64,000 nt of DNA from Candidatus Hadarchaeota archaeon. GTDB taxonomy: Archaea > CAYQAE01 > CAYVLA01. Made by a program: the position numbers and the translations under genes. The stretch's first letter is position 1, and every line of letters begins with the position of its first letter. The stretch lies in NCBI GenBank assembly GCA_964621445.1, contig CAZUNO010000007.1, positions 32,001 through 96,000 on the forward strand, given 5' to 3'. A model generated the notes under the pieces. That model saw only the letters and a list, made by a program, of their open reading frames with translations, was not told the DNA's origin and made no database searches. Of this stretch, positions 1 to 64,000 are shown in pieces.

Positions 1-136
1 TAAAACATGCATACTACGAAATAACCACAAAACCCCCCTCTACAATAGAATTTGAATAGGTGGATGTGTTATCGAGGGAACCAGGGTCGCAAAGTGCCAG
101 CTTATAATCCACTGGCATTGATTACAGTTTCTCTAT

Positions 137-421
137 TCATGGGTTGTTATCTTCGCCAAGACTACAGTATAGTTCTATGATGTATGGAGAGATATCTGAG
201 GTATATGTCTTGAGTTTAAGGTTGCCCTCTCCACATGAATACTCAGGATCTTTTCTATTGCTGATTCGAACATGTGCAGGGTTTCCTTGGTGAGCTCTAT
301 CCTGTGGGTCCCTGTCTCTAATAATCTGTCCAAAGTATTCATTATTGAAGACTTGATCCCCAACGATAACCGTGTCATTATCCTCTTCCCCGAGGTAATC
401 CGTTAGGAGCATTCGAAGCAA
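137..421 (-). CDS. Hypothetical protein or gene remnant in AT-rich region
   Basis: 94 aa ORF with TTG start and no recognisable motif. A hydrophobic stretch in another frame just upstream hints at a disrupted gene. Confidence 0.25.
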   Translation of the reverse strand: MLRMLLTDYLGEEDNDTVIVGDQVFNNEYFGQIIRDRDPQDRAHQGNPAHVRISNRKDPEYSCGEGNLKLKTYTSDISPYIIELYCSLGEDNNP

Positions 422-654
422 GGGAAAATCCAGAAGAAAATTAGAGGTGATAGCCAGAATATGTGTCTACAATCTAACACAACTATCCTACCTAATCTAA
501 ACCAAAAACCTCCATACACCATTAAAAACAAAAGACAAACAAGAATGCCCGACGATCATAGATATCCAAAGAGTTATATTTAGCTATGCAACTTTATGCC
601 GGATCCAGGTTCTGTAGGGCTTAAATCAAAGGACCAAGACTTGAGGGTTCTTGA

Positions 655-1899
655 TTGAAGGGGCACCTAACCATATTTCTAGCATGTATGTGGATACTGA
701 TGTCATATGCTAATTGTTACGCTTCCGAGGCGCGTCCAATGCGAGTCCTTGCTATCGGTGAAGTCGATCCGAGCTATTGTCCCATATCAGACTATGGTAA
801 CATTGAGCCCTCTCTAGATGTGACCTTGGCCATAGCGAGAGAGATGCACGGCACTACTTTCGGAGAAGAAGGTCTCAGGCGACAAATTCGTTTGTACGTT
901 CCGCGGAATCTTCAAAATATGTTGGAGTACGATTTTATACTTTTCAACCAACCGGTACTTAAGTACTTTTCTTTATCTTCAATTGAAAATATGCATTCCG
1001 TGATTGCCGACCATGGCGTGGGAGGGTTGTGCTTCATGCAGAGCATGTACTCCGAAATCTACAGTCCATGGCTCGAAACCAAGTTGAGCGAGTGTTTCCC
1101 CTACAACCACCATGCCTATCTCCGAATGGGAACTCCTGATGGACAACACTACAATTTAGTGGTAGCAAAGGATACGAACCTTCCACCCCTGCTGACCCCT
1201 TACGTAGAGGTGGGAATAGAGTCTGTTAGACCCTTCGGCCAAGCAAGGCCCACGTTTGCGAAGGAAGGAGCCACAGTCTGGGCCTACTGTACCTCCTCCG
1301 CCATCCGAACCTTTTATGGCCTAGATCGCTTTCCATTATTCATTTCATGGGAATATGGGACCAAGAAAGCATTGACATGGACAACCGCTGATCAGTTCGA
1401 TAGCCCAATGTGGCGCACCAATGATGGAAAAGAGAGATACGCACTTGACATCTTCACCGGTATGATTTGGCTTTCCTGTGGGTGGGCTCTCCCCCGAGAC
1501 CCGCTTAGGGTCCGCAACTTACGGGATTCTTTCACAGAGCTAAGGGCCAGGATTAGTGTGATCGATAACTTCATCGAGTTCATAGACAAATATGGAGGCA
1601 GTTCCTATGAGATTGAGACCGACCTAGGGAGTTTACGGTCCATGATGGAGGAGGCAGACCAACTTTATCTAAGGCATGACTTCGAGAAAACGGAGATGAA
1701 GTTCAGGGAAGCATTAAGTTTCGCATCAGAAATCGAGGCCAGGTCGGTGACGCTCAAGGACCGGGCATTGATATGGGTCTACTTGATTGAATGGCTTTCG
1801 GTCACAGGGACATTCTTGTTATGCGGTTTCGTTCTCTGGACTTTAATGATCAAAAAGAAACTATACAGCGAAGTTGAGACTACCAAATATAGTGTCTAA
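655..1899 (+). CDS. Uncharacterised secreted, C-terminally membrane-anchored protein (paralogue 1 of 3)
   Basis: N-terminal signal peptide; RLYVPR and LPRDPLRV motifs; helical stalk; RALIWVYLIEW transmembrane segment with KKKLYSEV tail, shared with 7562-8830 and 22117-23358. Confidence 0.8.
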   Translation: MKGHLTIFLACMWILMSYANCYASEARPMRVLAIGEVDPSYCPISDYGNIEPSLDVTLAIAREMHGTTFGEEGLRRQIRLYVPRNLQNMLEYDFILFNQPVLKYFSLSSIENMHSVIADHGVGGLCFMQSMYSEIYSPWLETKLSECFPYNHHAYLRMGTPDGQHYNLVVAKDTNLPPLLTPYVEVGIESVRPFGQARPTFAKEGATVWAYCTSSAIRTFYGLDRFPLFISWEYGTKKALTWTTADQFDSPMWRTNDGKERYALDIFTGMIWLSCGWALPRDPLRVRNLRDSFTELRARISVIDNFIEFIDKYGGSSYEIETDLGSLRSMMEEADQLYLRHDFEKTEMKFREALSFASEIEARSVTLKDRALIWVYLIEWLSVTGTFLLCGFVLWTLMIKKKLYSEVETTKYSV

Positions 1900-2091
1900 T
1901 ACCAGAATAACGAAACTGGTGGCAGGACTGGAGTGACAGCGAATCAAAAACTTAGGCGGAATCCCAGCCATACAGCGAAAGTGCCATTTTTACAGGGTAA
2001 GACGTCCAATAGCCTCCCAGCTCCACAAGGTGAAGCCCAAGGATGAAGCAACTTCTATTCCTTCATTCTTAGGATATAGGCTGAAGATTGA

Positions 2092-3360
2092 TCAGAGTAG
2101 ATCTCTGTAATTCTCGGTAACCTTTCGGAAGCCCTCGAGCACCTGATCGGAGTATCCCTCAGTCTCTTTGATGAATACGGGCATCCCGAGTATCCTGTTA
2201 TGTACCTCTTCTGAAATGGGCAGGCTTCCCTCCGGATAGCCAGGGTAGTCACCGGTAAGTGGACCCCCATCCTCATAGATATCAAATCCTTCCTCAAACA
2301 ACTTCAACCTGTGAGTAAGACCGTATCCCCTGTGGCTCATATCGATCCCCTCCGCTTGCAGCGCTTCAACCAACCTCTCAGGCTGAAGCCCCCCCAACTC
2401 ATCTGGCCGATAGATCATATGAAGCCCACCGTAATACCCAGCAGCCTTCGCCTTCGGCAGGACCTTCACGGGATTTATCCCCTGAATATCGTCTAAACCT
2501 TTGAATATCTTGTCCACATAACTCTGCTTCCTCTCATTCCTCTCGTCCAAACTGTCAAACATGACCATCGCGGCCGCTGTCGCCCATGGGTGTGTGCGAA
2601 ATTTCAGCCCGAGATTAGTAGGAGCCAGAGAACTAAAGCGCGGGTTACTGAACTCCTCTTCGACTCCCGAACGGTTAAGGTGACAGAATAACAGGATCCT
2701 CTCGTAAAGTTTACGATCGTTGGTTGTTACCAGACCCGCCTCTCCGGCCGGCAGCGGTTTTCCCCCTGGAGGCGACCCCTGCATCGAGAAGCACCCTACG
2801 TGCCCTATAGAACCAACCTTCCGATCTCCCCACTCAGCGCCGTGCGAATGAGATGCATCCTCGATAACGGCGATACCGTGCCTCTCAGCGATCTCCATTA
2901 TGGCGTCCATATCGCAGACGTTTCCATACATATGGACCACGCTAATGGCCTTGGTCCGGGGGGTAATCCGCTTCTCCATATCCACAGGGTCTATCAGAAG
3001 CGTCTCGGGGTCGATCTCACAAAATACTGGCCGGGCACCCATATGTACCGCCGGGGCAATCGAACATATCCATGTGTAGCATGGATGTAGCACCTCGTCC
3101 CCCCTTCTAACGCCAACCGCGTAATATGCAGCCCACAAAGTCGAAGTACCGTTATGTTGACACAGACAGTAATCGGTACCTATATACTCCGCAAATCTCT
3201 TCTCCAGTTCCCTTGGAGTGCCCTCTCCCGATTGCGACCACACGCCTTCATCTATCATCTTTCCGACAGCAGCCTTTATCCTTTCAACAGGTACTTCCCA
3301 GTTCTCCTCCGGCTCGACCTCAACAGCTTTCCGGCCTCCTAGTATCGCAAGTTCTGACAT
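2092..3360 (-). CDS. DegT/DnrJ/EryC1/StrS family PLP-dependent sugar aminotransferase
   Basis: LAILGG N-terminus, NGTSTL, VHMYG, IEDASHSHG, FSMQ..K motifs. Start placed at the ATG at 3360; the ORF extension to 3558 looks non-coding. Confidence 0.9.
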   Translation of the reverse strand: MSELAILGGRKAVEVEPEENWEVPVERIKAAVGKMIDEGVWSQSGEGTPRELEKRFAEYIGTDYCLCQHNGTSTLWAAYYAVGVRRGDEVLHPCYTWICSIAPAVHMGARPVFCEIDPETLLIDPVDMEKRITPRTKAISVVHMYGNVCDMDAIMEIAERHGIAVIEDASHSHGAEWGDRKVGSIGHVGCFSMQGSPPGGKPLPAGEAGLVTTNDRKLYERILLFCHLNRSGVEEEFSNPRFSSLAPTNLGLKFRTHPWATAAAMVMFDSLDERNERKQSYVDKIFKGLDDIQGINPVKVLPKAKAAGYYGGLHMIYRPDELGGLQPERLVEALQAEGIDMSHRGYGLTHRLKLFEEGFDIYEDGGPLTGDYPGYPEGSLPISEEVHNRILGMPVFIKETEGYSDQVLEGFRKVTENYRDLL

Positions 3361-3612
3361 TTGGCCATCAAGCCAGAATGACTCATAAAAAGTCTTTCCG
3401 TTTCGAGTTTCGGTTATATTATCGCTATCGAAAGAAGGCGCGGGACACGGGTTGAAGAAGGGGTTTTGGTTTTTTTGGGGGGTTCTTCCTTTGAACTGAA
3501 TTTTAAGTTTCAGGTGGGGGTTTGCATCAGTTTGGAAAAGGGAACTCATATCATTCATTCCTGCCGAGGAGGGAATGAAAAGGATTTAAAACATCTTCTA
3601 GAAGCTTGACTC

Positions 3613-5883
3613 ATGAAAGGAACTCTTTATTCCTTCCGCAGTGGTACCGTCGACCTAGGTCAAGATCCTCCTAAGCTGTTCGCTGAGGCAGCCCGCATTC
3701 TCAAGGAGGAGATCGTAAGCCGTTCTGCCTCGTTTTCCTTCCTTGACCATCCGGCTCAGCGAATGAACAACGGTATTCGATTTCGCTTTCGCCCCGAAAA
3801 AGACATGACCCAAGATAGCTTTTCCATCTCATTCCCGGCATCGACCGTACCTGCAACAGTGGACATTAAGGCCTCCGGGCATACCGCTGTGATTCACGCA
3901 GTCGGCAAGCTTCTGAGATCAATGACATTCAGGCCCGAGGGTCTCGTGGTCCCCCGGATGGACATAAACCTCAAGGCGACCCATCGGCACCGTGGGCATG
4001 AGTTGTCAACCAAGACCTACCGTGATTCGTGGGAAAAGGAGGATTGGGAGAGTTATACCCGAGAATTGGCACTGTGGGGGGCTAACTGGATATGGTCAAC
4101 CACGTCCTGCCGGGCTCCACTCGAGGGTTGTTCAGAGGAAACGAGGGTACGCTGGGAGAAGCACTGTTCCCTGCAGAATGTGCAGGCGGATATAGCCTCG
4201 AGATACGGAATGAGATTTGGGGTTCATTCCTTCCCAAACAACATATCCCCGGAGCTCGTCACGCCCGAGATCAGCTTCAAGGGGTCCTACGTTTGTCCTT
4301 CCACGCGAGAGGGACGGCGCCTAATCCTGGATTCGAGAAAGATGCTCTTCCAGAGGCTGAGTAGGGTAGATGCGGTTTTCACCGCATCTCACGACCCGGG
4401 TGGCTGCCCGTGCCCCAGATGCAAGCCGTGGGTGGAGGCTTTTGTTCCCCTTGTCGAGGAGGAGGCGGCCATAGTCAGGGAGCACCATCCCCAGGCTGAT
4501 TTCTACATCTCGAACCAGGCTCTCTCGAGGGACGAGAACCTTTGGCTCTTCGATTATCTTGAATCCGAGTCGCCGGACTGGTTGGACGGGATCGTCTGGG
4601 GACCGCAATCGCGGCCGCTAAGCGAGCTTCGGAGAGGCCTGCCCGAAAGGTACGACATCATCGCCATGCCGGATATTACCCATCTCATCATCTGCCAGTA
4701 CCCCGTAATCGGCTTCGACCATGCAAATGCCCTGGTCCATCACCGTGAATCCCCCACCTACCGACCCAGGGCGATGCAGAGGATCTACGAGGAGACGGCC
4801 CCGTTTTTAATCGGATCCATGCCCTACTCCGAGGGATTGCACGATGACCTGAATAAGGCGGTATGGTCGGGTCTGAACTGGGGAGTTGGTCCCGAGGAAT
4901 CGGTTGCCGAGTACGTACGTTGGTACTTCGGCGAAGAGGTCCAGGATGCGATGACGAGGGCGATATTTGACCTTGAGGCCAGCTGGAAGACGCCGGTTAT
5001 CGAAAATGAGCGTATATCCGAGATCTTGGGGGTCGTCGAGGACATAGGATCGGAGGTTGAGGGCGGTACGGGCAACTGGAGGTACCGGTTGCTCCTGCTG
5101 AGGTCCATCATTGACCTGTACGTCCAAGTCAGGCTTCGGAGGGAACGGGCTACGGAGTCCAAAGCACTCCATATACTCGAAAGTGATATGGGGGCGGATG
5201 AAAGGATTGACTCCGCTCTCGAGGCCCTCTCCGAGAGCAGACCGGACTCCCGCGAGTCGGATCTGAGAGAAAGGATAATCCGCATGGGGAAAGAGCTGAA
5301 GGCCTCCAAGGGCATGTGGTTTGATCCTCTGGACAGGCTGGAGGTGCATCTGGCGGACATACCCTGGATGAAGGCCATTCTGGATAAAGCGAAAAACCTG
5401 CCAAGTCAGGAAAAAAAGGCCGCTATATCGAGAATAGTCGACCACGAGGACTCTGGCCCCGGCGGGCTCTATGAGGACTGTGGCAATGTGGAGAGGGAAT
5501 CACACCGTGTCGAGGGAGAGGATTACTATCTGGAGGACCTAGACCAGAGCATCCGGCTATCCCAGCGTAGAATGTCTTACGGCAGAAGCCAGTGGGACGC
5601 AGATGTTGTGTACCGGTATAATGACCTGAACCCCGACATGGCTTATCGCCTCTCGGTTACCTATGTTACTAACAGGAGGATGCGTGGTTCACAGGTCCTA
5701 CTTGCCAACGACAGCATCGTCCATGACGAGGTCCAGCTACCGGAGAATACCCCCGCCTCCTACGAATTCGAACTTCCACGCGAGCTGACGAAGGGCGGAA
5801 CATTGGAGCTGGTATTCAGGAGGGGGAACAACGGCAGGGGACCGCTCGTTTCCGAGATTTGGCTCCGACCACACCATTGGTGA
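3613..5883 (+). CDS. Glycoside-hydrolase-like protein (GH20/GH67-type N-domain, TIM barrel, C-terminal beta-sandwich)
   Basis: 756 aa; HAVGKLLR..RGH and LALWGAN pattern; HDPGGCPCPRC; C-terminal jelly-roll ending VSEIWL; no signal peptide. Confidence 0.6.
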   Translation: MKGTLYSFRSGTVDLGQDPPKLFAEAARILKEEIVSRSASFSFLDHPAQRMNNGIRFRFRPEKDMTQDSFSISFPASTVPATVDIKASGHTAVIHAVGKLLRSMTFRPEGLVVPRMDINLKATHRHRGHELSTKTYRDSWEKEDWESYTRELALWGANWIWSTTSCRAPLEGCSEETRVRWEKHCSLQNVQADIASRYGMRFGVHSFPNNISPELVTPEISFKGSYVCPSTREGRRLILDSRKMLFQRLSRVDAVFTASHDPGGCPCPRCKPWVEAFVPLVEEEAAIVREHHPQADFYISNQALSRDENLWLFDYLESESPDWLDGIVWGPQSRPLSELRRGLPERYDIIAMPDITHLIICQYPVIGFDHANALVHHRESPTYRPRAMQRIYEETAPFLIGSMPYSEGLHDDLNKAVWSGLNWGVGPEESVAEYVRWYFGEEVQDAMTRAIFDLEASWKTPVIENERISEILGVVEDIGSEVEGGTGNWRYRLLLLRSIIDLYVQVRLRRERATESKALHILESDMGADERIDSALEALSESRPDSRESDLRERIIRMGKELKASKGMWFDPLDRLEVHLADIPWMKAILDKAKNLPSQEKKAAISRIVDHEDSGPGGLYEDCGNVERESHRVEGEDYYLEDLDQSIRLSQRRMSYGRSQWDADVVYRYNDLNPDMAYRLSVTYVTNRRMRGSQVLLANDSIVHDEVQLPENTPASYEFELPRELTKGGTLELVFRRGNNGRGPLVSEIWLRPHHW

Positions 5884-6173
5884 TTGTATTCAGTCATCAT
5901 GATTTCTCCGCGTCTGGTGCAGGTTAATTCCCCTGATACGGATCGTCTGAACCTAAAAACTCCCCGACTTAATATCACCTAGCTTATGTTTCGGGGTCAA
6001 TTGCCGTTAAATATGAAAGAGTCTTGATGTTATCTAGATTTGATTTGTCTTTGTTTGGAGAAGCTTATTGGTAGAGAGGGTTCGACCTGGAGGTCCATCG
6101 GTTCTTCGCGATCCTGAGTTTTGAGGCTCTAAGCGTTACCTTTTAGGGTCCCCAAACCCTCTAACTAGGCTGG

Positions 6174-7547
6174 ATGTTATCGAATTCAGATCCCGATGAT
6201 AATAGAAGGGTCAATATTTTCGAGGAGGGGAGCGAAGAGGGAGGCCCCGTACTATATTGGATGAGCCGTGATCAAAGGGCCAGTGATAATTGGGCCCTGA
6301 TATTTGCTCAGGAGATGGCCATCAACCGTAGTGACCGGCTGGGGGTGGCCTTCTGCCTGAATCCCGGTTTCCTGGGTGCCGGGGCGCGGCAATACTCCTT
6401 CATGTTGCGAGGTCTTAGGGAGGTAAAGGACTCCCTTTCCGACCTGAATATACCCTTCTTCCTCCTAGATGGCAAACCCCAGGAGACTCTACCGGAGTTT
6501 TGCCGAGAGAACGACGTGGCAACGATCGTGGGGGATTTTAGCCCTCTTAGGATAAAGACCCAATGGCGGGATGATGTAAGGAGCAACATTGATTGCGGGT
6601 ATTACGAGGTAGATGCACACAACATCATCCCCTGCTGGGTTTCGTCACCCAAGCTAGAGTACGCGGCACACACCATCAGGCCAAAGATCCACGAGGCATT
6701 GCCAGAATTCCTGACGGAGTTCAAAGCGGTAGAGGAACATCCCCATGATTGGACTGGGGAGGAGGAGGCAATTGACTGGGAAGGAATCCTGGAGGATATG
6801 GAAGAGGATGGGGAGGTACCTCCGGTCAACTGGATAGATCCCGGTGAAAAGGCAGGGATGAACCAATTGAGGGATTTTTTGAGCAACGGGCTTGGTAGAT
6901 ACTCGGACATGAGAAATGATCCCACCGCGGGGGCACAATCCGGTCTATCTCCCTATCTGCATTTCGGGCACCTGTCAGCACAGAGGGTAGCTCTGGAGGT
7001 TGAGGGATCGGAAGCAGATGAGGAATCTAAACAGGGATTTCTCGAGGAATTGGTAGTGAGACGGGAGCTATCGGACAATTTCTGCCATTATAATCCCCAC
7101 TATGATAGTTTTGAGGGATTTCACTCCTGGGCAAAAAAGACGCTCAACGAACATCGTGAGGATGAGAGGGAATATCTATACTCCCTTGAAGAGTTCGAAA
7201 GGGGGGACACTCACGATGAACTTTGGAATGCAGCCCAGATGGAAATGATGAAAAAGGGCAAAATGCACGGTTACATGAGGATGTACTGGGCCAAGAAGAT
7301 CTTGGAATGGACGGAGTCGCCGGAGCAGGCCTTGGAGTTTGCAATTCACCTTAACGACAAGTATGAGCTCGATGGGAGGGACCCAAACGGTTATACCGGT
7401 ATCGCCTGGAGCATAGGTGGGGTTCACGATAGAGCTTGGCAGGAACGACCTGTTTATGGCAAAGTTAGGTATATGAGTTACAGCGGATGCAAACGTAAAT
7501 TCGATATCGAAAAATACATGGAACAGGTGGCAGAATTACCCCGGTAA
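6174..7547 (+). CDS. phrB: Class II CPD DNA photolyase
   Basis: YWMSRDQRASDNWAL, SGLSPYLHFG, MHGYMRMYWAKKILEW, DGRDPNGY motifs. Confidence 0.95.
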   Translation: MLSNSDPDDNRRVNIFEEGSEEGGPVLYWMSRDQRASDNWALIFAQEMAINRSDRLGVAFCLNPGFLGAGARQYSFMLRGLREVKDSLSDLNIPFFLLDGKPQETLPEFCRENDVATIVGDFSPLRIKTQWRDDVRSNIDCGYYEVDAHNIIPCWVSSPKLEYAAHTIRPKIHEALPEFLTEFKAVEEHPHDWTGEEEAIDWEGILEDMEEDGEVPPVNWIDPGEKAGMNQLRDFLSNGLGRYSDMRNDPTAGAQSGLSPYLHFGHLSAQRVALEVEGSEADEESKQGFLEELVVRRELSDNFCHYNPHYDSFEGFHSWAKKTLNEHREDEREYLYSLEEFERGDTHDELWNAAQMEMMKKGKMHGYMRMYWAKKILEWTESPEQALEFAIHLNDKYELDGRDPNGYTGIAWSIGGVHDRAWQERPVYGKVRYMSYSGCKRKFDIEKYMEQVAELPR

Positions 7548-7561
7548 GGATGACCTGAGGG

Positions 7562-8830
7562 TTAATGGCCCCTGGTCCGGGTGGTCTTTATCTCCCTGTA
7601 AAGTTTCCTTCTAATCATCACCGCCCAGAGAAAAAATCCGGTCAGCATCGCAACGCCGGAAACCACGAACCACTCGATTAAATATACCCAGGTGAGGGCC
7701 CTGCTCTTGGCCTCCATCGCTTTTGCGTTTAACCTCCCCCAGGCGGCATTGATTTCCTCGAATATCTCGGCGGCCTCATCATAGTCGTTTTGACGGAATC
7801 TTTCCTCGGCCTCCTTTTCCATCTGGTTCACCTCGTCCAGCTCCTGGTAGAGTTCAAGGGTTGAGGCGCCGAAGTTCTCCACGAATTCGAGCAGCGACAC
7901 GTAGAGAGAGGCCTTGTCCAGGTGGGTGTTTATCTCGACCCTCAGGCGGTGGGCCCTGATTATGTCGTCCGGTATCTCCTTTCCAGCCCCAAAATACAGA
8001 AGGTAAATTATGAAATCCTGGTACCAAGGCCAGTCGTTTAGCATCCTATTTGTGGTCCCGTAGCTGCCAAATACCTGGGTTTCACCAAGAACCCTTCCTT
8101 TTCCCTGTTCCCACCAAGCTATCCATGGGAATTCCTTCCCCGGAGCAATAGCGGTGGCTATAAGTCTCGCCCCATCCTTTGGTTTGACCTTGTTTAGAAG
8201 TTCAACTGGTCCCGAGCTTTTCCAGGGCAGCCGGGCCAGATGATGACCGGGATCCGTGAAATGAGGCTTCTGAAATGCCGCTCTCGGTGGGTTATATCCT
8301 CCCAGGCATCTGAAGGGGAGTATGCCATCTATTATGGTATCTCCCCATGACTTATACCAGCCCTCTCCTCCCCCTCCCCAGGAGGCATCCCCTCCCCACA
8401 TGCTGAGCGGCATTCCCTCCTCACGTACTGCATCCACGAACCAGGACATCCAGGCCTGCTCGAAGAAGACCTCCGGGAATTGGCTGCTTCCACATGAAGC
8501 CTCTCGGAGAAGTATCATATCCCTGGTTTCCACCATGTGTTGATAGTTCCTGGGCATGTAGATCCTCATCGCCCTGTTGATGGATTCCGGGTCCTTCTTA
8601 AGATGGCCGATTGAGTAATGTCCCGGCTGGGGTACGCCGAGGATCGATATCGAGGGGTCGGCTCCCAGTCTTTTGTGAAATATTCCACCCTGAGCCAGTC
8701 CCCTATCGATCATTAGCACCTCGATGGTAAGAGGGTCCCCGGAGGATAGATCAGCTAACGAGGTAACGCATGGAAGGGAAACCAGAATAATTGCCGAGAT
8801 GAAAAGGAGATGCGGAGCCGAGGCCCTCAT
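7562..8830 (-). CDS. Uncharacterised secreted, C-terminally membrane-anchored protein (paralogue 2 of 3)
   Basis: Signal peptide; RIYMPR; RALTWVYLIEW transmembrane segment; RRKLYREI tail. Confidence 0.8.
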   Translation of the reverse strand: MRASAPHLLFISAIILVSLPCVTSLADLSSGDPLTIEVLMIDRGLAQGGIFHKRLGADPSISILGVPQPGHYSIGHLKKDPESINRAMRIYMPRNYQHMVETRDMILLREASCGSSQFPEVFFEQAWMSWFVDAVREEGMPLSMWGGDASWGGGGEGWYKSWGDTIIDGILPFRCLGGYNPPRAAFQKPHFTDPGHHLARLPWKSSGPVELLNKVKPKDGARLIATAIAPGKEFPWIAWWEQGKGRVLGETQVFGSYGTTNRMLNDWPWYQDFIIYLLYFGAGKEIPDDIIRAHRLRVEINTHLDKASLYVSLLEFVENFGASTLELYQELDEVNQMEKEAEERFRQNDYDEAAEIFEEINAAWGRLNAKAMEAKSRALTWVYLIEWFVVSGVAMLTGFFLWAVMIRRKLYREIKTTRTRGH

Positions 8831-8919
8831 GGATGATCTTTGTGATCATAAGTTAAATCCTTTTTCCTTCCTCGAAAGGGGGCGCTACCACAATAGAACC
8901 TGTTACTCACTGCGGTGGT

Positions 8920-9261
8920 TTAACCTATCGCGTCCTCCCCGCGTTCCCCGGTCCTTATCCTTATACATTCCTTGAGGTCGACCACGAAGATCTTTCCGTC
9001 ACCTATCTCTCCGGTTCTAGCACCATCTATTATTGCCTGGATGGTCGGTTCCACAAATTCCTCGTTTACTCCGATTTCTATCCTGACCTTCTTGAGGAGA
9101 TTCACTTCCCGGGTGACCTGTCTGTAGACCTCTTTGTACCCCCGTTGCTGGCCGCACCCAAGGGCATTGGTCACCGTCATCTTGAAAACCTCTGCCTTTG
9201 CCAAAGCCGCCTTTACGTCCGGGAGTTTATGCGGTTGAATTATCGCGGTTACTATCTTCAT
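8920..9261 (-). CDS. glnK: P-II nitrogen regulatory protein
   Basis: [37 protein letters not shown]; directly downstream of amtB. Confidence 0.95.
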
Positions 9262-9272
9262 CTAAACGCCTC

Positions 9273-10595
9273 TCACTCGGCCACGAATATCTGAAATCCA
9301 CTGTAGGATTCCATGCCGTGTTCACCTATATCCAGACCCCTGATTTCCTCCTCCCGGCTGACCCTTAGCCCCATTAAACGGTCTAGCGCCTTGAAGAAGG
9401 CATACATAACCAATCCTACAAAGGCCAACAGTGCCACCACGCCGGTGATCTGGACCGATAGCAGTCCGAAGCCAGCGCCAGATGTAATACCCCTTGTGCT
9501 GTGGAAGAGGCCCACTGCCAGCGTTCCCCAAATGCCGTTCATTCCGTGGACCGGAATGGCACCCACGGGGTCATCGATTCCCCGCCGGTCCAGAAAGGTG
9601 ACCCCGAGAACGGTTACTGGACCCGAAAGGAGGCCTATGACCGCCGAGGAGGAGATGCTTACGAAAGCGCAGGGGGCTGTTATGGCCACAAGTCCACCTA
9701 GTGCTCCGTTCATGGTCATACCTACATCAGGCTTCCCAAGGCGAAACCAGGCTATTACCAGGGAGCCCAAAGCCCCGGTGGCAGCTGCGATATTGGTGTT
9801 CACGGCGACCTTTGCTATGAGGTCCGAGTCCATTCCCGACAGCGAGCTCCCGGGATTGAATCCAAACCACCCGAACCAGAGAATAAACACTCCCAGCGCT
9901 GCCAGTGGTATGTTGTGACCCATTATGACCTTTGCCTTTCCGTCACGGGCGAACTTTCCGATACGTGGTCCCAAAACCAGTGTCCCCATCAGGCCAGCGA
10001 TACCCCCCGTAGCGTGAACCACACTGGACCCTGCAAAGTCCACGAATCCCAGATCCTGAAGCCAGCCACCACCCCATATCCAGTGCCCGACGATGGGATA
10101 GACCAAGGTGCTAATCAACAGGGAGTATGTGATATATCCCGAGAACTTCATTCTCTCCGCCACGGCACCGGAAACTATGGTAGCAGCGGTCCCACAGAAC
10201 ACGGCCTGGAAAAGCCAGAATGCTGGCGTCGGAATTCCGGCCATTTCGGAGGGTAAGTTCGATAGAAAGACACCAGTTGTTCCCATTACCTGGTTTCCAA
10301 GCCCAAACATGATTCCAAAACCAATGACCCAGAACCCGATGGAGGCCATGCAGAAGTCAAGGAGGTTCTTCATGATGATGTTTCCAGCGTTCTTGGCCCG
10401 TGTGAATCCTACCTCCAACATGCCGAAACCGGCCTGCATGAAGAAAACCAGAAAGGCGGCCAGGAGCACCCAGAGGGTGTTTATGCTTCTCATTATCTCG
10501 GTCAGGCCTGGCGTATCTGATAGTGCAAAAACCCCTGGCAGAAAGACCATTAGAATCAGCAGGAGTATTGACGAACTCACAGCTCCGTTGTCCAT
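9273..10595 (-). CDS. amtB: Ammonium transporter
   Basis: FFMQAGFGMLE, SGAVAER, DFAGSSVVH, LWFGWFGFN, DDPVGAIPVH, GLDIGEHG. Confidence 0.97.
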   Translation of the reverse strand: MDNGAVSSSILLLILMVFLPGVFALSDTPGLTEIMRSINTLWVLLAAFLVFFMQAGFGMLEVGFTRAKNAGNIIMKNLLDFCMASIGFWVIGFGIMFGLGNQVMGTTGVFLSNLPSEMAGIPTPAFWLFQAVFCGTAATIVSGAVAERMKFSGYITYSLLISTLVYPIVGHWIWGGGWLQDLGFVDFAGSSVVHATGGIAGLMGTLVLGPRIGKFARDGKAKVIMGHNIPLAALGVFILWFGWFGFNPGSSLSGMDSDLIAKVAVNTNIAAATGALGSLVIAWFRLGKPDVGMTMNGALGGLVAITAPCAFVSISSSAVIGLLSGPVTVLGVTFLDRRGIDDPVGAIPVHGMNGIWGTLAVGLFHSTRGITSGAGFGLLSVQITGVVALLAFVGLVMYAFFKALDRLMGLRVSREEEIRGLDIGEHGMESYSGFQIFVAE

Positions 10596-10654
10596 GGTAA
10601 ATATGGGATCCGGAGCGCATATTAGTCTTCACTAAGGAATACAAGTAACGTAGT

Positions 10655-10687
10655 TTGCTATACGTATTAGTAATAATTATACGTATT
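10655..10687. promoter_or_regulatory. Tandem palindromic operator upstream of amtB-glnK (TATACGTATT x2)
   Basis: Copies at 10659-10668 and 10678-10687, 19 bp apart; same motif upstream of the glutamate synthase operon and glnA. Confidence 0.75.
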
Positions 10688-10734
10688 TATTCAATCGACG
10701 GGATTTGCACTGGTTCCGGGGAAGAAGATGGGCG

Positions 10735-11559
10735 CTAGAAGTAGGTTCTACCCTCGAATGCCAGGGCTGCCGGACCACGAACTGAAGTTCTATCCCCCAG
10801 GATTATGTCAAGTTTGCCCCCGGGCATTTCCACTGTCCATTGGTCATAATCGGGGTTGAGTTCATTTGCCGCCCTGGCTGCTGCCATAGCTCCAGAGCCA
10901 CATGCCTGGGTTTCGCACGCTCCCCTCTCGTGAACCCTCATATTCAACTTGCCAGGTTCATCCATCCGAACGAATTCCGTGTTGATTCCCTGGGGGCTAA
11001 ACTGATCGTGATACTCCATTGCGTGACCAATACCCTCCACATCGATGGATCCCAGATCACCATCAATGAATGTGACTGCATGTGGGTTCCCTACATCTAT
11101 GAGATGGTATATCAGCGCTGTTCCCGCGGCCTCAACCTTCCTGAATCCCTGGTATAGGGGCATGTCATCCATTTCCAGCTCTACTATGGCCTCCAGGTCA
11201 TTCACCATGTCAACGATCTTGGCCCTAACCGTTCCCCCGGCGGTGAGTATGTTGAAAGACTTTTCCTGCCCTTCCCATAACCTGAGATGAAGGGCAAGTG
11301 CGGCGCATCTAAGCCCGTTCACGCAGGTCTCGGCCTCCGACCCGTCGGCGTTAAATATCCTGAACTGGACTCCATGGTCCTCCCTCCTAAGGAATAATAC
11401 ACCATCGGCGCCAATACCCCTGTTTCGATTACACTTTTGCGAGCAAAAGCTGGATTTTCGGTCTTCCTCCACTACCTCGGATCCGGTCTCATCGATAAGC
11501 ACGAAATCGTTTCCCAGTCCATGAAGCTTTAGAAATTCCACTTTTTCCATTTTCACCAT
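10735..11559 (-). CDS. dapF: Diaminopimelate epimerase
   Basis: HGLGNDF, FNADGSEAETCVNGLRC, GNPH, ERGACETQACGSG. Confidence 0.93.
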   Translation of the reverse strand: MVKMEKVEFLKLHGLGNDFVLIDETGSEVVEEDRKSSFCSQKCNRNRGIGADGVLFLRREDHGVQFRIFNADGSEAETCVNGLRCAALALHLRLWEGQEKSFNILTAGGTVRAKIVDMVNDLEAIVELEMDDMPLYQGFRKVEAAGTALIYHLIDVGNPHAVTFIDGDLGSIDVEGIGHAMEYHDQFSPQGINTEFVRMDEPGKLNMRVHERGACETQACGSGAMAAARAANELNPDYDQWTVEMPGGKLDIILGDRTSVRGPAALAFEGRTYF

Positions 11560-12726
11560 CTACAGGGAAAGTTCAAGCATCCTCTCGCATGCCTCTTTGG
11601 TCCTTTCCAGGTCCGGTACAAGCGCGAACCGGAGGAAGTCCTTTCCAGCGTCCGTCGATTGACACAGGGCCTTTCCGGGTACGGTATTCAGGTAAGCTCC
11701 CTCGAGAAGCATCTTGGTGAATTCCAAGGAGTCCATTCCATTGGGCGCTCTAGCCCATATATAGAAGGTCGCGTCCGCATAAACGGACTCCAGACCCATT
11801 TCCTCCAGGGTCCCAACAAGCAAATCCCTCTTCTCCCTGTATTCCCGCCTTAGGCTATCCACATGATCCTCATCTGATAATGCGGCCACGGCCGCATCCT
11901 GGATGAATGTTGCTGCACCCGAATGTGCCTGAGTCTGCACCTTTTTGAAGGGGTCAAGTAGTTCCTTCCTCCCGGCCACAAAAGCTATCCTATAACAGGT
12001 CATGCTTGACCTCTTGGATAACGAGTTAAAGACCAGGGAAACATCCCTTGCACCGGGGATGGAAAACACCGATACCGGTTTCTCATCATAATAGAGCTCG
12101 GAGTATGCCTCATCGGATGCCAGAAGAACGTCGTTTTCCCTACAGAATTCCACGGCGTCCTGGAGGAACTCAACGGGCGCTATCTTGGTGGTGGGATTAT
12201 TCGGGTAGTTGATCCATAGTATCTTTGCCCGTTTACATATCTTGGAAGGTATGCTGGAGAGATCGGGCAGAAAGGAGTTTTCCTCTTCCAGAGGGAGATA
12301 GTAACATCTACCACCCCGGGCCCCGGTTCCGGTCGTGTAGGGAGGATATCCCGGGTCCGGAATCAGGACCACATCATCGGGGTTCACATAGGCCAGAGGT
12401 GTCAAGAATACGGCCTGTTTACAGCCTATAGTTGCCGTGATCTCCGAGTTGGGGTCCAGGGACACCCCAAATCTCCTTTCAAACCAGGTGGCGACCGCGG
12501 ACCTGAATTCAGGGGACCCTTCATAGCTCGGATATCCCGACCGGGCCCTCCTATCCAGTCCGCTCTTACAGGCCTTACGAACGATCATGGGGGTAGGGGA
12601 AGTTGGATCTCCAACTCCAAAATCAATCACGTCCACTCCTTTGCTCTCCAATTCATCCCGGGTCCTGTCAATTTCCGCAAAAGCGTATGGCCGAATCTTG
12701 GTGATGAAGCTACTCGGGGATACCAA
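11560..12726 (-). CDS. dapL: LL-diaminopimelate aminotransferase (class I/II PLP enzyme)
   Basis: PYAFAEID, FGVGDP, NYPNNPT, DEAYSE, SLSK motifs; abuts dapF. Confidence 0.8.
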   Translation of the reverse strand: MVSPSSFITKIRPYAFAEIDRTRDELESKGVDVIDFGVGDPTSPTPMIVRKACKSGLDRRARSGYPSYEGSPEFRSAVATWFERRFGVSLDPNSEITATIGCKQAVFLTPLAYVNPDDVVLIPDPGYPPYTTGTGARGGRCYYLPLEEENSFLPDLSSIPSKICKRAKILWINYPNNPTTKIAPVEFLQDAVEFCRENDVLLASDEAYSELYYDEKPVSVFSIPGARDVSLVFNSLSKRSSMTCYRIAFVAGRKELLDPFKKVQTQAHSGAATFIQDAAVAALSDEDHVDSLRREYREKRDLLVGTLEEMGLESVYADATFYIWARAPNGMDSLEFTKMLLEGAYLNTVPGKALCQSTDAGKDFLRFALVPDLERTKEACERMLELSL

Positions 12727-12738
12727 TAGATCTACAAC

Positions 12739-13524
12739 CTATGCATAGAGTCTAGAGTAGGGCCTCGTTTCCCGGGGTACTACCTTGCAGAACTCGGTGG
12801 GGTTCACTTCCCGTTTCAACTCGAATCTCTTCCTGAAGTCATCGATATGAGTGGTCAGGAAGTCTCTGTCCGCCTTGTCCAAGCTCTTGATCCGGGCACC
12901 CTCCCCTAGCTGCATTTCGTTGATCTTTCCACGTATGTAAATGATTCCGCCGTGCATACCAGTTCCGATGAATCTCATGCGATGTCTCTTGTATCCCAGG
13001 CCCAGAACGATCACCCGGCCTCCAGCCATATACTCCCCCAGAAAATCCTGAGCAGTTCCTCCAATCATCAAGATGGGAAACCTCTCCCCGTGCTCCTTAA
13101 TATGGAGGGCGGCTCTATAACCAGCATCCTCCCGAACCAATATGGAACCGCCTGTGGCCGACATTCCAAGTATATCCCCACATCTCCCCTCGACGATTAT
13201 CTCTCCCTCATGCATGGTATTACCAACCCCGTCCTGAGCATTCCCATGAACAACCAGGATATGTCCATCCATGAAGGACCCGAGATCGTTTCCGGGGGTT
13301 CCCCAGATCTCAATTTTGGTTGGGGGAAGGCCATTAAGCCGGGTTCCTATATACCTCTGCCCATATACCCCTCTGAGAATTATTTTCCTGCTACCCGACC
13401 GGGCTGCGGATAGAATTTCGGTGTTGAGTTCCCTGAATTCGAGCTGTCCGGCTTCGATCTCCGTGTGCTTTGTATCAGCGCTGCAGACGGGTCTCCTTTC
13501 CGGACTGGTGGTGGTTGACATCAT
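12739..13524 (-). CDS. Glutamate synthase, C-terminal GXGXG beta-helix subunit (GltB domain 3)
   Basis: GQRYIG, GNDLGSFMDG, GEYMAGG, GTGMHGG repeats. Confidence 0.9.
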   Translation of the reverse strand: MMSTTTSPERRPVCSADTKHTEIEAGQLEFRELNTEILSAARSGSRKIILRGVYGQRYIGTRLNGLPPTKIEIWGTPGNDLGSFMDGHILVVHGNAQDGVGNTMHEGEIIVEGRCGDILGMSATGGSILVREDAGYRAALHIKEHGERFPILMIGGTAQDFLGEYMAGGRVIVLGLGYKRHRMRFIGTGMHGGIIYIRGKINEMQLGEGARIKSLDKADRDFLTTHIDDFRKRFELKREVNPTEFCKVVPRETRPYSRLYA

Positions 13525-15041
13525 TGACCAGCTCCCCTTATCCCCAGAACGTCAAGCTCCCAGTCCGTTAGGCCGATGCCCCTCAACTGCTCGCGATTTC
13601 CCCGCAAGCTTTCCAGGGCATTGATGCCCATTCCTCCCAGCATTTCCTTGATCTCCAGGGACCAGGCGTGAAGTAGGCGTACCAGTCTTCTGGAAGCGAC
13701 ATCGGGATTAATTCTCTTTGATAGATATGGGTCCGTAGTACATATGCCCCAGTTACATATGCCGGTATAGCACTTCTGGCACAAGGTGCAGCCCATGGCC
13801 ACCAGGGCAGCCGTACCCAGGTACACCGCGTCTGCCCCCAGAGCTATTGCCTTCACAACGTCAGCGCTACAGCGAAAACCACCTGCGGAGATTATTGAGC
13901 ATTCGTTTCTAATCCCCTCGCTTCTCAAACGGGAATCGATTGAGGCCAGTGCCATCTCGATTGGTATGCCCACGTTATCCCGTATGGCCTTGGGAGCGGC
14001 CCCGGTTCCCCCTCTCAGGCCGTCTATCGCTATGACATCAGCTCCAGCCCTTGCTATACCGGAGGCTATGGCCGGTGCATTGTGAACGGCAGCTATCTTG
14101 ACTGAAATGGGCTTCTGGTAATTCGTCGCCTCCTTCAATGCGAATATCAACGTTCTCAGATCCTCGATCGAGTAGATATCATGCTGGGGGGCCGGGGAAA
14201 GTGCATCAGTTCCGGCGGGTATCTTTCTGGTGGATGATATCTCGGTTGAGACCTTTTCTCCTGGAAGGTGCCCACCTATGCCGGGCTTTGCACCCTGGCC
14301 AATCTTTATTTCCACCATAGACGAGTTTGCGAGATATTCAGGCTCGACCCCGAAGCGGCCTGAGGCGCATTGAACTATGGCGTGATCCTTGTATTTTCGT
14401 AATTTCTCGGGAAGTCCACCTTCTCCCGAGTTGAACAATGTCCCTGATTCATTTGCCGCTCGTGCCAGGGATTCCTGGGCCTGTCCGCTGATGGCCCCAA
14501 AGCTCAGGGCCGAGAAGATGAGAGGTGTTTCTATTTCCAGCAGAGGGTCCTCATCGCCAGCATTCCCATCCATCAATATCGCTTTCTTGGGCTTGCGTCC
14601 CAGGAACGTCCTGAGCTCCATGGGCTCTCTGAGGGGGTCGATTGAGGGATTTGTAACTTGGGAGGCGTTTAGGACCATGTGGTCCCAGTAGATCGTCTGG
14701 TCCTTATCGTTACCGCAACCGGCAAGAAGCGCCCCACCCGATTCTGCCTGCCTCTTAATATCCGATATCTTTTCCCGCGTCCAGTTAGAGTTTCGGGTAT
14801 AAGGGTGCTGGTTTTCCGAGATGCTTAAAGCGGAAGTGGGGCAGAGCACCACACATCTCTGGCATCCTGCACACTTAGATTCGTCGCTCAGGATGATGTC
14901 CCTCCCCTGGTCATATGTGTGGACATCGAATCCACACTGTCTTATGCAGACCTCACATCTGATACAGCGATCATCATCCCTGGCGATGCTGAAATTTGGG
15001 AGAAGCTGGGTTTCAAGCAACGACCTCACCCCTATGAACAC
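13521..15041 (-). CDS. Glutamate synthase, FMN-binding subunit with N-terminal 2x[4Fe-4S] (GltB domain 2)
   Basis: Two CxxCxxCxxxC motifs; EIKIGQGAKPGIGGHLPG; SPAPQHDIYSIEDL; CTLCQKCYTGIC [3Fe-4S] motif. Confidence 0.95.
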   Translation of the reverse strand: MFIGVRSLLETQLLPNFSIARDDDRCIRCEVCIRQCGFDVHTYDQGRDIILSDESKCAGCQRCVVLCPTSALSISENQHPYTRNSNWTREKISDIKRQAESGGALLAGCGNDKDQTIYWDHMVLNASQVTNPSIDPLREPMELRTFLGRKPKKAILMDGNAGDEDPLLEIETPLIFSALSFGAISGQAQESLARAANESGTLFNSGEGGLPEKLRKYKDHAIVQCASGRFGVEPEYLANSSMVEIKIGQGAKPGIGGHLPGEKVSTEISSTRKIPAGTDALSPAPQHDIYSIEDLRTLIFALKEATNYQKPISVKIAAVHNAPAIASGIARAGADVIAIDGLRGGTGAAPKAIRDNVGIPIEMALASIDSRLRSEGIRNECSIISAGGFRCSADVVKAIALGADAVYLGTAALVAMGCTLCQKCYTGICNWGICTTDPYLSKRINPDVASRRLVRLLHAWSLEIKEMLGGMGINALESLRGNREQLRGIGLTDWELDVLGIRGAGQ

Positions 15042-16153
15042 TCATATGAAACACCATCCCCAAGGCGACCTATTATGGGAACTCCTCCCTGCGGGGACCA
15101 CGCCCTATCGAGGTCTTGGTCGATCATTCGGAGCGGAGCCTCCTCCGAGGATAGATAGAGCACGTCCCCGGAAATACCCGCGGTCAATGGCCTGAGACGA
15201 ATCCTATCGGTGAGTCCGATCATCTCTCCCTCTCTGGCAATTATTACCGAGAACGGGCCATTTAGTAGGAGTCCACCATAAGTTATTCTCAAGGCCCTGT
15301 AGAGACGCCTTTTGTCGGGTTCCATCCTATCGATGGTATCCCAAAGTGGGGGCGCTAGCACCCTTGCTGCAAGCTCCAGAGGCAGGGCATGTCCCCTTAC
15401 CAAAAGATCCATTGTGTAGGCAATGACCTCGGTGTCAGTGAAGAAGCTGCATCTATAGCCGTGGTCCTCCACGAACCTCTTGTTTGCACCGTAGGATGAG
15501 ATCTCCCCATTATGAACGACTGACCAGTCAAGCATGCTAAACGGGTGCGCACCCCCCCACCAGGCGAGGGTGTTGGTTGGAAATCTTCCATGTGCCAGCC
15601 AGATGTATCCTCTGTAGTCCTGGAGACGGTAGAACCTGGCAAGATCTCCCGGGTACCCGATCCCCTTGAAAACACCCATATTCTTCGCGGCGGAAAATAC
15701 GAAGGCATCCCCAATACCGTGGTTGATCTCCGTCACCTCTTCGGCAACCATTTCCTGTGAATTCGGTTGCCCCTCCTCCGTCCTGAGGAAGTATCGCCAA
15801 AGAATTGGGGCCTTGGCCACCGCGCTCACCTCATCGTCGGTCGGTATCCGTTCCTCGTCCCGGACATCGAAGTTTTCGTATAATCTGGCTTCGGTCAGCT
15901 CCTTTCCTTCCCTGGACTCGTACATGATATGAAACGCGTAGTCGTCGGCATGATCCGGATAAAGACCATATATCGAGAACCCGCCGCCGAGACCATTGGA
16001 CCTCTCCTTCATATTGGATATGGCCCTTATTGTGGATCGGCCATCCAGCAACTTCCCCGACATGTCCATCATTCCGAATATGGAGCAGTTGGATATGACC
16101 TTCGTGTCACCGTAAGGGTTGTTCTTCCTCTCAATATTCAGCAACATTATCAC
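15032..16153 (-). CDS. Glutamate synthase, class II glutamine amidotransferase subunit (GltB domain 1)
   Basis: CSIFG, ERSNGLGGGF, HGRFPTNT, AHPF, HNGEISSY, TDTE, DRIRLRP. Confidence 0.92.
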   Translation of the reverse strand: MIMLLNIERKNNPYGDTKVISNCSIFGMMDMSGKLLDGRSTIRAISNMKERSNGLGGGFSIYGLYPDHADDYAFHIMYESREGKELTEARLYENFDVRDEERIPTDDEVSAVAKAPILWRYFLRTEEGQPNSQEMVAEEVTEINHGIGDAFVFSAAKNMGVFKGIGYPGDLARFYRLQDYRGYIWLAHGRFPTNTLAWWGGAHPFSMLDWSVVHNGEISSYGANKRFVEDHGYRCSFFTDTEVIAYTMDLLVRGHALPLELAARVLAPPLWDTIDRMEPDKRRLYRALRITYGGLLLNGPFSVIIAREGEMIGLTDRIRLRPLTAGISGDVLYLSSEEAPLRMIDQDLDRAWSPQGGVPIIGRLGDGVSYECS

Positions 16154-17411
16154 CTTCCGTTAGGATCTTCCGCCTGCAGGCGGTAGGCAGGTCGACCAGC
16201 GAGAAACCTTCCGCGGTGGGGGGTCTATGGAGATCACTCAGAGGGGTGCCGTTCCTCATCAACTGCAGGTATATTCCAGTATTGTCGATATTGCCGACCC
16301 GTATGAACCCCACCAGTTTGCCGTTCCTGGTAACGAATTTGCTGTAATTTAGGTCCCCTTCCTCACATACCTGGTTCCAATTACCTCCCTCCCTGGCCTC
16401 AGTGATGCCGGCGGAGAGTATTGAAGTTCCGAAAAAATGCATAGAATTCATTGAGGTAGCCCACTGCGAACTAGCTCTCTTTCCTGCCATATTGTATCCT
16501 GCAACCATGCCCTCTACATATGCGGCCGGCCAGAGAGCCAGGGTTCGGTTTTGCCCCTCGATAAAATCAAAGGTCTGGGCACAATCACCGGCAGCGTAAA
16601 TGTGAGGTACATTGGTGCTCATGGACTTGTTCACCATTATTCCCCTATCTACCTGAATCCCGGCATCCTCCGCGAGGTCGGTTCGGGGCCGAACGCCTAT
16701 AGCGACCACCAGTAATTCACAGGAGAGCCGACGTCCATCATCCAAAATCGCCAGGATCCCCTTTCCGCTTGAGCATACACTTTCGAGGGTGTGGCCGGTA
16801 ATCAAATTGAGTCCTCGATCCTTGAAGAGAAGCTGGACCATATTCGATGCCGGTTGGTCCAGGACTGATGATAGTATTCTGGAGGCTAGCTCGACAATAG
16901 TTACCTCCAGTCCGATTTCCAGAAGCGGCTCGGCCAGAGAACACCCTATCAGTCCCCCGCCCAGAATTACCACTTTGGAGATATTCCCACTTTCAATTTT
17001 CTCCCTGATAACCCGGGCATCGGATATACCGGAAAATGTCAGGGCGTTAGACCTCAAACCGGGGATAGGAGGAATGAATGGGGTGCCCCCCGTAGCCAGC
17101 AGGAGGTCATCGAACCCGATCGAGTCCCCATCATCCAATTGAACCTCACGCGAATCGGTCTCCAGTCGAACCGCCTTTTTGCCACCAAGAAATGTGACCT
17201 GGTTCCGTTCATAGAATTCCGCCGGCCGATACCATAGATCCTCCACATTCCTCTTACCGCAAATAATATCCCCAATTGAAGGTCTACTGTAGGGAGGGTT
17301 GTTTTCCTCCGATACCACACAGATATCCTGGCAACAGCCAAGCCTCCTGATGGCCTCTATGGCCCCCACCGAAGCGGCCGAGTTTCCGATTATGATGTTA
17401 TGATAACTCAT
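16131..17411 (-). CDS. FAD/NAD(P)H-dependent oxidoreductase (NirB/Nox-like)
   Basis: IIGNSAA, LLATGG, GGGLIG, YAAGDCA; overlaps its neighbours in the operon. Confidence 0.9.
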   Translation of the reverse strand: MSYHNIIIGNSAASVGAIEAIRRLGCCQDICVVSEENNPPYSRPSIGDIICGKRNVEDLWYRPAEFYERNQVTFLGGKKAVRLETDSREVQLDDGDSIGFDDLLLATGGTPFIPPIPGLRSNALTFSGISDARVIREKIESGNISKVVILGGGLIGCSLAEPLLEIGLEVTIVELASRILSSVLDQPASNMVQLLFKDRGLNLITGHTLESVCSSGKGILAILDDGRRLSCELLVVAIGVRPRTDLAEDAGIQVDRGIMVNKSMSTNVPHIYAAGDCAQTFDFIEGQNRTLALWPAAYVEGMVAGYNMAGKRASSQWATSMNSMHFFGTSILSAGITEAREGGNWNQVCEEGDLNYSKFVTRNGKLVGFIRVGNIDNTGIYLQLMRNGTPLSDLHRPPTAEGFSLVDLPTACRRKILTEGDNVAEY

Positions 17412-17836
17412 GTAGTCTCCTCCAGAGATATCGCTTCGTTAGGGCAATGCTCAACGCAGGCCGGGATTTCCCGATCTTCACACAGATCACATCTGATGGG
17501 GTGATCCTTTCCCTTCCTGACCGCCCCAAATGGACATACCAGAATACAGGTCCAGCACGATCTACACCTGTCATAGTCCAGTTGAATCGAGCCATCGACT
17601 CTTTTCAGAGCCCCTGAGGGACAGGAGTATACACATGCGGGGTCATCGCACTGTCGACATTGCAGTGGAAAGGTGACCGGCATTATTTCGTGGACGGTTA
17701 CCCTTGATTCCGGGCGAGGCTTCTCCAACTTGAAGCAATTAATCAAGTCGTTGGACTTCGAGTGGGCAACGACGCACCAAATCTCGCAGAGGTGGCATCC
17801 GATGCATGCATCCTCGTTAACTGCCAGTCTATTCAA
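17408..17836 (-). CDS. Multi-[4Fe-4S] electron-transfer protein (HydN/DmsB-like)
   Basis: Four Cys clusters: CIGCHLCEIWC, CRQCDDPACVYSCP, CRSCWTCILVCP, CDLC..PACVEHCP; 4 bp ATGA overlap with the flavoprotein gene. Confidence 0.92.
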   Translation of the reverse strand: MNRLAVNEDACIGCHLCEIWCVVAHSKSNDLINCFKLEKPRPESRVTVHEIMPVTFPLQCRQCDDPACVYSCPSGALKRVDGSIQLDYDRCRSCWTCILVCPFGAVRKGKDHPIRCDLCEDREIPACVEHCPNEAISLEETT

Positions 17837-17889
17837 AGGACCACTTCAGGTACGGGGGTATAGTGGTTGTGCATATTATTGGAAAAATA

Positions 17890-17931
17890 TTTACGTATTG
17901 AAGTACGAGTTAGTATTTGAAATACGTATTT
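17890..17931. promoter_or_regulatory. Operator cluster in the divergent promoter between the glutamate synthase operon and the regulator
   Basis: TTTACGTATT 17890-17899, degenerate AGTACGAGTT 17902-17911, perfect AAATACGTATTT 17920-17931. The last overlaps a minus-strand TTTAAATA TATA-like box. Confidence 0.75.
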
Positions 17932-18022
17932 AAAATCTGGTTAAACCAATTCTTAAAAATAGGAAACAAATGGGACTAAATACATAAATACGGAACAGAA
18001 TACTTTCCTAGCGTGAATAAGT

Positions 18023-19057
18023 ATGGATGTTGGGGAAGCGGAATATAGAAAGGTTCAGGTCCTTGGCCGGTCAAGTTATGCAGTAACCCTGCCCAAGGAT
18101 TGGGTGCGTGATAGGAAACTAGATTCCGGATCAGTTGTAGTTGTAACCGTTGATAAGAAGGGAATACTGCATGTCATGCCGGAGGTCATGCACTCGGAGA
18201 AGGAGGAGCCCGCCGAGAAAAAGTTAGATGCAACTGATATCACCACCGGAGGAGCTCTGGCAAGCACGATCAAGGCATGCTATAAGATCGGATACGAGAA
18301 CATCAACATAAGGCATCCAGGCGGGCTTCGCCCTGATTTAATCAGGGAGATACATGAGGCGGTTGATAGTCTATACGGAACGCTGGTGGTAAAGGAATCC
18401 GCCAATGAAACGGTTGTCCACACCTCCATAGACGTCCGTACCTTCACGGTCAGTTCCCTGATCTCCAGAATGGGTTCATTCTTCCTTTACCTATCAGAGG
18501 AGGTCGAGAAGGCTCTCAGGGAGGGCGTTTTGCAGGACCCAACGACGGTTGAGTACCGAGCGAGGGAGGTCGACAAGATATACTCGCTACTGGTAAGACA
18601 ACTAGTACAGGGAGTAAAGAGCCAGCAGGTGGCCTCGAGGGTTGGGCTGGCCGATGTGATTCAATGCCTCGGCTCTAGAATGGTTGCTAAGGCCCTCAAG
18701 GACATGACCAGAAGCATGTTCATGATATCGGGAGTCGCAAATCAGGCATCAAAAGGCAGAAAAGAGGATGTAGAGGAAATAATCCGTTTCATTAGCGAAA
18801 TTAGGGCAATGTACGATAAGGCATATCAGGCCCTCAGGCGCGAAGATGTTGAACGGGCCGCCGAGATACTTGGTGAGGAGGACTCCTTCCATAATAAACT
18901 GGTGGATTTCGAGAGATCTCTTCCCAAGGAGGAGGACCAGAGGTCCGTGATTTCGGCCGAGGTTTCCTTTGTATGGGAGCTACAGAACGTGCTCAGATCG
19001 ATAATGATACTTGCAGAAATCGCGGTTAACCGGACCGTTGAACGTGAGGAGATGTAG
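18023..19057 (+). CDS. AbrB/SpoVT DNA-binding domain plus tandem PhoU domain transcriptional regulator
   Basis: RKVQVLGRSSYAVTLPKDWV AbrB-type N-terminus; ..YKIGYENI..; PhoU-like helical repeats (REVDKIY). Confidence 0.88.
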   Translation: MDVGEAEYRKVQVLGRSSYAVTLPKDWVRDRKLDSGSVVVVTVDKKGILHVMPEVMHSEKEEPAEKKLDATDITTGGALASTIKACYKIGYENINIRHPGGLRPDLIREIHEAVDSLYGTLVVKESANETVVHTSIDVRTFTVSSLISRMGSFFLYLSEEVEKALREGVLQDPTTVEYRAREVDKIYSLLVRQLVQGVKSQQVASRVGLADVIQCLGSRMVAKALKDMTRSMFMISGVANQASKGRKEDVEEIIRFISEIRAMYDKAYQALRREDVERAAEILGEEDSFHNKLVDFERSLPKEEDQRSVISAEVSFVWELQNVLRSIMILAEIAVNRTVEREEM

Positions 19058-19058
19058 A

Positions 19059-20138
19059 CTACCCCAGCGCTTCATTCAATGCTTCTAACAGGATCCCGTT
19101 CTGGTCCGGAGTACCGATTGTAACCCTTATGAACTGACCCTCCAGCCCCTGAACCCCCTGAAGGTCTCTTACCAATACTCCTCGATTAGCGAGTTCGTTG
19201 ACCAGGTTTGGGATTCGGGGATCGACCCTGATCATCAAGAAATTCGCTTCCGAGGGCAGGGGAAATAACCCTTCCATCCTAGATACCTCGGAAAATACCT
19301 CCAGGCGATTCTTCCTGATTCTCTCCCATATCATGGAGTAATACGGTGAGCAGGACAGAGCCGATATTGCGGCCGAAGCTGAAAGTTTACTCACGCTAAA
19401 GGGGTTCCGGGACTTGCGCATCTTGGAGATCAAGGATTCATGACCGACCGCGTATCCAACACGAAGTCCTGCCAGGCCAAAGGACTTGGACATCGATCTG
19501 GCTATAATGAGATTCGGGTGTTGATCAAGGATGTCAAGTGCAGAGCAACCGGAGAATTCGGCGTACGCCTCGTCGAGGAACACAATTCCATCGGAGTTCT
19601 CGACTATCTCTATCAATTCATGCCGCTCTATTGCCCTTCCAGTTGGATTATTGGGCGAGCAGAGAAAAGTGATTTTTGATCTCTCTCCTCCGGAAATTAG
19701 GTCACCCGACCTAACGCTATATTCCCTGTCTTCCGTGCTCGCGAAGAATATCTGGGCCTCCCTGAGCATGGACATCAGGATGTACAGGCTGTAGGAGGGA
19801 ACCGGAATTATTATCCTGTCAAAAGGTTCCACAAAGACCTTGCAGACGATATCGATGATCTCGGTGCAGCCGCCGGCCACAGCTATATTTTCCTTTGGGA
19901 AACCGATGTGTTTGCCTATCGCGGTCCTCAGATGAACATAATCAGGGTGAGGATAGCGATTTATTCTAGGTATTTCTTCGAAAATTGCCTGTTGGACCGC
20001 CGGAGCTGGAGGGTAGGGACTCTCATTTGATGCCAAGTTGACTACATGTTCGGGATCAAGACCGAATAGGCGATGGACATCCCCAGGGAACAGGCCAGGG
20101 TCGTAGGGCTCTATGTAATCAATTACATCTCTATGCAT
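19059..20138 (-). CDS. hisC: Histidinol-phosphate aminotransferase
   Basis: LASNESP, CSPNNPTG, DEAYAEF, RSMSKSFGLAGLRVGY, RVTIG. Confidence 0.88.
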   Translation of the reverse strand: MHRDVIDYIEPYDPGLFPGDVHRLFGLDPEHVVNLASNESPYPPAPAVQQAIFEEIPRINRYPHPDYVHLRTAIGKHIGFPKENIAVAGGCTEIIDIVCKVFVEPFDRIIIPVPSYSLYILMSMLREAQIFFASTEDREYSVRSGDLISGGERSKITFLCSPNNPTGRAIERHELIEIVENSDGIVFLDEAYAEFSGCSALDILDQHPNLIIARSMSKSFGLAGLRVGYAVGHESLISKMRKSRNPFSVSKLSASAAISALSCSPYYSMIWERIRKNRLEVFSEVSRMEGLFPLPSEANFLMIRVDPRIPNLVNELANRGVLVRDLQGVQGLEGQFIRVTIGTPDQNGILLEALNEALG

Positions 20139-20142
20139 GTAT

Positions 20143-20460
20143 CTAGAGCCCTTCCATCATATTTCCAAGTCTTTCAAGGCGCTTGCTGACCTCATCTATG
20201 GTTGTGTCCTTGCCGGGCTTCTCGGCAACTCCGGCCTGGGACCAGAACAGCCTGGCGATTATCAGCATTAGCTTGCCCGCGTAACCAGGTGCGTGAGGGA
20301 GGATATCAGCCGCAAGATCTCCAAATTCCTCAAGGACATCATCATCCATCTCTTTGACCATGGTGCTGGCCTTTCCCAGAAGAGAGATTGCATTTCCCAG
20401 AACCTTTTCCCTCTTCACATATGCTTTGGCAGCATCGCTCGTTACTCTATGTACACCCAT
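20143..20460 (-). CDS. Small helical hypothetical protein between glnA and hisC
   Basis: 105 aa ORF that fills the gap (9 bp and 4 bp spacers), with a GAGGTGA ribosome-binding site on the minus strand. Confidence 0.75.
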   Translation of the reverse strand: MGVHRVTSDAAKAYVKREKVLGNAISLLGKASTMVKEMDDDVLEEFGDLAADILPHAPGYAGKLMLIIARLFWSQAGVAEKPGKDTTIDEVSKRLERLGNMMEGL

Positions 20461-20469
20461 TCTATCACC

Positions 20470-21933
20470 TCAGTAATCCATATACTTCATTATCTCCCAC
20501 GGCGTTACGTAGAGACAATATTGATTCCACTCATCGATCTTGAGACCAACAAATTGTTCGAATATGTGATCCCCGAGAAGGTCCAAGAGGACTTGATCCG
20601 TGCTCAGATGATCGATGGCGTCTCTCAAGGTGGTCGGTAGCTCTCCCACGCCGTGTTCCTCCTTCTCAGCTGCGGACAGTCCATACATGTCCGTACGTAG
20701 GGGGTCTCCAGGCTCTATCTTGTTCTTAATTCCGTCCAGCCCGGCCGCCAGCATTGCCCCGAAAGCAACGTACGGGTTGCAGGTTGGGTCTGCGGCCCTG
20801 TACTCACAACGTATGGCTCCCGGGCTGCTAAAGTATAGAGGTACCCTGATGAGGGCGCTCCTGTTCCTGGGGCTCCAGCTGATGTTAATTGGGGCCTCGA
20901 ACCCCGGGACCAATCTCTTGTAGCTATTCACGGTCGGGCAGCAGAGAGCGGTAAGGGCCTTTGAGTGTTCAATTAGCCCGCCGATGTAGTATCTGGCCGT
21001 CTGACTCAGGTTGTAATCCTCGTCAGGATCGTAGAAGACATTCTCGCCCTTGAAGGGCTCACCTTTCCAGAGGCTCTGGTGGGTATGCATTCCGCTGGCA
21101 TTATCCAGGTAAATTGGCTTGGGCATGAAGGTGGAGACCCATCCATACCTATCGGCCACGTTCTTGGCAGCGAATTTGTAGGTGTAGAAGGCGTCCCCGC
21201 ATTCGACGAGCGTCTTAGCTTTGTAATTAAGTTCGACCTGACCGGAGGTCGCAACCTCGTGGTGATGGTACTCTATATTGACATCCATGCTTTCGAGATA
21301 TGAGGCCAGTTCGTTTCTATAATCATTAGTAGTATCTTCGGGAGGCGCACGAAAGTATGCCTCCTTGGGTCTCAGAGGAACCTTCCCGGTCGTCGTCTCG
21401 GGTGACCGGGGGACCACCCTGGGGGGACCCCAGGAATCTCCCTTTCCACCATTTGGGGATACGAAGGGATCGTATACCAGGTTCGTTGGATCTATGCTTT
21501 CAAAGACAAAGAACTCAATTTCTGGGCCAAAAACCGCAGAATAGCCCATCGATTCGGCCATCTCCACCGCCTTTCTACCAACGTAACCACGTGGGTCAAC
21601 CTCGGATGGATTTCCATCGCTGCTTTCACCAAAGGCCTCGAATATGTCCCCGAAGACCATTACCGAGCGTTGAACTGGTTCCTCGATCCAGGGAATGTAC
21701 CTTAAACTGGATGTATCAGGTACCCAAACCATATCGCTACTTTCTATGGACTTAAATCCGCGAATCGATGAGCCATCGAATCCTACACCTTCCGTGGCAT
21801 CTCCTTTTATGAACTCCCTAACCGGTATGGTGAAGCTCTGGAGTATACCCCTCAGATCGCTAAACATGCACATGACGTTCTTGGCCTGAGAGTTCTCTAT
21901 TAGCTCGAGGAAGTTGTCCTTCTCCATACACAT
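20470..21933 (-). CDS. glnA: Glutamine synthetase type I
   Basis: FDGSSI, GPEIEFF, HHHEVA, TFMPKP, SGMHTHQSLW, NSYKRLVPGFEAP, NRSALIRVP. Confidence 0.97.
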   Translation of the reverse strand: MCMEKDNFLELIENSQAKNVMCMFSDLRGILQSFTIPVREFIKGDATEGVGFDGSSIRGFKSIESSDMVWVPDTSSLRYIPWIEEPVQRSVMVFGDIFEAFGESSDGNPSEVDPRGYVGRKAVEMAESMGYSAVFGPEIEFFVFESIDPTNLVYDPFVSPNGGKGDSWGPPRVVPRSPETTTGKVPLRPKEAYFRAPPEDTTNDYRNELASYLESMDVNIEYHHHEVATSGQVELNYKAKTLVECGDAFYTYKFAAKNVADRYGWVSTFMPKPIYLDNASGMHTHQSLWKGEPFKGENVFYDPDEDYNLSQTARYYIGGLIEHSKALTALCCPTVNSYKRLVPGFEAPINISWSPRNRSALIRVPLYFSSPGAIRCEYRAADPTCNPYVAFGAMLAAGLDGIKNKIEPGDPLRTDMYGLSAAEKEEHGVGELPTTLRDAIDHLSTDQVLLDLLGDHIFEQFVGLKIDEWNQYCLYVTPWEIMKYMDY

Positions 21934-21979
21934 CGCCAGGTACTGTTACAATAGATCTAAGAAAAGTATTGACCAATGA

Positions 21980-22013
21980 GAATACGTATTCATACAACGA
22001 ATACGTATAGCAA
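21980..22013. promoter_or_regulatory. Tandem palindromic operator upstream of glnA
   Basis: GAATACGTATTC 21980-21991 and AATACGTATA 22000-22009, 19 bp apart. 22000-22013 is the exact reverse complement of 10655-10668. Confidence 0.78.
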
Positions 22014-22116
22014 TTCCAGGTTATTATCCCTAATCCCTGTGGTTGGTTGCACGATAATGTGGAAATCATACAAGATTTTTATCGAATAGGATTCGTCATA
22101 TGGACGGGAAAGGGCC

Positions 22117-23358
22117 TTGAGGGCGAAGACACCGATCGTTTTGATGTGCATTATCCTTTTTTTATCATCACAGTGCCAGGGACAAGGGGATCAGAGAAAG
22201 ATAGAGGTCCTTGTATTGAGCAAGGCAAACGTCGTTCAGACCCTGTCGGCCTGGTTCAATGCGGAGCCTTCAATAGATTTCTCTATCGTGGTCACCCGGG
22301 TTTACGGCGAGGTGACGAGGGAAGATATCAGGAGGTACATGAGGCTCTATTTCCCCAGGTCCTACCAAGCCCTGAATTCCTATGATTTCTACTACCTTGC
22401 CCAGACCGATATGACATTCCTTTCCCCCAAGCAGGAGAAATGGATCTATGATGCTATTACTGGGGGATCGAAGGGCGGTGTCAATACCAGGAGCGTCATG
22501 AGCACCCATGACTGGTTCAATGTACCCTGGGCGGATAGCGTGGTGTCAGAGGCTTTTCCGAATAACGCGGATACAGTTGTGTCCGATGAAGCGCATCAGC
22601 AGGCACCTCCCGGTCCTCTGGTGATCAAGGACGACCCTGAATTACCGGCGATAATGAAACCATATAAGGAGCCGCTGGAAGGGATCTTTACCAACCTGGA
22701 AGGCCTAAACACCATACCCAAGCCCGGGTCTGTCATCCTTTCCTACGTCAGGAATAACCAGGGGCAAGGACACCCCATTCCGGGACAGGTTGCCCACATA
22801 TTTTACTGGAAATGGAACAATTCAATCACCTTCACCTTTCAGGATCAACCCGTCCATCTTTTCTGGAATCAACCAGGCTCCACACTGCACAACCCCTACA
22901 CCATTGATATAACGGCAAATGTGATCTGGTTCGCAACCGGCCGTGAGCTTCCAGATGACCCCTTAAGGGTTCACGATTTCAGGCGGGACCTCTATGACTT
23001 TAACATCGGGAAGTCCCTGCTGGTGAGCCTTCTGGACTTTGCCGAGAAGTTCGGGGCCAATCCCGCTCCGATGTATCGGGATCTTGACGAGGTTCAGGGG
23101 TTGAGAGCTCAAGCCAAGGATCATTACCTGGAGGGAAGATTCGATCATGCCTACCAGTCAATGAAGGAAGCAAACAGTGCCCTGGAGTCCCTGGAGGAAA
23201 AGGCAGCCAATCTGAAGGACCGTGCCCTGCTCTGGGTATATATCGTGGAGTGGCTCAGCATCACCGGGGCCCTTCTGGTAGCCGGGTTCGTGGTGTGGAC
23301 CCTGATGGTTAGAAGAACCCTGTACAGGGAGGTATCGGCAACCCGAACCTTTGATTAG
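22117..23358 (+). CDS. Uncharacterised secreted, C-terminally membrane-anchored protein (paralogue 3 of 3)
   Basis: Signal peptide; RLYFPR; LPDDPLRV; RALLWVYIVEW transmembrane segment; RRTLYREV tail. Confidence 0.8.
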   Translation: MRAKTPIVLMCIILFLSSQCQGQGDQRKIEVLVLSKANVVQTLSAWFNAEPSIDFSIVVTRVYGEVTREDIRRYMRLYFPRSYQALNSYDFYYLAQTDMTFLSPKQEKWIYDAITGGSKGGVNTRSVMSTHDWFNVPWADSVVSEAFPNNADTVVSDEAHQQAPPGPLVIKDDPELPAIMKPYKEPLEGIFTNLEGLNTIPKPGSVILSYVRNNQGQGHPIPGQVAHIFYWKWNNSITFTFQDQPVHLFWNQPGSTLHNPYTIDITANVIWFATGRELPDDPLRVHDFRRDLYDFNIGKSLLVSLLDFAEKFGANPAPMYRDLDEVQGLRAQAKDHYLEGRFDHAYQSMKEANSALESLEEKAANLKDRALLWVYIVEWLSITGALLVAGFVVWTLMVRRTLYREVSATRTFD

Positions 23359-24647
23359 TTTCGGGGAAGCTTCCCGGCTTCCCGAACGTAGCTAACAGCT
23401 TTGCGCAAGAGGGCCGGGTCCACTCCGACATAGGTCTCTCCGCCTATTGCTACCTGATAGCCTCCCCCGATACCGCCAAGTTCAATGCAATTGTCCAGCT
23501 TGGAACGCACGTGATCGAAGGAAGTGCCCTCGTAGAAATCCTTGCAGTTCAGCCCCCCGGAAAAGTTGACCTTACCCTTTAGGCTCTGTACCGCCTTCTC
23601 CAGCGAACTGAACCCTCCTATATCCATATCCGTTAGCTTGACTTCATTGGCCAAAATGTCGAAGAGATGGTCATTGGGGCCGTCTCCGTGGAGTCTTCTC
23701 CCCTTTGGGCCGAACCTTTCATACATTCTCATTACATAAGGCATCTCGAATTCCCTGTATTGTTCGGGCTTCAGCATCAGCATGTGATCGTCTGCCAGGC
23801 CGAATTTCTCCTTTCTTTTCCCCTCAACCTTCTCCTCATATTCATGGAGTCGTATCTTTTCCTCCGCCAGTTTATTGAAAAACCTGTGTATCAGGTCCGG
23901 ATCGGTGTACATCAACTTTATGACCGTTTTTGGCTCCATCAGAGCGCAGGAGGCAGAGAGGGGGGGATGTATACCTATTCCAGCACCCGCGGAAATGTTC
24001 CCACCCGCGTCCTCAACCCTCTCCTTTGCCTTCCGGTCCAGCTCCCTGACATATTCCAGGCCCGGGTGCTCCTCGGGGTGTGGTATCTCGGTGTTGATGA
24101 ACCGTTCCACGTCATCCTTGGTTTCCAGCTGGCGCACTATCCATGGGGAGGTGTCATCGTGGTACTCAATCTTGAAGCCGAACAATACACCTTCGCCTAC
24201 AGGTCCCAGTTCAGTGCGGAGGCTACACCCCGTGCGATCGTCCTTTAGCCTTTCAAAGGACCATCGGTGCCCTTGCAGCTGGATTTTGAAATCCAGGTCC
24301 ATATTGGAGTAGTAGTCCCGGAGGTCCGCGTTGGATTTATACTGGCCATCATTAAGCTTACAGAAATAGCTCCCGGAAACGCTGATCTTGATGGGAACCG
24401 AATCCGGGGACTCGAATCTCTTACTCATTTCTATCCTTCGGCGGGAGTCCTCGATCTGTTCCTGGTAGTCCTCGATATCGAACTCCCGAATCATGTCCTC
24501 GACTTTCTGGGGTTGAACGATCTCCCTGGATTGCTGCTTCTTCTGGTACTTGATCCATTCCTCTACATTCTCGGATGGAAAAGGTATTTTTTCGCTCAAG
24601 ATTCTCACCTCACCCTGGTGGTGGGTTGTGCAAAAATGTATCGCCAA
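23355..24647 (-). CDS. Uroporphyrinogen decarboxylase (URO-D)/MtaA-like TIM-barrel protein
   Basis: ..DPDLIH.., ADD..MLKPEQYREFEMPY, LHGDG, GGGYQV pattern. Real start may be downstream of 24647. Confidence 0.8.
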   Translation of the reverse strand: MAIHFCTTHHQGEVRILSEKIPFPSENVEEWIKYQKKQQSREIVQPQKVEDMIREFDIEDYQEQIEDSRRRIEMSKRFESPDSVPIKISVSGSYFCKLNDGQYKSNADLRDYYSNMDLDFKIQLQGHRWSFERLKDDRTGCSLRTELGPVGEGVLFGFKIEYHDDTSPWIVRQLETKDDVERFINTEIPHPEEHPGLEYVRELDRKAKERVEDAGGNISAGAGIGIHPPLSASCALMEPKTVIKLMYTDPDLIHRFFNKLAEEKIRLHEYEEKVEGKRKEKFGLADDHMLMLKPEQYREFEMPYVMRMYERFGPKGRRLHGDGPNDHLFDILANEVKLTDMDIGGFSSLEKAVQSLKGKVNFSGGLNCKDFYEGTSFDHVRSKLDNCIELGGIGGGYQVAIGGETYVGVDPALLRKAVSYVREAGKLPRN

Positions 24648-24690
24648 TCTACTATTACTTGGATGAATTGGTTGCCGATCCGTCCTACTC

Positions 24691-26157
24691 TTAACTGGTC
24701 GTTTTTTGCCTTAAGAACCAGGAGAATTTAAGTAAAATCATTAGGATTGCTAAAGTGGATAGAAGAGGGGGTTCGCTCACCGCGCTATTCCATTGCTCGA
24801 AACCTCTCCAAAGATATTCCCTGCCCCCTGCCCTTAACAAGATCGCCCTTGGAAAACTCATTGTTGGCGGAGGCGATGCTTTTCATTGCTATCAGCGGAA
24901 GGGAGCTGTTCCTGGGAGACCTCTCCGCCTGTTGATACATTGGCCATATTACATCCATCAACCTCTGGTAGGACCTCTCCCTAAGTAGGATTAGATCCTC
25001 CCTTGCCTCTTGGATAAGTCCTCCGGGGAACTTTTCCCTGCACAGATCGAGCCCCTCAGCAGTATGGTTCAATGCACCGAGGGATAGGCGAATATCAATT
25101 TCCACAAGGTCCTCAAGTTCCTTGAAAAGGGAATGGCAGTGGGTTCTGGGAATATCTCCCTCATCGAGGCCGAAGAGGAGGCAGGGAAGATCTTCGGGGT
25201 ATATTATTGGACGATCAAGGGTCTCTGTGGTCAGGTTTGCTCCTACATATCCGATTTCCGTGCGATTGGTCATTATCTCCAGCTTTCCATCCAGGCGGTG
25301 TAGAAGCCGGGGATGAGGACGCCGTTGAGATGGTGGTCCTCCCATTGCTCTTTCATTCTCGACATGTAGTCTCTGTCATATCCCGGGTAGGTTTCCTCGG
25401 TCCAGGAAGTGATGGGGGCCAGCGATGAGTTAAACCCCTCGAGAATGCTCCATATGAGCCAGGAGTCCTTATGCCATAGAATCCCCAGGGAAAGGTTTGG
25501 GTTGATTGCATGAACCTTCCTCTCGGTTTCATCGGCCATTGAACGCACCTTATGGGCCTGCCATTTCTCGTACTGGGAAACGAGCCCCCTCTGGGCAAGA
25601 TAGGGATGGCGTTCCCTGGGTATCAGGGAAGGGAAATTTCCACCGGTTTCATTTCCGAATTTGTAAAATGAACTCTCATCATAGGTATAGGAACCAGTTG
25701 GCCACTTGGCAGTTGATCTATAGGGCTCCATGTAAATCACGATTCCCCAGATCGGGTATTGTAGCGAAAGGTTGGCAAGGAAAAGCAAACCCTGTTCAAT
25801 GTGCTTGGACCAGTATTTCTGGTCAAGGGGGGATGTAGTCCTGGGCTCTTGGTTCCCATGCCTATTCATGGCCCGAACATATTCGAAATCTACCTCCGCG
25901 GCATCGTAGTACTGACCCGCGATGAATAGGATACCGTTCTACTGGGCTGCCATGCTTTCATTGCCGTAGGTGTTAAGTATCCAATCTCTTCCCCAATCCC
26001 AATCACCCTGGCGATATCTGGCGTCTAATCCGACGCTTGCCGCTTCGGATGCGTTCCAGGGGCTGTATATGGCGCGGACGAAGGGAAGCTGTTGGGCACT
26101 GCAAGGAACCAGGAATACGAGTACCATTATGAGAAGAAGTGGGATGGGGTGACGCAT
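24691..26157 (-). pseudogene. Disrupted secreted glycoside-hydrolase-like protein with C-terminal anchor
   Basis: The signal-peptide ORF 26157-25939 continues in frame past TAG into 25869-25273. A frameshift near 25290 leads to 25345-24785, and further lesions precede a hydrophobic tail ending at TAA 24691. Confidence 0.7.
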
Positions 26158-26204
26158 GCAGCCCGGGAATACCGTGGATTGAAATCTCTCTCGTTATGAA
26201 TCCA

Positions 26205-27605
26205 TCATTCCATACTTCCAAATGCGTTCTGTACAACCTCGGTCAGTGAGGGGTGTATGTGCATCGAGTTCAATATGTTCATTGCATTGCCTTCAGGGCA
26301 GTTCATGACGTTTACGGCTTCCTGTACCATGACCGGGGCGCAGTGCCCGATAACGTGACAGCCCAGGATCTCCAGGTCCTCGTCATCCACGATGATCTTG
26401 GCAAAACCGGGTGGCTCGCCCATGGCTGACCCCTTGGCCGTGTCGGCATAGTCCCACCTACCGACCATTATCTTCCTCCCCTGCTTGCGCGCCTGCTTCT
26501 CGGTTAGTCCTACAGAACCTATCTGGGGATGGGTGTAAACCGCGTGGGGAACGGCGGACCAATCGACCTTCATCTTTCCGTGTCCATGTTCCTGGTCATC
26601 GTGCAGGGTTTGATGAGCGTTATTCCAGGCCACCTCCGCCTCATAATTGGCGGCATGCCTGTACATGTGGACCCCCAATGCGTCCCCAAAAGCCCATATG
26701 TTCTCCTTAGTTGTCTCCAGGTATTCGTTCACCTTGATGTACCCCCTTTCATCGGTCTCGACCCCGGTTTCCTCCGGGTGCAGTAGGTCACTATTTGAAA
26801 CCCTGCCGGCAGCCACCAGGATTTGGTCTCCCTCGATCTCGATCTGTTCATCCCTGTTCAGATTCCTGGCAACGATCTTTTTCTTACCCCCGTTCTGACT
26901 TACCTCCTCTACCTTGTGTTCGGTGAGCACCTGCATTTGATCCATCATGCTCTCCTGGAGGAGCCTGGATATCTCGGGCTCCTCGTTGGTCATTAGCGTT
27001 GATTCCTGTTCCAGTACGGTAACCTGGGAACCAACTGCAGAGAAGAAGTGGGCAAACTCACACCCCACGTAACCCCCGCCGATGATCAGTATTCTCTCGG
27101 GTTTCTCCTCTAACCCGAATATGGTGTCATTGGTATGATAATCAACATCCTCAATCCCCTCGATATTTGGGATTCTCGGGCGAGCGCCAGAAGCGATGAA
27201 GATCATTTCCCCCTTTATCTTGTCCCCGCCCACCTCGATGGTATAGTCCCCCACGAATTCCCCGGTGTCCTTGTACCAGTTGATCTTGGGATGATGATCG
27301 GCGGAGTGTTCCAATTCCTCCCTCTCCCCCCGTACGTGATTTCTCGTTCTCTCCATTATAGACTTGAAATCCACGGAATCTATACTGGCGTTCACCCCAA
27401 TCTTCTCGGCTTCCTGTGCCATACGTATTACGTCGGCCGGAAAAATTAGCATCTTTGAGGGAATGCAGCCCCGGTTGAGGCACAAACCACCCCAGAGACC
27501 GTGTTCCACTACGGCAATTTTGAGCCCGTGATTTATGGCCCTGGCCCCGACATTCATTCCCGACCCGGATCCCACGATGAGAACATCAAATTTCTTCTCG
27601 AACAT
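26205..27605 (-). CDS. Class I pyridine nucleotide-disulfide oxidoreductase (dihydrolipoyl dehydrogenase/mycothione reductase-like)
   Basis: GSGSG, GGLCLNRGCIPSK redox disulfide, GGGYVG, HIHPSLTE. Confidence 0.9.
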   Translation of the reverse strand: MFEKKFDVLIVGSGSGMNVGARAINHGLKIAVVEHGLWGGLCLNRGCIPSKMLIFPADVIRMAQEAEKIGVNASIDSVDFKSIMERTRNHVRGEREELEHSADHHPKINWYKDTGEFVGDYTIEVGGDKIKGEMIFIASGARPRIPNIEGIEDVDYHTNDTIFGLEEKPERILIIGGGYVGCEFAHFFSAVGSQVTVLEQESTLMTNEEPEISRLLQESMMDQMQVLTEHKVEEVSQNGGKKKIVARNLNRDEQIEIEGDQILVAAGRVSNSDLLHPEETGVETDERGYIKVNEYLETTKENIWAFGDALGVHMYRHAANYEAEVAWNNAHQTLHDDQEHGHGKMKVDWSAVPHAVYTHPQIGSVGLTEKQARKQGRKIMVGRWDYADTAKGSAMGEPPGFAKIIVDDEDLEILGCHVIGHCAPVMVQEAVNVMNCPEGNAMNILNSMHIHPSLTEVVQNAFGSME

Positions 27606-27756
27606 GTAAGTCGGGTAGTCGAGTTATCCAATCCCTGATAAGTCATTCTCAAAACGCCTTGAATTGTAGTCCACTGCTACGACCAGCAGGGGGAATGAAT
27701 CGGCTACGGCATAGTGAAAGGGGAACAGTTTAAGTTCCATCCCCTGAAGACCTGAG

Positions 27757-29700
27757 GTGGTGGAAATGAGAAACGGCTACCAGCACATGGTCCAGGATCA
27801 CTACGTCGATATGGTAAGGGAGATGAGTTCCCAGCGCGACAAATCGCTGCGAGAGATAGAGACCGTTGACGACGTCAGATCATATCAGGAAAGGGTCAAG
27901 GAGGCCATCGACGAGGCCTTCTCACCCAGGCCCCCGAAGACGCCTCTCAAGGCCGAGGTGACGGGGACTGTGGACAGATCGACTCACCGGATTGAAAAGG
28001 TGCTTTTTGAGAGTAGGCCGGACTGCCTGGTCAGCGCAAACCTATACCTGCCTTCGGAGCTGGATGGAAAGGCGCCGGGGGTTATAGCCCCTTGCGGACA
28101 CACCAGCAACGGGAAGGCCGGTGATTTATACCAGGGATTCTGCCAGAGGCTGGTCAACTCCGGGTTCGTGGTTCTTATGTACGACCCCTTCAATCAGGGT
28201 GAGCGGGACCAGTACTTCTACCTCGAGAATAGGGAGAAGGTTGATAGTTCGACCCATGCTCACAATATGATGGGAAAGCAGATGGAACTTCTAGGAGAGT
28301 TCTTCGGCATGTGGCGAGCATGGGATGGCGTGAGAGCCCTCGACTATCTCCTGAGCCGCCCCGAGGTAGACGAAAACCTGATTGGTCTTACCGGAAACTC
28401 CGGGGGAGGAACCCTCACCGAGTGGCTCTGGGCGGTTGATGAAAGGTTCACCATGGCTGCGCCTAGCTGTTTCATCACCACCTTCCTAGCAAACCTGGAG
28501 AATGAGCTTCCTCAGGATTCCGAGCAATACCCCCCAGGTATAATGGGGCGAGGCCTGGAGATGATAGACCTAATGGTGGCCCGGGCCCCAAAACCGGTAC
28601 TTCTGTTGGGTCAGGAGTACGATTATTTCAACAAGAGGGGCCTGGTCAAGGCCTTCCGGGATCTCAAGCATTTCTACAAGCTACTTGGCCGACCAGAAGA
28701 TGTTCAACTCCTCGTAGGTCCCCATGGCCACGGGTACCATGAGGAGAACCAGCGGGCAATGGTCGAGTTCTTCTCCTCCAAAGCGGGGGTTAAGGCCAGG
28801 CGCCTTGAAAATACCGAGGTTGTAGAAGACGGTGACCTCTGGGCAACGGAGGATGGAAATGTCGTAGCACAGGGGTCAAAGCCGGTGTTCGATATCCTTG
28901 CCGATCTCGCCGACCGGGCGAAAAGTTCGAGGAGGAAACTGGAGAAAAAAGCACTGAAGGACAGGGTAAAGGGGATATTGGCGATCCAGGAATTTGGAGG
29001 GGTACCCAGTTACCGTGTTCTCCGAGCTACCGGGCCCGATGAGGATAGGTTCGGGCGCTACGCCGTGGAAACCGAGGGAACTATCCGAGCCATACTGAGA
29101 AGACGGGTCCTCAGGGATGAGCACGTCAATCGTCTGGAGGGAAAGGAGGAAATTGATCTCTATCTACCTCACGTTTCATGCGAGGAGGATATTGAAAAGG
29201 GATGTACTTCCTCCCTGGATGAAGTTTTCTACGCCCTCGACCCCAGGGGAATGGGGGAATCACTGCCCGAGGGTGGCAAGGAGAACTATTTCCATCCCTA
29301 CGGGTTGGATTATATGTACCATGGATTCTGTCTGTTGATGGGCAGGAGCTATCTGGGAGACAGGGTGTTTGATATATTGAGAACCATGAATCTCCTGGGG
29401 GAAAAGGGAGCCGATACCATCAATCTTTGGGGAAGAGGTCAAGGCTCTATACTTGCTTTGTTCGCGGGTCTTCTCCATCCCCTAACCGGTCAGGTAACCC
29501 TTCAGAATTACCCTCCGTCCTTCGATGGATGGATGAGAGTTCCCATAGTCACCTGGCCCGCCTCGAACGTTCCCAGAGGGATTCTAAAGGAATTGGATAT
29601 CCCGGATATCCTGGAAAGCATGGGTCCCGAAGTCGAGTTAATTGATCCCTGGGGACCGGAAATGAACCCAATTGGTTCGGAAGGCTCTAAGGACACCTGA
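27757..29700 (+). CDS. Two-domain alpha/beta hydrolase (acetylxylan esterase-like)
   Basis: PCGH, RALDYLLSRPEVD, nucleophile GNSGGG, HGY; second degenerate hydrolase domain. Confidence 0.85.
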   Translation: MVEMRNGYQHMVQDHYVDMVREMSSQRDKSLREIETVDDVRSYQERVKEAIDEAFSPRPPKTPLKAEVTGTVDRSTHRIEKVLFESRPDCLVSANLYLPSELDGKAPGVIAPCGHTSNGKAGDLYQGFCQRLVNSGFVVLMYDPFNQGERDQYFYLENREKVDSSTHAHNMMGKQMELLGEFFGMWRAWDGVRALDYLLSRPEVDENLIGLTGNSGGGTLTEWLWAVDERFTMAAPSCFITTFLANLENELPQDSEQYPPGIMGRGLEMIDLMVARAPKPVLLLGQEYDYFNKRGLVKAFRDLKHFYKLLGRPEDVQLLVGPHGHGYHEENQRAMVEFFSSKAGVKARRLENTEVVEDGDLWATEDGNVVAQGSKPVFDILADLADRAKSSRRKLEKKALKDRVKGILAIQEFGGVPSYRVLRATGPDEDRFGRYAVETEGTIRAILRRRVLRDEHVNRLEGKEEIDLYLPHVSCEEDIEKGCTSSLDEVFYALDPRGMGESLPEGGKENYFHPYGLDYMYHGFCLLMGRSYLGDRVFDILRTMNLLGEKGADTINLWGRGQGSILALFAGLLHPLTGQVTLQNYPPSFDGWMRVPIVTWPASNVPRGILKELDIPDILESMGPEVELIDPWGPEMNPIGSEGSKDT

Positions 29701-29719
29701 TATCTGAGGAGGCATATGT

Positions 29720-30784
29720 TTGTCATATGATGAGATGAAGCCAAGGGAGCGCTGGTTAGCGGTGCTTGAAAGGAGAAGGCCGGACAGGGTACCCATGGAT
29801 TACTGGGCGACACCAGAGGCTAACCAGAATCTAATCGATTACCTTGGCTGCAAGGACCTTGAACGGGCCTTTGAGATGCTTCACATCGACAAGGTGGTCT
29901 CTGTGTCCGGGAAGTACGTAGGACCGAAAGTGCCCGAGGGAGAGGACGTCTTCGGGTGCAGGTTCAAGGATGTGGAGTATGAAACGGGGATATACCGGGA
30001 GGTGATTCATAACCCGCTGGCCGAATATGAGAGCCTGAAGGAGATAAAGCAGAACTATGAATGGCCGGACCCCGACTGGTGGGATTACTCCGGAGTACCT
30101 GGCCAGATCAGGGGGAAGGAGAAATATCCCATTCGGGGAGGGGGGTCGGAGCCTTTTCTGAAATACAAGAACCTGAGAGGGCAGTGGCAGGCCTACGTTG
30201 ACCTGGTGAAGAACCCGGACATGGTCCACTACTGTCTTGACAAGCTGTTCAATTTAGCCTTTGACAAAACGAAAAGCATCTACGATCGTATACCGGGGGA
30301 GGTGATGATTACCTACATCGCGGAGGACCTCGGCACCCAGACTGGGTTATTGATGTCACCGAGGCAGATTCATGAATTTCTCATCCCCAGAATGAAAAGA
30401 ATGATGGATTTGGCCCATCAGGAAGGTGCTTTCGTCTTCCATCACAGCGACGGATCGGTGCGGGAAATACTCCCCGACATGATCGAGGCGGGAATAGATG
30501 TTCTCAATCCCGTCCAGTGGAGGTGCAAGGGCATGGATAGGGAAGGTCTAAATCGGGATTTCGGGGATCAAATAATTTTTCACGGTGCCATGGATAACCA
30601 GCGTACGCTTCCCTTCGGCGATGTAAAGGACGTAAGGGCGGAAGTTGCCGATAATTTACGGCTGCTGGGAAAGGACGGCGGCTATATTCTAGCTCCTTGC
30701 CATAATATTCAGGCGAATACCCCTGCAGAAAACGTGGTTGCCATGTACGAGGAGGGGTATAGGAGGGGCAAAGACAAGTACTAG
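29720..30784 (+). CDS. URO-D/MtaA-like family protein
   Basis: PDRVP, EDLGTQTGLLMSP, HHSDG, LNPVQ, GGYILAPCHNIQ. Confidence 0.9.
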   Translation: MSYDEMKPRERWLAVLERRRPDRVPMDYWATPEANQNLIDYLGCKDLERAFEMLHIDKVVSVSGKYVGPKVPEGEDVFGCRFKDVEYETGIYREVIHNPLAEYESLKEIKQNYEWPDPDWWDYSGVPGQIRGKEKYPIRGGGSEPFLKYKNLRGQWQAYVDLVKNPDMVHYCLDKLFNLAFDKTKSIYDRIPGEVMITYIAEDLGTQTGLLMSPRQIHEFLIPRMKRMMDLAHQEGAFVFHHSDGSVREILPDMIEAGIDVLNPVQWRCKGMDREGLNRDFGDQIIFHGAMDNQRTLPFGDVKDVRAEVADNLRLLGKDGGYILAPCHNIQANTPAENVVAMYEEGYRRGKDKY

Positions 30785-31848
30785 GATTTTTCAGCGAATT
30801 CCACAGCCTTGTCTATTGCCTCCTCAGCCTTCTCTATCTTGCTCTCGTCAAGGACCTTTCTACCGCGGTTATATGGCTTAATATCCACCCCTTTCCTGGC
30901 TAGATACATCTTCTTGGAGTTCATAGCCTTTCGAGAATAGGAGCCAGTGGCTTGGAATCGGACATTGAGGAGTTCTATGGCCTTGAATTGAGCCTTGAGG
31001 GACCTCATCATATCCCCCACCATAAAGGCGTCAAATATCTCCTTTAGGACCTCCGGGTGGGTATTGCATCCTCCACCTATGCAACCACCAGCCCCCAGAA
31101 TTAGGGAGGGCAGGAAAGCCCCTTCATGCCCGGATACCATGGTGAAGTCCCGTCCCAGAGTAGCGTTACACAAGGCACCGAAATACTTCATATCCGAGGT
31201 GGAGTACTTCATTCCCTTTAGATTCTCGAGACCTGCAAGCCTGTTTAGGAGTGAGGGTGTCATTGAATGAGGAGGCTTAACTCCTGGCGGCTGATATATG
31301 ACGATTGGGATGTCTATTGCTCGATCGACCTGCTTGTAGAGGTCGTAGATTTTTTCGGCCATGTTTCTGGCGGGACTCAGCCCCAGTGGCAGCACCACAA
31401 CGCCATCCACTCCCTGCTTTTCCGCGTACTTGCTGAACTCCAGGGTCTCCTCTATGTACTTGCCGTCGTCGGGACGTTTATCCCTCTCCCCGCTGGGGAA
31501 GGTGCCCGAGGTCCCCGAGATGACGTACATGTCCCCTCTGGACTGTTCCACAACCAGGTCGATCATGGTCTGGACCTCTTCATAGCTATAGGTGAACATC
31601 TGGCCGGTCCCGGACCTAACGAAGATGGTGTTTACCGCGCCGGTGTCCCTGTACCAATCCACCAGCGAGCGGTTCCCTCCAAGGTCTAGGGACAGATCCT
31701 CGTTCAACGCGGTTAGCATAGGCGTTATTACCCCGGTCAGGAATTCCGGCATTTCCTTCTCGGTTATGGGATGTGTGAGGTACTCCATGTTCTCGACTCC
31801 GAATCCGGTGTAAATAAATGTCGGCCACACCTGGAGGTTTTTTGGCAC
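30781..31848 (-). CDS. DapA/N-acetylneuraminate lyase family class I aldolase
   Basis: GVITPMLT, SGTGQ, IVIYQ, Schiff-base KYS, GCIGG. Confidence 0.85.
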   Translation of the reverse strand: MPKNLQVWPTFIYTGFGVENMEYLTHPITEKEMPEFLTGVITPMLTALNEDLSLDLGGNRSLVDWYRDTGAVNTIFVRSGTGQMFTYSYEEVQTMIDLVVEQSRGDMYVISGTSGTFPSGERDKRPDDGKYIEETLEFSKYAEKQGVDGVVVLPLGLSPARNMAEKIYDLYKQVDRAIDIPIVIYQPPGVKPPHSMTPSLLNRLAGLENLKGMKYSTSDMKYFGALCNATLGRDFTMVSGHEGAFLPSLILGAGGCIGGGCNTHPEVLKEIFDAFMVGDMMRSLKAQFKAIELLNVRFQATGSYSRKAMNSKKMYLARKGVDIKPYNRGRKVLDESKIEKAEEAIDKAVEFAEKS

Positions 31849-31881
31849 TCAACGGATCGCATTTAAAACGATCGTGTCGCG

Positions 31882-32979
31882 GTGAACACAGGAGAAGTTC
31901 CAATGAAGATGCGGGAAAGAGTAATGGAAGCCCTTACCTGGGGTGACCCCGATTATGTTCCCTGGATACCCAAGAGGAACCACACGCCGCGCGATTCCAA
32001 ATCAATTGATCGATTATTGGAAATTGGAATGGGCCGGTCCTACCCCGTTTCGGTTACCAAAGTTTCACGTCCAAACGTAGAGACCGAGACCAAGATCAAT
32101 GGAGACTACAAGAAGACGATCTATAGGACCCCGGTGGGGGAGATATTCGAAAAAAGGAGAATAAACCTGCCCACCGATGAGGGAGAAAGGGGCGATTCCT
32201 GGATAGTAGATCCGGTGATCAAAGGACCCGATGACTACAAGGTGCTGGAGTTCATGACCGAGGACGAGGTTGTGGAGCCAAGCTACGAAGGTTTGGAGGA
32301 GAAAAAGGAGGAAGTCTCCGATCATGGCGTGCTTCAGACGGGAACGGGATACACGCCCTTCATGCAGCTAGTGGTAAGATACATGGGCTTCAAGAGGGTA
32401 GTGATCGAGCTTAGGCGACGCAGAGAGATGGTTGAGGGCCTGATGGAGCTCATGGGGGAGGTTATGAGGAAGCGGGTTGAGGTCGTGGCCGACTCACCGG
32501 TGAGAATTGTAAAAATAGGCGACAATATAGACGGCCTGATGATCAATCCCAGGCTTTATGAGAGCTACTGCATTCCTTACCATCAGGAGTTCTCCGACAT
32601 GCTTCATGGAGGCGGCAAGATAGCCATGTCCCATATGGATGGTAGGCTGAAAATCATAAAGGATTTGATTCCAGAAACCGGGCTGGATGTCGTACAGGCC
32701 TTCACCCCTCCTCCAATGGGAGACCTAAGCATCGCGGAGGCCCGCCAGAGCTGGGGTCAGGACCTGGCGATTTGGGCGAATATTCCCGAGGTTATCTTCT
32801 ACAAAAAGGATCCAGATATAGAGGAATACATTCACGGGCTCTTGAAGGAGGCCGCTCCCGGCAGGGGTCTGGTATTCGGAATTACGGAGACCGTGCCCCC
32901 TAAGGAGAGGGACAGGGGGCTAGAAGCGATAACCAGGGCCGTAATGAAGTATGGAAAGTTACCCGTTCAGGGAGGATGA
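31882..32979 (+). CDS. URO-D/MtaA-like family protein
   Basis: MRERVMEAL..PDYVPW, YRTPVG, GDNIDG, SHMDG, FTPPPMGD. Confidence 0.85.
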   Translation: MNTGEVPMKMRERVMEALTWGDPDYVPWIPKRNHTPRDSKSIDRLLEIGMGRSYPVSVTKVSRPNVETETKINGDYKKTIYRTPVGEIFEKRRINLPTDEGERGDSWIVDPVIKGPDDYKVLEFMTEDEVVEPSYEGLEEKKEEVSDHGVLQTGTGYTPFMQLVVRYMGFKRVVIELRRRREMVEGLMELMGEVMRKRVEVVADSPVRIVKIGDNIDGLMINPRLYESYCIPYHQEFSDMLHGGGKIAMSHMDGRLKIIKDLIPETGLDVVQAFTPPPMGDLSIAEARQSWGQDLAIWANIPEVIFYKKDPDIEEYIHGLLKEAAPGRGLVFGITETVPPKERDRGLEAITRAVMKYGKLPVQGG

Positions 32980-32983
32980 TGTT

Positions 32984-33469
32984 TTGGTTTCTGTGAGAAT
33001 AAATCTTGGAGGAGGGCGCTATTTCTCTGCGGCGAAGGATATCTGGGAGGCCGATCGAGCCTATATCGGGGGGCTTTGGGGTTGCCTGGACATGGCCACC
33101 ACGGACGTACTAACCACCTCCGATGATATTGGGGGAACCGATGATATGGCACTCTACCAGACGATCCGGGTCGGTGAGGAGTTTAGATATAGATTCGATA
33201 TGGACCCCGGTAGTTACAGAGTGGGGATCCTGTTTGCCGAGATATTCTGGGAATCCAGCGATGCTGAGGCTGAAGATGTCTACATAAATGGCCAGAAATT
33301 CATCGAGAATTACAATATTTACGATGAGGCCGGGCACGATGTGGCGGTTAAGAAGGAGTTTGAGGTAAGTAGCGATGATGGAGTGCTTGAGGTAAGGTTC
33401 GTTGGAAAGTCCATTCCCATGCACTCGGGTGCCAGAGCGTGTGGGATCGAGGTAGTATCCTTAGATTAG
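32984..33469 (+). CDS. Stand-alone malectin-domain protein
   Basis: RINLGG, LYQTIR, FAEIFW, DVYING, ACGIEV. TTG start at 32984 follows GGAGG. Confidence 0.85.
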   Translation: MVSVRINLGGGRYFSAAKDIWEADRAYIGGLWGCLDMATTDVLTTSDDIGGTDDMALYQTIRVGEEFRYRFDMDPGSYRVGILFAEIFWESSDAEAEDVYINGQKFIENYNIYDEAGHDVAVKKEFEVSSDDGVLEVRFVGKSIPMHSGARACGIEVVSLD

Positions 33470-34698
33470 GTGGTGTGCAGTTGAAGGGACCTTTCAACGT
33501 GATAATGATATCTTTTGACACCATGAGACGTGATCACCTCGGGTGCTACGGCTATGAAAAGCCTCTGGCCCCATATCTGGATAGGCTGGCAGACGAAGGG
33601 GTTGTTTTTGAGGATTGTATCGCTAACTGTGGATGGACCCTTCCCCAACATGTAACCATGGTGACCGGGCTTCACCCCATAAGACACGGGGTCATATATC
33701 TGAAGGAAATGAGACAAATTCCCCAGAATATAGGCCTGTTGGCCGAGGTATTCCGGAAAGCTGGTTATGTTACCCTCGGTTTCTGCAACCAGAACCATTA
33801 CGGTGGAGACTGGTCATATGGCTTTCATAGAGGTATGAACTCATTCACAAATGCATTTCCGTACAATAACATGATGGAGAACCTCTACGAACACGTAAAT
33901 GCCTATTTTGAAATGTTGAAGGACAAGCCCTTCTTTATTTACATTCACACCAACGATACCCACGAGCACTTCGCTGCCAGCGAGCCCTTCGGGTCCAAAT
34001 GGGGAACGGAGTATCATAACCGATATGAGGGAGAGATCTCCTATGTAGACCATTATTTCGGGAAGATCCTCGAAAAACTGGACGAAGAGGGGCTATCGGA
34101 AACCACCTTGGTCGTGGCCACATCCGATCACGGGTCGGAGTTCAAGGAACACGGGTTCATGGAGAAGAAACTGAATCTATACGACGAGATAGTGAGGGTA
34201 CCACTGCTAATGAGATTGCCTGGAGTACTTCCCGAGGGGGAGCGGGTTGGAGGACAGGTTGAAACCATGGATATAGCTCCCACCATTATGAAACTCTGCT
34301 CCCTGGAGCAGTCCTCGGGACTCGATGGGAGGCAGCTGGTTGAGCAGATTAATGATGACGACAGCGGACGCGAATACGTTTTCTCCCACACTCTCCACGA
34401 GACGATGTACTGGTATGAGCACTGGTCGGTAAGGACACCCGAGTTTAAGATGATCCGAACATGTAGATTGCCGAAGCCCGATGAAGAGGAGAATCTAATT
34501 GAGGATCGTTTCCAACGGCTAGAGAAAATATCCCACGGGGAAGGTAAATCAATGATAGAGCTCTATGATCTGGCCAGTGACCCAGAGGAGAGCGAGAATA
34601 TAGCTAAAGAGCAGGGGGACTTGGTGGAGGATCTGAACTCTAGGCTAAAAGAATGGATAAAAACCTGTGGGTATGATCCAGCCGGGGGTTTACCCTAA
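33439..34698 (+). CDS. Sulfatase/alkaline-phosphatase superfamily hydrolase
   Basis: DTMRRDHLG, WTLPQH..TG, SDHG, RVPL, ELYDL..DPEE..N. True start probably near 33475-33481. Confidence 0.88.
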   Translation: MWDRGSILRLGGVQLKGPFNVIMISFDTMRRDHLGCYGYEKPLAPYLDRLADEGVVFEDCIANCGWTLPQHVTMVTGLHPIRHGVIYLKEMRQIPQNIGLLAEVFRKAGYVTLGFCNQNHYGGDWSYGFHRGMNSFTNAFPYNNMMENLYEHVNAYFEMLKDKPFFIYIHTNDTHEHFAASEPFGSKWGTEYHNRYEGEISYVDHYFGKILEKLDEEGLSETTLVVATSDHGSEFKEHGFMEKKLNLYDEIVRVPLLMRLPGVLPEGERVGGQVETMDIAPTIMKLCSLEQSSGLDGRQLVEQINDDDSGREYVFSHTLHETMYWYEHWSVRTPEFKMIRTCRLPKPDEEENLIEDRFQRLEKISHGEGKSMIELYDLASDPEESENIAKEQGDLVEDLNSRLKEWIKTCGYDPAGGLP

Positions 34699-34900
34699 TC
34701 CACCTCGGAACCACTCTATTATGATTTATTCACCCTTTTTCCTCTAGGATAGGGAAGTCATTTTGAGTTAAAGGAGTAACCGATCTTCATTGGAAGGAGT
34801 GTATTCCAAGGAGAGACGCGCACGGGAAAAGATCCATTCCCCACTCTGAATTGGAGTTCTGTAAAAATTGACGAGGTATCGATGGGCGGAGGCCCTTTAC

Positions 34901-37900
34901 ATGCGCATGAATCCCGCTTTCGTGCTGCTCATGGTATTCGTAGCGTCCTCTCCGATGGTAATGGGTAATGACTTACATCCCGGTGATATAGGTCATGTTA
35001 AGCTTCTCCAATGGGCACAACCCCCACTTACCAATTCACCAATGGAAACCGGCATTTCCTTTTCCGTTAACGAGTTCGGAGAATATTACTCCAGCGGAGG
35101 AGGCTCAACCGTAATTGTTTTTGTCAACTCCTCATTATTGCCTGCTCTGGAAGAGGAGTTGCGGGTTTACGCCCTGACTCTTACCGCTTTGGGATACGAT
35201 TCCGTCCTGCTCAACGTTTCCGGCGGGCAAGCTGAGGATATCAAACAAATCGCTATTGACTATTCAGCCGAAGGATATGATCTCGCCGGGCTGGTTTTGG
35301 TCGGGGACCTTCCTGCTGCCTGGTTTTACCACCCATTTGATATCGGCGGCATGCCGGCCCAGTTTCCCTGCGACCTCTTTCTCATGGATTTGGATGGGCT
35401 TTGGCAGGATACGGATGATGATGGTCTCTATGATAGCCACGGCCCTGGTAATGGAGACGTGGCCCCCGAGGTATTCGTGGGTAGAATAGATGCCTCGAAA
35501 GTCCCCGGCGACCAGGAGGCACTGTTGGCGGACTACTTGGAAAAGGTTCACAGATACTGGGTGGGGGAGATAGACTCCACCGGCAAGGGGCTCACCTATA
35601 CCGATGAGAGGTGGAAGGACAGCAACGACATCAAATTCAGCCTTGGTTACGCCTATGACAATTATGAAGCGTTTTGGTACCCATCAGTGAACAGGGATGA
35701 TTACGTCAATGATCGTCTTCCTGATGATTCATACGATTTTATCCAGCTTGCATGTCACTCATCATCCGTTGACCACTCCTTTTCCATTGGGGGTAGCGTC
35801 ACAAATAGCGATGTTCGTTCAGCTCCACCCAGGGCCATATTCTACAATTTATTTGCCTGTGGGGCTCTACGGTTCACCGACTACAACTGCATTGGCAACT
35901 CCTACATAATGGGCACAGATACCGATTCGCTTGCCGTCCTGGGAAGCACCAAGAGCGGGTCCATGCTTAATATGGAGGATTTCTACACACAAATCGGGGC
36001 CGGAAAGTCCTTTGGTGCAGCGCTGAAGAAATGGTTTGAGAATCAAGCTCCATTTGACGAGATGGAGGTTACCTGGTTCTATGGTATGACAATACTGGGA
36101 GATCCGACGCTCACACCAATAGAACCACCTAATCTGGCTCCCGTTATCATCTCAGAGCCAGGAGAGATTGCTGCCAGGAATTTCATGTACAGATATGATG
36201 TAAACGTCTCTAACATCGATGATGACCCGCTCAATTTCAGTCTCCTGATCTCTCCTCCTGGCATGACCATCAACCCCGACACGGGTCTAATATCCTGGAC
36301 GCCAAATGGAACCCATCTGGACAGCTACCAGGTCGAGCTTTGTGTGATGGATGACCGGGGTGGCCTTGATGTCCAGAGATTCAATCTTAGCGTGGTTTCA
36401 CCCCCGGAGGACTATCAGATGCAGGAGTATGCCTGGGTCAAGGAGGAAGATCAGCCCGTTGAGACCTGGGGTCAGTACAACAACACGGGCTGTGGAGTTC
36501 TTAATCTGACCTACCGGCTGGAGAAGGTGAGCTTGGCCTACGTGGTGAGAAGTGACTCCTCGAACATAACGGCGACTTTTCTCACCTATCATAATTCAAG
36601 CCACTCCGGTCAGGGTACGGGATTTAATCAGAGCGGCCATCTATTTCCAGAGGCCCATCCCAACTGGTCCACAACCCTATGCCCGTCAGGCACAAGAACC
36701 ATTGGGGACCACACCTACCAAATTTTCATCACCGATTTCGACCCCGAAGGCGCCCCCGGTATTTGGCAGATTCGAATTAACGAGACCGGTCCCGGCCACG
36801 GGTCTTCCTGGGATGACCCGGCAGGTAACCCAAACGTACAGTGGATGTTCTTCCGGGTTCCCATTTTGACCGGAGCCTTGCGGGAGGTAAGGGATGAATA
36901 TGGCAGGGTCGATCCATTTCACATCGACGGGGAATTACCCTCCACCCGGCTCAATGCAACCATGGTTCTCGATCCACCGGGAAATACGACGGGAACCAAC
37001 CTGGCAGTTGTGAAATGGATCGACCCCGGTGGTAATACCATAATGAATAGGTCCCGCCCAATCAGCTACCGGAGAGATTCTGGATGGATAACACGGGATA
37101 TCGTGGATTTGAATGCGTCGAGCTTTCCGCCAAATGCCACGAATCCCTATACGGTTGAGATCCGGATGGGATCCTACCTGGGGGTCCAATATTTCCATGT
37201 GTTCTCTTTTTACCAGGAGGTTTGGATCAATACTACCATCGATGTCCAGACTGCTGAGGGTCAGTGGTTCGATCCAAGCGGTTTTGAGGTTAATTTCACA
37301 GCCATTATGGATACCAGCATTGCAGAGAATCCATACCAGAACCTGAATAACCTGTCAATACAGATGTGGAGAGGAGGCAAGTTCCTGAGAACCCTGGCAA
37401 ATGTAAGCTGGAACATAACCGGCTACGAACCCCTCCCGAACGGTGCCCAGCGGTATTCATGGACGGGGAGCATACCTTCCCAGATCATAGATAATGAAGC
37501 AGGATTCTTGCCCGAATATTTTGGCACATTTCACGTGAGAACCGTTTCCCGTTCAGGACTCTTCCCGGGTGCGGAGGAATGTCAGACCTTCTACATAGAT
37601 GACCCCGTAGAGGGATATACCTCCCTGCATCAGGCTTCCTCAATTCCCCGTGATGTATTTGAGAGGAATCCCGGGAAGATCTGGGCGAATTTCGAATTCG
37701 ACCCCATATTCCTCAGGAGACGACAGAACCCCAATGACCAGTATCAGAATAGCCAGGTGAATATAACCTGGTTCTACCCGAATGGTACGGCTATCGAACC
37801 ACCGGGATTGAATCAGACCTCCATGACTATGGACGGTTCCTGGCCATCCGGTCAGATGTGGTCATGCGGCTCCCTGAACATGGACCGTCACTTGCCCCTC

Positions 37901-40900
37901 GGAAGATACAGGGCAGTGGCCGAGGCATTTACCGATACTGGATACGGGGTGGAGGAAATTGTAAGCTTCCAGATCGTGGAGTCATCATCCGAACTGGATG
38001 CCGAGTGGTCCTTCAATACCAGTGATATATTCGAAAACAGGACATTTGGCTCCGGACATCAAGGTTGCCAGACGATTTGGGATATCGACGGCGACGGAGC
38101 GAATGAGGTGGTATTTGGTACCCAGAGGGGGGACAGCGAGAGGATGTGGTGCGTGGACCAGTTCGGCAACTTTGAGTGGATCTACCCGCCTTTAGCCGAA
38201 AACGGCCTTCCGGGTTCCACGAGCAAGGTCTCTCTGGTGGATGTAGAGGGCGATTTGATGCCCGAGCTGTGTTTTGTGGATGGAGGGACCAGCCTCCATG
38301 TGCTGAGTGGTCACGGTACATCGATCTGGACTTGGGATAATCCCCGGGGAGCGTACCTGAGTGGTGCTCCCCAGGCATACGATGTGGACGGAGACGGTTT
38401 AGTGGAGTTTTTCATGAACGATGATCATGGTTACATCCACCGCGTCAGCCATGAGGGGGTACTGGTATGGACTTCCTTCCAGTGCGGAGGTCCCAATGGG
38501 TTTCATCCAACCATTGCTGATATCGATTCGGATGATGAAATGGAGATAATTTGGATTAGTCACGATCATAATCTTTACGTGGCAGAGTCAGGTAACGGCA
38601 CCGAGGAATGGAGATTTAATGCCGGCTCCACTCCACATTCGAGCCCGGTGGTGGCGGATGTCGATGGCGATGATGAGTACGAAGCCGTGGTATGCACCGG
38701 TCCACCATCAGCCTCAGTTATTATCGTGAATTCCAATGGAACGGAGGCCTCGAGGTGGACCGAACCCGGGGGAAAAGATATTGGAATGGCCCAGCCAATA
38801 GGCGATTTAGATTACGATGGTCACCTGGACATGGCGCTGATGTCGGGGTCTAACATCTACGTGATAGACCTGGTCACCATGAACACCAAGTGGGAGAAGA
38901 ACGTCACCCAGTGGACCCAGGATAAAATCATCCCCAAAGGAGCGATGGAGGGCCAGGAAACCGATTACCTGCTTATCGTGGATTTCGATGGGGACGGCAA
39001 CCTGGAGATATTGATGTTAGTGCCCTTCCCCTTGGTGGTAGACGCCATCAGTGGAAATCTGGAGGCGTACTACTGGAATGAACACCTGGCCCTCAACTGT
39101 ACCCAGGAGAACGGTGGCTGGTGGGGCGACGTTGACCAGGACGGCGAGTCGGAGTGGGTGGTGGAATTAAAGGGAAAGACCCTTTCTGAGACCCAGTTGT
39201 ACTGCCTGACTGCGGGCGGGCAGTATCCTACAAAATCATCTTGGCCTGAGCGCGATCATTCTGCTCTGAGTGCGGTAAAACAGAGGGAAATGGCACTCTC
39301 CCTAGTCAGCGCGTACTCAAATTCCTTGTGGTTCCCGATTACCCAAAGGTTGTCCTGCTTACCTCTTTCTCCCATAGATGGGGCTACCGGAGCGGTAAAC
39401 CCGGTCAAGATGGTGGCAAGAACTGGACCTCCCCACGAAAACGTGACGTTGGAATTCATGGTGGATGGGGTTTTGAGGGATCAAGCAGTCACAAATGCAA
39501 CGGGCCACGCGACAGTGGCGATAAATGCCTCCCTAGGCCTCCACGAGTGGACCGTAATATCCCGCAAACCTGGTTGGGAACCCGGTATTTCCTCCATCTG
39601 GAACTTCTCTATCGCCGCTCCGGAGCTAACAACCGAGAGGGAGAGGAAATATGGCCTGGAAACCGGGCTTGGCGAATTGACCTACGGTCACCAGCGGGTA
39701 TGCGATATTGACCAGGACGATGGATTAGAGGTCGTAATTCCAGTTAATGGGAACTTTGGGCGGATATTATGCGTTGAGGGTGATTCCGGTAATATAAGAT
39801 GGATCTATCCCCCATTGGGACAAGACGGAATACCGGGCAATATTAGCGGTGTTCCCTGCATAGGTGATATGGATGGTGATGGCAAAGACGAGATCATTTT
39901 CACCGCCGTTAACAACTCCGGAGGTAACCTGTATAGTATTAATGCCGGGAACGGCTCTCTCAGATGGGTAGGTCCTGGCAGCGCCCAGGGGACCCCCTGT
40001 CTCCATGATTTCACCGGTAACGGGAAGGCAGATGTTGTTTGTGCCGGTCAGCTTTCGATGAACGTTTTTGACCAAGCCGGCCAGCGTATTTGGTCATTTG
40101 ATACAAAAAACAAGCCGTTGGGAGTGCCAAATGCCTTCGATATTGATGAGGACGGAATTATTGAGATATTATGGGGCGATGATCAGGGAAACCTGATATG
40201 TGCGGGCTCGGATGGCAATGAAAGATGGAGATTCCCATTCGGTAGCTGTATGGTCCACCAGCCAATCGTGGCTGACTTTAATCAGGACGGCGAATACCAG
40301 GTCCTGGTTCACAGCAATGATAGATATCTCTATTTACTGAGTGCTCACGGGTCCGAGATCTGGAGGTCCACTCTCGGTGAACACCTGTGGGGGGTTATAA
40401 ACGGGACGGGAATTCACGGAGGGGGCATAGCGACCGGTGACATAGACCTGGATGGATATCTGGAAATCGTTACCGTGGATCTGGCCGGAAATGTGTACGC
40501 CATTAATCATGATGGTAGCCTTCTATGGAGGAGCAGAGTGTCAGGTATTACCGGGGGAAGCATTCTAATTGGGGATATGACCGGGGATGGGAGGCCGGAC
40601 ATCATCTTGGGATGGGGATGTAACTGCGACGGTCTCCAGTCCGGGTCCGGCGCCGTGTTATCGGGATACAGCGGGGAGATTCAGTATTTCTATCCTCGAG
40701 GATTAGGCGGTTTTGAGCCTTCAGCGGGGGACCTGGATGGGGACGGGGAGGTCGAGATTGCTGGGTCCGGGAGAGATGGCCCTTTTGCCACCCTAACCGC
40801 CAGTGCCCCGTACAAGGGCGGGCATTGGCCATGGCCCTTTAAGTACAGGACCTTGGGTAACAATGGCATAATTGAAAAGAAGGAGCCTTTATGGGAGCTG

Positions 40901-41497
40901 GAGGGGGAAGTCACGGTGCGTATGCCCTCAATTCCAGCCGACTGTAACCAGGATGGTCGGGTGGACGTATTTGACATGGTTCTTGTCGGAAGGGCGCTGG
41001 GATCAGTTGAAGGTCAGGAATCCTACGAGTCATACGTAGACCTTAACGGGGACGGTTCGATCAATGTTTTTGACCTAGTCCTGGTTGGCAAGGACTTCGG
41101 AAAACATGGGGCTTTCTCACAAGATGATGAGTTCGTGATGGAGGTTTTGGCGAATAACGTAACGGATCTGTACCACATCCAGTTCGATCTCAATTACGAT
41201 CCCACCATTCTGGAGTTTGTAAACATTACGGAGGGCACTTTCATGGCCAGCGATGGGGCAAGTACCATCTGGAAATCCCCATCGGTGGATAGCTCACATG
41301 GTGAGATCCTGGGTGCGGGCCTGACCAGAACCGGGGTTTCATTTGGAGCATCAGGATCAGGACCGGTTGCCTCGGTATGCTTCGCGGTCAAGGCACAGGG
41401 AAAGAGCCCTCTATATCCTCAGAATGTGAGGTTGGAGGATTCCAATGGCTACGCCATAGGAGCCGAGGTCCTTCCTCTTGAAATTACAACAAATTAG
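34901..41497 (+). CDS. Large secreted C25 (gingipain-family) cysteine protease with Ig, FG-GAP/PQQ propellers, dockerin and C-terminal cohesin
   Basis: Signal peptide from ATG 34901; VGDLP, PEVFVGRI, CHSS, FACG, LGDP (C25); DxDGDG repeats; duplicated DxNxDGxxxVFD dockerin at ~40940-41100; DLYHIQFDLNYDP..L cohesin to the end. Confidence 0.82.
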   Translation: MRMNPAFVLLMVFVASSPMVMGNDLHPGDIGHVKLLQWAQPPLTNSPMETGISFSVNEFGEYYSSGGGSTVIVFVNSSLLPALEEELRVYALTLTALGYDSVLLNVSGGQAEDIKQIAIDYSAEGYDLAGLVLVGDLPAAWFYHPFDIGGMPAQFPCDLFLMDLDGLWQDTDDDGLYDSHGPGNGDVAPEVFVGRIDASKVPGDQEALLADYLEKVHRYWVGEIDSTGKGLTYTDERWKDSNDIKFSLGYAYDNYEAFWYPSVNRDDYVNDRLPDDSYDFIQLACHSSSVDHSFSIGGSVTNSDVRSAPPRAIFYNLFACGALRFTDYNCIGNSYIMGTDTDSLAVLGSTKSGSMLNMEDFYTQIGAGKSFGAALKKWFENQAPFDEMEVTWFYGMTILGDPTLTPIEPPNLAPVIISEPGEIAARNFMYRYDVNVSNIDDDPLNFSLLISPPGMTINPDTGLISWTPNGTHLDSYQVELCVMDDRGGLDVQRFNLSVVSPPEDYQMQEYAWVKEEDQPVETWGQYNNTGCGVLNLTYRLEKVSLAYVVRSDSSNITATFLTYHNSSHSGQGTGFNQSGHLFPEAHPNWSTTLCPSGTRTIGDHTYQIFITDFDPEGAPGIWQIRINETGPGHGSSWDDPAGNPNVQWMFFRVPILTGALREVRDEYGRVDPFHIDGELPSTRLNATMVLDPPGNTTGTNLAVVKWIDPGGNTIMNRSRPISYRRDSGWITRDIVDLNASSFPPNATNPYTVEIRMGSYLGVQYFHVFSFYQEVWINTTIDVQTAEGQWFDPSGFEVNFTAIMDTSIAENPYQNLNNLSIQMWRGGKFLRTLANVSWNITGYEPLPNGAQRYSWTGSIPSQIIDNEAGFLPEYFGTFHVRTVSRSGLFPGAEECQTFYIDDPVEGYTSLHQASSIPRDVFERNPGKIWANFEFDPIFLRRRQNPNDQYQNSQVNITWFYPNGTAIEPPGLNQTSMTMDGSWPSGQMWSCGSLNMDRHLPLGRYRAVAEAFTDTGYGVEEIVSFQIVESSSELDAEWSFNTSDIFENRTFGSGHQGCQTIWDIDGDGANEVVFGTQRGDSERMWCVDQFGNFEWIYPPLAENGLPGSTSKVSLVDVEGDLMPELCFVDGGTSLHVLSGHGTSIWTWDNPRGAYLSGAPQAYDVDGDGLVEFFMNDDHGYIHRVSHEGVLVWTSFQCGGPNGFHPTIADIDSDDEMEIIWISHDHNLYVAESGNGTEEWRFNAGSTPHSSPVVADVDGDDEYEAVVCTGPPSASVIIVNSNGTEASRWTEPGGKDIGMAQPIGDLDYDGHLDMALMSGSNIYVIDLVTMNTKWEKNVTQWTQDKIIPKGAMEGQETDYLLIVDFDGDGNLEILMLVPFPLVVDAISGNLEAYYWNEHLALNCTQENGGWWGDVDQDGESEWVVELKGKTLSETQLYCLTAGGQYPTKSSWPERDHSALSAVKQREMALSLVSAYSNSLWFPITQRLSCLPLSPIDGATGAVNPVKMVARTGPPHENVTLEFMVDGVLRDQAVTNATGHATVAINASLGLHEWTVISRKPGWEPGISSIWNFSIAAPELTTERERKYGLETGLGELTYGHQRVCDIDQDDGLEVVIPVNGNFGRILCVEGDSGNIRWIYPPLGQDGIPGNISGVPCIGDMDGDGKDEIIFTAVNNSGGNLYSINAGNGSLRWVGPGSAQGTPCLHDFTGNGKADVVCAGQLSMNVFDQAGQRIWSFDTKNKPLGVPNAFDIDEDGIIEILWGDDQGNLICAGSDGNERWRFPFGSCMVHQPIVADFNQDGEYQVLVHSNDRYLYLLSAHGSEIWRSTLGEHLWGVINGTGIHGGGIATGDIDLDGYLEIVTVDLAGNVYAINHDGSLLWRSRVSGITGGSILIGDMTGDGRPDIILGWGCNCDGLQSGSGAVLSGYSGEIQYFYPRGLGGFEPSAGDLDGDGEVEIAGSGRDGPFATLTASAPYKGGHWPWPFKYRTLGNNGIIEKKEPLWELEGEVTVRMPSIPADCNQDGRVDVFDMVLVGRALGSVEGQESYESYVDLNGDGSINVFDLVLVGKDFGKHGAFSQDDEFVMEVLANNVTDLYHIQFDLNYDPTILEFVNITEGTFMASDGASTIWKSPSVDSSHGEILGAGLTRTGVSFGASGSGPVASVCFAVKAQGKSPLYPQNVRLEDSNGYAIGAEVLPLEITTN

Positions 41498-41618
41498 GAG
41501 AAATAGCATGATAATTGGCGCGAGAACTGTGGCCCATTCGGAAAGGGACCATTCAATCACCCCCTGGGTAGATCATGCAACCCCTCTAGGGTGGCAACCA
41601 CATCTCCAACTCCCCAGG

Positions 41619-43478
41619 ATGGGCAAAATGATCTTCGCAATTGCCATTATACTCGTTTGCAGACCCGTAATGGCCACCACTGTATTGGTCAGTTGTCCGG
41701 GCGAGGTGGAGGTAGGATCGATCTTCACCATTGAGGTTGACGTACAGTCCGTGTCGGATCTCTACGGAGCCCAGTTTGATGTCCACTTCAATCCGGATGT
41801 ATTGAGAGCAAAGTCGGCCAGTGAGGGGAATTTCCTGAAGCAGGGAGCAAATGTCTACTGGAATTCTCCCGACATCGATAATGATGCGGGGATCATAGAC
41901 GATGCAGCCGTGGTGAGGACCGGGGTCTCAGAGGGCGTAGATGGCTCAGGGACATTAGCAACCATGGTATTCGAGGCCAAAGCAACCGGTAGTACAACAA
42001 TATCTCTTAATGACGTATCCCTCTCCAATTCCGATGCACAGCCCATAGCCACCACCGTTCAAGGTGCATCGATGACCGTAATCCCCCCACCGGAGCCGCC
42101 TGCTACCCAGATCACGAGTGGGCCAACTGGGGTTATCTCCATCAGGAACGCCACGTTTACCTGGTCAGGATCAGATCCTGACGGGCAGGTAACCTCCTAT
42201 CAATATAGGGTTGATGGGGGCTCCTGGGTAACAACAGTCCAGACCTCAAAGACATTCACCAACCTGACAAAGGGAATGCACTCATTTTCGGTGCGGGCGG
42301 TGGATGATGATGGACTTAAGGATCTATCGCCGCCTGTGAGAAGCTTCGAGGTATACTTCACTTCCAATCCAGAGACCCACCTCCTGAGAGCCACCAATGG
42401 AACGGTAGAGGGTCAAACCGCTTCTTTCCAATGGTACGGGACGGATGCTGATGGTCAAATAAGCCGCTTCCAGTACAGATTGGATAACGGAACCTGGGAA
42501 ACGACTGAAGCGAACTCCATTACCTTCAGCGAGCTAAGTCATGGCAACCACACCTTTGAGATTCGGGCGGTGGATGACGAGGGATTGAAGGACCCTTCTC
42601 CTGCCTTTTTTGAATTTACCCTCATCCCCTACTGGTGGGAGGAGGAGATAGAACGCCTAAATCGGGATGTAGATGAACTTGAGGGTAAAATGAGCGAAAA
42701 ACAAACGCAGTTGGACTCGGCGCGAGCGGAGCTGGCGAACCTGGAAGGCGAAAATGACGACCTCAGGGATCAGATACGGGTTTTGGAGGCCAGTTTGGCC
42801 GATTTGAGCGGAGAAAAGGAGGTCCTTCAGGAGACCTTAAGTCAGCTGGGTTTAGAGAAGAGCCAACTGCTGGTTGAGTTGGAACAGCTTGAGGGAGATA
42901 TCGAGGTTCTGAGGTCAAATATCAGCTCGTTGTCCAACAGTCTTGCCATCACGGAGAGGAACAAGACAGTGCTGGAGGGAGAGATTGCCAGTCTAACCGG
43001 AGAACTTGCCCACACCCAGGAGGAACTAGCAGAGATAAGGAGGGGGCTTAATGCTACCAAGTTTGAGAGAGATAATCTTCAATACCAGGTGGAGATCCTT
43101 GAAAGCCGCAGTGAGGATCTCGAGGCCCAGGTGGAAGCAAAATTTGAACAGATTTCAAAGCTGACCTTAGGGGGAGAGGCCCTCCGATCCAGTAAACAGG
43201 AGGTTGAAAAGAAATACGTGAAGCTACTAGGGGAGAAGGAGTCCCTAACGAACCAAATTTCAAATCTGAAGGAAAGGCTGAGGGGCAATAGATCAAGGGT
43301 CAACGCCCTGGAAAACACCACGAAAAATATGGACTCCGAAATAGATTTGCTGGAGAAGGAGAATCAACGCCTTATCAGAACAACCTGGGTCTTAGGGATA
43401 GTTATTGGATTAATGATTGTTGTCAGTGCCTTTCTCCTATTCATGGTCCTCAGGTTAAGGAAAGGGCCGGGTAGCTGA
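41619..43478 (+). CDS. Membrane-anchored cohesin protein with two Ig-like repeats and a long coiled coil
   Basis: Signal peptide MGKMIFAIAIILV; cohesin DLYGAQFDVHFNPDVL..GSGTLA; PPPEPP linker; two W.G.D.DG..Y/FQYR.D repeats; heptad-rich ~250 aa; C-terminal transmembrane helix with RLRK. Confidence 0.85.
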   Translation: MGKMIFAIAIILVCRPVMATTVLVSCPGEVEVGSIFTIEVDVQSVSDLYGAQFDVHFNPDVLRAKSASEGNFLKQGANVYWNSPDIDNDAGIIDDAAVVRTGVSEGVDGSGTLATMVFEAKATGSTTISLNDVSLSNSDAQPIATTVQGASMTVIPPPEPPATQITSGPTGVISIRNATFTWSGSDPDGQVTSYQYRVDGGSWVTTVQTSKTFTNLTKGMHSFSVRAVDDDGLKDLSPPVRSFEVYFTSNPETHLLRATNGTVEGQTASFQWYGTDADGQISRFQYRLDNGTWETTEANSITFSELSHGNHTFEIRAVDDEGLKDPSPAFFEFTLIPYWWEEEIERLNRDVDELEGKMSEKQTQLDSARAELANLEGENDDLRDQIRVLEASLADLSGEKEVLQETLSQLGLEKSQLLVELEQLEGDIEVLRSNISSLSNSLAITERNKTVLEGEIASLTGELAHTQEELAEIRRGLNATKFERDNLQYQVEILESRSEDLEAQVEAKFEQISKLTLGGEALRSSKQEVEKKYVKLLGEKESLTNQISNLKERLRGNRSRVNALENTTKNMDSEIDLLEKENQRLIRTTWVLGIVIGLMIVVSAFLLFMVLRLRKGPGS

Positions 43479-43514
43479 GGGTGGTTAGGGTTTCCACTTA
43501 TCCATCCCCTGATA

Positions 43515-46500
43515 TCAGGACCTCAGCCCGAAACGTTTGATAATGATAAGCAGGACACCCACAGCTATGACCACTGCCATTGCCAAGAAGACCGATCCAA
43601 AGCCGGATTCTCCGTCCACCTTGAGGGTTACGGACTGGAGTTCGGAATATTCATGACCGTCATATGCCCGTACCAGTATCTGGTGTTCGCCCTCCTTCTG
43701 GTCGGCACTGAAGTCATATGACCAGTTAGCAGTTCCCTGAGCCGGCACCCAATCCCCTCCGTCGATTCTTATCTCGATTATCTGTATGGTGTCCCGGCCG
43801 TCGCGGTCGTCGCAGGTTCCACTGATGGTCGTGTCTCCCTCGATTATTTCCCCATCCTTGGGTGAATCAACGTGCACCCTTGGCGGGTGGTTATTGAACA
43901 CGATGAGGTTCAGAGAGGTGAGGTTTGAGTACTCAGATCCATCGCTGCTTCTTGCTTGGATGTGATGTTCCCCGTTTTCCATCATTGTAGTGTTAAGGGT
44001 GTAGTCCCAATCCTCCTTCCCGGATACAGATATCCAGTCCCTTGAATCGATCCTGATTTGGACCTCGGTGATGGATCCGTCCGTGTCCTCGGATTTTCCT
44101 CTCAGCCGAATGGTCCCCTGGATCTCGGTACCTTCAGGCGGATGGCTGAAATGGACCCGCGGTGCCTGATTGGGAGCTGGCTCCACGGTTATCTCCATTA
44201 CTTGACTCCATTCGCTTCTTGCTCCCTGGTCATCCTCGGCCATGGACCTGAGTGCATATGTACCTTCATCCACCCAGGTGTGCGAAATGGTTGTGGCCTT
44301 ATCAGGCTCCGAGAAGTCGGTCCAGAGGTCAACCTCATGGTCGTTATCCGTATCAATCCCGTATCTGACCTTGTCATCGTTGGCATCGGCTGAGGAAAGG
44401 CTCATGGTTATTGATTCCTTCACCGTGATCTTCTGGGGTGCGGACATCGATGGGGAGCTGGGGGCAGAGTTTTCCCGGGTTGTGAAGGATACATCCCCAA
44501 CTCTCGAGGTGGATTTTCCATCATCCACAACTACATAGAAGGTGTAGGTAGCCCCGTTTTCCAATCCTGACCATTTCACAGTTGCACCGTCCCCGGGGAG
44601 TACCCCGGCTACCGAATCTATGACGGAATCATCAAAGGAATCAAAGAACTTGACATCAACCGGCTCCTCATCCTGGTCCTGGACCCGGGCCGACAGGGCC
44701 ACGTTTTCGGCGGTGTCCAGCGTATGGTTTGAGGGCTGGAGGGCTATGATTATAGGTGGGTGATTCAGGATCTTGGTAACCGATCCCTGAAGCCTTTCGG
44801 GAGTGCTGGACAGTGACTTGATCTCATCCTCATCCCTTAGCTCCAGCTCGGTATTTCCTAGGGCCACACCAAACCTGGGAGCGAATTCAATATCCAGCTT
44901 TCTCTCTCCATCAACCAGATCCAAATACCAGCCGGACTTCTCGACGTGTGAGGTTAGAAAGCCGTCCTTTATCGAGATCTCGGCCACAGTTCTCACATCA
45001 TCGGGGTTGGCGTTTAGTTTTCCCGAGGCCCAAATCTCTATGGTGCTCCCCAGGGGTTCTACTTCCAGGTGGTCTATACCTAGGAAGTATCCGGATACCA
45101 TCTGTCGTCCCGCGCCAGGCTTTCTGAGCGCCGAGGCCGCCTGGAGCATGTGAGAGGGTTGCGGGGTTATGACCATGGAGACGTTTCCCTCCATGACCTG
45201 GCCGTGCCTCTGGCCGGAAAGCCTGGTGGTCATCTCCTTTACTCCCTCCAGGGGTATCTGCAAGTCCTCCGCAGGTACACGGTAATCACCGGATATCTCG
45301 ACAAGATCATTGTCCAGGATGTTTAGGTCAATTGACCCCGATCCCCCTTGGGATGAACCGTATAGACCTCCAAACAGGTTGGTATCCCGTCTCTCAAACT
45401 CGGTGGTAAATGTACCGGGCGGGTCAATTATGTTTATGATGGTCTCGTCGTATCCGGAGGCAGCGATGTTGTTAAAGGTCCACTTGCCCATATCAATGAA
45501 GGTCTGGGCAGCTTCGATTACCGCCCCTGCCTGCTTGGCCTGGGTGGATGTCAGCTTGTCTTCCTGTTCCAGGTAATCCAGCAGGTCGTCCGAGAAGTCG
45601 GAGAAGGCCTGTTCGGCCTCCGGTCCAGGTTCCATCATCTTGTTGTATATACCGGTCATGCCCATGCTACCGGCCATGGCCTTCATGACCTCGCGCCCGA
45701 AGGCCTCCTTGAGCCCGTCTATCTCCCACACGGCATTGATGAAGGTATCGATGGTGGAGGGTCCCACGTCTCCCGACCCCAGGTCCTGGAAATACTGTCT
45801 ATCCAGCCCGCTATCGGCCAGGTCCTGCCCGTCGATGGTAATCCCGTTTATGGTCACCACTGGGGGGACCCCTTGTTCCATGGATTCGTATGCGTTCATA
45901 ACCTGCAGAAGGGTCTCGGTCATTGCCATAACGGTGTCGGAGAATGGGACAGATACGGCGCCGCCCGTGGTCTCCGCCAATATGATATTGACCACGGCCT
46001 CCAAAGCCATCATCCCTAGCTTGAGTTCGTTTGCCCAAAGGCTCCACTTCACCCCAAACTCCACCGTCATTTGAGGTATGGTGACGTTGGGTTTTAGGGC
46101 GTTCTCGCAGAAGGCGTTGAAGCCATATTCCGGTGGGATGGTGTGGTACCACTTATACCCCTCGGGTGAGCTGTCGTAGTAGCTGTCCAGCCTGTACTCG
46201 AAGAAAACATCCCCATTTAGATTCTCCACCCTCAGTTGGACCGATCCCTCCTCGATATCCACGGACCTTACCTTAACCTTGACGTCCCCCTCCTTGAGCG
46301 TTGCCTGGCTGGGTGAAAAGGTCTTGTTTAGCGCTTCCACTTCGAAGCTGTCGGTGTTTATGGTACGCGCATAGTATCGATATGGCCTGGAATCCCCGGG
46401 AATGTTGTAGGTCAGTAATAACGAGGCCTGTACATCCCCGCTATAGTTGACGGGTGGGATATTGTAGGAATTGTCTAGCCACCACTCGGACAGGATAGCA

Positions 46501-49500
46501 TCGATGGACTTGGTAAGGTATGTTCCTCTGGGTGTAGAGGTCTCTGGTACCTGGTCACTGTCCTGCGGGTATAGCTCACCGAAAATCCTGTATCCACTTT
46601 CATTCCAGATTTGGGGCTCAAAATACAAGGGAAATTCGTCATAGGAGTTCGGGAATCTATCAGTTCCAAAAGCCGATAGGTCGCTCATGGGTGTGAGAGT
46701 TTTACCATGTGAGATATAATCCTGCTGATAATCCTGATCATCCCGCGGACGGTATTGCAATGAGTTGCAGAAGATCTTCTGGGAGTAGAGGAATCTCTCT
46801 ATATCGGCTGGTTCATCTCCGATATTTATGAAATCGAGGTTGTAGTGGTAACTCTCCGCCGCCTCCAGCACGTTGTCCCCATCGCCATCATAGGGGCGGT
46901 TCGGGTCGCTGGTGATCTTTTCCAAAATAAATACATCGTGGGACCCGGGCACCATCTTGAATATGGGGCCCAATCTGAACTCGATGGAGGAGTTGAGGGA
47001 TTCGGCCAGCGTGTAGCTGGGATAGTTCTGGACCCTGACCTCGATGGGCAGTTTCTTATCATCCGGGAAGACGGAGGGATCCTGGGGCTTCCAGCCGGTA
47101 GAGAGGTCGAATTCGGTCAGTATGATATGGAAGGTGTAGTTAGCCTCCTCGCCCTGGTCGAGATGTACAATTCTCACCGGATCCCTGGTGACTTGTTCCA
47201 GATAGGAGGGAAGGTCGACCTCGATTCGGCCAAAGCCGGACTTGGTGCCGTTATTCTTCACTCTTATGCCCAGGATGGATCCTCGTTCGGATTCGGGGTA
47301 AACCTGGGAATAAGATATTTCTGGACCATTTGGCTTACGTATCCTGCGCCAGGAGTATATTCTTTCCGCGAATGTGGAGGTCACGTTAATGATTTTCAAG
47401 TCCACGTGCTTTACATTGACCTGTACATAACCCAGCGCGTGTTGACCTATATCGTTCTCGACCTCGTATAAAAGGTCATAGACGCTGTCATTTAGCGCCC
47501 ATACAGATGCCGCTATGGCCTTATCTACATGGGAGGTGGACATGGTTGAGTTGTATATCTCGTAATTCCCGTTCATCCTCCTATCCACCATGAACAGACG
47601 TTCATGTACCAAGGGCCGGGAGGAGTTGGCCTTGACGTGAACGGTCACCAGATCGCCTATATTCCTGTTAACCCCGTACTGGGTGGACTCGACCTTGTGT
47701 ATCATGGCAGAGAGCATCGGTGATCCCCAGTCCAGGGTATCGTTTTGGGCCAGGGATGAATCCGTCATCTGTAGGTTCCCTGTGGTGTTGAGCCTCTCCC
47801 TTCCCGAGTATATCGACTCGAGGGTGACGTATTCCGATGAGGAGTCGGAGTAGACCGCTATATCTCTTCCCCTATTGCCATAGATGGCATTATGGGATAG
47901 ATATCCTGGGGTGGGGGACTCGAACATGACGGAGATATTGTTTTCATAGAGACGGTTCTGGGATATATCATGGTTGTCCCCAAATGACATCAACTTGATC
48001 CCGTATGAACCCCCGTCGTATATCGTGTTTCTACGGATATGGATTTCCTCCTCTCCAGTGAGACCGGGGCAGTCAATAAAGACACCCTTTGCGGAACTCG
48101 ATGATATCACATTGTTCTCGAAATCTCCATGGGAGTCAAGTATCTCGACCGAGCCATGATTTGACCTGAACTGGTTTCCCCTGGCCTGGAATTGGGAGTC
48201 CTCCAGGAGCAGGCCCGCCCTGCCGTTATCGACCATGGTATTGTTGAAGATGGTGGCATTTTGACACTGGGAGATCCAGAGACCGGTCCCGGCCGTATGC
48301 CAGGTCCAGAAATAGGATATGAAATCCAGGAATCGGTTGGAGGCCAGATAATTGCCGGTGATTGAGACATGGTCACATGAAGTGAATTTGATTCCATTCT
48401 GGTTTTCCGATATTCTGTTATCCCGCAGGATGGTGTTTGATGAACCAATGAAAAGTCCACCCAATTCGTTGGCGGAGAAGTTGTTCTGGGTTACCAGGCA
48501 TTCTGGTGAGTTCTCAATTTTCATGCCTTCGACGTTGTCATATACATTATTGGATTCTACAAGTGTCTGTGGCGAGTCAATCAGGTGGAGTCCATGGTAG
48601 TTATCATCGAGGAAATTACCAGTGATGTTGGTCTGTGGACATGAAGACTGGCTTAGACCCATATGGTTATCCTGGAAAGTGTTGTTGGACACCGTGCAGG
48701 ACCCGCAGTCCGCCAACAGCAAGCCACGACCCGGTGATAATTCAACCTGATTTTCGAATATCTCCATGGTCGAGCAATTTGTAATCTGGATATTTTCCTG
48801 GTTTTCACTTATCGTGTTATTGAGGAGCTGTATCGAGGAGGAAAAATCGCAGCGGATGCCCATGTGGTTGCCCGCGATATTCCCTTCCATAACCTTAATT
48901 TCCTTGGAGTCATCGATGGCCAGGCCAACGTGGTTGTCATCGATATTCATGTTTTCCAGCTTACCATTCTCCACGTTATCCAGATATACCCCGTAACAGA
49001 GGTTGTCCCTTCCTCTTGATATGGAACAATCCCTGATCGTGAAGTGGGCAGTGGTGTTTTCGATCCATATCCCGTGGCTGGTTGAGGCGTCTATGTCCAG
49101 GTTCTCAATGAGGTAGGGGTCGGAGGCGGTGCCGCTTCCGGCCATTACCTTTTTCTCGGGCGTGAAGTCGTCATCGCCGATTATGTGAATGGTCTGTATA
49201 TCCAACAGCGGATGTGCATCGCCATGGAATGGAGTATCTCCCAGCTTGTCCCCATCTAGATCGGCACCCGTGTAGTCGGACCAGTAGTTACCTGCCATCC
49301 AGGGACCACCGATGATGTTCCTTCCCGGGGTCTTCGTTATGTTCCATTCATTTGATGAGATATCTCCGAACACGTTGTAGGTGTACCCGTCGTACCAGTA
49401 ATTGTCGAGGTAGTTGTTGTAGAATAGGTTGGATTGAGAGTTTGTGAGCCGGATGCCGAAGCCATTATTTCTAAAGTAATTGGTGTAAACCTGGTTACCG

Positions 49501-52500
49501 ACGCTGGAATCAAGAACCAGGGCGTTCTCCTGAGGTTGTTCATCCGGGCAGGAGAATAGGTTGTATGTAATGTGGTTTTCATCACTATTTTTGATCCGCA
49601 TCCCCGTAGACGGGTTGGAGACTACCGTGTTGTTAAGAAGTCCGTTTGAGTGCGAGCCCTGGCCAAGACTAATTCCAACTCCACCGTTGAAGGTTGCAGT
49701 GTTGTTGAAAAGCTCGTTCATTTGGGAGTTTTGAAGCTCGATTCCCCGTGCTCCGTGTTCATAGGTCCAGGTATTTCCAACTAGCATAATCCGGGTGAAG
49801 TCGTTTTTGGTCACCAGGTTTGATTTCAAGCTATTTTGGGATGATGAGTGGAGATAGATGCCTGCGCTGCTGGCTTGTCCAGAGTTGAATGATGCATTGT
49901 TGGTGGCGAGCACGTTTTGGGAGGACGAATAGAGGCATATTCCGTATTGGTTGCTCAGATATGCATTATTCCCGGTGATCCGGTTGTTGTTCGACGAGAC
50001 TAGCTTGAGCCCGTTAACGTTACCTGCAAGATCGTTTTCGCCTATGGTGTTGTCGTGGGAACTCTGGAGCTCGATACCCGATTGATCACAGTTCAGGACC
50101 CGGTTACCTGAAATGGAGTTGGCGTTTGAAGCGTTCAGGTACACAGCTGCCTGGCACCAGGGGCTATTATCCGCGTCTATTTTACAGTGGCTGACCTGGT
50201 TGCCGTTCGCGGATTCAAGATGGATATAGTACCTGCCGACCAGCGAGTGGCTATAGCAATGTTCGATATTTGCATTCTCTACATGGTCGAGCAGTATCGA
50301 TGAGTACTGGGGACTTCCCGAAATGTTACAGCCACGGATGGTCACGTGGGCATCAGTGTTCTCCAGCCATATGGCGTGGGTTTCGGTATTGGGCCACCTA
50401 GTGTCTATCCTGTGTCCCTCGATGCCATAGGGATCATAGGGCTTGCCAGTTCCGTACAGGACTCCGTTTGCAAAGCTGAAATCATCGTTCCCCTGGATAT
50501 GGATGGGATCCGTTCGCGGGGATAGTAGTGGTTTGCTATCATCCCAGGCGTCGCCTGGTATATTGTAGAATTGTGGGGCGTCTCCCCGCCAGTCACCATT
50601 AAGATCAATTCCGGTGTAGTCATTCCAGTAGTTCCCGCCCTTCTTTGGGCCACCAATGATATTGGTCCCGTGATAGGGTGCAGTGTCCGGAACGGCCCAG
50701 TGGTTGGAGTTACCATTCCCCTGCACGTTTTTGACATTGCTCAGGATATTGTCGTAAATCAGGTTGTCGTCCGAGTTAATGACTCTGAGGCCCAGTCGGT
50801 TATCGACTATGTGGTTTCCGTGTATTTCGGATTTGCTCTCCATCAACCTGATGCCTTCCCGGTTATCTCTGATCCTGTTACCGGTTATCAGGCAGTCGGT
50901 AACGCCCTCCAGATATATTGCAGCAGTCCCCTCGGCGGTCGCCCCCCTGATCAGCAGGCCGGATATTTCCACTCCTGGAGCCATTACGTGGAAAACCGGG
51001 AATTGCTGGTGTCGTGCTTCGACCAACACCTCGCCCAGGGAGCAGTCAGGCGATGCCTGGATGCTGATGGATTTCTCAATTATCAGGTCTTCCCGGTATT
51101 TCCCCGGATCCACCAGTATTAGGTGTCCGTTAAGGGTCATTGGGTTCTCGACGGCGTGATGTATGGATGTGTACCGAAGGCTTGTGTTTGCGTTAAGCAC
51201 CGGGCATCTCATCAGCGGGTGCATATCGGCGTTCTTCCCTATCTCATGGGGGTCATCGCCCAGGGTATCCCCATCTATATCCTCACCCTGGTAATCGCTC
51301 CAATAATTACCGCCGATGAAGGACCCTCCCATTATGTTTATACCGGGTTCCTTGGGCCTGAACCAGGTGTTTTCCCCTGCCTCCTGGGCATTAACCAGGT
51401 TGTCCAAGTAGTTATTGAAAATGAGGTTATCCTTCGATTCCACCAGCTTGATGCCCAGTTCATTATCGGTTAGGTTATTTCCCTGGAGAAAATTCGATTG
51501 CGCGGCATGTAGCTCAAACCCGACCTTGGAGCCCGTGATGAAATTATTCGAAATCAGGTTGCCCTGGCCAAACTCCAAAAGGAGGCCGTTCCCACAATCG
51601 ATTAACTCATTCTGGTCGATGGATAGTGCTGTGGAACGCAGGGCCTGGATCCCTTTATTACAATCCAAAATGGAGTTGCCGGATATCAAATGCGGTAGAT
51701 CGGAGTCGGTGACCGAGACCCCTAACCCGTTGTCCTGGAGGGTGGAGTTGAGGATTTCCACGGGGGCTTTCATGGCCTCGGGGATTATTTCGATCCCGGT
51801 TGCATAGCCCGAGATGTTGCAGTCCAGTATTTTGGTTCCCAGTGGCCCTGTAACCACCCCTGTACCGCCCTTTTTCGAGGCGGGATGAATTACTAATCCC
51901 TGGAGGAAGATATCGGGGGCGTTAAGTCTGAGACCAGGTTGCCCGGTGGAGGGCGGGATAATTTGGGGCCTGGAAGATGACGGCCTAATACTAAGGCTCT
52001 TGTGAACCTCTAAGTTCTCCTCGTAGGTCACGGGGGATAGTGCCAGCGTGTGGCCATCCCTGGTACTTGGGTCATCTATCGCCTCCTGTATTGAGAGGTA
52101 TCTATCGTCCGTATCCAGGTTGTGAACGGGATACCTTACCAGGGGTAGGTGATCACCCGGCCAGTAAGGTACTCCAGTGTCACCCAGACCGTCGAAGTCG
52201 AGGTCCAGGCCCTGGTAGTCGGCCCAGAAGTTGCCTCCAAGATATTCCCCTCCCACTATATTTGACCCCTGTGTCTTGGTCGTGTTCCAGTGGTTGGCCC
52301 CGGGGGAGTCGAATCCGAAGGAGCATTCCACATCGTTATCAAAGTAGTTATCGTAGATCAGGTTCCCGGAAGAATAGGGCAGGTGGATGGCTTCGGAGTT
52401 TTGGGAGATGTTGTTACTTGATATGGTCCACCCGGAGGCGTATAGAATGTCGAGGCCAACCGTGTTTTGGGTCATGGTGTTTTCATGGATATGGTTGGCA

Positions 52501-55500
52501 GGTGAGTTGCCCCATCCGATGTAATGGCTCAGGGCTTTGGAGCTCCCCGTTATATCGTTTCTCAAAATAAGGTTCTGGGGAGAGTTAACGAAGGTTATTC
52601 CATGATAGTTTTGGGAGATCCAGTTATTGGTAATCGTGCAGTTCTGGGAGCCCCACAGTAGTATTCCGGACGCTGGAGGCATATAGATTCCCTTTTTCGA
52701 TGCCCCGGTGATATTGAAACCATCCAGGGTGATATTGGAATCCGTAAAGTGGACCACGTCATCCGTGTGGGTGGTTCCCTCTATGGTGGTCTCCTCAGGC
52801 CCTGCATGGGAGATGATGGCCAGCTGTTTATCTACCAATAGGTTTTCCTGGTAGCTTCCGGGATCAACGAGGATGGTGTGGCCGTCCGCGGTATCCGGGT
52901 CATCTATGGCCGACTGTATGGTGGGAAATCCCTCGCCAGTTTCCAGATTGTGTATCTTGTGCACGGTTACCGCAAGTTTGTCCGATCTGGGCCCCTCCCC
53001 CAGCAGATTAACCGCGCTCACTTCGTAGTAATAGGTGTGGCCATTGGTCAAGAGGGAATCTGTGTATTGTGTTAGGGAGATTTTGGCCACGGGTACCGGG
53101 TCCAGCTGGTTGGAATCCATTCCGCGGTATATCCTATACTCGGTTACGGGAAGACCGCCGTTATAGGGCGTATCCCAATCCAGCAATACCTTTTCGTATC
53201 CCTCGGTCCCGACGAGACCGGTCACTTTGTCTGGCACCGTGGGGGGTGGAGGGGGCGATTCCACGGTGAAAGCGCGAGATCCAGCCGAAACGGAGTTACC
53301 GGCAGCGTCCTCGGCGAACACCTCGAAGCTGTAGTAGTTTCCAGCCGAAACCGGCACCGTCCAGGTCTTGGTGGTACCCGAGTATTTGGGTGTCTGGTTT
53401 ACTCCATTCCAACCGAGAATCCAATCCTGAATCTCCTTGTCGGATGACGCCATAATGGTCACCGAGTCGGCTGATGAAGAGAGATGTGAGCCGTCCGGTG
53501 GGGTTGGAGACATGTAGGTTAGGTTGGGCGGGGTCATATTCTGTATAGTGAATGATGAGGTCCCTGAGATCGCCGTATTTCCGATGGTGTCGTTTGCTTT
53601 CACGGTGAACGTGTACAGGCCTATATCGCCGTAAGAGTTGTTGAAAAAGTATGAGGAACCCCCAGCAGGGTTCATGGCGAAGGTTCGGGATGTGGAGTTT
53701 GGCGATGTGACATTGACCAGTACGGTATCCACCCCCAGGATGTCGGTCACCTCGCAGATGAGGGCCACGTATCCTCCTGAACTCTGGGCGGATGGATCTG
53801 CGGTCAAGTTCCGGATGTTTGGGGTGGTGGTGTCCTGTATCTGGAAGGAATGCCCAAGGGAGGAGTTCTGGTTTCCGCTCAGGTCAGTGGCCACGATGGC
53901 GTAGCTATAGGAACCCGGGATGCTATATGTCCGGTTGAGATAATACAACGATGCTGGACCTGCATCCATGGAGGAATTCTGGATTCCGAATCCGCCCGGA
54001 CCGGAGACGCTCACGTTTACCTGCCCCAGGGCCTGATCATCGGTTACCAGGCAGGTTATGTTCAGGTATTTCCCGGCCTCCTGTGGATCCACTGATTCCT
54101 GGACCGAGCTAATATGGGGAGCAGTGGTGTCCACCGCTGTGACTATCCACGTCCAGTGCTGGCTTGTTGTGCCATTTTCATTGGATGCCCGGGCGGTGAG
54201 GTTCCAGTTACCTGTATCGGCGGATGTATTCTGGTACGAGGATAAGCTGGTGTTCGCGGTCTGGTGGACCTGGGTACCGTTTAGCAACCAGGTAACGGTT
54301 ACCGGCTGGTCGAGGGTGAGGTTAAAGCTCTGTGGTTGGCCCTCATCGGTCAAAACGGTCGAGGTTCCCGGTTGATAAGAGACTACTTCCGGGGGTTGGT
54401 AGACCAGGAAACTACCCATAGCGGTGGTATTCTGATTGCCGGCCGTGTCGTTTGCGTGAATACGCCAGCCTATGTAGTTGCCCAGATCCTCTGACGTGGG
54501 GGTTAGTGTGAAGTTGCTCCAGGACCCGTTACCGGCCAGGGCCGCCACCTCCCTCACATGCCATGTGGACCCTCCCTCCACGGTGTGATTTGTCTCAATC
54601 CAGGCGTGGGAAAGGTGGATATCCGACCAAAATGCACCCACATTCACCGTTTCCCCGGGCATGACCCTCTGCTTATCCTGTGTCTGTCTGGAATAATCCG
54701 GAGCTTCGATGTCGATGGTAACCAACCTGGTCCCTGTTACCTTGGAGTTGCCTGAGGTGTCGTTGGCGTAAACCCGGTACTCATGGGTTCCCTCTTCTAG
54801 GGCAGCTAGTTGCCTGTACCTCTGCGTCCCCGAACCGTCCATACTTTGGTTCCCGCCATCCCACTCCAGGATAGCGGTGTCCAGCGGCTCATCGGATTGG
54901 ATGGTGATATTGAGCGAGGTCAGGTTGGTTATGGTGCCATTTGAAGGCGTGGGATAGGTGAAAGTGATATCGGGCGGGGTTGTGTCAGGGCTGGAGGATA
55001 GAGGGGCGAAGATGCTGAACGAGGTTATGTTGACGCCCACGACGTTTTCCACCGTATCGAGGACCCGGGTGCCGTTCCACCCCGATTCCACCCATCCCTC
55101 GTCGTATCTCCATATTCTGAGCGTGGTCTCGTTTGCCTGGAGAGGGAGGTCCGAATCCTTATAGGTTATATTGAGAAATGCCCATCCCGGACTGTCCTTC
55201 CAGATATTAAGATAGCTGGAAATGTTCATGTAGCCATCGGGGTCCTGGGGTTTCAGGCTTTCCCCAACTCCGTCCACATTCAGCCAGCCCGACGGGCATT
55301 CGATAGTGGTATCCACTCCGGAAATCAGGTTATGGGCAAGCGTGCCCGAAAATGACCCCACCACCCGCAAATCCCGGGAGTAATATTCTTCGAGGTCCGT
55401 GGTAAGGTTATTTCCCTCCAGTGTCGAGTTTCCAGCGGAATAGAGATAAAGTGCATAACCGGGGTTGGAGGTGATTCCGGATGTGCTGATTTGGTTATCC

Positions 55501-57911
55501 GTGACCGTGGAGTAGGAGTAAAAAACTTGGATTCCGTCGGCCGAGTCTCCAACTACCTGCATTGAGTTCCCGGTGATTATCGTGCCGTCGGAGTGGTAGT
55601 TATATACCCCTATCGGCTGGAAGCCACTGACCGTAATGTCGTTGTTGATGGCAGCGGAACCCGGTGAGTAGCTGAGCAGTATCCCGTTTCTGGTGCTGCC
55701 CTCGGAGCTGCTAACCGTTATATCGTTTTCGACTACCCGGCAACCGGCCGCGTGATCAACTACTGCGCCGTCGGTGCCACTCAGGGTAATCAGATTAAAT
55801 CCCGTCAAATTTGTGTGATCAGCGGTGAGGTTGAAACAGTAATCGTATCCCGTGGAGTTGAGGGTCACGGACCCGTTTACCAGGAGGGATAGACGCTTGT
55901 CCACGAGCACGCTTTCGGAGTATTCCCCCTGTTGAACGTAGATGCTGCAGTCATCCACCGAGTTGGTGACCGCGGCCTGGATCGGGGAAAGCGGATTCTC
56001 GTGGAAAGCACCGCCCTCGAACCACCATCCGGAGGTATTGACGTACATGGTGTCCGAGACGAGGTCCGAGGTGAGCGCGGTGGAGTTGACCCAGGTTTCG
56101 TTTACATTTCCTATACTATCCTCGGTTTGGGTCGAAAGGGTGTAAGGGGTGGATGGGTCCAGCTCCGTGAGGTTATAGAACTCATTTCCCGTCGATGTAA
56201 TATAATCCCCGTCAAGGTATATCCTGGTGCCAGCGAAATCCTCATCAGTGGGATTATCCCACGTCCAGTTCACCCAGGTTAGGCCTGAGATGTATTCAAG
56301 CCCGGTGATCGAGTTGGGTGGAGTCGCGTCGACCCAGAACCCCACCTCCTGGGACACCAGGTTACCTTGGCTGTCGTTTGCATAGACGAAAAGGGAATGA
56401 GCTCCGTCCTCCACGAGTATTATGGTGTCCGGGGTAAAGGTGGTATTGGAACCAGAATCCAGGTTGTACCACCAGGTGTCTATGGGTTCATCGGCGGATA
56501 CGCTGAGTTCGATATCGTTGCTGTCGTATATCTCCTCCCAGAGCGGGGAGTAGATGGTTATGCTCGGGGAGGTGGTGTCAATGATGGTGAAGGAGTGGGA
56601 TGCGCTGGTGTTTAGGTTGCCTGATGAGTCGGTTGCCAGGATGAGGAATGAATAATTACCTACCCTGGGATATACATCAGTATTCTGGTAGAGAGTTCCC
56701 TCGACTGGATTCAGGGTCCGGTTAACGGAAGTGCCGTTGGGATAGGTTACGTTGGCCCATACGTTTTCGACGCCCGAGTAGCCATCGGTAACGTTGCAGG
56801 ATATATGCAGCTCTTGTCCTTTCTCCTGGGTTTCGGGATCGACCACCACTCCCCAGATGTTTGGCGGGGTGTTGTCCTCGACCTCGGTCTGTATGGTATA
56901 GGAGTCCTTGCCCGCGAATAGCGGATAGTAGTCGTCATTTGCCGTTTCGTCGATGTAGTAGATGTTGTCGCATACCCCGTCGCCGTCACTGTCGGTCCCC
57001 TCGTGATCGCTCCAATAGTTGCCCAGGTACCCCGAGTAAGAGCTGCCATTGTAGACGTAGTTTAGCTGGACTATGGAGTTCCAATCATTTGGTGAGCTGG
57101 AGCCCCCCTCCGTATTGGCATTCATTGTGTTATCGAAGGTGTTGAGATAGATGAGGTTCCCCGAGGGATATATGCTGCCCGAAACATATAGTGAGATCCC
57201 TCTGACATTATCGCGGATCGTGTTGTTGTACACCGTATTGTTGCGACAGCTTCCGAATTCGATCCCTAGATAATCGCTATTGGTAATCGTGTTTCCTTGG
57301 AAGCGGTTGAGGTCGGAGTAGAAGGCCTCTATTCCATCCTCCCCGTTGTATTCTATGCGGCTGTTTAGGACGGTTACATGGTCTGTATCCCTTAGATAGA
57401 ATCCGCAATTCGTGTTGTTGTATGTGTGAATCCCCTCCATCCGTCCCTCCGAGACCTCCCGGAGATATACACCTATGTAGTTACCGAAGGTATTGCAGTT
57501 CTCGACGGTCAGGTTATTCACGTTATACCCCTTGACGCCATAGGTGCCGTTGGTTAGGGAAAAGCCAATTATGGAGACGCCGTCATCCAGGACCTCGAAG
57601 CAATCTAGATTTTCTTCTCCCCCGCTAACGGATCTTATGGTCGTGAATTCGGGTCCATTCTCGGACTCTATTATCAACCCTTTATCTACCGTTATCCCCT
57701 CGTCATAGAAGCCGCTGGCGACCAGTACCAGGTCTCCACCGGTGGCGTTGTCAACCGCGTGCTGTATGGGAGTTTCGCTGGGGTGAAATGCACCACCTTC
57801 AATATACCAGCCCGTGGTGTTGACGTGAAGTGTGGACCCCCAGACAGGGGCGGTGGTTAGAAGGATAACTGCAAGCCAAAAAAAGCAAAATAGCCTATAA
57901 GCCTTACTCAT
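43515..57911 (-). CDS. Giant (~4800 aa) cell-surface protein with NosD/parallel beta-helix repeats, Ig-like and FN3 domains and C-terminal anchor
   Basis: Signal peptide from ATG 57911; repeated IQ.AID and GNYWSDY.G.D.DGD modules; DTTPP Ig repeats; FN3 (YYYEVSAVN..GEG); terminal transmembrane helix with KR. Confidence 0.88.
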   Translation of the reverse strand: MSKAYRLFCFFWLAVILLTTAPVWGSTLHVNTTGWYIEGGAFHPSETPIQHAVDNATGGDLVLVASGFYDEGITVDKGLIIESENGPEFTTIRSVSGGEENLDCFEVLDDGVSIIGFSLTNGTYGVKGYNVNNLTVENCNTFGNYIGVYLREVSEGRMEGIHTYNNTNCGFYLRDTDHVTVLNSRIEYNGEDGIEAFYSDLNRFQGNTITNSDYLGIEFGSCRNNTVYNNTIRDNVRGISLYVSGSIYPSGNLIYLNTFDNTMNANTEGGSSSPNDWNSIVQLNYVYNGSSYSGYLGNYWSDHEGTDSDGDGVCDNIYYIDETANDDYYPLFAGKDSYTIQTEVEDNTPPNIWGVVVDPETQEKGQELHISCNVTDGYSGVENVWANVTYPNGTSVNRTLNPVEGTLYQNTDVYPRVGNYSFLILATDSSGNLNTSASHSFTIIDTTSPSITIYSPLWEEIYDSNDIELSVSADEPIDTWWYNLDSGSNTTFTPDTIILVEDGAHSLFVYANDSQGNLVSQEVGFWVDATPPNSITGLEYISGLTWVNWTWDNPTDEDFAGTRIYLDGDYITSTGNEFYNLTELDPSTPYTLSTQTEDSIGNVNETWVNSTALTSDLVSDTMYVNTSGWWFEGGAFHENPLSPIQAAVTNSVDDCSIYVQQGEYSESVLVDKRLSLLVNGSVTLNSTGYDYCFNLTADHTNLTGFNLITLSGTDGAVVDHAAGCRVVENDITVSSSEGSTRNGILLSYSPGSAAINNDITVSGFQPIGVYNYHSDGTIITGNSMQVVGDSADGIQVFYSYSTVTDNQISTSGITSNPGYALYLYSAGNSTLEGNNLTTDLEEYYSRDLRVVGSFSGTLAHNLISGVDTTIECPSGWLNVDGVGESLKPQDPDGYMNISSYLNIWKDSPGWAFLNITYKDSDLPLQANETTLRIWRYDEGWVESGWNGTRVLDTVENVVGVNITSFSIFAPLSSSPDTTPPDITFTYPTPSNGTITNLTSLNITIQSDEPLDTAILEWDGGNQSMDGSGTQRYRQLAALEEGTHEYRVYANDTSGNSKVTGTRLVTIDIEAPDYSRQTQDKQRVMPGETVNVGAFWSDIHLSHAWIETNHTVEGGSTWHVREVAALAGNGSWSNFTLTPTSEDLGNYIGWRIHANDTAGNQNTTAMGSFLVYQPPEVVSYQPGTSTVLTDEGQPQSFNLTLDQPVTVTWLLNGTQVHQTANTSLSSYQNTSADTGNWNLTARASNENGTTSQHWTWIVTAVDTTAPHISSVQESVDPQEAGKYLNITCLVTDDQALGQVNVSVSGPGGFGIQNSSMDAGPASLYYLNRTYSIPGSYSYAIVATDLSGNQNSSLGHSFQIQDTTTPNIRNLTADPSAQSSGGYVALICEVTDILGVDTVLVNVTSPNSTSRTFAMNPAGGSSYFFNNSYGDIGLYTFTVKANDTIGNTAISGTSSFTIQNMTPPNLTYMSPTPPDGSHLSSSADSVTIMASSDKEIQDWILGWNGVNQTPKYSGTTKTWTVPVSAGNYYSFEVFAEDAAGNSVSAGSRAFTVESPPPPPTVPDKVTGLVGTEGYEKVLLDWDTPYNGGLPVTEYRIYRGMDSNQLDPVPVAKISLTQYTDSLLTNGHTYYYEVSAVNLLGEGPRSDKLAVTVHKIHNLETGEGFPTIQSAIDDPDTADGHTILVDPGSYQENLLVDKQLAIISHAGPEETTIEGTTHTDDVVHFTDSNITLDGFNITGASKKGIYMPPASGILLWGSQNCTITNNWISQNYHGITFVNSPQNLILRNDITGSSKALSHYIGWGNSPANHIHENTMTQNTVGLDILYASGWTISSNNISQNSEAIHLPYSSGNLIYDNYFDNDVECSFGFDSPGANHWNTTKTQGSNIVGGEYLGGNFWADYQGLDLDFDGLGDTGVPYWPGDHLPLVRYPVHNLDTDDRYLSIQEAIDDPSTRDGHTLALSPVTYEENLEVHKSLSIRPSSSRPQIIPPSTGQPGLRLNAPDIFLQGLVIHPASKKGGTGVVTGPLGTKILDCNISGYATGIEIIPEAMKAPVEILNSTLQDNGLGVSVTDSDLPHLISGNSILDCNKGIQALRSTALSIDQNELIDCGNGLLLEFGQGNLISNNFITGSKVGFELHAAQSNFLQGNNLTDNELGIKLVESKDNLIFNNYLDNLVNAQEAGENTWFRPKEPGINIMGGSFIGGNYWSDYQGEDIDGDTLGDDPHEIGKNADMHPLMRCPVLNANTSLRYTSIHHAVENPMTLNGHLILVDPGKYREDLIIEKSISIQASPDCSLGEVLVEARHQQFPVFHVMAPGVEISGLLIRGATAEGTAAIYLEGVTDCLITGNRIRDNREGIRLMESKSEIHGNHIVDNRLGLRVINSDDNLIYDNILSNVKNVQGNGNSNHWAVPDTAPYHGTNIIGGPKKGGNYWNDYTGIDLNGDWRGDAPQFYNIPGDAWDDSKPLLSPRTDPIHIQGNDDFSFANGVLYGTGKPYDPYGIEGHRIDTRWPNTETHAIWLENTDAHVTIRGCNISGSPQYSSILLDHVENANIEHCYSHSLVGRYYIHLESANGNQVSHCKIDADNSPWCQAAVYLNASNANSISGNRVLNCDQSGIELQSSHDNTIGENDLAGNVNGLKLVSSNNNRITGNNAYLSNQYGICLYSSSQNVLATNNASFNSGQASSAGIYLHSSSQNSLKSNLVTKNDFTRIMLVGNTWTYEHGARGIELQNSQMNELFNNTATFNGGVGISLGQGSHSNGLLNNTVVSNPSTGMRIKNSDENHITYNLFSCPDEQPQENALVLDSSVGNQVYTNYFRNNGFGIRLTNSQSNLFYNNYLDNYWYDGYTYNVFGDISSNEWNITKTPGRNIIGGPWMAGNYWSDYTGADLDGDKLGDTPFHGDAHPLLDIQTIHIIGDDDFTPEKKVMAGSGTASDPYLIENLDIDASTSHGIWIENTTAHFTIRDCSISRGRDNLCYGVYLDNVENGKLENMNIDDNHVGLAIDDSKEIKVMEGNIAGNHMGIRCDFSSSIQLLNNTISENQENIQITNCSTMEIFENQVELSPGRGLLLADCGSCTVSNNTFQDNHMGLSQSSCPQTNITGNFLDDNYHGLHLIDSPQTLVESNNVYDNVEGMKIENSPECLVTQNNFSANELGGLFIGSSNTILRDNRISENQNGIKFTSCDHVSITGNYLASNRFLDFISYFWTWHTAGTGLWISQCQNATIFNNTMVDNGRAGLLLEDSQFQARGNQFRSNHGSVEILDSHGDFENNVISSSSAKGVFIDCPGLTGEEEIHIRRNTIYDGGSYGIKLMSFGDNHDISQNRLYENNISVMFESPTPGYLSHNAIYGNRGRDIAVYSDSSSEYVTLESIYSGRERLNTTGNLQMTDSSLAQNDTLDWGSPMLSAMIHKVESTQYGVNRNIGDLVTVHVKANSSRPLVHERLFMVDRRMNGNYEIYNSTMSTSHVDKAIAASVWALNDSVYDLLYEVENDIGQHALGYVQVNVKHVDLKIINVTSTFAERIYSWRRIRKPNGPEISYSQVYPESERGSILGIRVKNNGTKSGFGRIEVDLPSYLEQVTRDPVRIVHLDQGEEANYTFHIILTEFDLSTGWKPQDPSVFPDDKKLPIEVRVQNYPSYTLAESLNSSIEFRLGPIFKMVPGSHDVFILEKITSDPNRPYDGDGDNVLEAAESYHYNLDFINIGDEPADIERFLYSQKIFCNSLQYRPRDDQDYQQDYISHGKTLTPMSDLSAFGTDRFPNSYDEFPLYFEPQIWNESGYRIFGELYPQDSDQVPETSTPRGTYLTKSIDAILSEWWLDNSYNIPPVNYSGDVQASLLLTYNIPGDSRPYRYYARTINTDSFEVEALNKTFSPSQATLKEGDVKVKVRSVDIEEGSVQLRVENLNGDVFFEYRLDSYYDSSPEGYKWYHTIPPEYGFNAFCENALKPNVTIPQMTVEFGVKWSLWANELKLGMMALEAVVNIILAETTGGAVSVPFSDTVMAMTETLLQVMNAYESMEQGVPPVVTINGITIDGQDLADSGLDRQYFQDLGSGDVGPSTIDTFINAVWEIDGLKEAFGREVMKAMAGSMGMTGIYNKMMEPGPEAEQAFSDFSDDLLDYLEQEDKLTSTQAKQAGAVIEAAQTFIDMGKWTFNNIAASGYDETIINIIDPPGTFTTEFERRDTNLFGGLYGSSQGGSGSIDLNILDNDLVEISGDYRVPAEDLQIPLEGVKEMTTRLSGQRHGQVMEGNVSMVITPQPSHMLQAASALRKPGAGRQMVSGYFLGIDHLEVEPLGSTIEIWASGKLNANPDDVRTVAEISIKDGFLTSHVEKSGWYLDLVDGERKLDIEFAPRFGVALGNTELELRDEDEIKSLSSTPERLQGSVTKILNHPPIIIALQPSNHTLDTAENVALSARVQDQDEEPVDVKFFDSFDDSVIDSVAGVLPGDGATVKWSGLENGATYTFYVVVDDGKSTSRVGDVSFTTRENSAPSSPSMSAPQKITVKESITMSLSSADANDDKVRYGIDTDNDHEVDLWTDFSEPDKATTISHTWVDEGTYALRSMAEDDQGARSEWSQVMEITVEPAPNQAPRVHFSHPPEGTEIQGTIRLRGKSEDTDGSITEVQIRIDSRDWISVSGKEDWDYTLNTTMMENGEHHIQARSSDGSEYSNLTSLNLIVFNNHPPRVHVDSPKDGEIIEGDTTISGTCDDRDGRDTIQIIEIRIDGGDWVPAQGTANWSYDFSADQKEGEHQILVRAYDGHEYSELQSVTLKVDGESGFGSVFLAMAVVIAVGVLLIIIKRFGLRS

Positions 57912-58082
57912 GGTTTTACTTCCTGAATAATAGAGGTGGTAATTTTCGGATTTGGCCTGGCTAATAAAGGTAACCCGCGGAAATTGGGGCGGGGTTTTCA
58001 AGTGTTTAATGGGTAGGGTCAAGGAATAGAGTTAAGAAAAACCTGGACAGGGGAGCTGTGCACCGAATATGTTTCATTCGGA

Positions 58083-58715
58083 ATGATGAGGACTGAGAGA
58101 AAAATGCACGTACTTTTTATCAGGCATGGCGAAGCGGGAGCCGAGCAGGCGTGCCCGGAGGAGGGCACACTAACCGAACTCGGGGTCAAGCAGGCCCGGC
58201 TGGCCGGTAAAGCGCTGGTCGGACAGGGCATAGAACGCCTTTTTTCCAGCCCCTATCCCAGGGCGATGCAGACGGCTTTGAATATATCCAGAGAGACCGG
58301 CCTGAAGGTTGAAATAAGGCACATCATCCACGAGAAGTCCGGGCCGGGTGACAGAGCAAGCAAGAGCGACATCGCAGGAAAGTTCCCCGACTTCACCATA
58401 CCCGAGGAAATGCCCGAGATGTGGTGGCCGGGTCGAAAGGAAGGCTGGGATGACGTCTACGAGCGGGTTAAGCCCTTTGTAGCCGAGTTGCAGTCACTTG
58501 AGAACAAGCACGAGAGGATAGCCGTAGTGGCCCATGGAGGTTCCATCGATGCCCTGGTTTCTGTCTGGGTTGACTGCCCTCCCTCCCTGGAAAGATCCAG
58601 ATTCTATCACCACAACTGCTGCTTCACCTTGGTCTCCTATGAGGAGGGAAGAGGTAGGGTCCACTACGTGAACCAGGTCGATCACCTCGGTGACAGGGAG
58701 CTTTTCTTTTACTGA
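58083..58715 (+). CDS. Histidine phosphatase (phosphoglycerate mutase) family protein
   Basis: IRHGE, SSPYPRAMQTA, VAHGG. Confidence 0.92.
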   Translation: MMRTERKMHVLFIRHGEAGAEQACPEEGTLTELGVKQARLAGKALVGQGIERLFSSPYPRAMQTALNISRETGLKVEIRHIIHEKSGPGDRASKSDIAGKFPDFTIPEEMPEMWWPGRKEGWDDVYERVKPFVAELQSLENKHERIAVVAHGGSIDALVSVWVDCPPSLERSRFYHHNCCFTLVSYEEGRGRVHYVNQVDHLGDRELFFY

Positions 58716-58739
58716 AGATTGCGAAGTGGGATCCGTCTT

Positions 58740-59300
58740 CTAGGCGTAGAGGACATGCAACAGTAGGGTCCTTATAGCGATAGCGATTAGTATTAATCCT
58801 CCTGCAAACTCGGCAAGTGCTTCCATCATCTTGCCCAGACTTTTCCCGATGTGAAGACCCAGGAAAGACAGCGAAAAGGTCACTAAACCTATGAGTACTA
58901 TGGTCAGAGGAATTGAGATTTTCATAAAGGGGAAGGTGACACCGGCGGTTAGAGCATCTATGCTGGTGGCTATGGACAATAAAATTAGGGTCCCTGGACT
59001 TAGGGGATTGAATGCCAATATATCATTTCTCGTGGATTCTGCTATCATCTTGCTGCCGATAAGTGAAAGCAATATGAAAGCTATCCAATGATCCAGTCCT
59101 TCGGTTATGTAGCCTAGGCCAATCCCACCGAGCCAACCTACAATTGGCATAACTGCCTGAAAGCCCGCCAGGCTGGAGGCAATTAGCAGATTTTTGCCTG
59201 GACGGAGATGACCCGCGGAAATTCCACTGGCTATTGAAACCGCGAAGGCGTCCATTGCCAGGCCAAATGCGATAATGGTTGATGTTAGAGCACTCAACAA
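58740..59300 (-). CDS. mntP: Manganese efflux pump MntP family
   Basis: LAMDAFAVS, FQAVMP, DHWIAF, ATSIDAL. Confidence 0.9.
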   Translation of the reverse strand: MLSALTSTIIAFGLAMDAFAVSIASGISAGHLRPGKNLLIASSLAGFQAVMPIVGWLGGIGLGYITEGLDHWIAFILLSLIGSKMIAESTRNDILAFNPLSPGTLILLSIATSIDALTAGVTFPFMKISIPLTIVLIGLVTFSLSFLGLHIGKSLGKMMEALAEFAGGLILIAIAIRTLLLHVLYA

Positions 59301-59371
59301 TAAGGACCTTCAATAACGCCGATGAAAGTATTCCTGTTTATTGTATCCTCAAGACAGGGAGGTTGGTGGAG

Positions 59372-62300
59372 TTATTCCGCGGCCTTCAGTCCTTCCTTTC
59401 CTGGCATTTGAGCCAATTCACCTTTCTGGAGCGGGAGCCTGACTTTGAATGTAGTGCCCTCCCCCACCTCACTGGTGACCTCGATACTGCCGCCGTGGGC
59501 CTCAACATGTTGCTTGCATACTGCCAGTCCGAAGCCCTGGCCATCCTTTTTTGTGGTGAATAGAGGTTCAAATAACTTCTCCATCTCCTTTTCGGGGATG
59601 CCTTTCCCCGTGTCTTTCACCGAAATTGTCGCTTCATCACCATCCCTGGACAGGGTAATGGTGAGATTTCCGCCCTGGGGCATTGCCTGAATGGCATTGG
59701 TTATGAGGTTGTTTAAAACCCTCCTCATCGATTCCGGATCAAGATTCACATGGGATAAAGGGTCTTGCGAAAGAAATTCCGGCTGGATGTTATCGGGGAA
59801 CTCGGTCTCGGAAATCACTTCATTAACCAGCTTGCATAGGTCGGTTTTAACGGGCTCGATTTCAATGTCCTTGTTGAACTCCCTGATACCGGAGATCAGG
59901 GAATCCATATGCTCGACCTGTTCCTTGATCTTTTCCAGGTGTACCATGGCCTCGTTCCCTAAACTCTGGGAATCTTCATCCTTCAGGGCCTTACGGGCAA
60001 GGAATATGGAGTTGGTCATCACCTGGAGTGGGCTTCTCAAGTCATGAGCCACCATGCCAGCGGTTTGTCCGATGGCTGCCATTCTCTCCTTCTTTACCAG
60101 CTCTTCATGAGCTTCCTCCAGATCCCGGGTTCTCTCCTTGACTAGCTCCTCAAGGCGTTCCGAGTATTCCCTTAACTTCTCTTCTGCATGTTTTCGCTGG
60201 GTAATATCCCGGAATATGCCCCGTGTAGAGACCATTTCCCTCCCTTCCAGCTGTACATTGATGTTGCCCTCGACGATTATTTCCTTGCCGCTTTTTGACA
60301 CGAACACGGTTTCCACATTGTCAATCGTTTCCCCGTTCCTGAGCCTTGCGAAAACCTCCATGCAATGTGGTATCTGGTCCTCTCGGAGGATATCAGTGAA
60401 GTTCATTTTCTTGGCCTCCTCCTCTGAATATCCGAGAGCCCTTTCCCATTTGCTATTTACGTAGATAAATTGGCTTTCCGAATTCACGGCTTGTATGAGG
60501 TCATTTGCGTTTTCGAAAAGATCTCTATACCTCTTCTCGCTTTCTCGGAGTTTTTCCTCCATTCTCTTTCTCTTTGTGATATCCTCAACTATCCCCCCGT
60601 ATCTGATTATGCTACCTTGATCATCTCGTCTAATGACCGTCTTGTCCTCCACCCATTTGACCTGTCCTGATTTGGTCACTATTCTGTAAGGTGAATGAAC
60701 GAAGTTCGATTCGCCCTTCTCGCTATGCTCCGTGACCTCGCTTTTAACCAGGGACCTATCATCTTGGTGGACCACTTCGGAATAGGGCACCCTGCCGCTG
60801 GTAATTTCCCCCGCCGTGTAGCCAAGTAGGTCCTTTACATTACTGGAAACGTATTCCACTGGCCATCCCTCCTGGTTGCGCCAGATAAAGGCCACGGCTG
60901 GGCTTCGATTTATGATGTCATGGGCCCTTTGCAGATGTTTTTCGAATTCTTTTCTCTTTGTTATGTCTCGTGCTATAGCTGAGGCGCCAACTATCTCTCC
61001 CGCTTGTTCTATGGGTGAGACGGTAAGGTTGATGTCGATTTCCTCTCCATTCTTCCTGATTCTCTTGGTTTCGAGATTGCCAACCTTATTTCCGCTTCTA
61101 ATCTCCCCGAATATCTCTTGAAGCTCGTTTTCACGTTCCTTGGGGACTATTATGGAGATGTTTTTCCCGATAGTCTCTTCCTGGCTGTAGCCAAATACCT
61201 TCTCAGCTCCCCTATTCCAGTCCGTTATGGTTCCATCCAAAGTTTTTCCTATTATAGCGTCCTCCGATGACTCCACTATGGCGGCCAGTCTGGAGACCTT
61301 CTTGAGCATTTCCTTTCTCTCTGAAATATCCCGGCAGCTCCCATATACAAGTCCGTTTGGCAGGACCGTGGCGTTTAGCGTGGTTGGGACGGTTGAACCG
61401 TCCTTTCTGACCAGTTTGACTTCGGTGAACAGATCTTCTCCGTTTAGGAGAGCCTGGAAATTCTCCACGTTTTTCTCGATTTCCCCTCGAACTGAGATAT
61501 CGGCAATGTTCATCTTTGTTAATTCATCAACCGAGTATCCTAACAGGTCACATGCCGCCTGGTTGACATATTGGTAGTTTCCCTCCTTGTCGGTGATGAA
61601 TATGGCGTCTGGTGAGTTCTCCATTATGGTCCTTAGCTTCCGTTCGCTTTCCTTGATCCTATCCTGTGCCTTCTTTTGCTCAGTTATATCCTGGAGGACA
61701 CCGTCGTAATATCCCTTTCCTTCCTGGCTCACTCGCACAACTGTGACCGATCCCCAGAATTCCCTTCCCTTTAGGGTTCTCAACCTAAGTTCCTGGTTCC
61801 TGGCGATCCCTCCATTTTGTAATTTTTCCCTCAACCTATCGCGTCTATCAGGTTCGGCATAAAGATCGCGGATGCTAACCGAAAGAAGATCTTCCTTCGA
61901 GTCAGCTTCGAAGATGTCAACCATGGCCGAATTGACTTCGGTGAAGTGGCCGTTCCTGTCTGGGGTGCTGCGATAAACCCCGGCTTGGAGATTGTCCACG
62001 AGGTCCAAATATCGTTGCTGGGTCTCAGCAAGCTCCAGAGCCATCGATATGTGCCTCGCCAGGTTCCTTACAGGGGGAATGAAATAATCTGCCATCTCCG
62101 TCGATGATACGGAAAGTACTCCAATGGTCTCCTTTCCAGATTTTAGGGGTGTGAGTATGGAAGTCTTGCTTGGAACCGCCCTGGATACCACTCTAACTAC
62201 GGGTCCAGGAATGTCGAGGGCTCTCATGAAGGCCTCGGTAGAAGTGGTCATCGTCTTCCCGCTGGAGATTACCTCCTGAAGAGGAGTTGAATGCAGGTCG

Positions 62301-62563
62301 AAATCTACCGCGGCAATCGTTAGCCCAGTGACCCTCTCGGCAAATCGTAGTATTCCCGGCCTGAGTGATGTGGTCTCCACGTAAGCCCCCGAGCGGTCCG
62401 GGTTGAGGAGAAAGATGGTGGAACTAAGGTCGTCGACCTTGGAGAATTCCTCGGTCACTTTCTCCAAAATTCGCTTTCTTGAGTCGAGTCCGTGGATTTT
62501 GGTAGCGATTCTTTCCACTGTTTCAATGGATTTCATTAGGTTTGAGAAGGCATTTTCGCCCAA
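59372..62563 (-). CDS. Cytoplasmic GAF plus multi-PAS sensor histidine kinase
   Basis: About five PAS/PAC repeats ending DIT/DIS; H-box AHDLRSPL; NLITNA, DTGKG, LFEPLFTTK, G.GL. Confidence 0.93.
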   Translation of the reverse strand: MGENAFSNLMKSIETVERIATKIHGLDSRKRILEKVTEEFSKVDDLSSTIFLLNPDRSGAYVETTSLRPGILRFAERVTGLTIAAVDFDLHSTPLQEVISSGKTMTTSTEAFMRALDIPGPVVRVVSRAVPSKTSILTPLKSGKETIGVLSVSSTEMADYFIPPVRNLARHISMALELAETQQRYLDLVDNLQAGVYRSTPDRNGHFTEVNSAMVDIFEADSKEDLLSVSIRDLYAEPDRRDRLREKLQNGGIARNQELRLRTLKGREFWGSVTVVRVSQEGKGYYDGVLQDITEQKKAQDRIKESERKLRTIMENSPDAIFITDKEGNYQYVNQAACDLLGYSVDELTKMNIADISVRGEIEKNVENFQALLNGEDLFTEVKLVRKDGSTVPTTLNATVLPNGLVYGSCRDISERKEMLKKVSRLAAIVESSEDAIIGKTLDGTITDWNRGAEKVFGYSQEETIGKNISIIVPKERENELQEIFGEIRSGNKVGNLETKRIRKNGEEIDINLTVSPIEQAGEIVGASAIARDITKRKEFEKHLQRAHDIINRSPAVAFIWRNQEGWPVEYVSSNVKDLLGYTAGEITSGRVPYSEVVHQDDRSLVKSEVTEHSEKGESNFVHSPYRIVTKSGQVKWVEDKTVIRRDDQGSIIRYGGIVEDITKRKRMEEKLRESEKRYRDLFENANDLIQAVNSESQFIYVNSKWERALGYSEEEAKKMNFTDILREDQIPHCMEVFARLRNGETIDNVETVFVSKSGKEIIVEGNINVQLEGREMVSTRGIFRDITQRKHAEEKLREYSERLEELVKERTRDLEEAHEELVKKERMAAIGQTAGMVAHDLRSPLQVMTNSIFLARKALKDEDSQSLGNEAMVHLEKIKEQVEHMDSLISGIREFNKDIEIEPVKTDLCKLVNEVISETEFPDNIQPEFLSQDPLSHVNLDPESMRRVLNNLITNAIQAMPQGGNLTITLSRDGDEATISVKDTGKGIPEKEMEKLFEPLFTTKKDGQGFGLAVCKQHVEAHGGSIEVTSEVGEGTTFKVRLPLQKGELAQMPGKEGLKAAE

Positions 62564-62713
62564 GTTGGATCTCCCGGGTTCAGAGTCTCTATCTCTTGTT
62601 CCTGGATAGATCTCTCTTTGCTCGATATTAATAGAATACGTAAAGCCACAGATAATCGGTCATTTTCGCAATTATAATCCTTTATTACTGTGATTATTTT
62701 TCTCATCGAAGAG

Positions 62714-63748
62714 TTAGAGCCATTTATCCAAGAAATTGAAGGCCTCCTTCCCGTGGAAGGAGTGCTCGCCTTCGAAAACCTCCAATCCGATCCTGTCTGG
62801 ACAACCAAATACATCGTATATCTTACGGGCTTTTGCCACGGCTTCTTCAGTGGCTTGGTGAGGGAAGATGGTATCCTCATCACCGCTCTCCACAAATATC
62901 GGTCTGGGAGCGATGGGACCAGCCAGATCGTACATCTCGGCATACTCCAGTATTCCTGGGATGTAGTTGTCCATACAATGGGAAACGCTCATTATACTGT
63001 CCCTGAATGTATTGAAGTAGCCGCTAATGACGGAAACCGCAACCCTCTCATCAACTGCTGATAGATAGAAGGCGGTAGTGCCTCCCCCGGATATGCCCAT
63101 GTCGGCTATTCTGCCGGAATCTACTTCCTCCCGGCTCTCCAGGTAGTCCAGGGCCCTTATCGCGTCATAGACCCTCCATCCGATCATTGTTTCGCCCAGC
63201 AGCAACGCGGCTCCCGAGGCGGGTTGACAGGATGAACTTCCAGGTCCTGATTGCCGGGCTCTTTCGTCCCTTCTGTGACCAAATCCGAATTGTTCGATGG
63301 CAAAGGTAGCATACCCCGCGTTGACGCATTGAAGTGCAAAGTCATTCTGATAGCCACCATAATCATCCCTCATCGAGCCATCCTCCTCGATGCCCACGAT
63401 GTCATCAACCCCCCTGCCGTGACCGGGAAGACACAGTACTCCTGGGAGCGGATCCTTTGAGCTGGGTTTTGGGAAAAGAAAATAACCGTAGACCGTCATC
63501 TCCTCTCTGCTGTCGAAGAGAACTGTCTCCCTGGTGTATTCATCGAATTCGACCTTATGGATAGTGGAGGATTTCAGGGAGCATTTTGTTTCCGGGAAAC
63601 CACCCATGAGCTGTACCAATATTTTCCTGAGATTTCTTTGCCATATCTCGGCCTCCTCCTTAGTTTCTGCCTCGAATTGCATGGAGGGGCTGTTCCTGTC
63701 GTATGCTCTCATGGTATAATTCAATGTGTCCAGGTACGGTTCGTCCAT
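62714..63748 (-). CDS. Alpha/beta hydrolase (dienelactone hydrolase/acetylxylan esterase-like)
   Basis: LPGHG, RALDYLESR.EVD, GISGGG, HCMDNYIPG, GEHSF. Confidence 0.88.
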   Translation of the reverse strand: MDEPYLDTLNYTMRAYDRNSPSMQFEAETKEEAEIWQRNLRKILVQLMGGFPETKCSLKSSTIHKVEFDEYTRETVLFDSREEMTVYGYFLFPKPSSKDPLPGVLCLPGHGRGVDDIVGIEEDGSMRDDYGGYQNDFALQCVNAGYATFAIEQFGFGHRRDERARQSGPGSSSCQPASGAALLLGETMIGWRVYDAIRALDYLESREEVDSGRIADMGISGGGTTAFYLSAVDERVAVSVISGYFNTFRDSIMSVSHCMDNYIPGILEYAEMYDLAGPIAPRPIFVESGDEDTIFPHQATEEAVAKARKIYDVFGCPDRIGLEVFEGEHSFHGKEAFNFLDKWL

Positions 63749-63766
63749 AGCCGAGCCTCTTCTGGA

Positions 63767-63997
63767 TCATGTTGATAATTGTATCAGGTAAATAATAATG
63801 GAAAGAATGGAGATGATGAGCAGAATCGGTGAGGTGACGAAGGTAAATCCATTTCCCTCATATACATACAAAATAATGCTAGGTAATCTAAGGTCCTTCG
63901 AGAGCATAGATCCCAGGAGGGGAAGTACCATCAGGGAAATCCCTATCAACGTCAAAACCAGGCCAAGAAAGAATACCTGCCACATCTCATCTAGCAC
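63767..63997 (-). CDS. Small two-helix membrane protein
   Basis: 76 aa with two hydrophobic segments; the start lies at the window edge and may be incomplete. Confidence 0.55.
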   Translation of the reverse strand: MLDEMWQVFFLGLVLTLIGISLMVLPLLGSMLSKDLRLPSIILYVYEGNGFTFVTSPILLIISILSIIIYLIQLST

Positions 63998-64000
63998 TTC

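Follow-up and report, generated by a model that had tools for sequence, protein, structure and literature searches.

The analyzed DNA, a 64-kb window, belongs to the 3.21 Mb, 96% complete genome of an uncultured Candidatus Hadarchaeota archaeon, a member of a rare phylum, and carries amtB-glnK, a glutamate synthase (glt) operon and glnA. Pfam matches (Ammonium_transp, P-II, Gln-synt_C/N, Glu_synthase/GXGXG/GATase_2, DAP_epimerase and a dapL-like aminotransferase) confirm these genes. The glutamate synthase is split into separate subunits, with the operon arranged in the order ferredoxin-like protein, FAD/NAD oxidoreductase, GATase_2, Glu_synthase FMN and GXGXG subunits, dapL-like aminotransferase and dapF. 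A genome search identified amtB and glnK as the sole Amt and PII genes; type I glutamine synthetase (GS) and the glt operon are likewise present once in this genome, and all carry sites of the palindrome ATACGTAT. The true start of glnA is probably the ATG at 21927. In three relatives (G001-G003), the glnA intergenic region is common to a divergent carbon-nitrogen hydrolase gene.

ATACGTAT is a short, ACGT-centered element found in close pairs upstream of amtB-glnK, glt-dapLF and glnA. Direct reading of the three promoters confirmed all site positions given in the initial annotation. In the amtB promoter, TATACGTATT occurs at 10659-10668 and 10678-10687, each copy differing from AATACGTATT at one position and containing ATACGTAT intact, with the two CG centers 19 bp apart; a further degenerate site, TAACGTAG, abuts a weak TATA-like TTGTATT (10638-10644). 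The glt promoter contains an exact AATACGTATT at 17921-17930 and TTTACGTATT at 17890-17899 (two mismatches to AATACGTATT, core TTACGTAT), the latter directly upstream of the TATA-like AAATATTTTT (17882-17891); including a degenerate middle site, its centers are 12 and 19 bp apart. An exact AATACGTATT at 21981-21990 and AATACGTATA at 22000-22009, again 19 bp apart, are found in the glnA promoter, where the distal site and a GTAT half-site at 21992-21995 make up ATAC-N9-GTAT. The 14-mer TTGCTATACGTATT of the amtB promoter (10655-10668, + strand) is, as had been claimed, the exact reverse complement of 21999-22012 in the glnA promoter.

Table 1 Genes, operator sites and predicted promoter elements of the nitrogen-assimilation locus (window coordinates)
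Feature	Coordinates	Strand	Basis
amtB and glnK	8920..10595 (amtB 9273-10595; glnK 8920-9261)	-	Pfam, genome search
amtB degenerate ACGT-centered site TAACGTAG	10646..10653, 14 bp from second site	.	direct reading; putative role
amtB second ATACGTAT site	10660..10667, 19 bp from distal site	.	direct reading, motif scan
amtB distal ATACGTAT site	10679..10686 (CG center 10682/10683)	.	direct reading, motif scan
glt operon	10735..17836	-	Pfam, gene order
glt proximal site, ATACGTAA in gene direction	17891..17898	.	direct reading, alignment A4
glt degenerate middle site GTACGAGT	17903..17910; 12 bp to proximal, 19 bp to distal	.	direct reading
glt distal ATACGTAT site	17922..17929	.	direct reading, motif scan, alignment A4
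P0002, AbrB/MazE-like, alpha/beta and PhoU-domain protein	18023..19057	+	Pfam, structure comparison, synteny
glnA, P0001 and hisC-like aminotransferase	19059..21933 (glnA 20470-21933; P0001, conserved, 105 aa, 20143-20460; hisC-like aminotransferase 19059-20138)	-	Pfam, orthologue comparison
glnA TATA-like box AATACTTTT, predicted	21962..21970	-	alignment A3; prediction
glnA proximal ATACGTAT site	21982..21989	.	reading, alignment A3; this genome only
glnA distal ATACGTAT site	22001..22008	.	reading, alignment A3

Seven matches to the motif at no more than one mismatch are found in the window against 0.99 expected, a number reached by none of 100 shuffles; five lie in the three nitrogen promoters and the other two (27420, 34373) within ORFs. 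Genome-wide, ATACGTAT occurs 34 times, with 25 copies in ORFs and nine in non-coding DNA, which totals 413,097 bases. Control 8-mers of the same composition, compared by copy counts only, number 33-80 copies each, 2-9 of them non-coding. The three nitrogen promoters hold five of the nine non-coding copies, while the remaining four adjoin genes without an evident nitrogen role. Pairs of WTACGTAW spaced 8-40 bp apart occur just three times in 3.21 Mb, namely in the amtB-glnK, glt-dapLF and glnA promoters, and the initial proposal that the motif marks all three nitrogen-assimilation promoters thus holds both for pairs (3 of 3) and for non-coding copies (5 of 9). Five or more ATAC/GTAT half-sites are present in 10 of 36,301 non-coding 60-bp windows; by this density the glnA promoter, with six, shares first place with a single unrelated locus, and the amtB promoter falls within the top five. 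A PWM scan combined with neighbor annotation yielded no further regulon members with an evident nitrogen role, and no motif was found at gdhA or a second GS-like gene. A link of the motif to the neighboring P0003/P0004 genes was rejected; this adjacency is expected by chance because the family occurs at 132 positions genome-wide.

Orthologous promoters were compared across five related genomes or contigs, which are mutually non-independent and include one metagenome contig (L081). In four relatives, the motif core is better conserved than any other part of the orthologous glnA and glt promoters, as the initial annotation's regulatory reading would predict. At the proximal site of the glt promoter, ATACGTAAA forms an unbroken invariant block in G000, L081, G001 and G003 (4 of 4, alignment A4, mean column identity 59%), and G002 carries TTACGTTT plus GTAT repeats. 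In the glnA alignment (A3), ATA.GTA and a downstream GTA are invariant in all five genomes, with the distal site kept in L081 and G003 and represented by ATACGTAC in G001 and ATAGGTAT in G002. Relatives generally have one full 8-mer per promoter together with GTAT/ATAC half-sites, and show ATAC-N9-GTAT at the position of the glt distal site. This arrangement is present in 6 of 10 glnA/glt promoters read, and all 11 promoters read contain 2-6 ATAC/GTAT per 110 bp vs about 0.9 expected from 4-mer frequency. The 19-bp pairing initially described is thus real in the three promoters of this genome but not a conserved unit, exact spacing and several full sites being confined to it. The motif can be read either as the 8-mer or as ATAC-N9-GTAT. 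Contigs from four runs, representing a relative of ~90-95% identity, cover the promoters; none of the 40 best-supported differences (844 others were recorded) falls within them.

Archaeal nitrogen control is understood mainly via NrpR in methanogens, the operator of which has the consensus GGAA-N6-TTCC. As at the present locus, one palindromic operator, often paired, is common to glnA, amtB-glnK and other nitrogen promoters in the NrpR regulon, one of the closest known systems (PMC2723118). The system described here differs in operator sequence, in the placement of its sites upstream of the predicted TATA box rather than over the transcription start and in the lack of an NrpR gene: PF01995 gave no matches in the 96% complete genome, with both controls, M. 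jannaschii and M. acetivorans, matched. GGAA-N6-TTCC is absent from the three promoters, the 64 kb holding two copies (18114, 33404; both in ORFs) vs 2.3 expected. The GlnR/TnrA box TGTNA-N7-TNACA is likewise absent from the promoters, its single match in the window (36199) lying in an ORF, and none of the 37 window ORFs scanned encodes a MerR domain. The motif is therefore distinct from both operators, as had been stated from the outset. The cyanobacterial activator NtcA binds GTA-N8-TAC at about -41 and resembles the present case in that GTA/TAC half-sites precede the core promoter of nitrogen genes in an activation geometry. However, NtcA is a bacterial protein of the CRP family, the half-site order is inverted here (TAC...GTA), and GTA-N8-TAC is found in one of three promoters, that of amtB (10650-10663), and not in those of glt or glnA. 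MetJ and NikR, both ribbon-helix-helix proteins, recognize AGACGTCT repeats (met-boxes) and GTATGA-N16-TCATAC, respectively. They share with the present elements very short, ACGT-centered palindromes in multiple copies, GTAT-containing half-sites and a multimer with two DNA-binding heads on sites about two turns apart, but differ in sequence, spacing and physiological target. An ARG-box reading of the first glnA site (TGAAT-ACGT-ATTC) was rejected given that the genome has no ArgR gene (PF01316, no matches; controls matched in 9 of 14 genomes). Judged by title, none of the literature matches listed presents ATACGTAT as the site of a prokaryotic regulator, in keeping with the initial view of an undescribed nitrogen regulon.

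The elements are over-represented, palindromic, located in the promoters of functionally linked genes and conserved in orthologous promoters, features generally expected of operators. We consider it likely that a single sequence-specific transcription factor for nitrogen assimilation binds them. Such a factor would place the high-affinity ammonium-assimilation genes (those for Amt-GlnK, for glutamine synthetase and for glutamate synthase plus DapL/DapF) under joint control in a phylum without NrpR. Its putative target would be 3-6 (A/T)ATAC half-sites in a stretch of ~50 bp, forming either abutting palindromes (ATAC directly followed by GTAT) or ATAC-N9-GTAT.

The best candidate for this factor, tentatively proposed from synteny and co-absence and to be regarded as possible rather than probable, is P0002. 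Its gene is divergent from glt in G000, G001, G002, G003 and L081 and is the sole DNA-binding gene kept in the cluster across these five genomes, while G004 has neither a P0002 orthologue nor any TACGTA in its amtB promoter. P0002 matches PF04014 (28.3 bits, cut-off 24.7) and PF01895 (27.8 bits, cut-off 23.5). Structure analysis revealed an alpha/beta domain and a complete six-helix bundle of the PhoU type, with TM-scores of 0.75-0.79, normalized to target, against the PhoU structures 4q25_B and 1t72. Swapped-hairpin heads of AbrB/SpoVT/MazE regulators form by dimerization, and tetramers contact two DNA segments. P0002 shares their N-terminal domain and differs by its two additional domains. 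Its head would form on dimerization, two dimers could fill the paired sites, and the PhoU bundle or the alpha/beta domain may sense a nitrogen signal. P0002 orthologues form a closed group of 15 clusters at 55-79% identity, followed by a drop to 28%, and the head motif GRSS.AVTLPK.WV is invariant (alignment A6). The promoter of P0002 itself contains ATAC repeats, and ATACGTAA lies near the P0002 start in G003 (alignment A5). The genome encodes four further AbrB-PhoU paralogues and gives 18 AbrB-like matches; no shared palindrome was seen upstream of the four paralogues, and the AbrB, PhoU and archaeal literature consulted, including PMC6316755, yielded no operator for any AbrB-PhoU protein.

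There is a considerable, if somewhat less than even, chance that the sites are genuine operators recognized by a regulator from another locus, such as an Lrp/AsnC, MarR, TrmB or other winged-helix dimer, with P0002 a mere neighbor. ATAC-N9-GTAT resembles a 17-bp dimer operator, and the genome contains six AsnC-type matches (none in the window), including two full-length genes. At weak-TATA promoters, Ptr2 and other Lrp-type activators bind a pair of neighboring palindromes immediately ahead of BRE/TATA, an arrangement like the one found here. However, Lrp boxes are 13-15 bp long with AT-rich centers, unlike the CG centers of the present sites, no gene of this kind is linked to any of the three promoters, and the conserved cluster retains P0002 as its only DNA-binding gene. 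In other archaea, Lrp-type proteins are reported to control glnA (PMC3584215).

Relative to the predicted TATA box centers, the sites lie ~8, 20 and 39 bp upstream, or at about -34, -46 and -65 when counted from the predicted start. The glnA TATA-like box is preceded by a conserved TTCTCATTGG (21972-21981). The amtB TATA box is a weak prediction, and an alternative TAATAT at 10619-10624 would put the amtB sites at +28, +42 and +61. Archaeal activators usually sit upstream of BRE/TATA, and the geometry given by the predicted boxes appears no less compatible with activation than with repression. The initial assignment of the regulator as probably a repressor is thus unsupported, the strong sites lying upstream of the predicted BRE/TATA, in the usual activator position. 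Nitrogen-responsive activation via the two strong upstream sites has, in our judgment, about an even chance of being correct: a multimer bound there could touch TFB/TBP and help recruit the basal machinery. A third, weaker or BRE-overlapping site is present in glt and amtB and absent from glnA; where present, it suggests occlusion and may allow repression at high occupancy.

Classical repression, in which a multimer on the paired sites would spread or loop onto BRE/TATA and block TFB/TBP when nitrogen is plentiful, is a reading to be taken seriously, yet we doubt it on balance. In its favor, the glt site conserved across the family, ATACGTAA, adjoins or overlaps the predicted BRE/TATA (alignment A4), and the degenerate amtB site occupies the same place; in addition, repression is the mode of action of NrpR, the nitrogen regulator known from archaea, and the predominant one among AbrB/MazE-type proteins. 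On the other hand, the perfect amtB and glnA sites and the conserved glnA site would be 20-40 bp further upstream than the predicted TATA boxes, clear of the TATA box and start that archaeal repressors usually target, and glnA has no BRE-overlapping site. Activation by P0002 specifically, as a master nitrogen regulator of this NrpR-less phylum reading ATAC half-sites upstream of BRE/TATA with its swapped-hairpin head, is on the unlikely side as a whole.

It is very improbable that the elements are core promoter signals, i.e. variant BRE/TATA elements for an alternative TFB/TBP. The BRE consensus is purine/A-rich, and the glt proximal site does overlap a BRE-like GTAAAT directly upstream of a TATA-like box; however, for most sites the distance to the downstream start codon is 52-87 bp, compared with a TATA hexamer peak at -50 to -20 in this genome, and the motif is CG-centered, palindromic and present in two or three copies per promoter. 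Explanations by chance, by AT-rich composition or by a non-regulatory palindrome of restriction-modification can practically be dismissed: restriction systems do target short palindromes of the TACGTA kind and single ATACGTAT copies do occur elsewhere, but clustering is restricted to the three nitrogen promoters, is not reproduced by shuffles and involves a core kept in relatives.

Many archaeal lineages lack NrpR, and we know of no account of how their nitrogen genes are regulated. The present observations point to a so far undescribed nitrogen control system in a phylum for which the reference set contains only five species genomes, and offer a small, testable regulon in which three promoters share one motif and a single protein is the candidate regulator. 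If P0002 were confirmed, the large, widespread and uncharacterized archaeal AbrB-PhoU family would gain its first function, target and operator. No RNA datasets containing positions 17300-22300 of the window were found, and DNA of this segment is also present in microbial-mat and hypersaline-lake metagenomes.

The source genome (G000; 3.21 Mb in 89 contigs, 51.7% GC, archaeal), of which the window covers C7:32001-96000, encodes one Amt, one PII and one GDH, together with one type-I glutamine synthetase and one distant GS-like gene. Based on Pfam, the glt operon encodes a split glutamate synthase (ferredoxin-like protein, FAD/NAD oxidoreductase and GATase_2, Glu_synthase and GXGXG subunits) as well as a class I/II aminotransferase (dapL-like) and a DAP epimerase. 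Downstream of glnA, the 105-aa protein P0001 is followed by a hisC-type aminotransferase. As the alignments between GlnA and its relatives begin only at residue 3, the ATG at 21927 is probably the real glnA start. All palindromic sites that the initial annotation listed for the amtB-glnK, glt and glnA promoters were found, spaced by 19 bp in the amtB and glnA promoters and by 12 and 19 bp in glt, and a 14-mer at amtB is indeed the exact reverse complement of one at glnA. The observation is confirmed and its earlier interpretation partly supported.

Features of the nitrogen-assimilation region and its surroundings (positions in the window).
Feature	Position	Strand	Basis or remark
P0004	7562-8830	minus	flanks glnK
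glnK	8920-9261	minus	Pfam
amtB	9273-10595	minus	Pfam
amtB region, additional degenerate site TAACGTAG	centre 10649/50		absent from the initial annotation
amtB promoter ATACGTAT cores	centres 10663/4 and 10682/3		sequence read directly
glt operon	17836 to 10735	minus	Pfam
glt promoter core TTACGTAT	centre 17894/5		sequence read directly
glt promoter degenerate core GTACGAGT	centre 17906/7		sequence read directly
glt promoter distal core	centre 17925/6		sequence read directly
P0002	18023-19057		back to back with glt operon
P0001	20143-20460	minus	directly 3' of glnA
glnA	20470-21933	minus	Pfam
glnA promoter cores	centres 21985/6 and 22004/5		sequence read directly
P0003	22117-23358	plus	flanks glnA
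Giant surface-protein genes and neighbours	34868-41497 (+), 41478-43478 (+), 43515-58022 (-), 32951-34698 (+)		

A chance origin of the sites is excluded. Allowing at most one mismatch, the window contains seven matches versus 0.99 expected, a count reached by none of 100 shuffles. The 8-mer occurs 34 times in the whole genome, and five of its nine non-coding copies (in 413,097 non-coding bases) lie inside the three nitrogen promoters. Scanning the genome for WTACGTAW pairs 8-40 bp apart returned exactly three, namely the nitrogen promoters that the initial annotation had described as marked by the motif. Since TACGTA is absent from both the gdhA and the GS-like promoter (one and zero ATAC/GTAT in 200 bp, respectively), the motif is confined, as far as can be recognised, to the high-affinity route (Amt, GS, GOGAT), a distribution that would be expected for a nitrogen-limitation regulon. 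The remaining four intergenic copies (C8:92618, C15:25913, C27:3795 and C27:11204) are all single, and neither their neighbours nor those of the best non-training PWM matches have an evident nitrogen role. One intergenic stretch (G000:C8:92581-92640, about 2582-2641 of locus L071), which is among the five densest non-coding windows, carries a perfect ATACGTAT and four further GTAT/ATAC half-sites; given this half-site density and its location amid functionally uncharacterised genes, it may be a fourth target.

Operators common to several nitrogen promoters are already known, examples being the NrpR (GGAA-N6-TTCC) and GlnR/TnrA (TGTNA-N7-TNACA) operators as well as GTA-N8-TAC. No precedent was met, in the literature searched or among the families tested, for the motif described here, its half-site grammar, the lineage or the probable class of regulator. 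The earlier statement that neither the NrpR nor the GlnR/TnrA operator matches stands, both consensus sequences being found at chance level and only inside ORFs, while GTA-N8-TAC is present in one of the three promoters. No NrpR family match was detected in G000 (96% complete), with control genomes positive. AsnC-type genes exist in G000, none of them linked to the three promoters. One site resembles an ARG box, a reading rejected because G000 has no ArgR gene.

The phylum is represented in the reference set by only five species genomes of 2-4 Mb (G000-G004). The nearest GlnA relatives are MAGs at 80-82% identity, inconsistently labelled Hadarchaeota or Thermococci by NCBI, and a related metagenome contig, L081, is closer than the reference genomes (GlnA 86%, P0002 79%). 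G001, G003 and L081 keep the order glt operon, P0002, hisC, P0001, glnA, which the parts present in G002 also follow; amtB was not found in G001 and G003, is fragmentary in G002 and has a copy in G004. In the glt promoter alignment (A4, mean column identity 59%), ATACGTAAA is invariant and unbroken in all four sequences and directly followed 3' by a TATA-like A/T run. In the G002 glt promoter, TTACGTTT takes this position, and three GTAT and one GTATATAC lie before it. Exactly 14 bp upstream of the proximal site, L081, G001 and G003 have ATAC-N9-GTAT, whereas G000 has ATACGTAT-N5-ATAC. The distal glnA site (A3) reads ATACGTAT in G000, L081 and G003, ATACGTAC in G001 and ATAGGTAT in G002, with GTAT (GTAC in G003) 5 bp after it and conserved TTCTCATTGG and AAYACTTTTCC elements further downstream; the proximal glnA site is found in G000 only. 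Because the alignments of relatives keep the half-sites, with two to six ATAC/GTAT tetramers per 110 bp in all 11 promoters read, the conserved unit, as judged from sequence, is an ATAC/GTAT half-site array that includes one or more abutting palindromes in every promoter. The 19 bp pairing initially described holds in G000, but it is specific to this genome and not the conserved unit.

In G003, G001 and G002 (loci L026, L027 and L029), glnA is divergently arranged with a gene for a carbon-nitrogen hydrolase of the nitrilase/amidase family, which means that the conserved site there may act on an ammonia-releasing enzyme as well; G000 and L081 have a P0003-family gene at this place. More distant archaea (L003, L005, L006, L007, L008, L010 and L019) carry a different repeat upstream of glnA, of the TTCATAA / ATGAA-N-TTCTCA type, which resembles Lrp/FL11 boxes. 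Its TTCTCA part, adjoining the TATA box, is shared with TTCTCATTGG of the glnA promoters aligned here.

TATA-like hexamers peak 20-50 bp before start codons across 1,278 upstream regions of G000. Relative to the centres of the predicted boxes AAATATTTTT (glt, 17882-17891) and AATACTTTT (glnA, 21962-21970), site centres lie 8, 20 and 39 bp upstream in glt and 19.5 and 38.5 bp upstream in glnA. For amtB, the distances are 8.5, 22.5 and 41.5 bp if the weak TTGTATT (10638-10644) is taken as the box and 28, 42 and 61 bp with the alternative TAATAT (10619-10624). The two strong sites would thus sit upstream of the predicted BRE/TATA, the usual binding place of archaeal activators, and only the third site would overlap the BRE position. 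On this geometry, we do not follow the proposal that the factor is probably a repressor: activation has about an even chance of being the mode of control, and pure repression is on the unlikely side.

P0002 is tentatively put forward as the regulator binding the putative operators, on circumstantial grounds. It is the only one of 37 scanned window ORFs with a DNA-binding domain, and, transcribed divergently from the glt operon, it shares the site-bearing intergenic region, a position conserved in all five genomes considered (G000, G001, G002, G003 and L081). Its AbrB/MazE-like head is followed by a beta-alpha-beta-alpha-beta-beta domain spanning residues 65-136, and all six helices of a PhoU bundle are present. 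The predicted structure (mean pLDDT 75.9, head poorly modelled as a monomer) matches PhoU chains with a TM of 0.75-0.79 normalised to target. P0002 orthologues form a closed group of 15 clusters at 55-79% identity, the next relatives being at 28%, and share an invariant head motif (A6). The P0002 promoter itself contains conserved ATAC repeats, with ATACGTAA near the gene start in G003 (A5), and G004 lacks both a P0002 orthologue and the motif in its amtB promoter. G000 encodes four AbrB-PhoU paralogues and 18 AbrB-like matches, and no literature on targets of archaeal AbrB-PhoU proteins was found.

P0001, which has no Pfam or NCBIfam match, is encoded directly 3' of glnA in 19 of 24 glnA loci fetched (50-73% identity), with hosts including Hydrothermarchaeota, ANME-1, Archaeoglobales and Bathyarchaeia (loci L001-L022). 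Strong conservation marks its N-terminus (MGVHR.TS.AA..Y..RE) and a PGYAGK...ARLFW motif, and it is likely a conserved glutamine synthetase partner of unknown role. P0003 and P0004 are members of a family of ~400-aa proteins, bearing a signal peptide and C-terminal anchor, that is massively expanded in G000. The family lacks Pfam matches at E<=0.001 and occupies 132 separate loci spread over 46 contigs (about 149 kb, 4.7% of the genome). Elsewhere in the window, giant surface proteins of 2209 and 666 aa contain FG-GAP, cohesin, dockerin and PKD domains, and their genes adjoin a third ORF of ~4835 aa. Together with the neighbouring malectin-domain and sulfatase genes, which are accompanied by several URO-D-like genes, their predicted domains suggest a polysaccharide-degrading lifestyle.

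Follow-up and report, generated by a model that had tools for sequence, protein, structure and literature searches.

A candidate nitrogen regulator of the AbrB-PhoU family encoded beside the ammonium-assimilation genes of a Hadarchaeota archaeon

In a 64,000-nt stretch of DNA from a Hadarchaeota archaeon (the window), an AbrB-PhoU-fold protein (TF) is encoded between a split glutamate-synthase operon and a glnA operon, and its sequence and gene linkage point to it as a good candidate for a novel type of nitrogen regulator. We lean towards the view that the TF and its clade are one-component regulators dedicated to the adjoining ammonium-assimilation genes, in which a remodelled PhoU bundle would sense nitrogen directly. 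A sequence-only reading had already proposed a nitrogen regulator here. Linkage, a separate clade, a search that found no NrpR and a conserved promoter element agreed with that proposal; its ideas of a repurposed phosphate regulator, of a 10-mer operator and of sensing through GlnK fared less well.

Gene, domains and family of the TF

An ATG-started ORF at 18023–19057 (+), found in the ORF list and by translation, encoded a 344-aa protein (P0001) with Pfam and AF2 support, and its N-terminus was alignable with 14 orthologues. The gene is confirmed as real at these positions; base 17837, previously taken as its start, is the first base of a 186-bp spacer. In the AF2 model (pLDDT 96, pTM 0.90), an AbrB/SpoVT domain is followed by a small alpha/beta domain and then by a PhoU-fold six-helix domain. 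The AbrB/SpoVT/MazE-type DNA-binding domain (residues 9–53; 18047–18181, +) was identified by Pfam MazE_antitoxin/AbrB (PF04014) at residues 12–49 (28.3 bits, gathering cut-off 24.7; 38.0 and 42.3 bits in two orthologues) and by four short strands of the model (11–14, 18–21, 39–43 and 49–53). No clear AbrB fold match was obtained for this domain because the PhoU part filled the fold-search lists; SpoVT (2w1t_B) was a weak match in the Foldseek list so dominated (probability 0.51). The middle domain (residues 65–134; 18215–18424, +), delimited by AF2 secondary structure, weakly matched 8xap_A (Z 8.9 across 73 residues).

The PhoU-fold domain with six long helices (residues 143–342; 18449–19048, +) was recognised by VIA-align (1t72_A, Z 22.7, rmsd 2.8, 206 residues aligned; 2i0m, Z 20.7; 1xwm, Z 20.6), by Foldseek (1xwm, TM 0.77) and by a profile search against the PDB (1t72, 7e-22), and PhoU PF01895 matched residues 256–334 (27.8 bits, cut-off 23.5). 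Two three-helix PhoU repeats are predicted to make up the six-helix bundle.

A search with the clade profile aligned 2478 AbrB-PhoU representatives end-to-end at E≤1e-3. R9, Q12, G15, L23, P24, W27, Y87, G90, G119, R149 and R192 were shared as invariant or near-invariant in a 138-member alignment; R9, L23, P24 and W27 fall in the AbrB part, where R16 was found in 14/14 clade members. By these comparisons the TF belongs to the archaeal AbrB-PhoU fusion family, single chains of ~320–360 aa with full-length homology. The consulted section of one paper describes such proteins in all examined archaeal genomes except N. equitans and labels them putative phosphate-uptake regulators (PMC2872624). Our literature search found no AbrB-PhoU protein with a defined operator, regulon or effector.

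Within this family the TF fell in an isolated clade of 14 rows with a support of 100, its stem being 1.59 substitutions per site long. The clade scored 621 bits with its own profile, and among 1.84 billion representatives no other full-length protein exceeded 170 bits; mean column identity inside the clade was 73%, and the clade had an invariant signature of its own. An orthologue from the distant genome G028, 33% identical to the window TF, joined it with an SH-aLRT of 100, the long branch leaving both this join and the placement in the family open to long-branch attraction. The clade looks like a small, fast-evolving branch of AbrB-PhoU proteins, sampled from related genomes that are not independent.

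Five full-size AbrB-PhoU copies were found in this genome (G000), one of them pst-linked. It lies on another contig (G000:C1:65584-66564), divergent from pstS-pstCA, after which come pstB and a stand-alone phoU. A pst-linked copy in G003, 60% identical to it, is likewise divergent from pstS-pstCA, and these copies of the two genomes form an orthogroup apart from the TF orthologues; the clustering with pst-associated proteins that the sequence-only reading had named as evidence against itself was not seen. The paralogue in this genome is ~20% identical to the window clade and still has the E and the D of the first PhoU repeat. Four distant relatives with scanned neighbours (L014, L016, L017 and L018; 26–29% identity) adjoin ribosomal, TrxR/MetE, DHDPS or nitroreductase genes, none of the four being beside nitrogen or pst genes. 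To call the TF a repurposed phosphate regulator was an overstatement, as the family is large and occurs in many contexts, with pst linkage in 1/5 of the copies of this genome and 0/4 of the distant relatives.

The PhoU equivalog model NCBIfam TIGR02135 gave 22.9 bits for the TF against a cut-off of 130.25, and column counts showed that an acidic E/D...D pair, which the family carries on helix three of the PhoU repeat, is replaced by K226 and R230 (18698–18700 and 18710–18712, +). Position 226 is E in 109/124 other family members and K/R in 13/14 clade members; position 230 is D in 108/124 and R in 12/14. Position 180, E/D in 106/124 of the others, is A in all 14 members of the clade, and the second PhoU repeat of the TF is likewise altered. 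With a score so far under the cut-off and the acidic pair replaced, the TF is not PhoU proper. According to the consulted part of PMC6267482 (citing Liu 2005), conserved residues coordinating a multinuclear iron cluster are tied to PhoU function and are retained in the pst-linked PhoU2 of H. volcanii; we infer that the pair replaced in the TF corresponds to these iron-cluster residues. The loss of the acidic residues may mean only that a metal site gave way to a salt bridge involving D184, which is retained, and that no new ligand was gained.

Gene neighbourhood and its conservation

The presumed glt target operon (10735–17836, −) is separated from the TF gene (+) by the 186-bp spacer, from which the two diverge as previously described. 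Assigned from Pfam and NCBIfam, it comprised Fer4 (17408–17836), Pyr_redox_2 (16131–17411), the split glutamate-synthase subunits GATase_2 (15032–16153), Glu_synthase (13521–15041) and GXGXG (12739–13524), a DAP-type aminotransferase (11560–12726) and DapF (10735–11559), all on the − strand. Next to dapF are Amt (9273–10595, −) and P-II (glnK; 8920–9261, −), assigned from Pfam, a pair (8920–10595, −) presumed to be a further target in this genome. Convergent with the TF gene is the third presumed target, the operon glnA-105aa-hisC (19059–21933, −), with HisC (19059–20138, −) and GlnA (20470–21933, −) assigned from Pfam and NCBIfam and a 105-aa ORF (20143–20460, −) between them.

A family scan of the whole window, covering 37 ORFs of ≥100 aa, detected no phosphate transporter and no DNA-binding domain besides that of the TF, in agreement with the earlier view that the TF is the only recognisable transcription factor of the island and that phosphate transport genes are missing from the window. 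Eight of the 37 ORFs matched no family (E-value limits 0.001 and 1e-5), so a hidden regulator is possible. A PAS histidine kinase (59372–62563) is encoded far from the island. The 105-aa protein had no usable match in the protein atlas; its AF2 model (pLDDT 90.5) has four helices, the best fold match (Z 7.6) was in the noise range for helical proteins, and no DNA-binding fold was recognised in a fold search of the model.

Twelve related loci, representing about eight lineages at 57–79% identity, were compared. Fer4 and Pyr_redox_2 were divergent from the TF gene in 12/12, hisC was convergent with it in all 10 loci extending past its 3′ end, and the 105-aa gene and glnA were present in 9/9 loci reaching far enough; the glt operon order was kept wherever a related locus reached that far. 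The amt-glnK pair adjoined dapF in the window and in L048 and was not at that position in L049, L012 or L044. A URO-D gene and a second Pyr_redox gene also remained nearby in related loci. Of the recognisable DNA-binding proteins, only the TF was retained in the island in every lineage.

The genome G028 (35.6% GC), the sole member of its phylum-level group, has no relationship to the window's lineage closer than the domain. Its gene order is amt-glnK-orf-glnA-105aa-hisC, convergent with the 33%-identical TF, so that the arrangement TF-hisC-105aa-glnA is common to the window and G028 while the surrounding genes differ. The nitrogen linkage that the sequence-only reading had made decisive was thus found in 12/12 related loci and in the distant G028, and no pst genes were found near any of these loci. 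G038 has glnA-105aa and lacks a TF orthologue; TACGTA was not present upstream of its glnA. As a control for the motif without the TF, G001 (same class, outside the family) was rejected as uninformative on account of its different gene set: a fused glutamate-synthase frame of 1551 aa, only a weak GS-like match and no orthologue of the island GlnA.

A search for NrpR (PF01995) was negative in the TF-bearing genomes G000, G002, G003 and G028 (0/4) and positive in the controls M. jannaschii and M. acetivorans; G000 is 96% complete. The check for nrpR that had been put forward turned up no such gene in this genome or in three other TF-bearing ones. G002 and G003 both carry the TF and the island, yet neither P-II nor Amt was detected in them.

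A TACGTA-core element in three promoters

In the window, AATACGTATT with at most one mismatch had seven occurrences where 0.99 would be expected; 0/100 shuffles had as many as seven. Five of the seven sites were in the three promoters of the presumed targets (10659, 10678, 17921, 21981 and 22000); the other two were at 27420 and 34373. Except for the TF-proximal block described below, elements are given without strand.

The spacer common to the TF gene and the glt operon (17837–18022) was aligned with its homologues, nine spacers in all. The site nearest glt is a weaker copy, TTTACGTATT (17890–17899), which abuts an A/T-rich run (AAATATTTTT, glt direction) ~50 nt ahead of the Fer4 start codon. 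Its ACGTA columns were invariant in 9/9 spacers, and TACGTA was intact in eight, L013 having AACGTA. The motif scan placed an exact AATACGTATT (17921–17930) farther from glt, with ATAC-N9-GTAT at the equivalent position in 5/8 related spacers. A block, AAATACATAAATAC (17978–17991, +), lies ~35 nt ahead of the TF start codon; similar blocks were seen in 5/9 aligned spacers (the window, L049, L011, L013 and L052), and we infer that it serves the TF gene as a TATA region.

Upstream of glnA, a AATACGTATT proximal to the gene (21981–21990) is a second palindrome specific to the window. The distal site (22000–22009) is part of ATACGTAY-N5-GTAY, which was conserved in 7/7 lineages, ATACGTA forming an unbroken run of seven invariant columns and GTA being invariant as well; a further block, TTCTCATTGG..A..CTTTTC, is also conserved among the glnA promoters. 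The motif scan detected a pair of TATACGTATT sites at a distance of 19 bp upstream of amt (10659–10687), where L048 has two TACGTA copies.

Across six non-redundant related loci, the three promoters held 16 of the 18 TACGTA hexamers. Genome-wide, ATACGTAY/RTACGTAT matched 66 times, 15 of them intergenic and 5 of these 15 in the island; the other ten were single sites whose adjoining genes have no nitrogen tie. Since intergenic motif pairs were confined to the island, the regulon looks local. Exact ATACGTAT was not enriched in the genome (34 found, about 42 expected). From the alignments, the conserved core is (A)TACGTA: of the promoter motif proposed earlier, the TACGTA core was upheld, while the 10-mer AATACGTATT and the 19-bp pairing proved specific to this window.

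No TACGTA occurred in 11 kb at the G028 locus, which does have the TF; presence of the motif is therefore not a rule for the clade as a whole, and the G028 TF, at 33% identity, may have changed its DNA specificity. ACTATATAG(A), common to G028 upstream regions, is not put forward as an operator since it may represent TATA boxes in a genome of 36% GC. The glt-promoter TACGTA, at the exact BRE position beside the A/T run, could be a core-promoter part.

Proposed role, related systems and alternatives

The putative targets of the TF would be the glt and glnA-105aa-hisC operons, together with amt-glnK wherever that pair occurs. Its AbrB domains may pair as a swapped-hairpin dimer reading an ATAC/GTAT palindrome with a TACGTA core, and the PhoU-fold domains may join such dimers, allowing joint binding of two sites or of one site and a nearby GTAY. 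The remodelled bundle, having no acidic pair, would take the nitrogen signal directly and not via GlnK; the signal would most likely be a metabolite, e.g. 2-oxoglutarate or glutamine, or possibly glutamine synthetase. Because the sites abut or sit just upstream of A/T-rich promoter cores, we slightly prefer a repressor that would block TFB/TBP and be released at nitrogen scarcity to an activator. GlnK, suggested before as a partner, is unlikely as a conserved sensor since two TF-bearing genomes (G002 and G003) yielded neither P-II nor Amt; a complex prediction of three GlnK copies with TF residues 60–344 (score 0.00, mark 0.32) counts for neither side.

A close likeness is to pst-linked AbrB-PhoU proteins such as Haloferax volcanii PhoU2 (HVO_2374; PMC6267482) and the copy in G000, which have the same three-part architecture (~330–345 aa) and are encoded divergently from a presumed target operon. 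They adjoin pstS-pstCA-pstB, whereas glt and glnA are the neighbours of the window clade, whose residues are K/R226 and R230. In the literature searched, no DNA-binding test was found for any of these proteins. Archaeal nitrogen control is understood mainly via NrpR, the methanogen nitrogen repressor of glnA, amt and other genes, which acts at paired palindromic operators near the promoter (GGAA-N6-TTCC). The TF, in its proposed role, would resemble NrpR as a dedicated glnA/amt regulator with paired palindromic sites, but the two differ in fold, family and operator sequence.

Bacterial PhoU (TIGR02135; 1t72, 1xwm, 2i0m and 1sum) shares the six-helix fold of the C-terminal 200 residues of the TF (Z 20–23, rmsd 2.7–3.5); it is not known to carry a DNA-binding domain and acts together with PstB and PhoR, and the TF, unlike it, is below the equivalog cut-off and has no acidic pair. 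Bacillus AbrB/SpoVT resembles the TF in an N-terminal AbrB-type domain (PF04014) followed by a C-terminal domain with a possible sensory function, a GAF domain in SpoVT; that C-terminal domain is different from the PhoU fold, and these bacterial proteins are global regulators, not local ones.

The TF is assigned to the motif, as a candidate, from adjacency and co-occurrence, and the TACGTA-core element might instead be the operator of a regulator encoded elsewhere, e.g. an Lrp/AsnC-type or unrecognised factor. The TF would then control something else, act on glt only via other contacts, or co-regulate. G028, with TF and gene order but no TACGTA, would fit such a factor, as would the eight window ORFs of no family and the TTCTCATTGG..A..CTTTTC block, which could serve another factor; an unlinked regulator might likewise occupy the sites. 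We hold this explanation to be doubtful, though worth keeping in mind: the motif and its pairing are both restricted to the island, as would suit a regulator encoded there; the spacer upstream of the TF gene itself contains two sites; G038, with glnA-105aa, has neither TF nor motif; and no other recognisable DNA-binding protein is kept in the island in all lineages.

Two further explanations concern the TF itself. Inherited gene order could account for the linkage, the TF being a general chromatin-associated or otherwise unrelated AbrB-PhoU protein; in the consulted part of PMC7325993, Thermococcus AbrB-PhoU TK2245 is among chromosome-associated proteins, and within one genome family many unrelated genes, e.g. 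URO-D and the second Pyr_redox, keep their order. We consider this improbable, as TF-hisC-105aa-glnA persists at 33% TF identity, very different GC and differing surroundings, and the clade is strongly conserved with its own signature. That the TF still responds to phosphate, coupling phosphate status to nitrogen assimilation, would agree with its clear PhoU fold and with the name 'phosphate uptake regulator' that JGI and NCBI give to those orthologues they name. It is nevertheless highly improbable given the TIGR02135 score, the replaced acidic pair, the pst-linked paralogue and stand-alone phoU of the same genome, and loci free of pst genes in the related genomes and G028.

A dedicated nitrogen regulator, the reading we prefer, may also be put in a bolder and rather unlikely form, an unrecognised class of archaeal nitrogen regulators standing in NrpR's place where a lineage has no NrpR, in which the basic-swapped PhoU bundle would sense an anionic metabolite (2-oxoglutarate or glutamate) directly. 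If TF binding and a nitrogen response hold true, a function would be assigned to part of a very large family, the label 'phosphate regulator' would be unsafe for AbrB-PhoU proteins, and the TF would be an example of a PhoU fold rewired to a different signal. Were the TF a direct sensor as well, it would be the first archaeal AbrB-PhoU protein, of a family nearly universal yet uncharacterised, to have its regulon, operator and effector defined.

The TF gene, its neighbours and its fold

The gene of the AbrB-PhoU-fold regulator candidate (TF) was an open reading frame of 344 aa at 18023–19057 on the plus strand. The sequence-only reading had assigned it 17837–19057; the plus-strand reading frame was real, but 17837–18022 was the spacer between the TF gene and a divergent operon. 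Divergence from the glutamate synthase operon was as described there: this operon lay to the left on the minus strand, and the common spacer held the putative operator sites. A Pfam search detected an AbrB/MazE-type domain at TF residues 12–49 (28.3 bits, cut-off 24.7) and a weak PhoU match at residues 256–334 (27.8 bits, cut-off 23.5). The operon encoded Fer4, Pyr_redox_2, GATase_2, Glu_synthase and GXGXG (the last three constituting a split glutamate synthase), a DAP-type aminotransferase and DapF, and after its DapF end came Amt and then P-II. To the right, convergent with the TF gene, were HisC (TIGR01141, 321.6 bits, over cut-off), a 105-aa ORF without family, and GlnA.

The entire window was scanned for ORFs of at least 100 aa. 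Among the 37 obtained, neither a second recognisable DNA-binding protein nor a phosphate transporter was found, in agreement with the claims that the TF is the only recognisable transcription factor and that no phosphate transporter is present. Eight of the 37 had no family match at the limits used, and rescanning at E up to 1 left seven of these blank or with chance-level matches only. A 413-aa ORF without family (22117–23358, plus strand) was divergent from glnA, with paired sites in the spacer common to both; it was seen at the same position only in locus L049 (66% identity). Three URO-D-family paralogues lay within 10 kb (23355–24647, 29720–30784 and 31882–32979) alongside sulfatase and malectin-domain genes (32951–34698), a fourth paralogue being elsewhere in the genome. 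The stretch 34868–58022 encoded surface-type proteins of very large size. One, on the minus strand, was a NosD/beta-helix repeat protein of 4835 aa; the others were an FG-GAP protein of 2209 aa carrying dockerin and cohesin domains and a cohesin/PKD protein of 666 aa. Cohesin-dockerin pairs are an uncommon feature among archaea.

An AF2 model of the TF, built on an alignment of 138 family members (pLDDT 96, pTM 0.90), comprised four short strands (11–53), a small alpha/beta domain (65–134) and six long helices (143–342). The modelled helical part is a PhoU fold: its best match was 1t72_A (Z 22.7, rmsd 2.8, 206 aligned), followed by 2i0m (Z 20.7) and 1xwm (Z 20.6), Foldseek TM scores were 0.77–0.78, and a profile search matched the PDB at 7e-22. 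The TF is not PhoU proper, scoring only 22.9 bits with TIGR02135, whose cut-off is 130.25. The AbrB-PhoU family is large: of 1.84 billion proteins, the clade profile matched 2478 representatives at E≤1e-3, of which 1024 passed E≤1e-10. According to the portions of the literature consulted, PhoU-family regulators occur in every archaeal genome examined except N. equitans and are labelled “putative regulators of phosphate uptake” (PMC2872624), seven were counted in P. furiosus (PMC6316755), and the AbrB-PhoU protein TK2245 was tabulated among chromosome-associated proteins (PMC7325993). Among the listings and abstract starts returned by full-text searches, none assigned an AbrB-PhoU protein to nitrogen control.

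A distinct clade and its linkage to nitrogen genes

A word-based search yielded 14 full-length relatives of the TF at 57–79% identity and a 192-aa fragment at 55%, the next dropping to 28%. The clade (the TF and its close orthologues) was a single 50% cluster in the representative library (621 bits; next full-length protein, 170 bits). A FastTree phylogeny with 149 rows placed the 14 clade members together (support 100). Their stem measured 1.59 substitutions per site, compared with a median tip length of 0.73, and they had no close sister group; because the branch is long, their exact place within the family is unsure.

The window's own genome, G000 (3.2 Mb, 89 contigs, 96% complete), held four further full-size AbrB-PhoU genes, which shared 20–24% identity with the TF and each grouped with its counterparts in related genomes as a separate orthogroup. 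One (C1:65584–66564) was divergent from pstS, a fused pstCA, pstB and a 236-aa phoU, as was its orthologue in G003 from pstS-pstCA (60% identity). The other three adjoined an amino-acid kinase and asparagine synthase, a CYTH protein, and an OPT transporter. Orthologues of the TF thus grouped apart from the pst-linked proteins, as the sequence-only reading required, but its “repurposed phosphate regulator” was too strong, since AbrB-PhoU proteins serve many purposes and the majority of those examined had no pst linkage.

Twelve related loci, amounting to about eight lineages with several near-duplicates, were compared; three came from genome records (“Candidatus Hadarchaeota archaeon” or “uncultured Thermococci archaeon”) and nine from metagenomes. 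The predicted linkage to nitrogen genes was found in all 12: Fer4 and Pyr_redox_2 were divergent from the TF gene in 12/12, hisC was convergent in all 10 extending beyond its 3′ end, and the 105-aa gene and glnA were present in all nine of sufficient reach. Among the five genomes compared from the phylum-level group, a TF orthologue was carried by all three of the same family and not by the one of the other family.

A search for the 105-aa gene across 61 genomes gave the strongest single result: the same linkage in G028, related at domain level only (35.6% GC, alone in its own phylum-level group). There amt, glnK, a 258-aa ORF, glnA, the 105-aa gene and hisC lay in this order and were convergent with a gene for an AbrB-PhoU protein of 339 aa. 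This protein was 33% identical to the TF, scored 239 bits against the clade profile, carried the clade signatures GLxDVIQCLG and KIYSLLxRQL, and joined the clade with SH-aLRT 100 (IQ-TREE, 67 rows); the placement calls for caution, as both branches are long and the G028 protein has an unusual amino-acid composition. Overall, the observations of the sequence-only reading held up and its interpretation was supported in part; the comparative evidence for a putative nitrogen-dedicated AbrB-PhoU branch is strong.

The 105-aa gene (20143–20460, minus strand) was always just after glnA and had homologues in L011, L012, L044–L050, L079, L080 and L081. Its protein group (103–107 aa, all-helical) had no Pfam or NCBIfam family; the 38 homologues (47–75% identity) included proteins named from Theionarchaea, Archaeoglobus veneficus and Archaeoglobales, and the N-terminus MGVHR and the motif PGYAGK were invariant or nearly so. 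An AF2 model (pLDDT 90.5) did not clearly resemble any known fold (best Z 7.6). The protein may be a glutamine-synthetase partner. Two genomes had the gene without a clade TF: G015 (C1:262151–262861, L088) and G038, which also had glnA and whose best match scored 60 bits. NrpR was present in G015 and not in G038. As the sequence-only reading had suggested checking, NrpR was not found in G000, nor in the three other TF-bearing genomes searched; this hints at a complementary distribution of NrpR and the clade TF, in numbers far too small to count on.

A TACGTA-core element in the three promoters

Allowing one mismatch, AATACGTATT occurred seven times in the window against 0.99 expected, five of them within the upstream regions of amt, glt/TF and glnA; those of amt and glnA were pairs 19 bp apart. 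Exact ATACGTAT was not enriched genome-wide in G000 (34 found, about 42 expected), and its only paired sites there were the amt and glnA pairs. ATACGTAY/RTACGTAT had 66 matches, 15 of them intergenic; five of the 15 were in the island and the remaining 10 were single sites by non-nitrogen genes (ABC ATPase, GH4, NMD3, PIN, AbiEii and unknowns). No intergenic copy was found near a second glutamine-synthetase gene outside the island (455 aa, G000:C3:14486–15853; L043:12486–13853).

Upstream of glnA in seven lineages, seven consecutive columns (ATACGTA) were invariant, with GTA six bases on, giving ATACGTAY-N5-GTAY, followed by a second conserved block, TT.TC.TT.G...A...TT.TC. This block (window 21950–21980, minus-strand reading TTCTCATTGGTCAATACTTTTC) lay just downstream of the TACGTA element in 7/7 glnA promoters and contained the near-palindrome TTGG..CCAA; the L048 amt promoter (about 620–650) had a similar block, TCTTATTGGTTGAAAGTATAATAT. 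It is read here as the core promoter and could be the BRE/TATA region or the site of a second factor. In the glt/TF spacers, ACGTA was invariant in 9/9 and TACGTA intact in 8/9, next to a stretch rich in A/T, some 50 nt ahead of the Fer4 start codon; ATAC-N9-GTAT followed about 25 nt beyond in five of eight relatives. Across six non-redundant related loci, 16 of 18 TACGTA hexamers fell in glt/TF, glnA or amt upstream regions; L048 also had two copies upstream of its amt. The 10-mer of the sequence-only reading and the 19-bp pairing were therefore particular to the window, the core conserved between lineages being (A)TACGTA.

No TACGTA was found upstream of glnA in G038, which also lacked a detectable TF orthologue, or anywhere in 11 kb of G028, which carries a distant TF. 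The amt and TF upstream regions of G028 had ACTATATAG(A) in common, and the spacer between the pst-linked paralogue and pstS (L042 about 8600–8620, G000:C1; L034, G003:C84) conserved TCTATATATAGTAT, containing the palindrome CTATATATAG. Such sequences could simply be TATA boxes, or else operators similar in form (xTAy/rTAx palindromes). The link from TF to operator is circumstantial.

Proposed signal input and mode of regulation

Sensing through GlnK, as first proposed, was weakened. G000 and G001 had both P-II and Amt, G004 had only broken frames of them (C104, L072), and neither was detected in G002 or G003, genomes of 100% and 99% completeness that keep the TF and the island; GlnK-dependence is therefore unlikely to be the conserved mechanism. 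The amt-glnK pair varied in this group: in the window (8920–10595) it lay between a 422-aa unknown gene and dapF, and it was missing from the dapF junction in L049 (1–1452).

The clade has replaced conserved acidic residues of the family in the first PhoU repeat. Comparing 14 clade members with 124 others, position 226 was E in 109 others and K/R in 13 clade members, position 230 was D in 108 others and R in 12 clade members, and position 180 was E/D in 106 others and A in all 14 clade members. The G028 protein had L instead of E226, R instead of D184, and E at 230. In the part of PMC6267482 consulted, conserved residues coordinating a multinuclear iron cluster are tied to PhoU function (citing Liu et al. 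2005) and are kept by the pst-linked H. volcanii PhoU2; we take the replaced acidic pair to belong among them. Loss of this site fits a change of signal, but equally the site may simply have been lost, D184 being retained as a partner for R230 and K226.

The TF would be a one-component regulator. As a dimer or tetramer it would bind ATAC/GTAT palindromes that either coincide with the A/T-rich promoter cores of glnA-105aa-hisC, the glt operon and amt-glnK or lie immediately upstream of them. How tightly it binds DNA would depend on the remodelled PhoU bundle, which would respond to a metabolite reporting nitrogen status or to GlnA. A repressor released when nitrogen is limiting is somewhat favoured over an activator, because at glt the site is where a BRE would be and most AbrB-type proteins repress transcription; the glnA sites, however, are upstream of the presumed TATA box, a usual location for archaeal activators, which keeps activation a fair contender. 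Autoregulation is possible, since sites lie in the TF's own spacer about 50 nt upstream of a conserved AAATACATAAATAC block. The TF branch would be a divergent, functionally re-targeted part of a known but uncharacterised regulator family.
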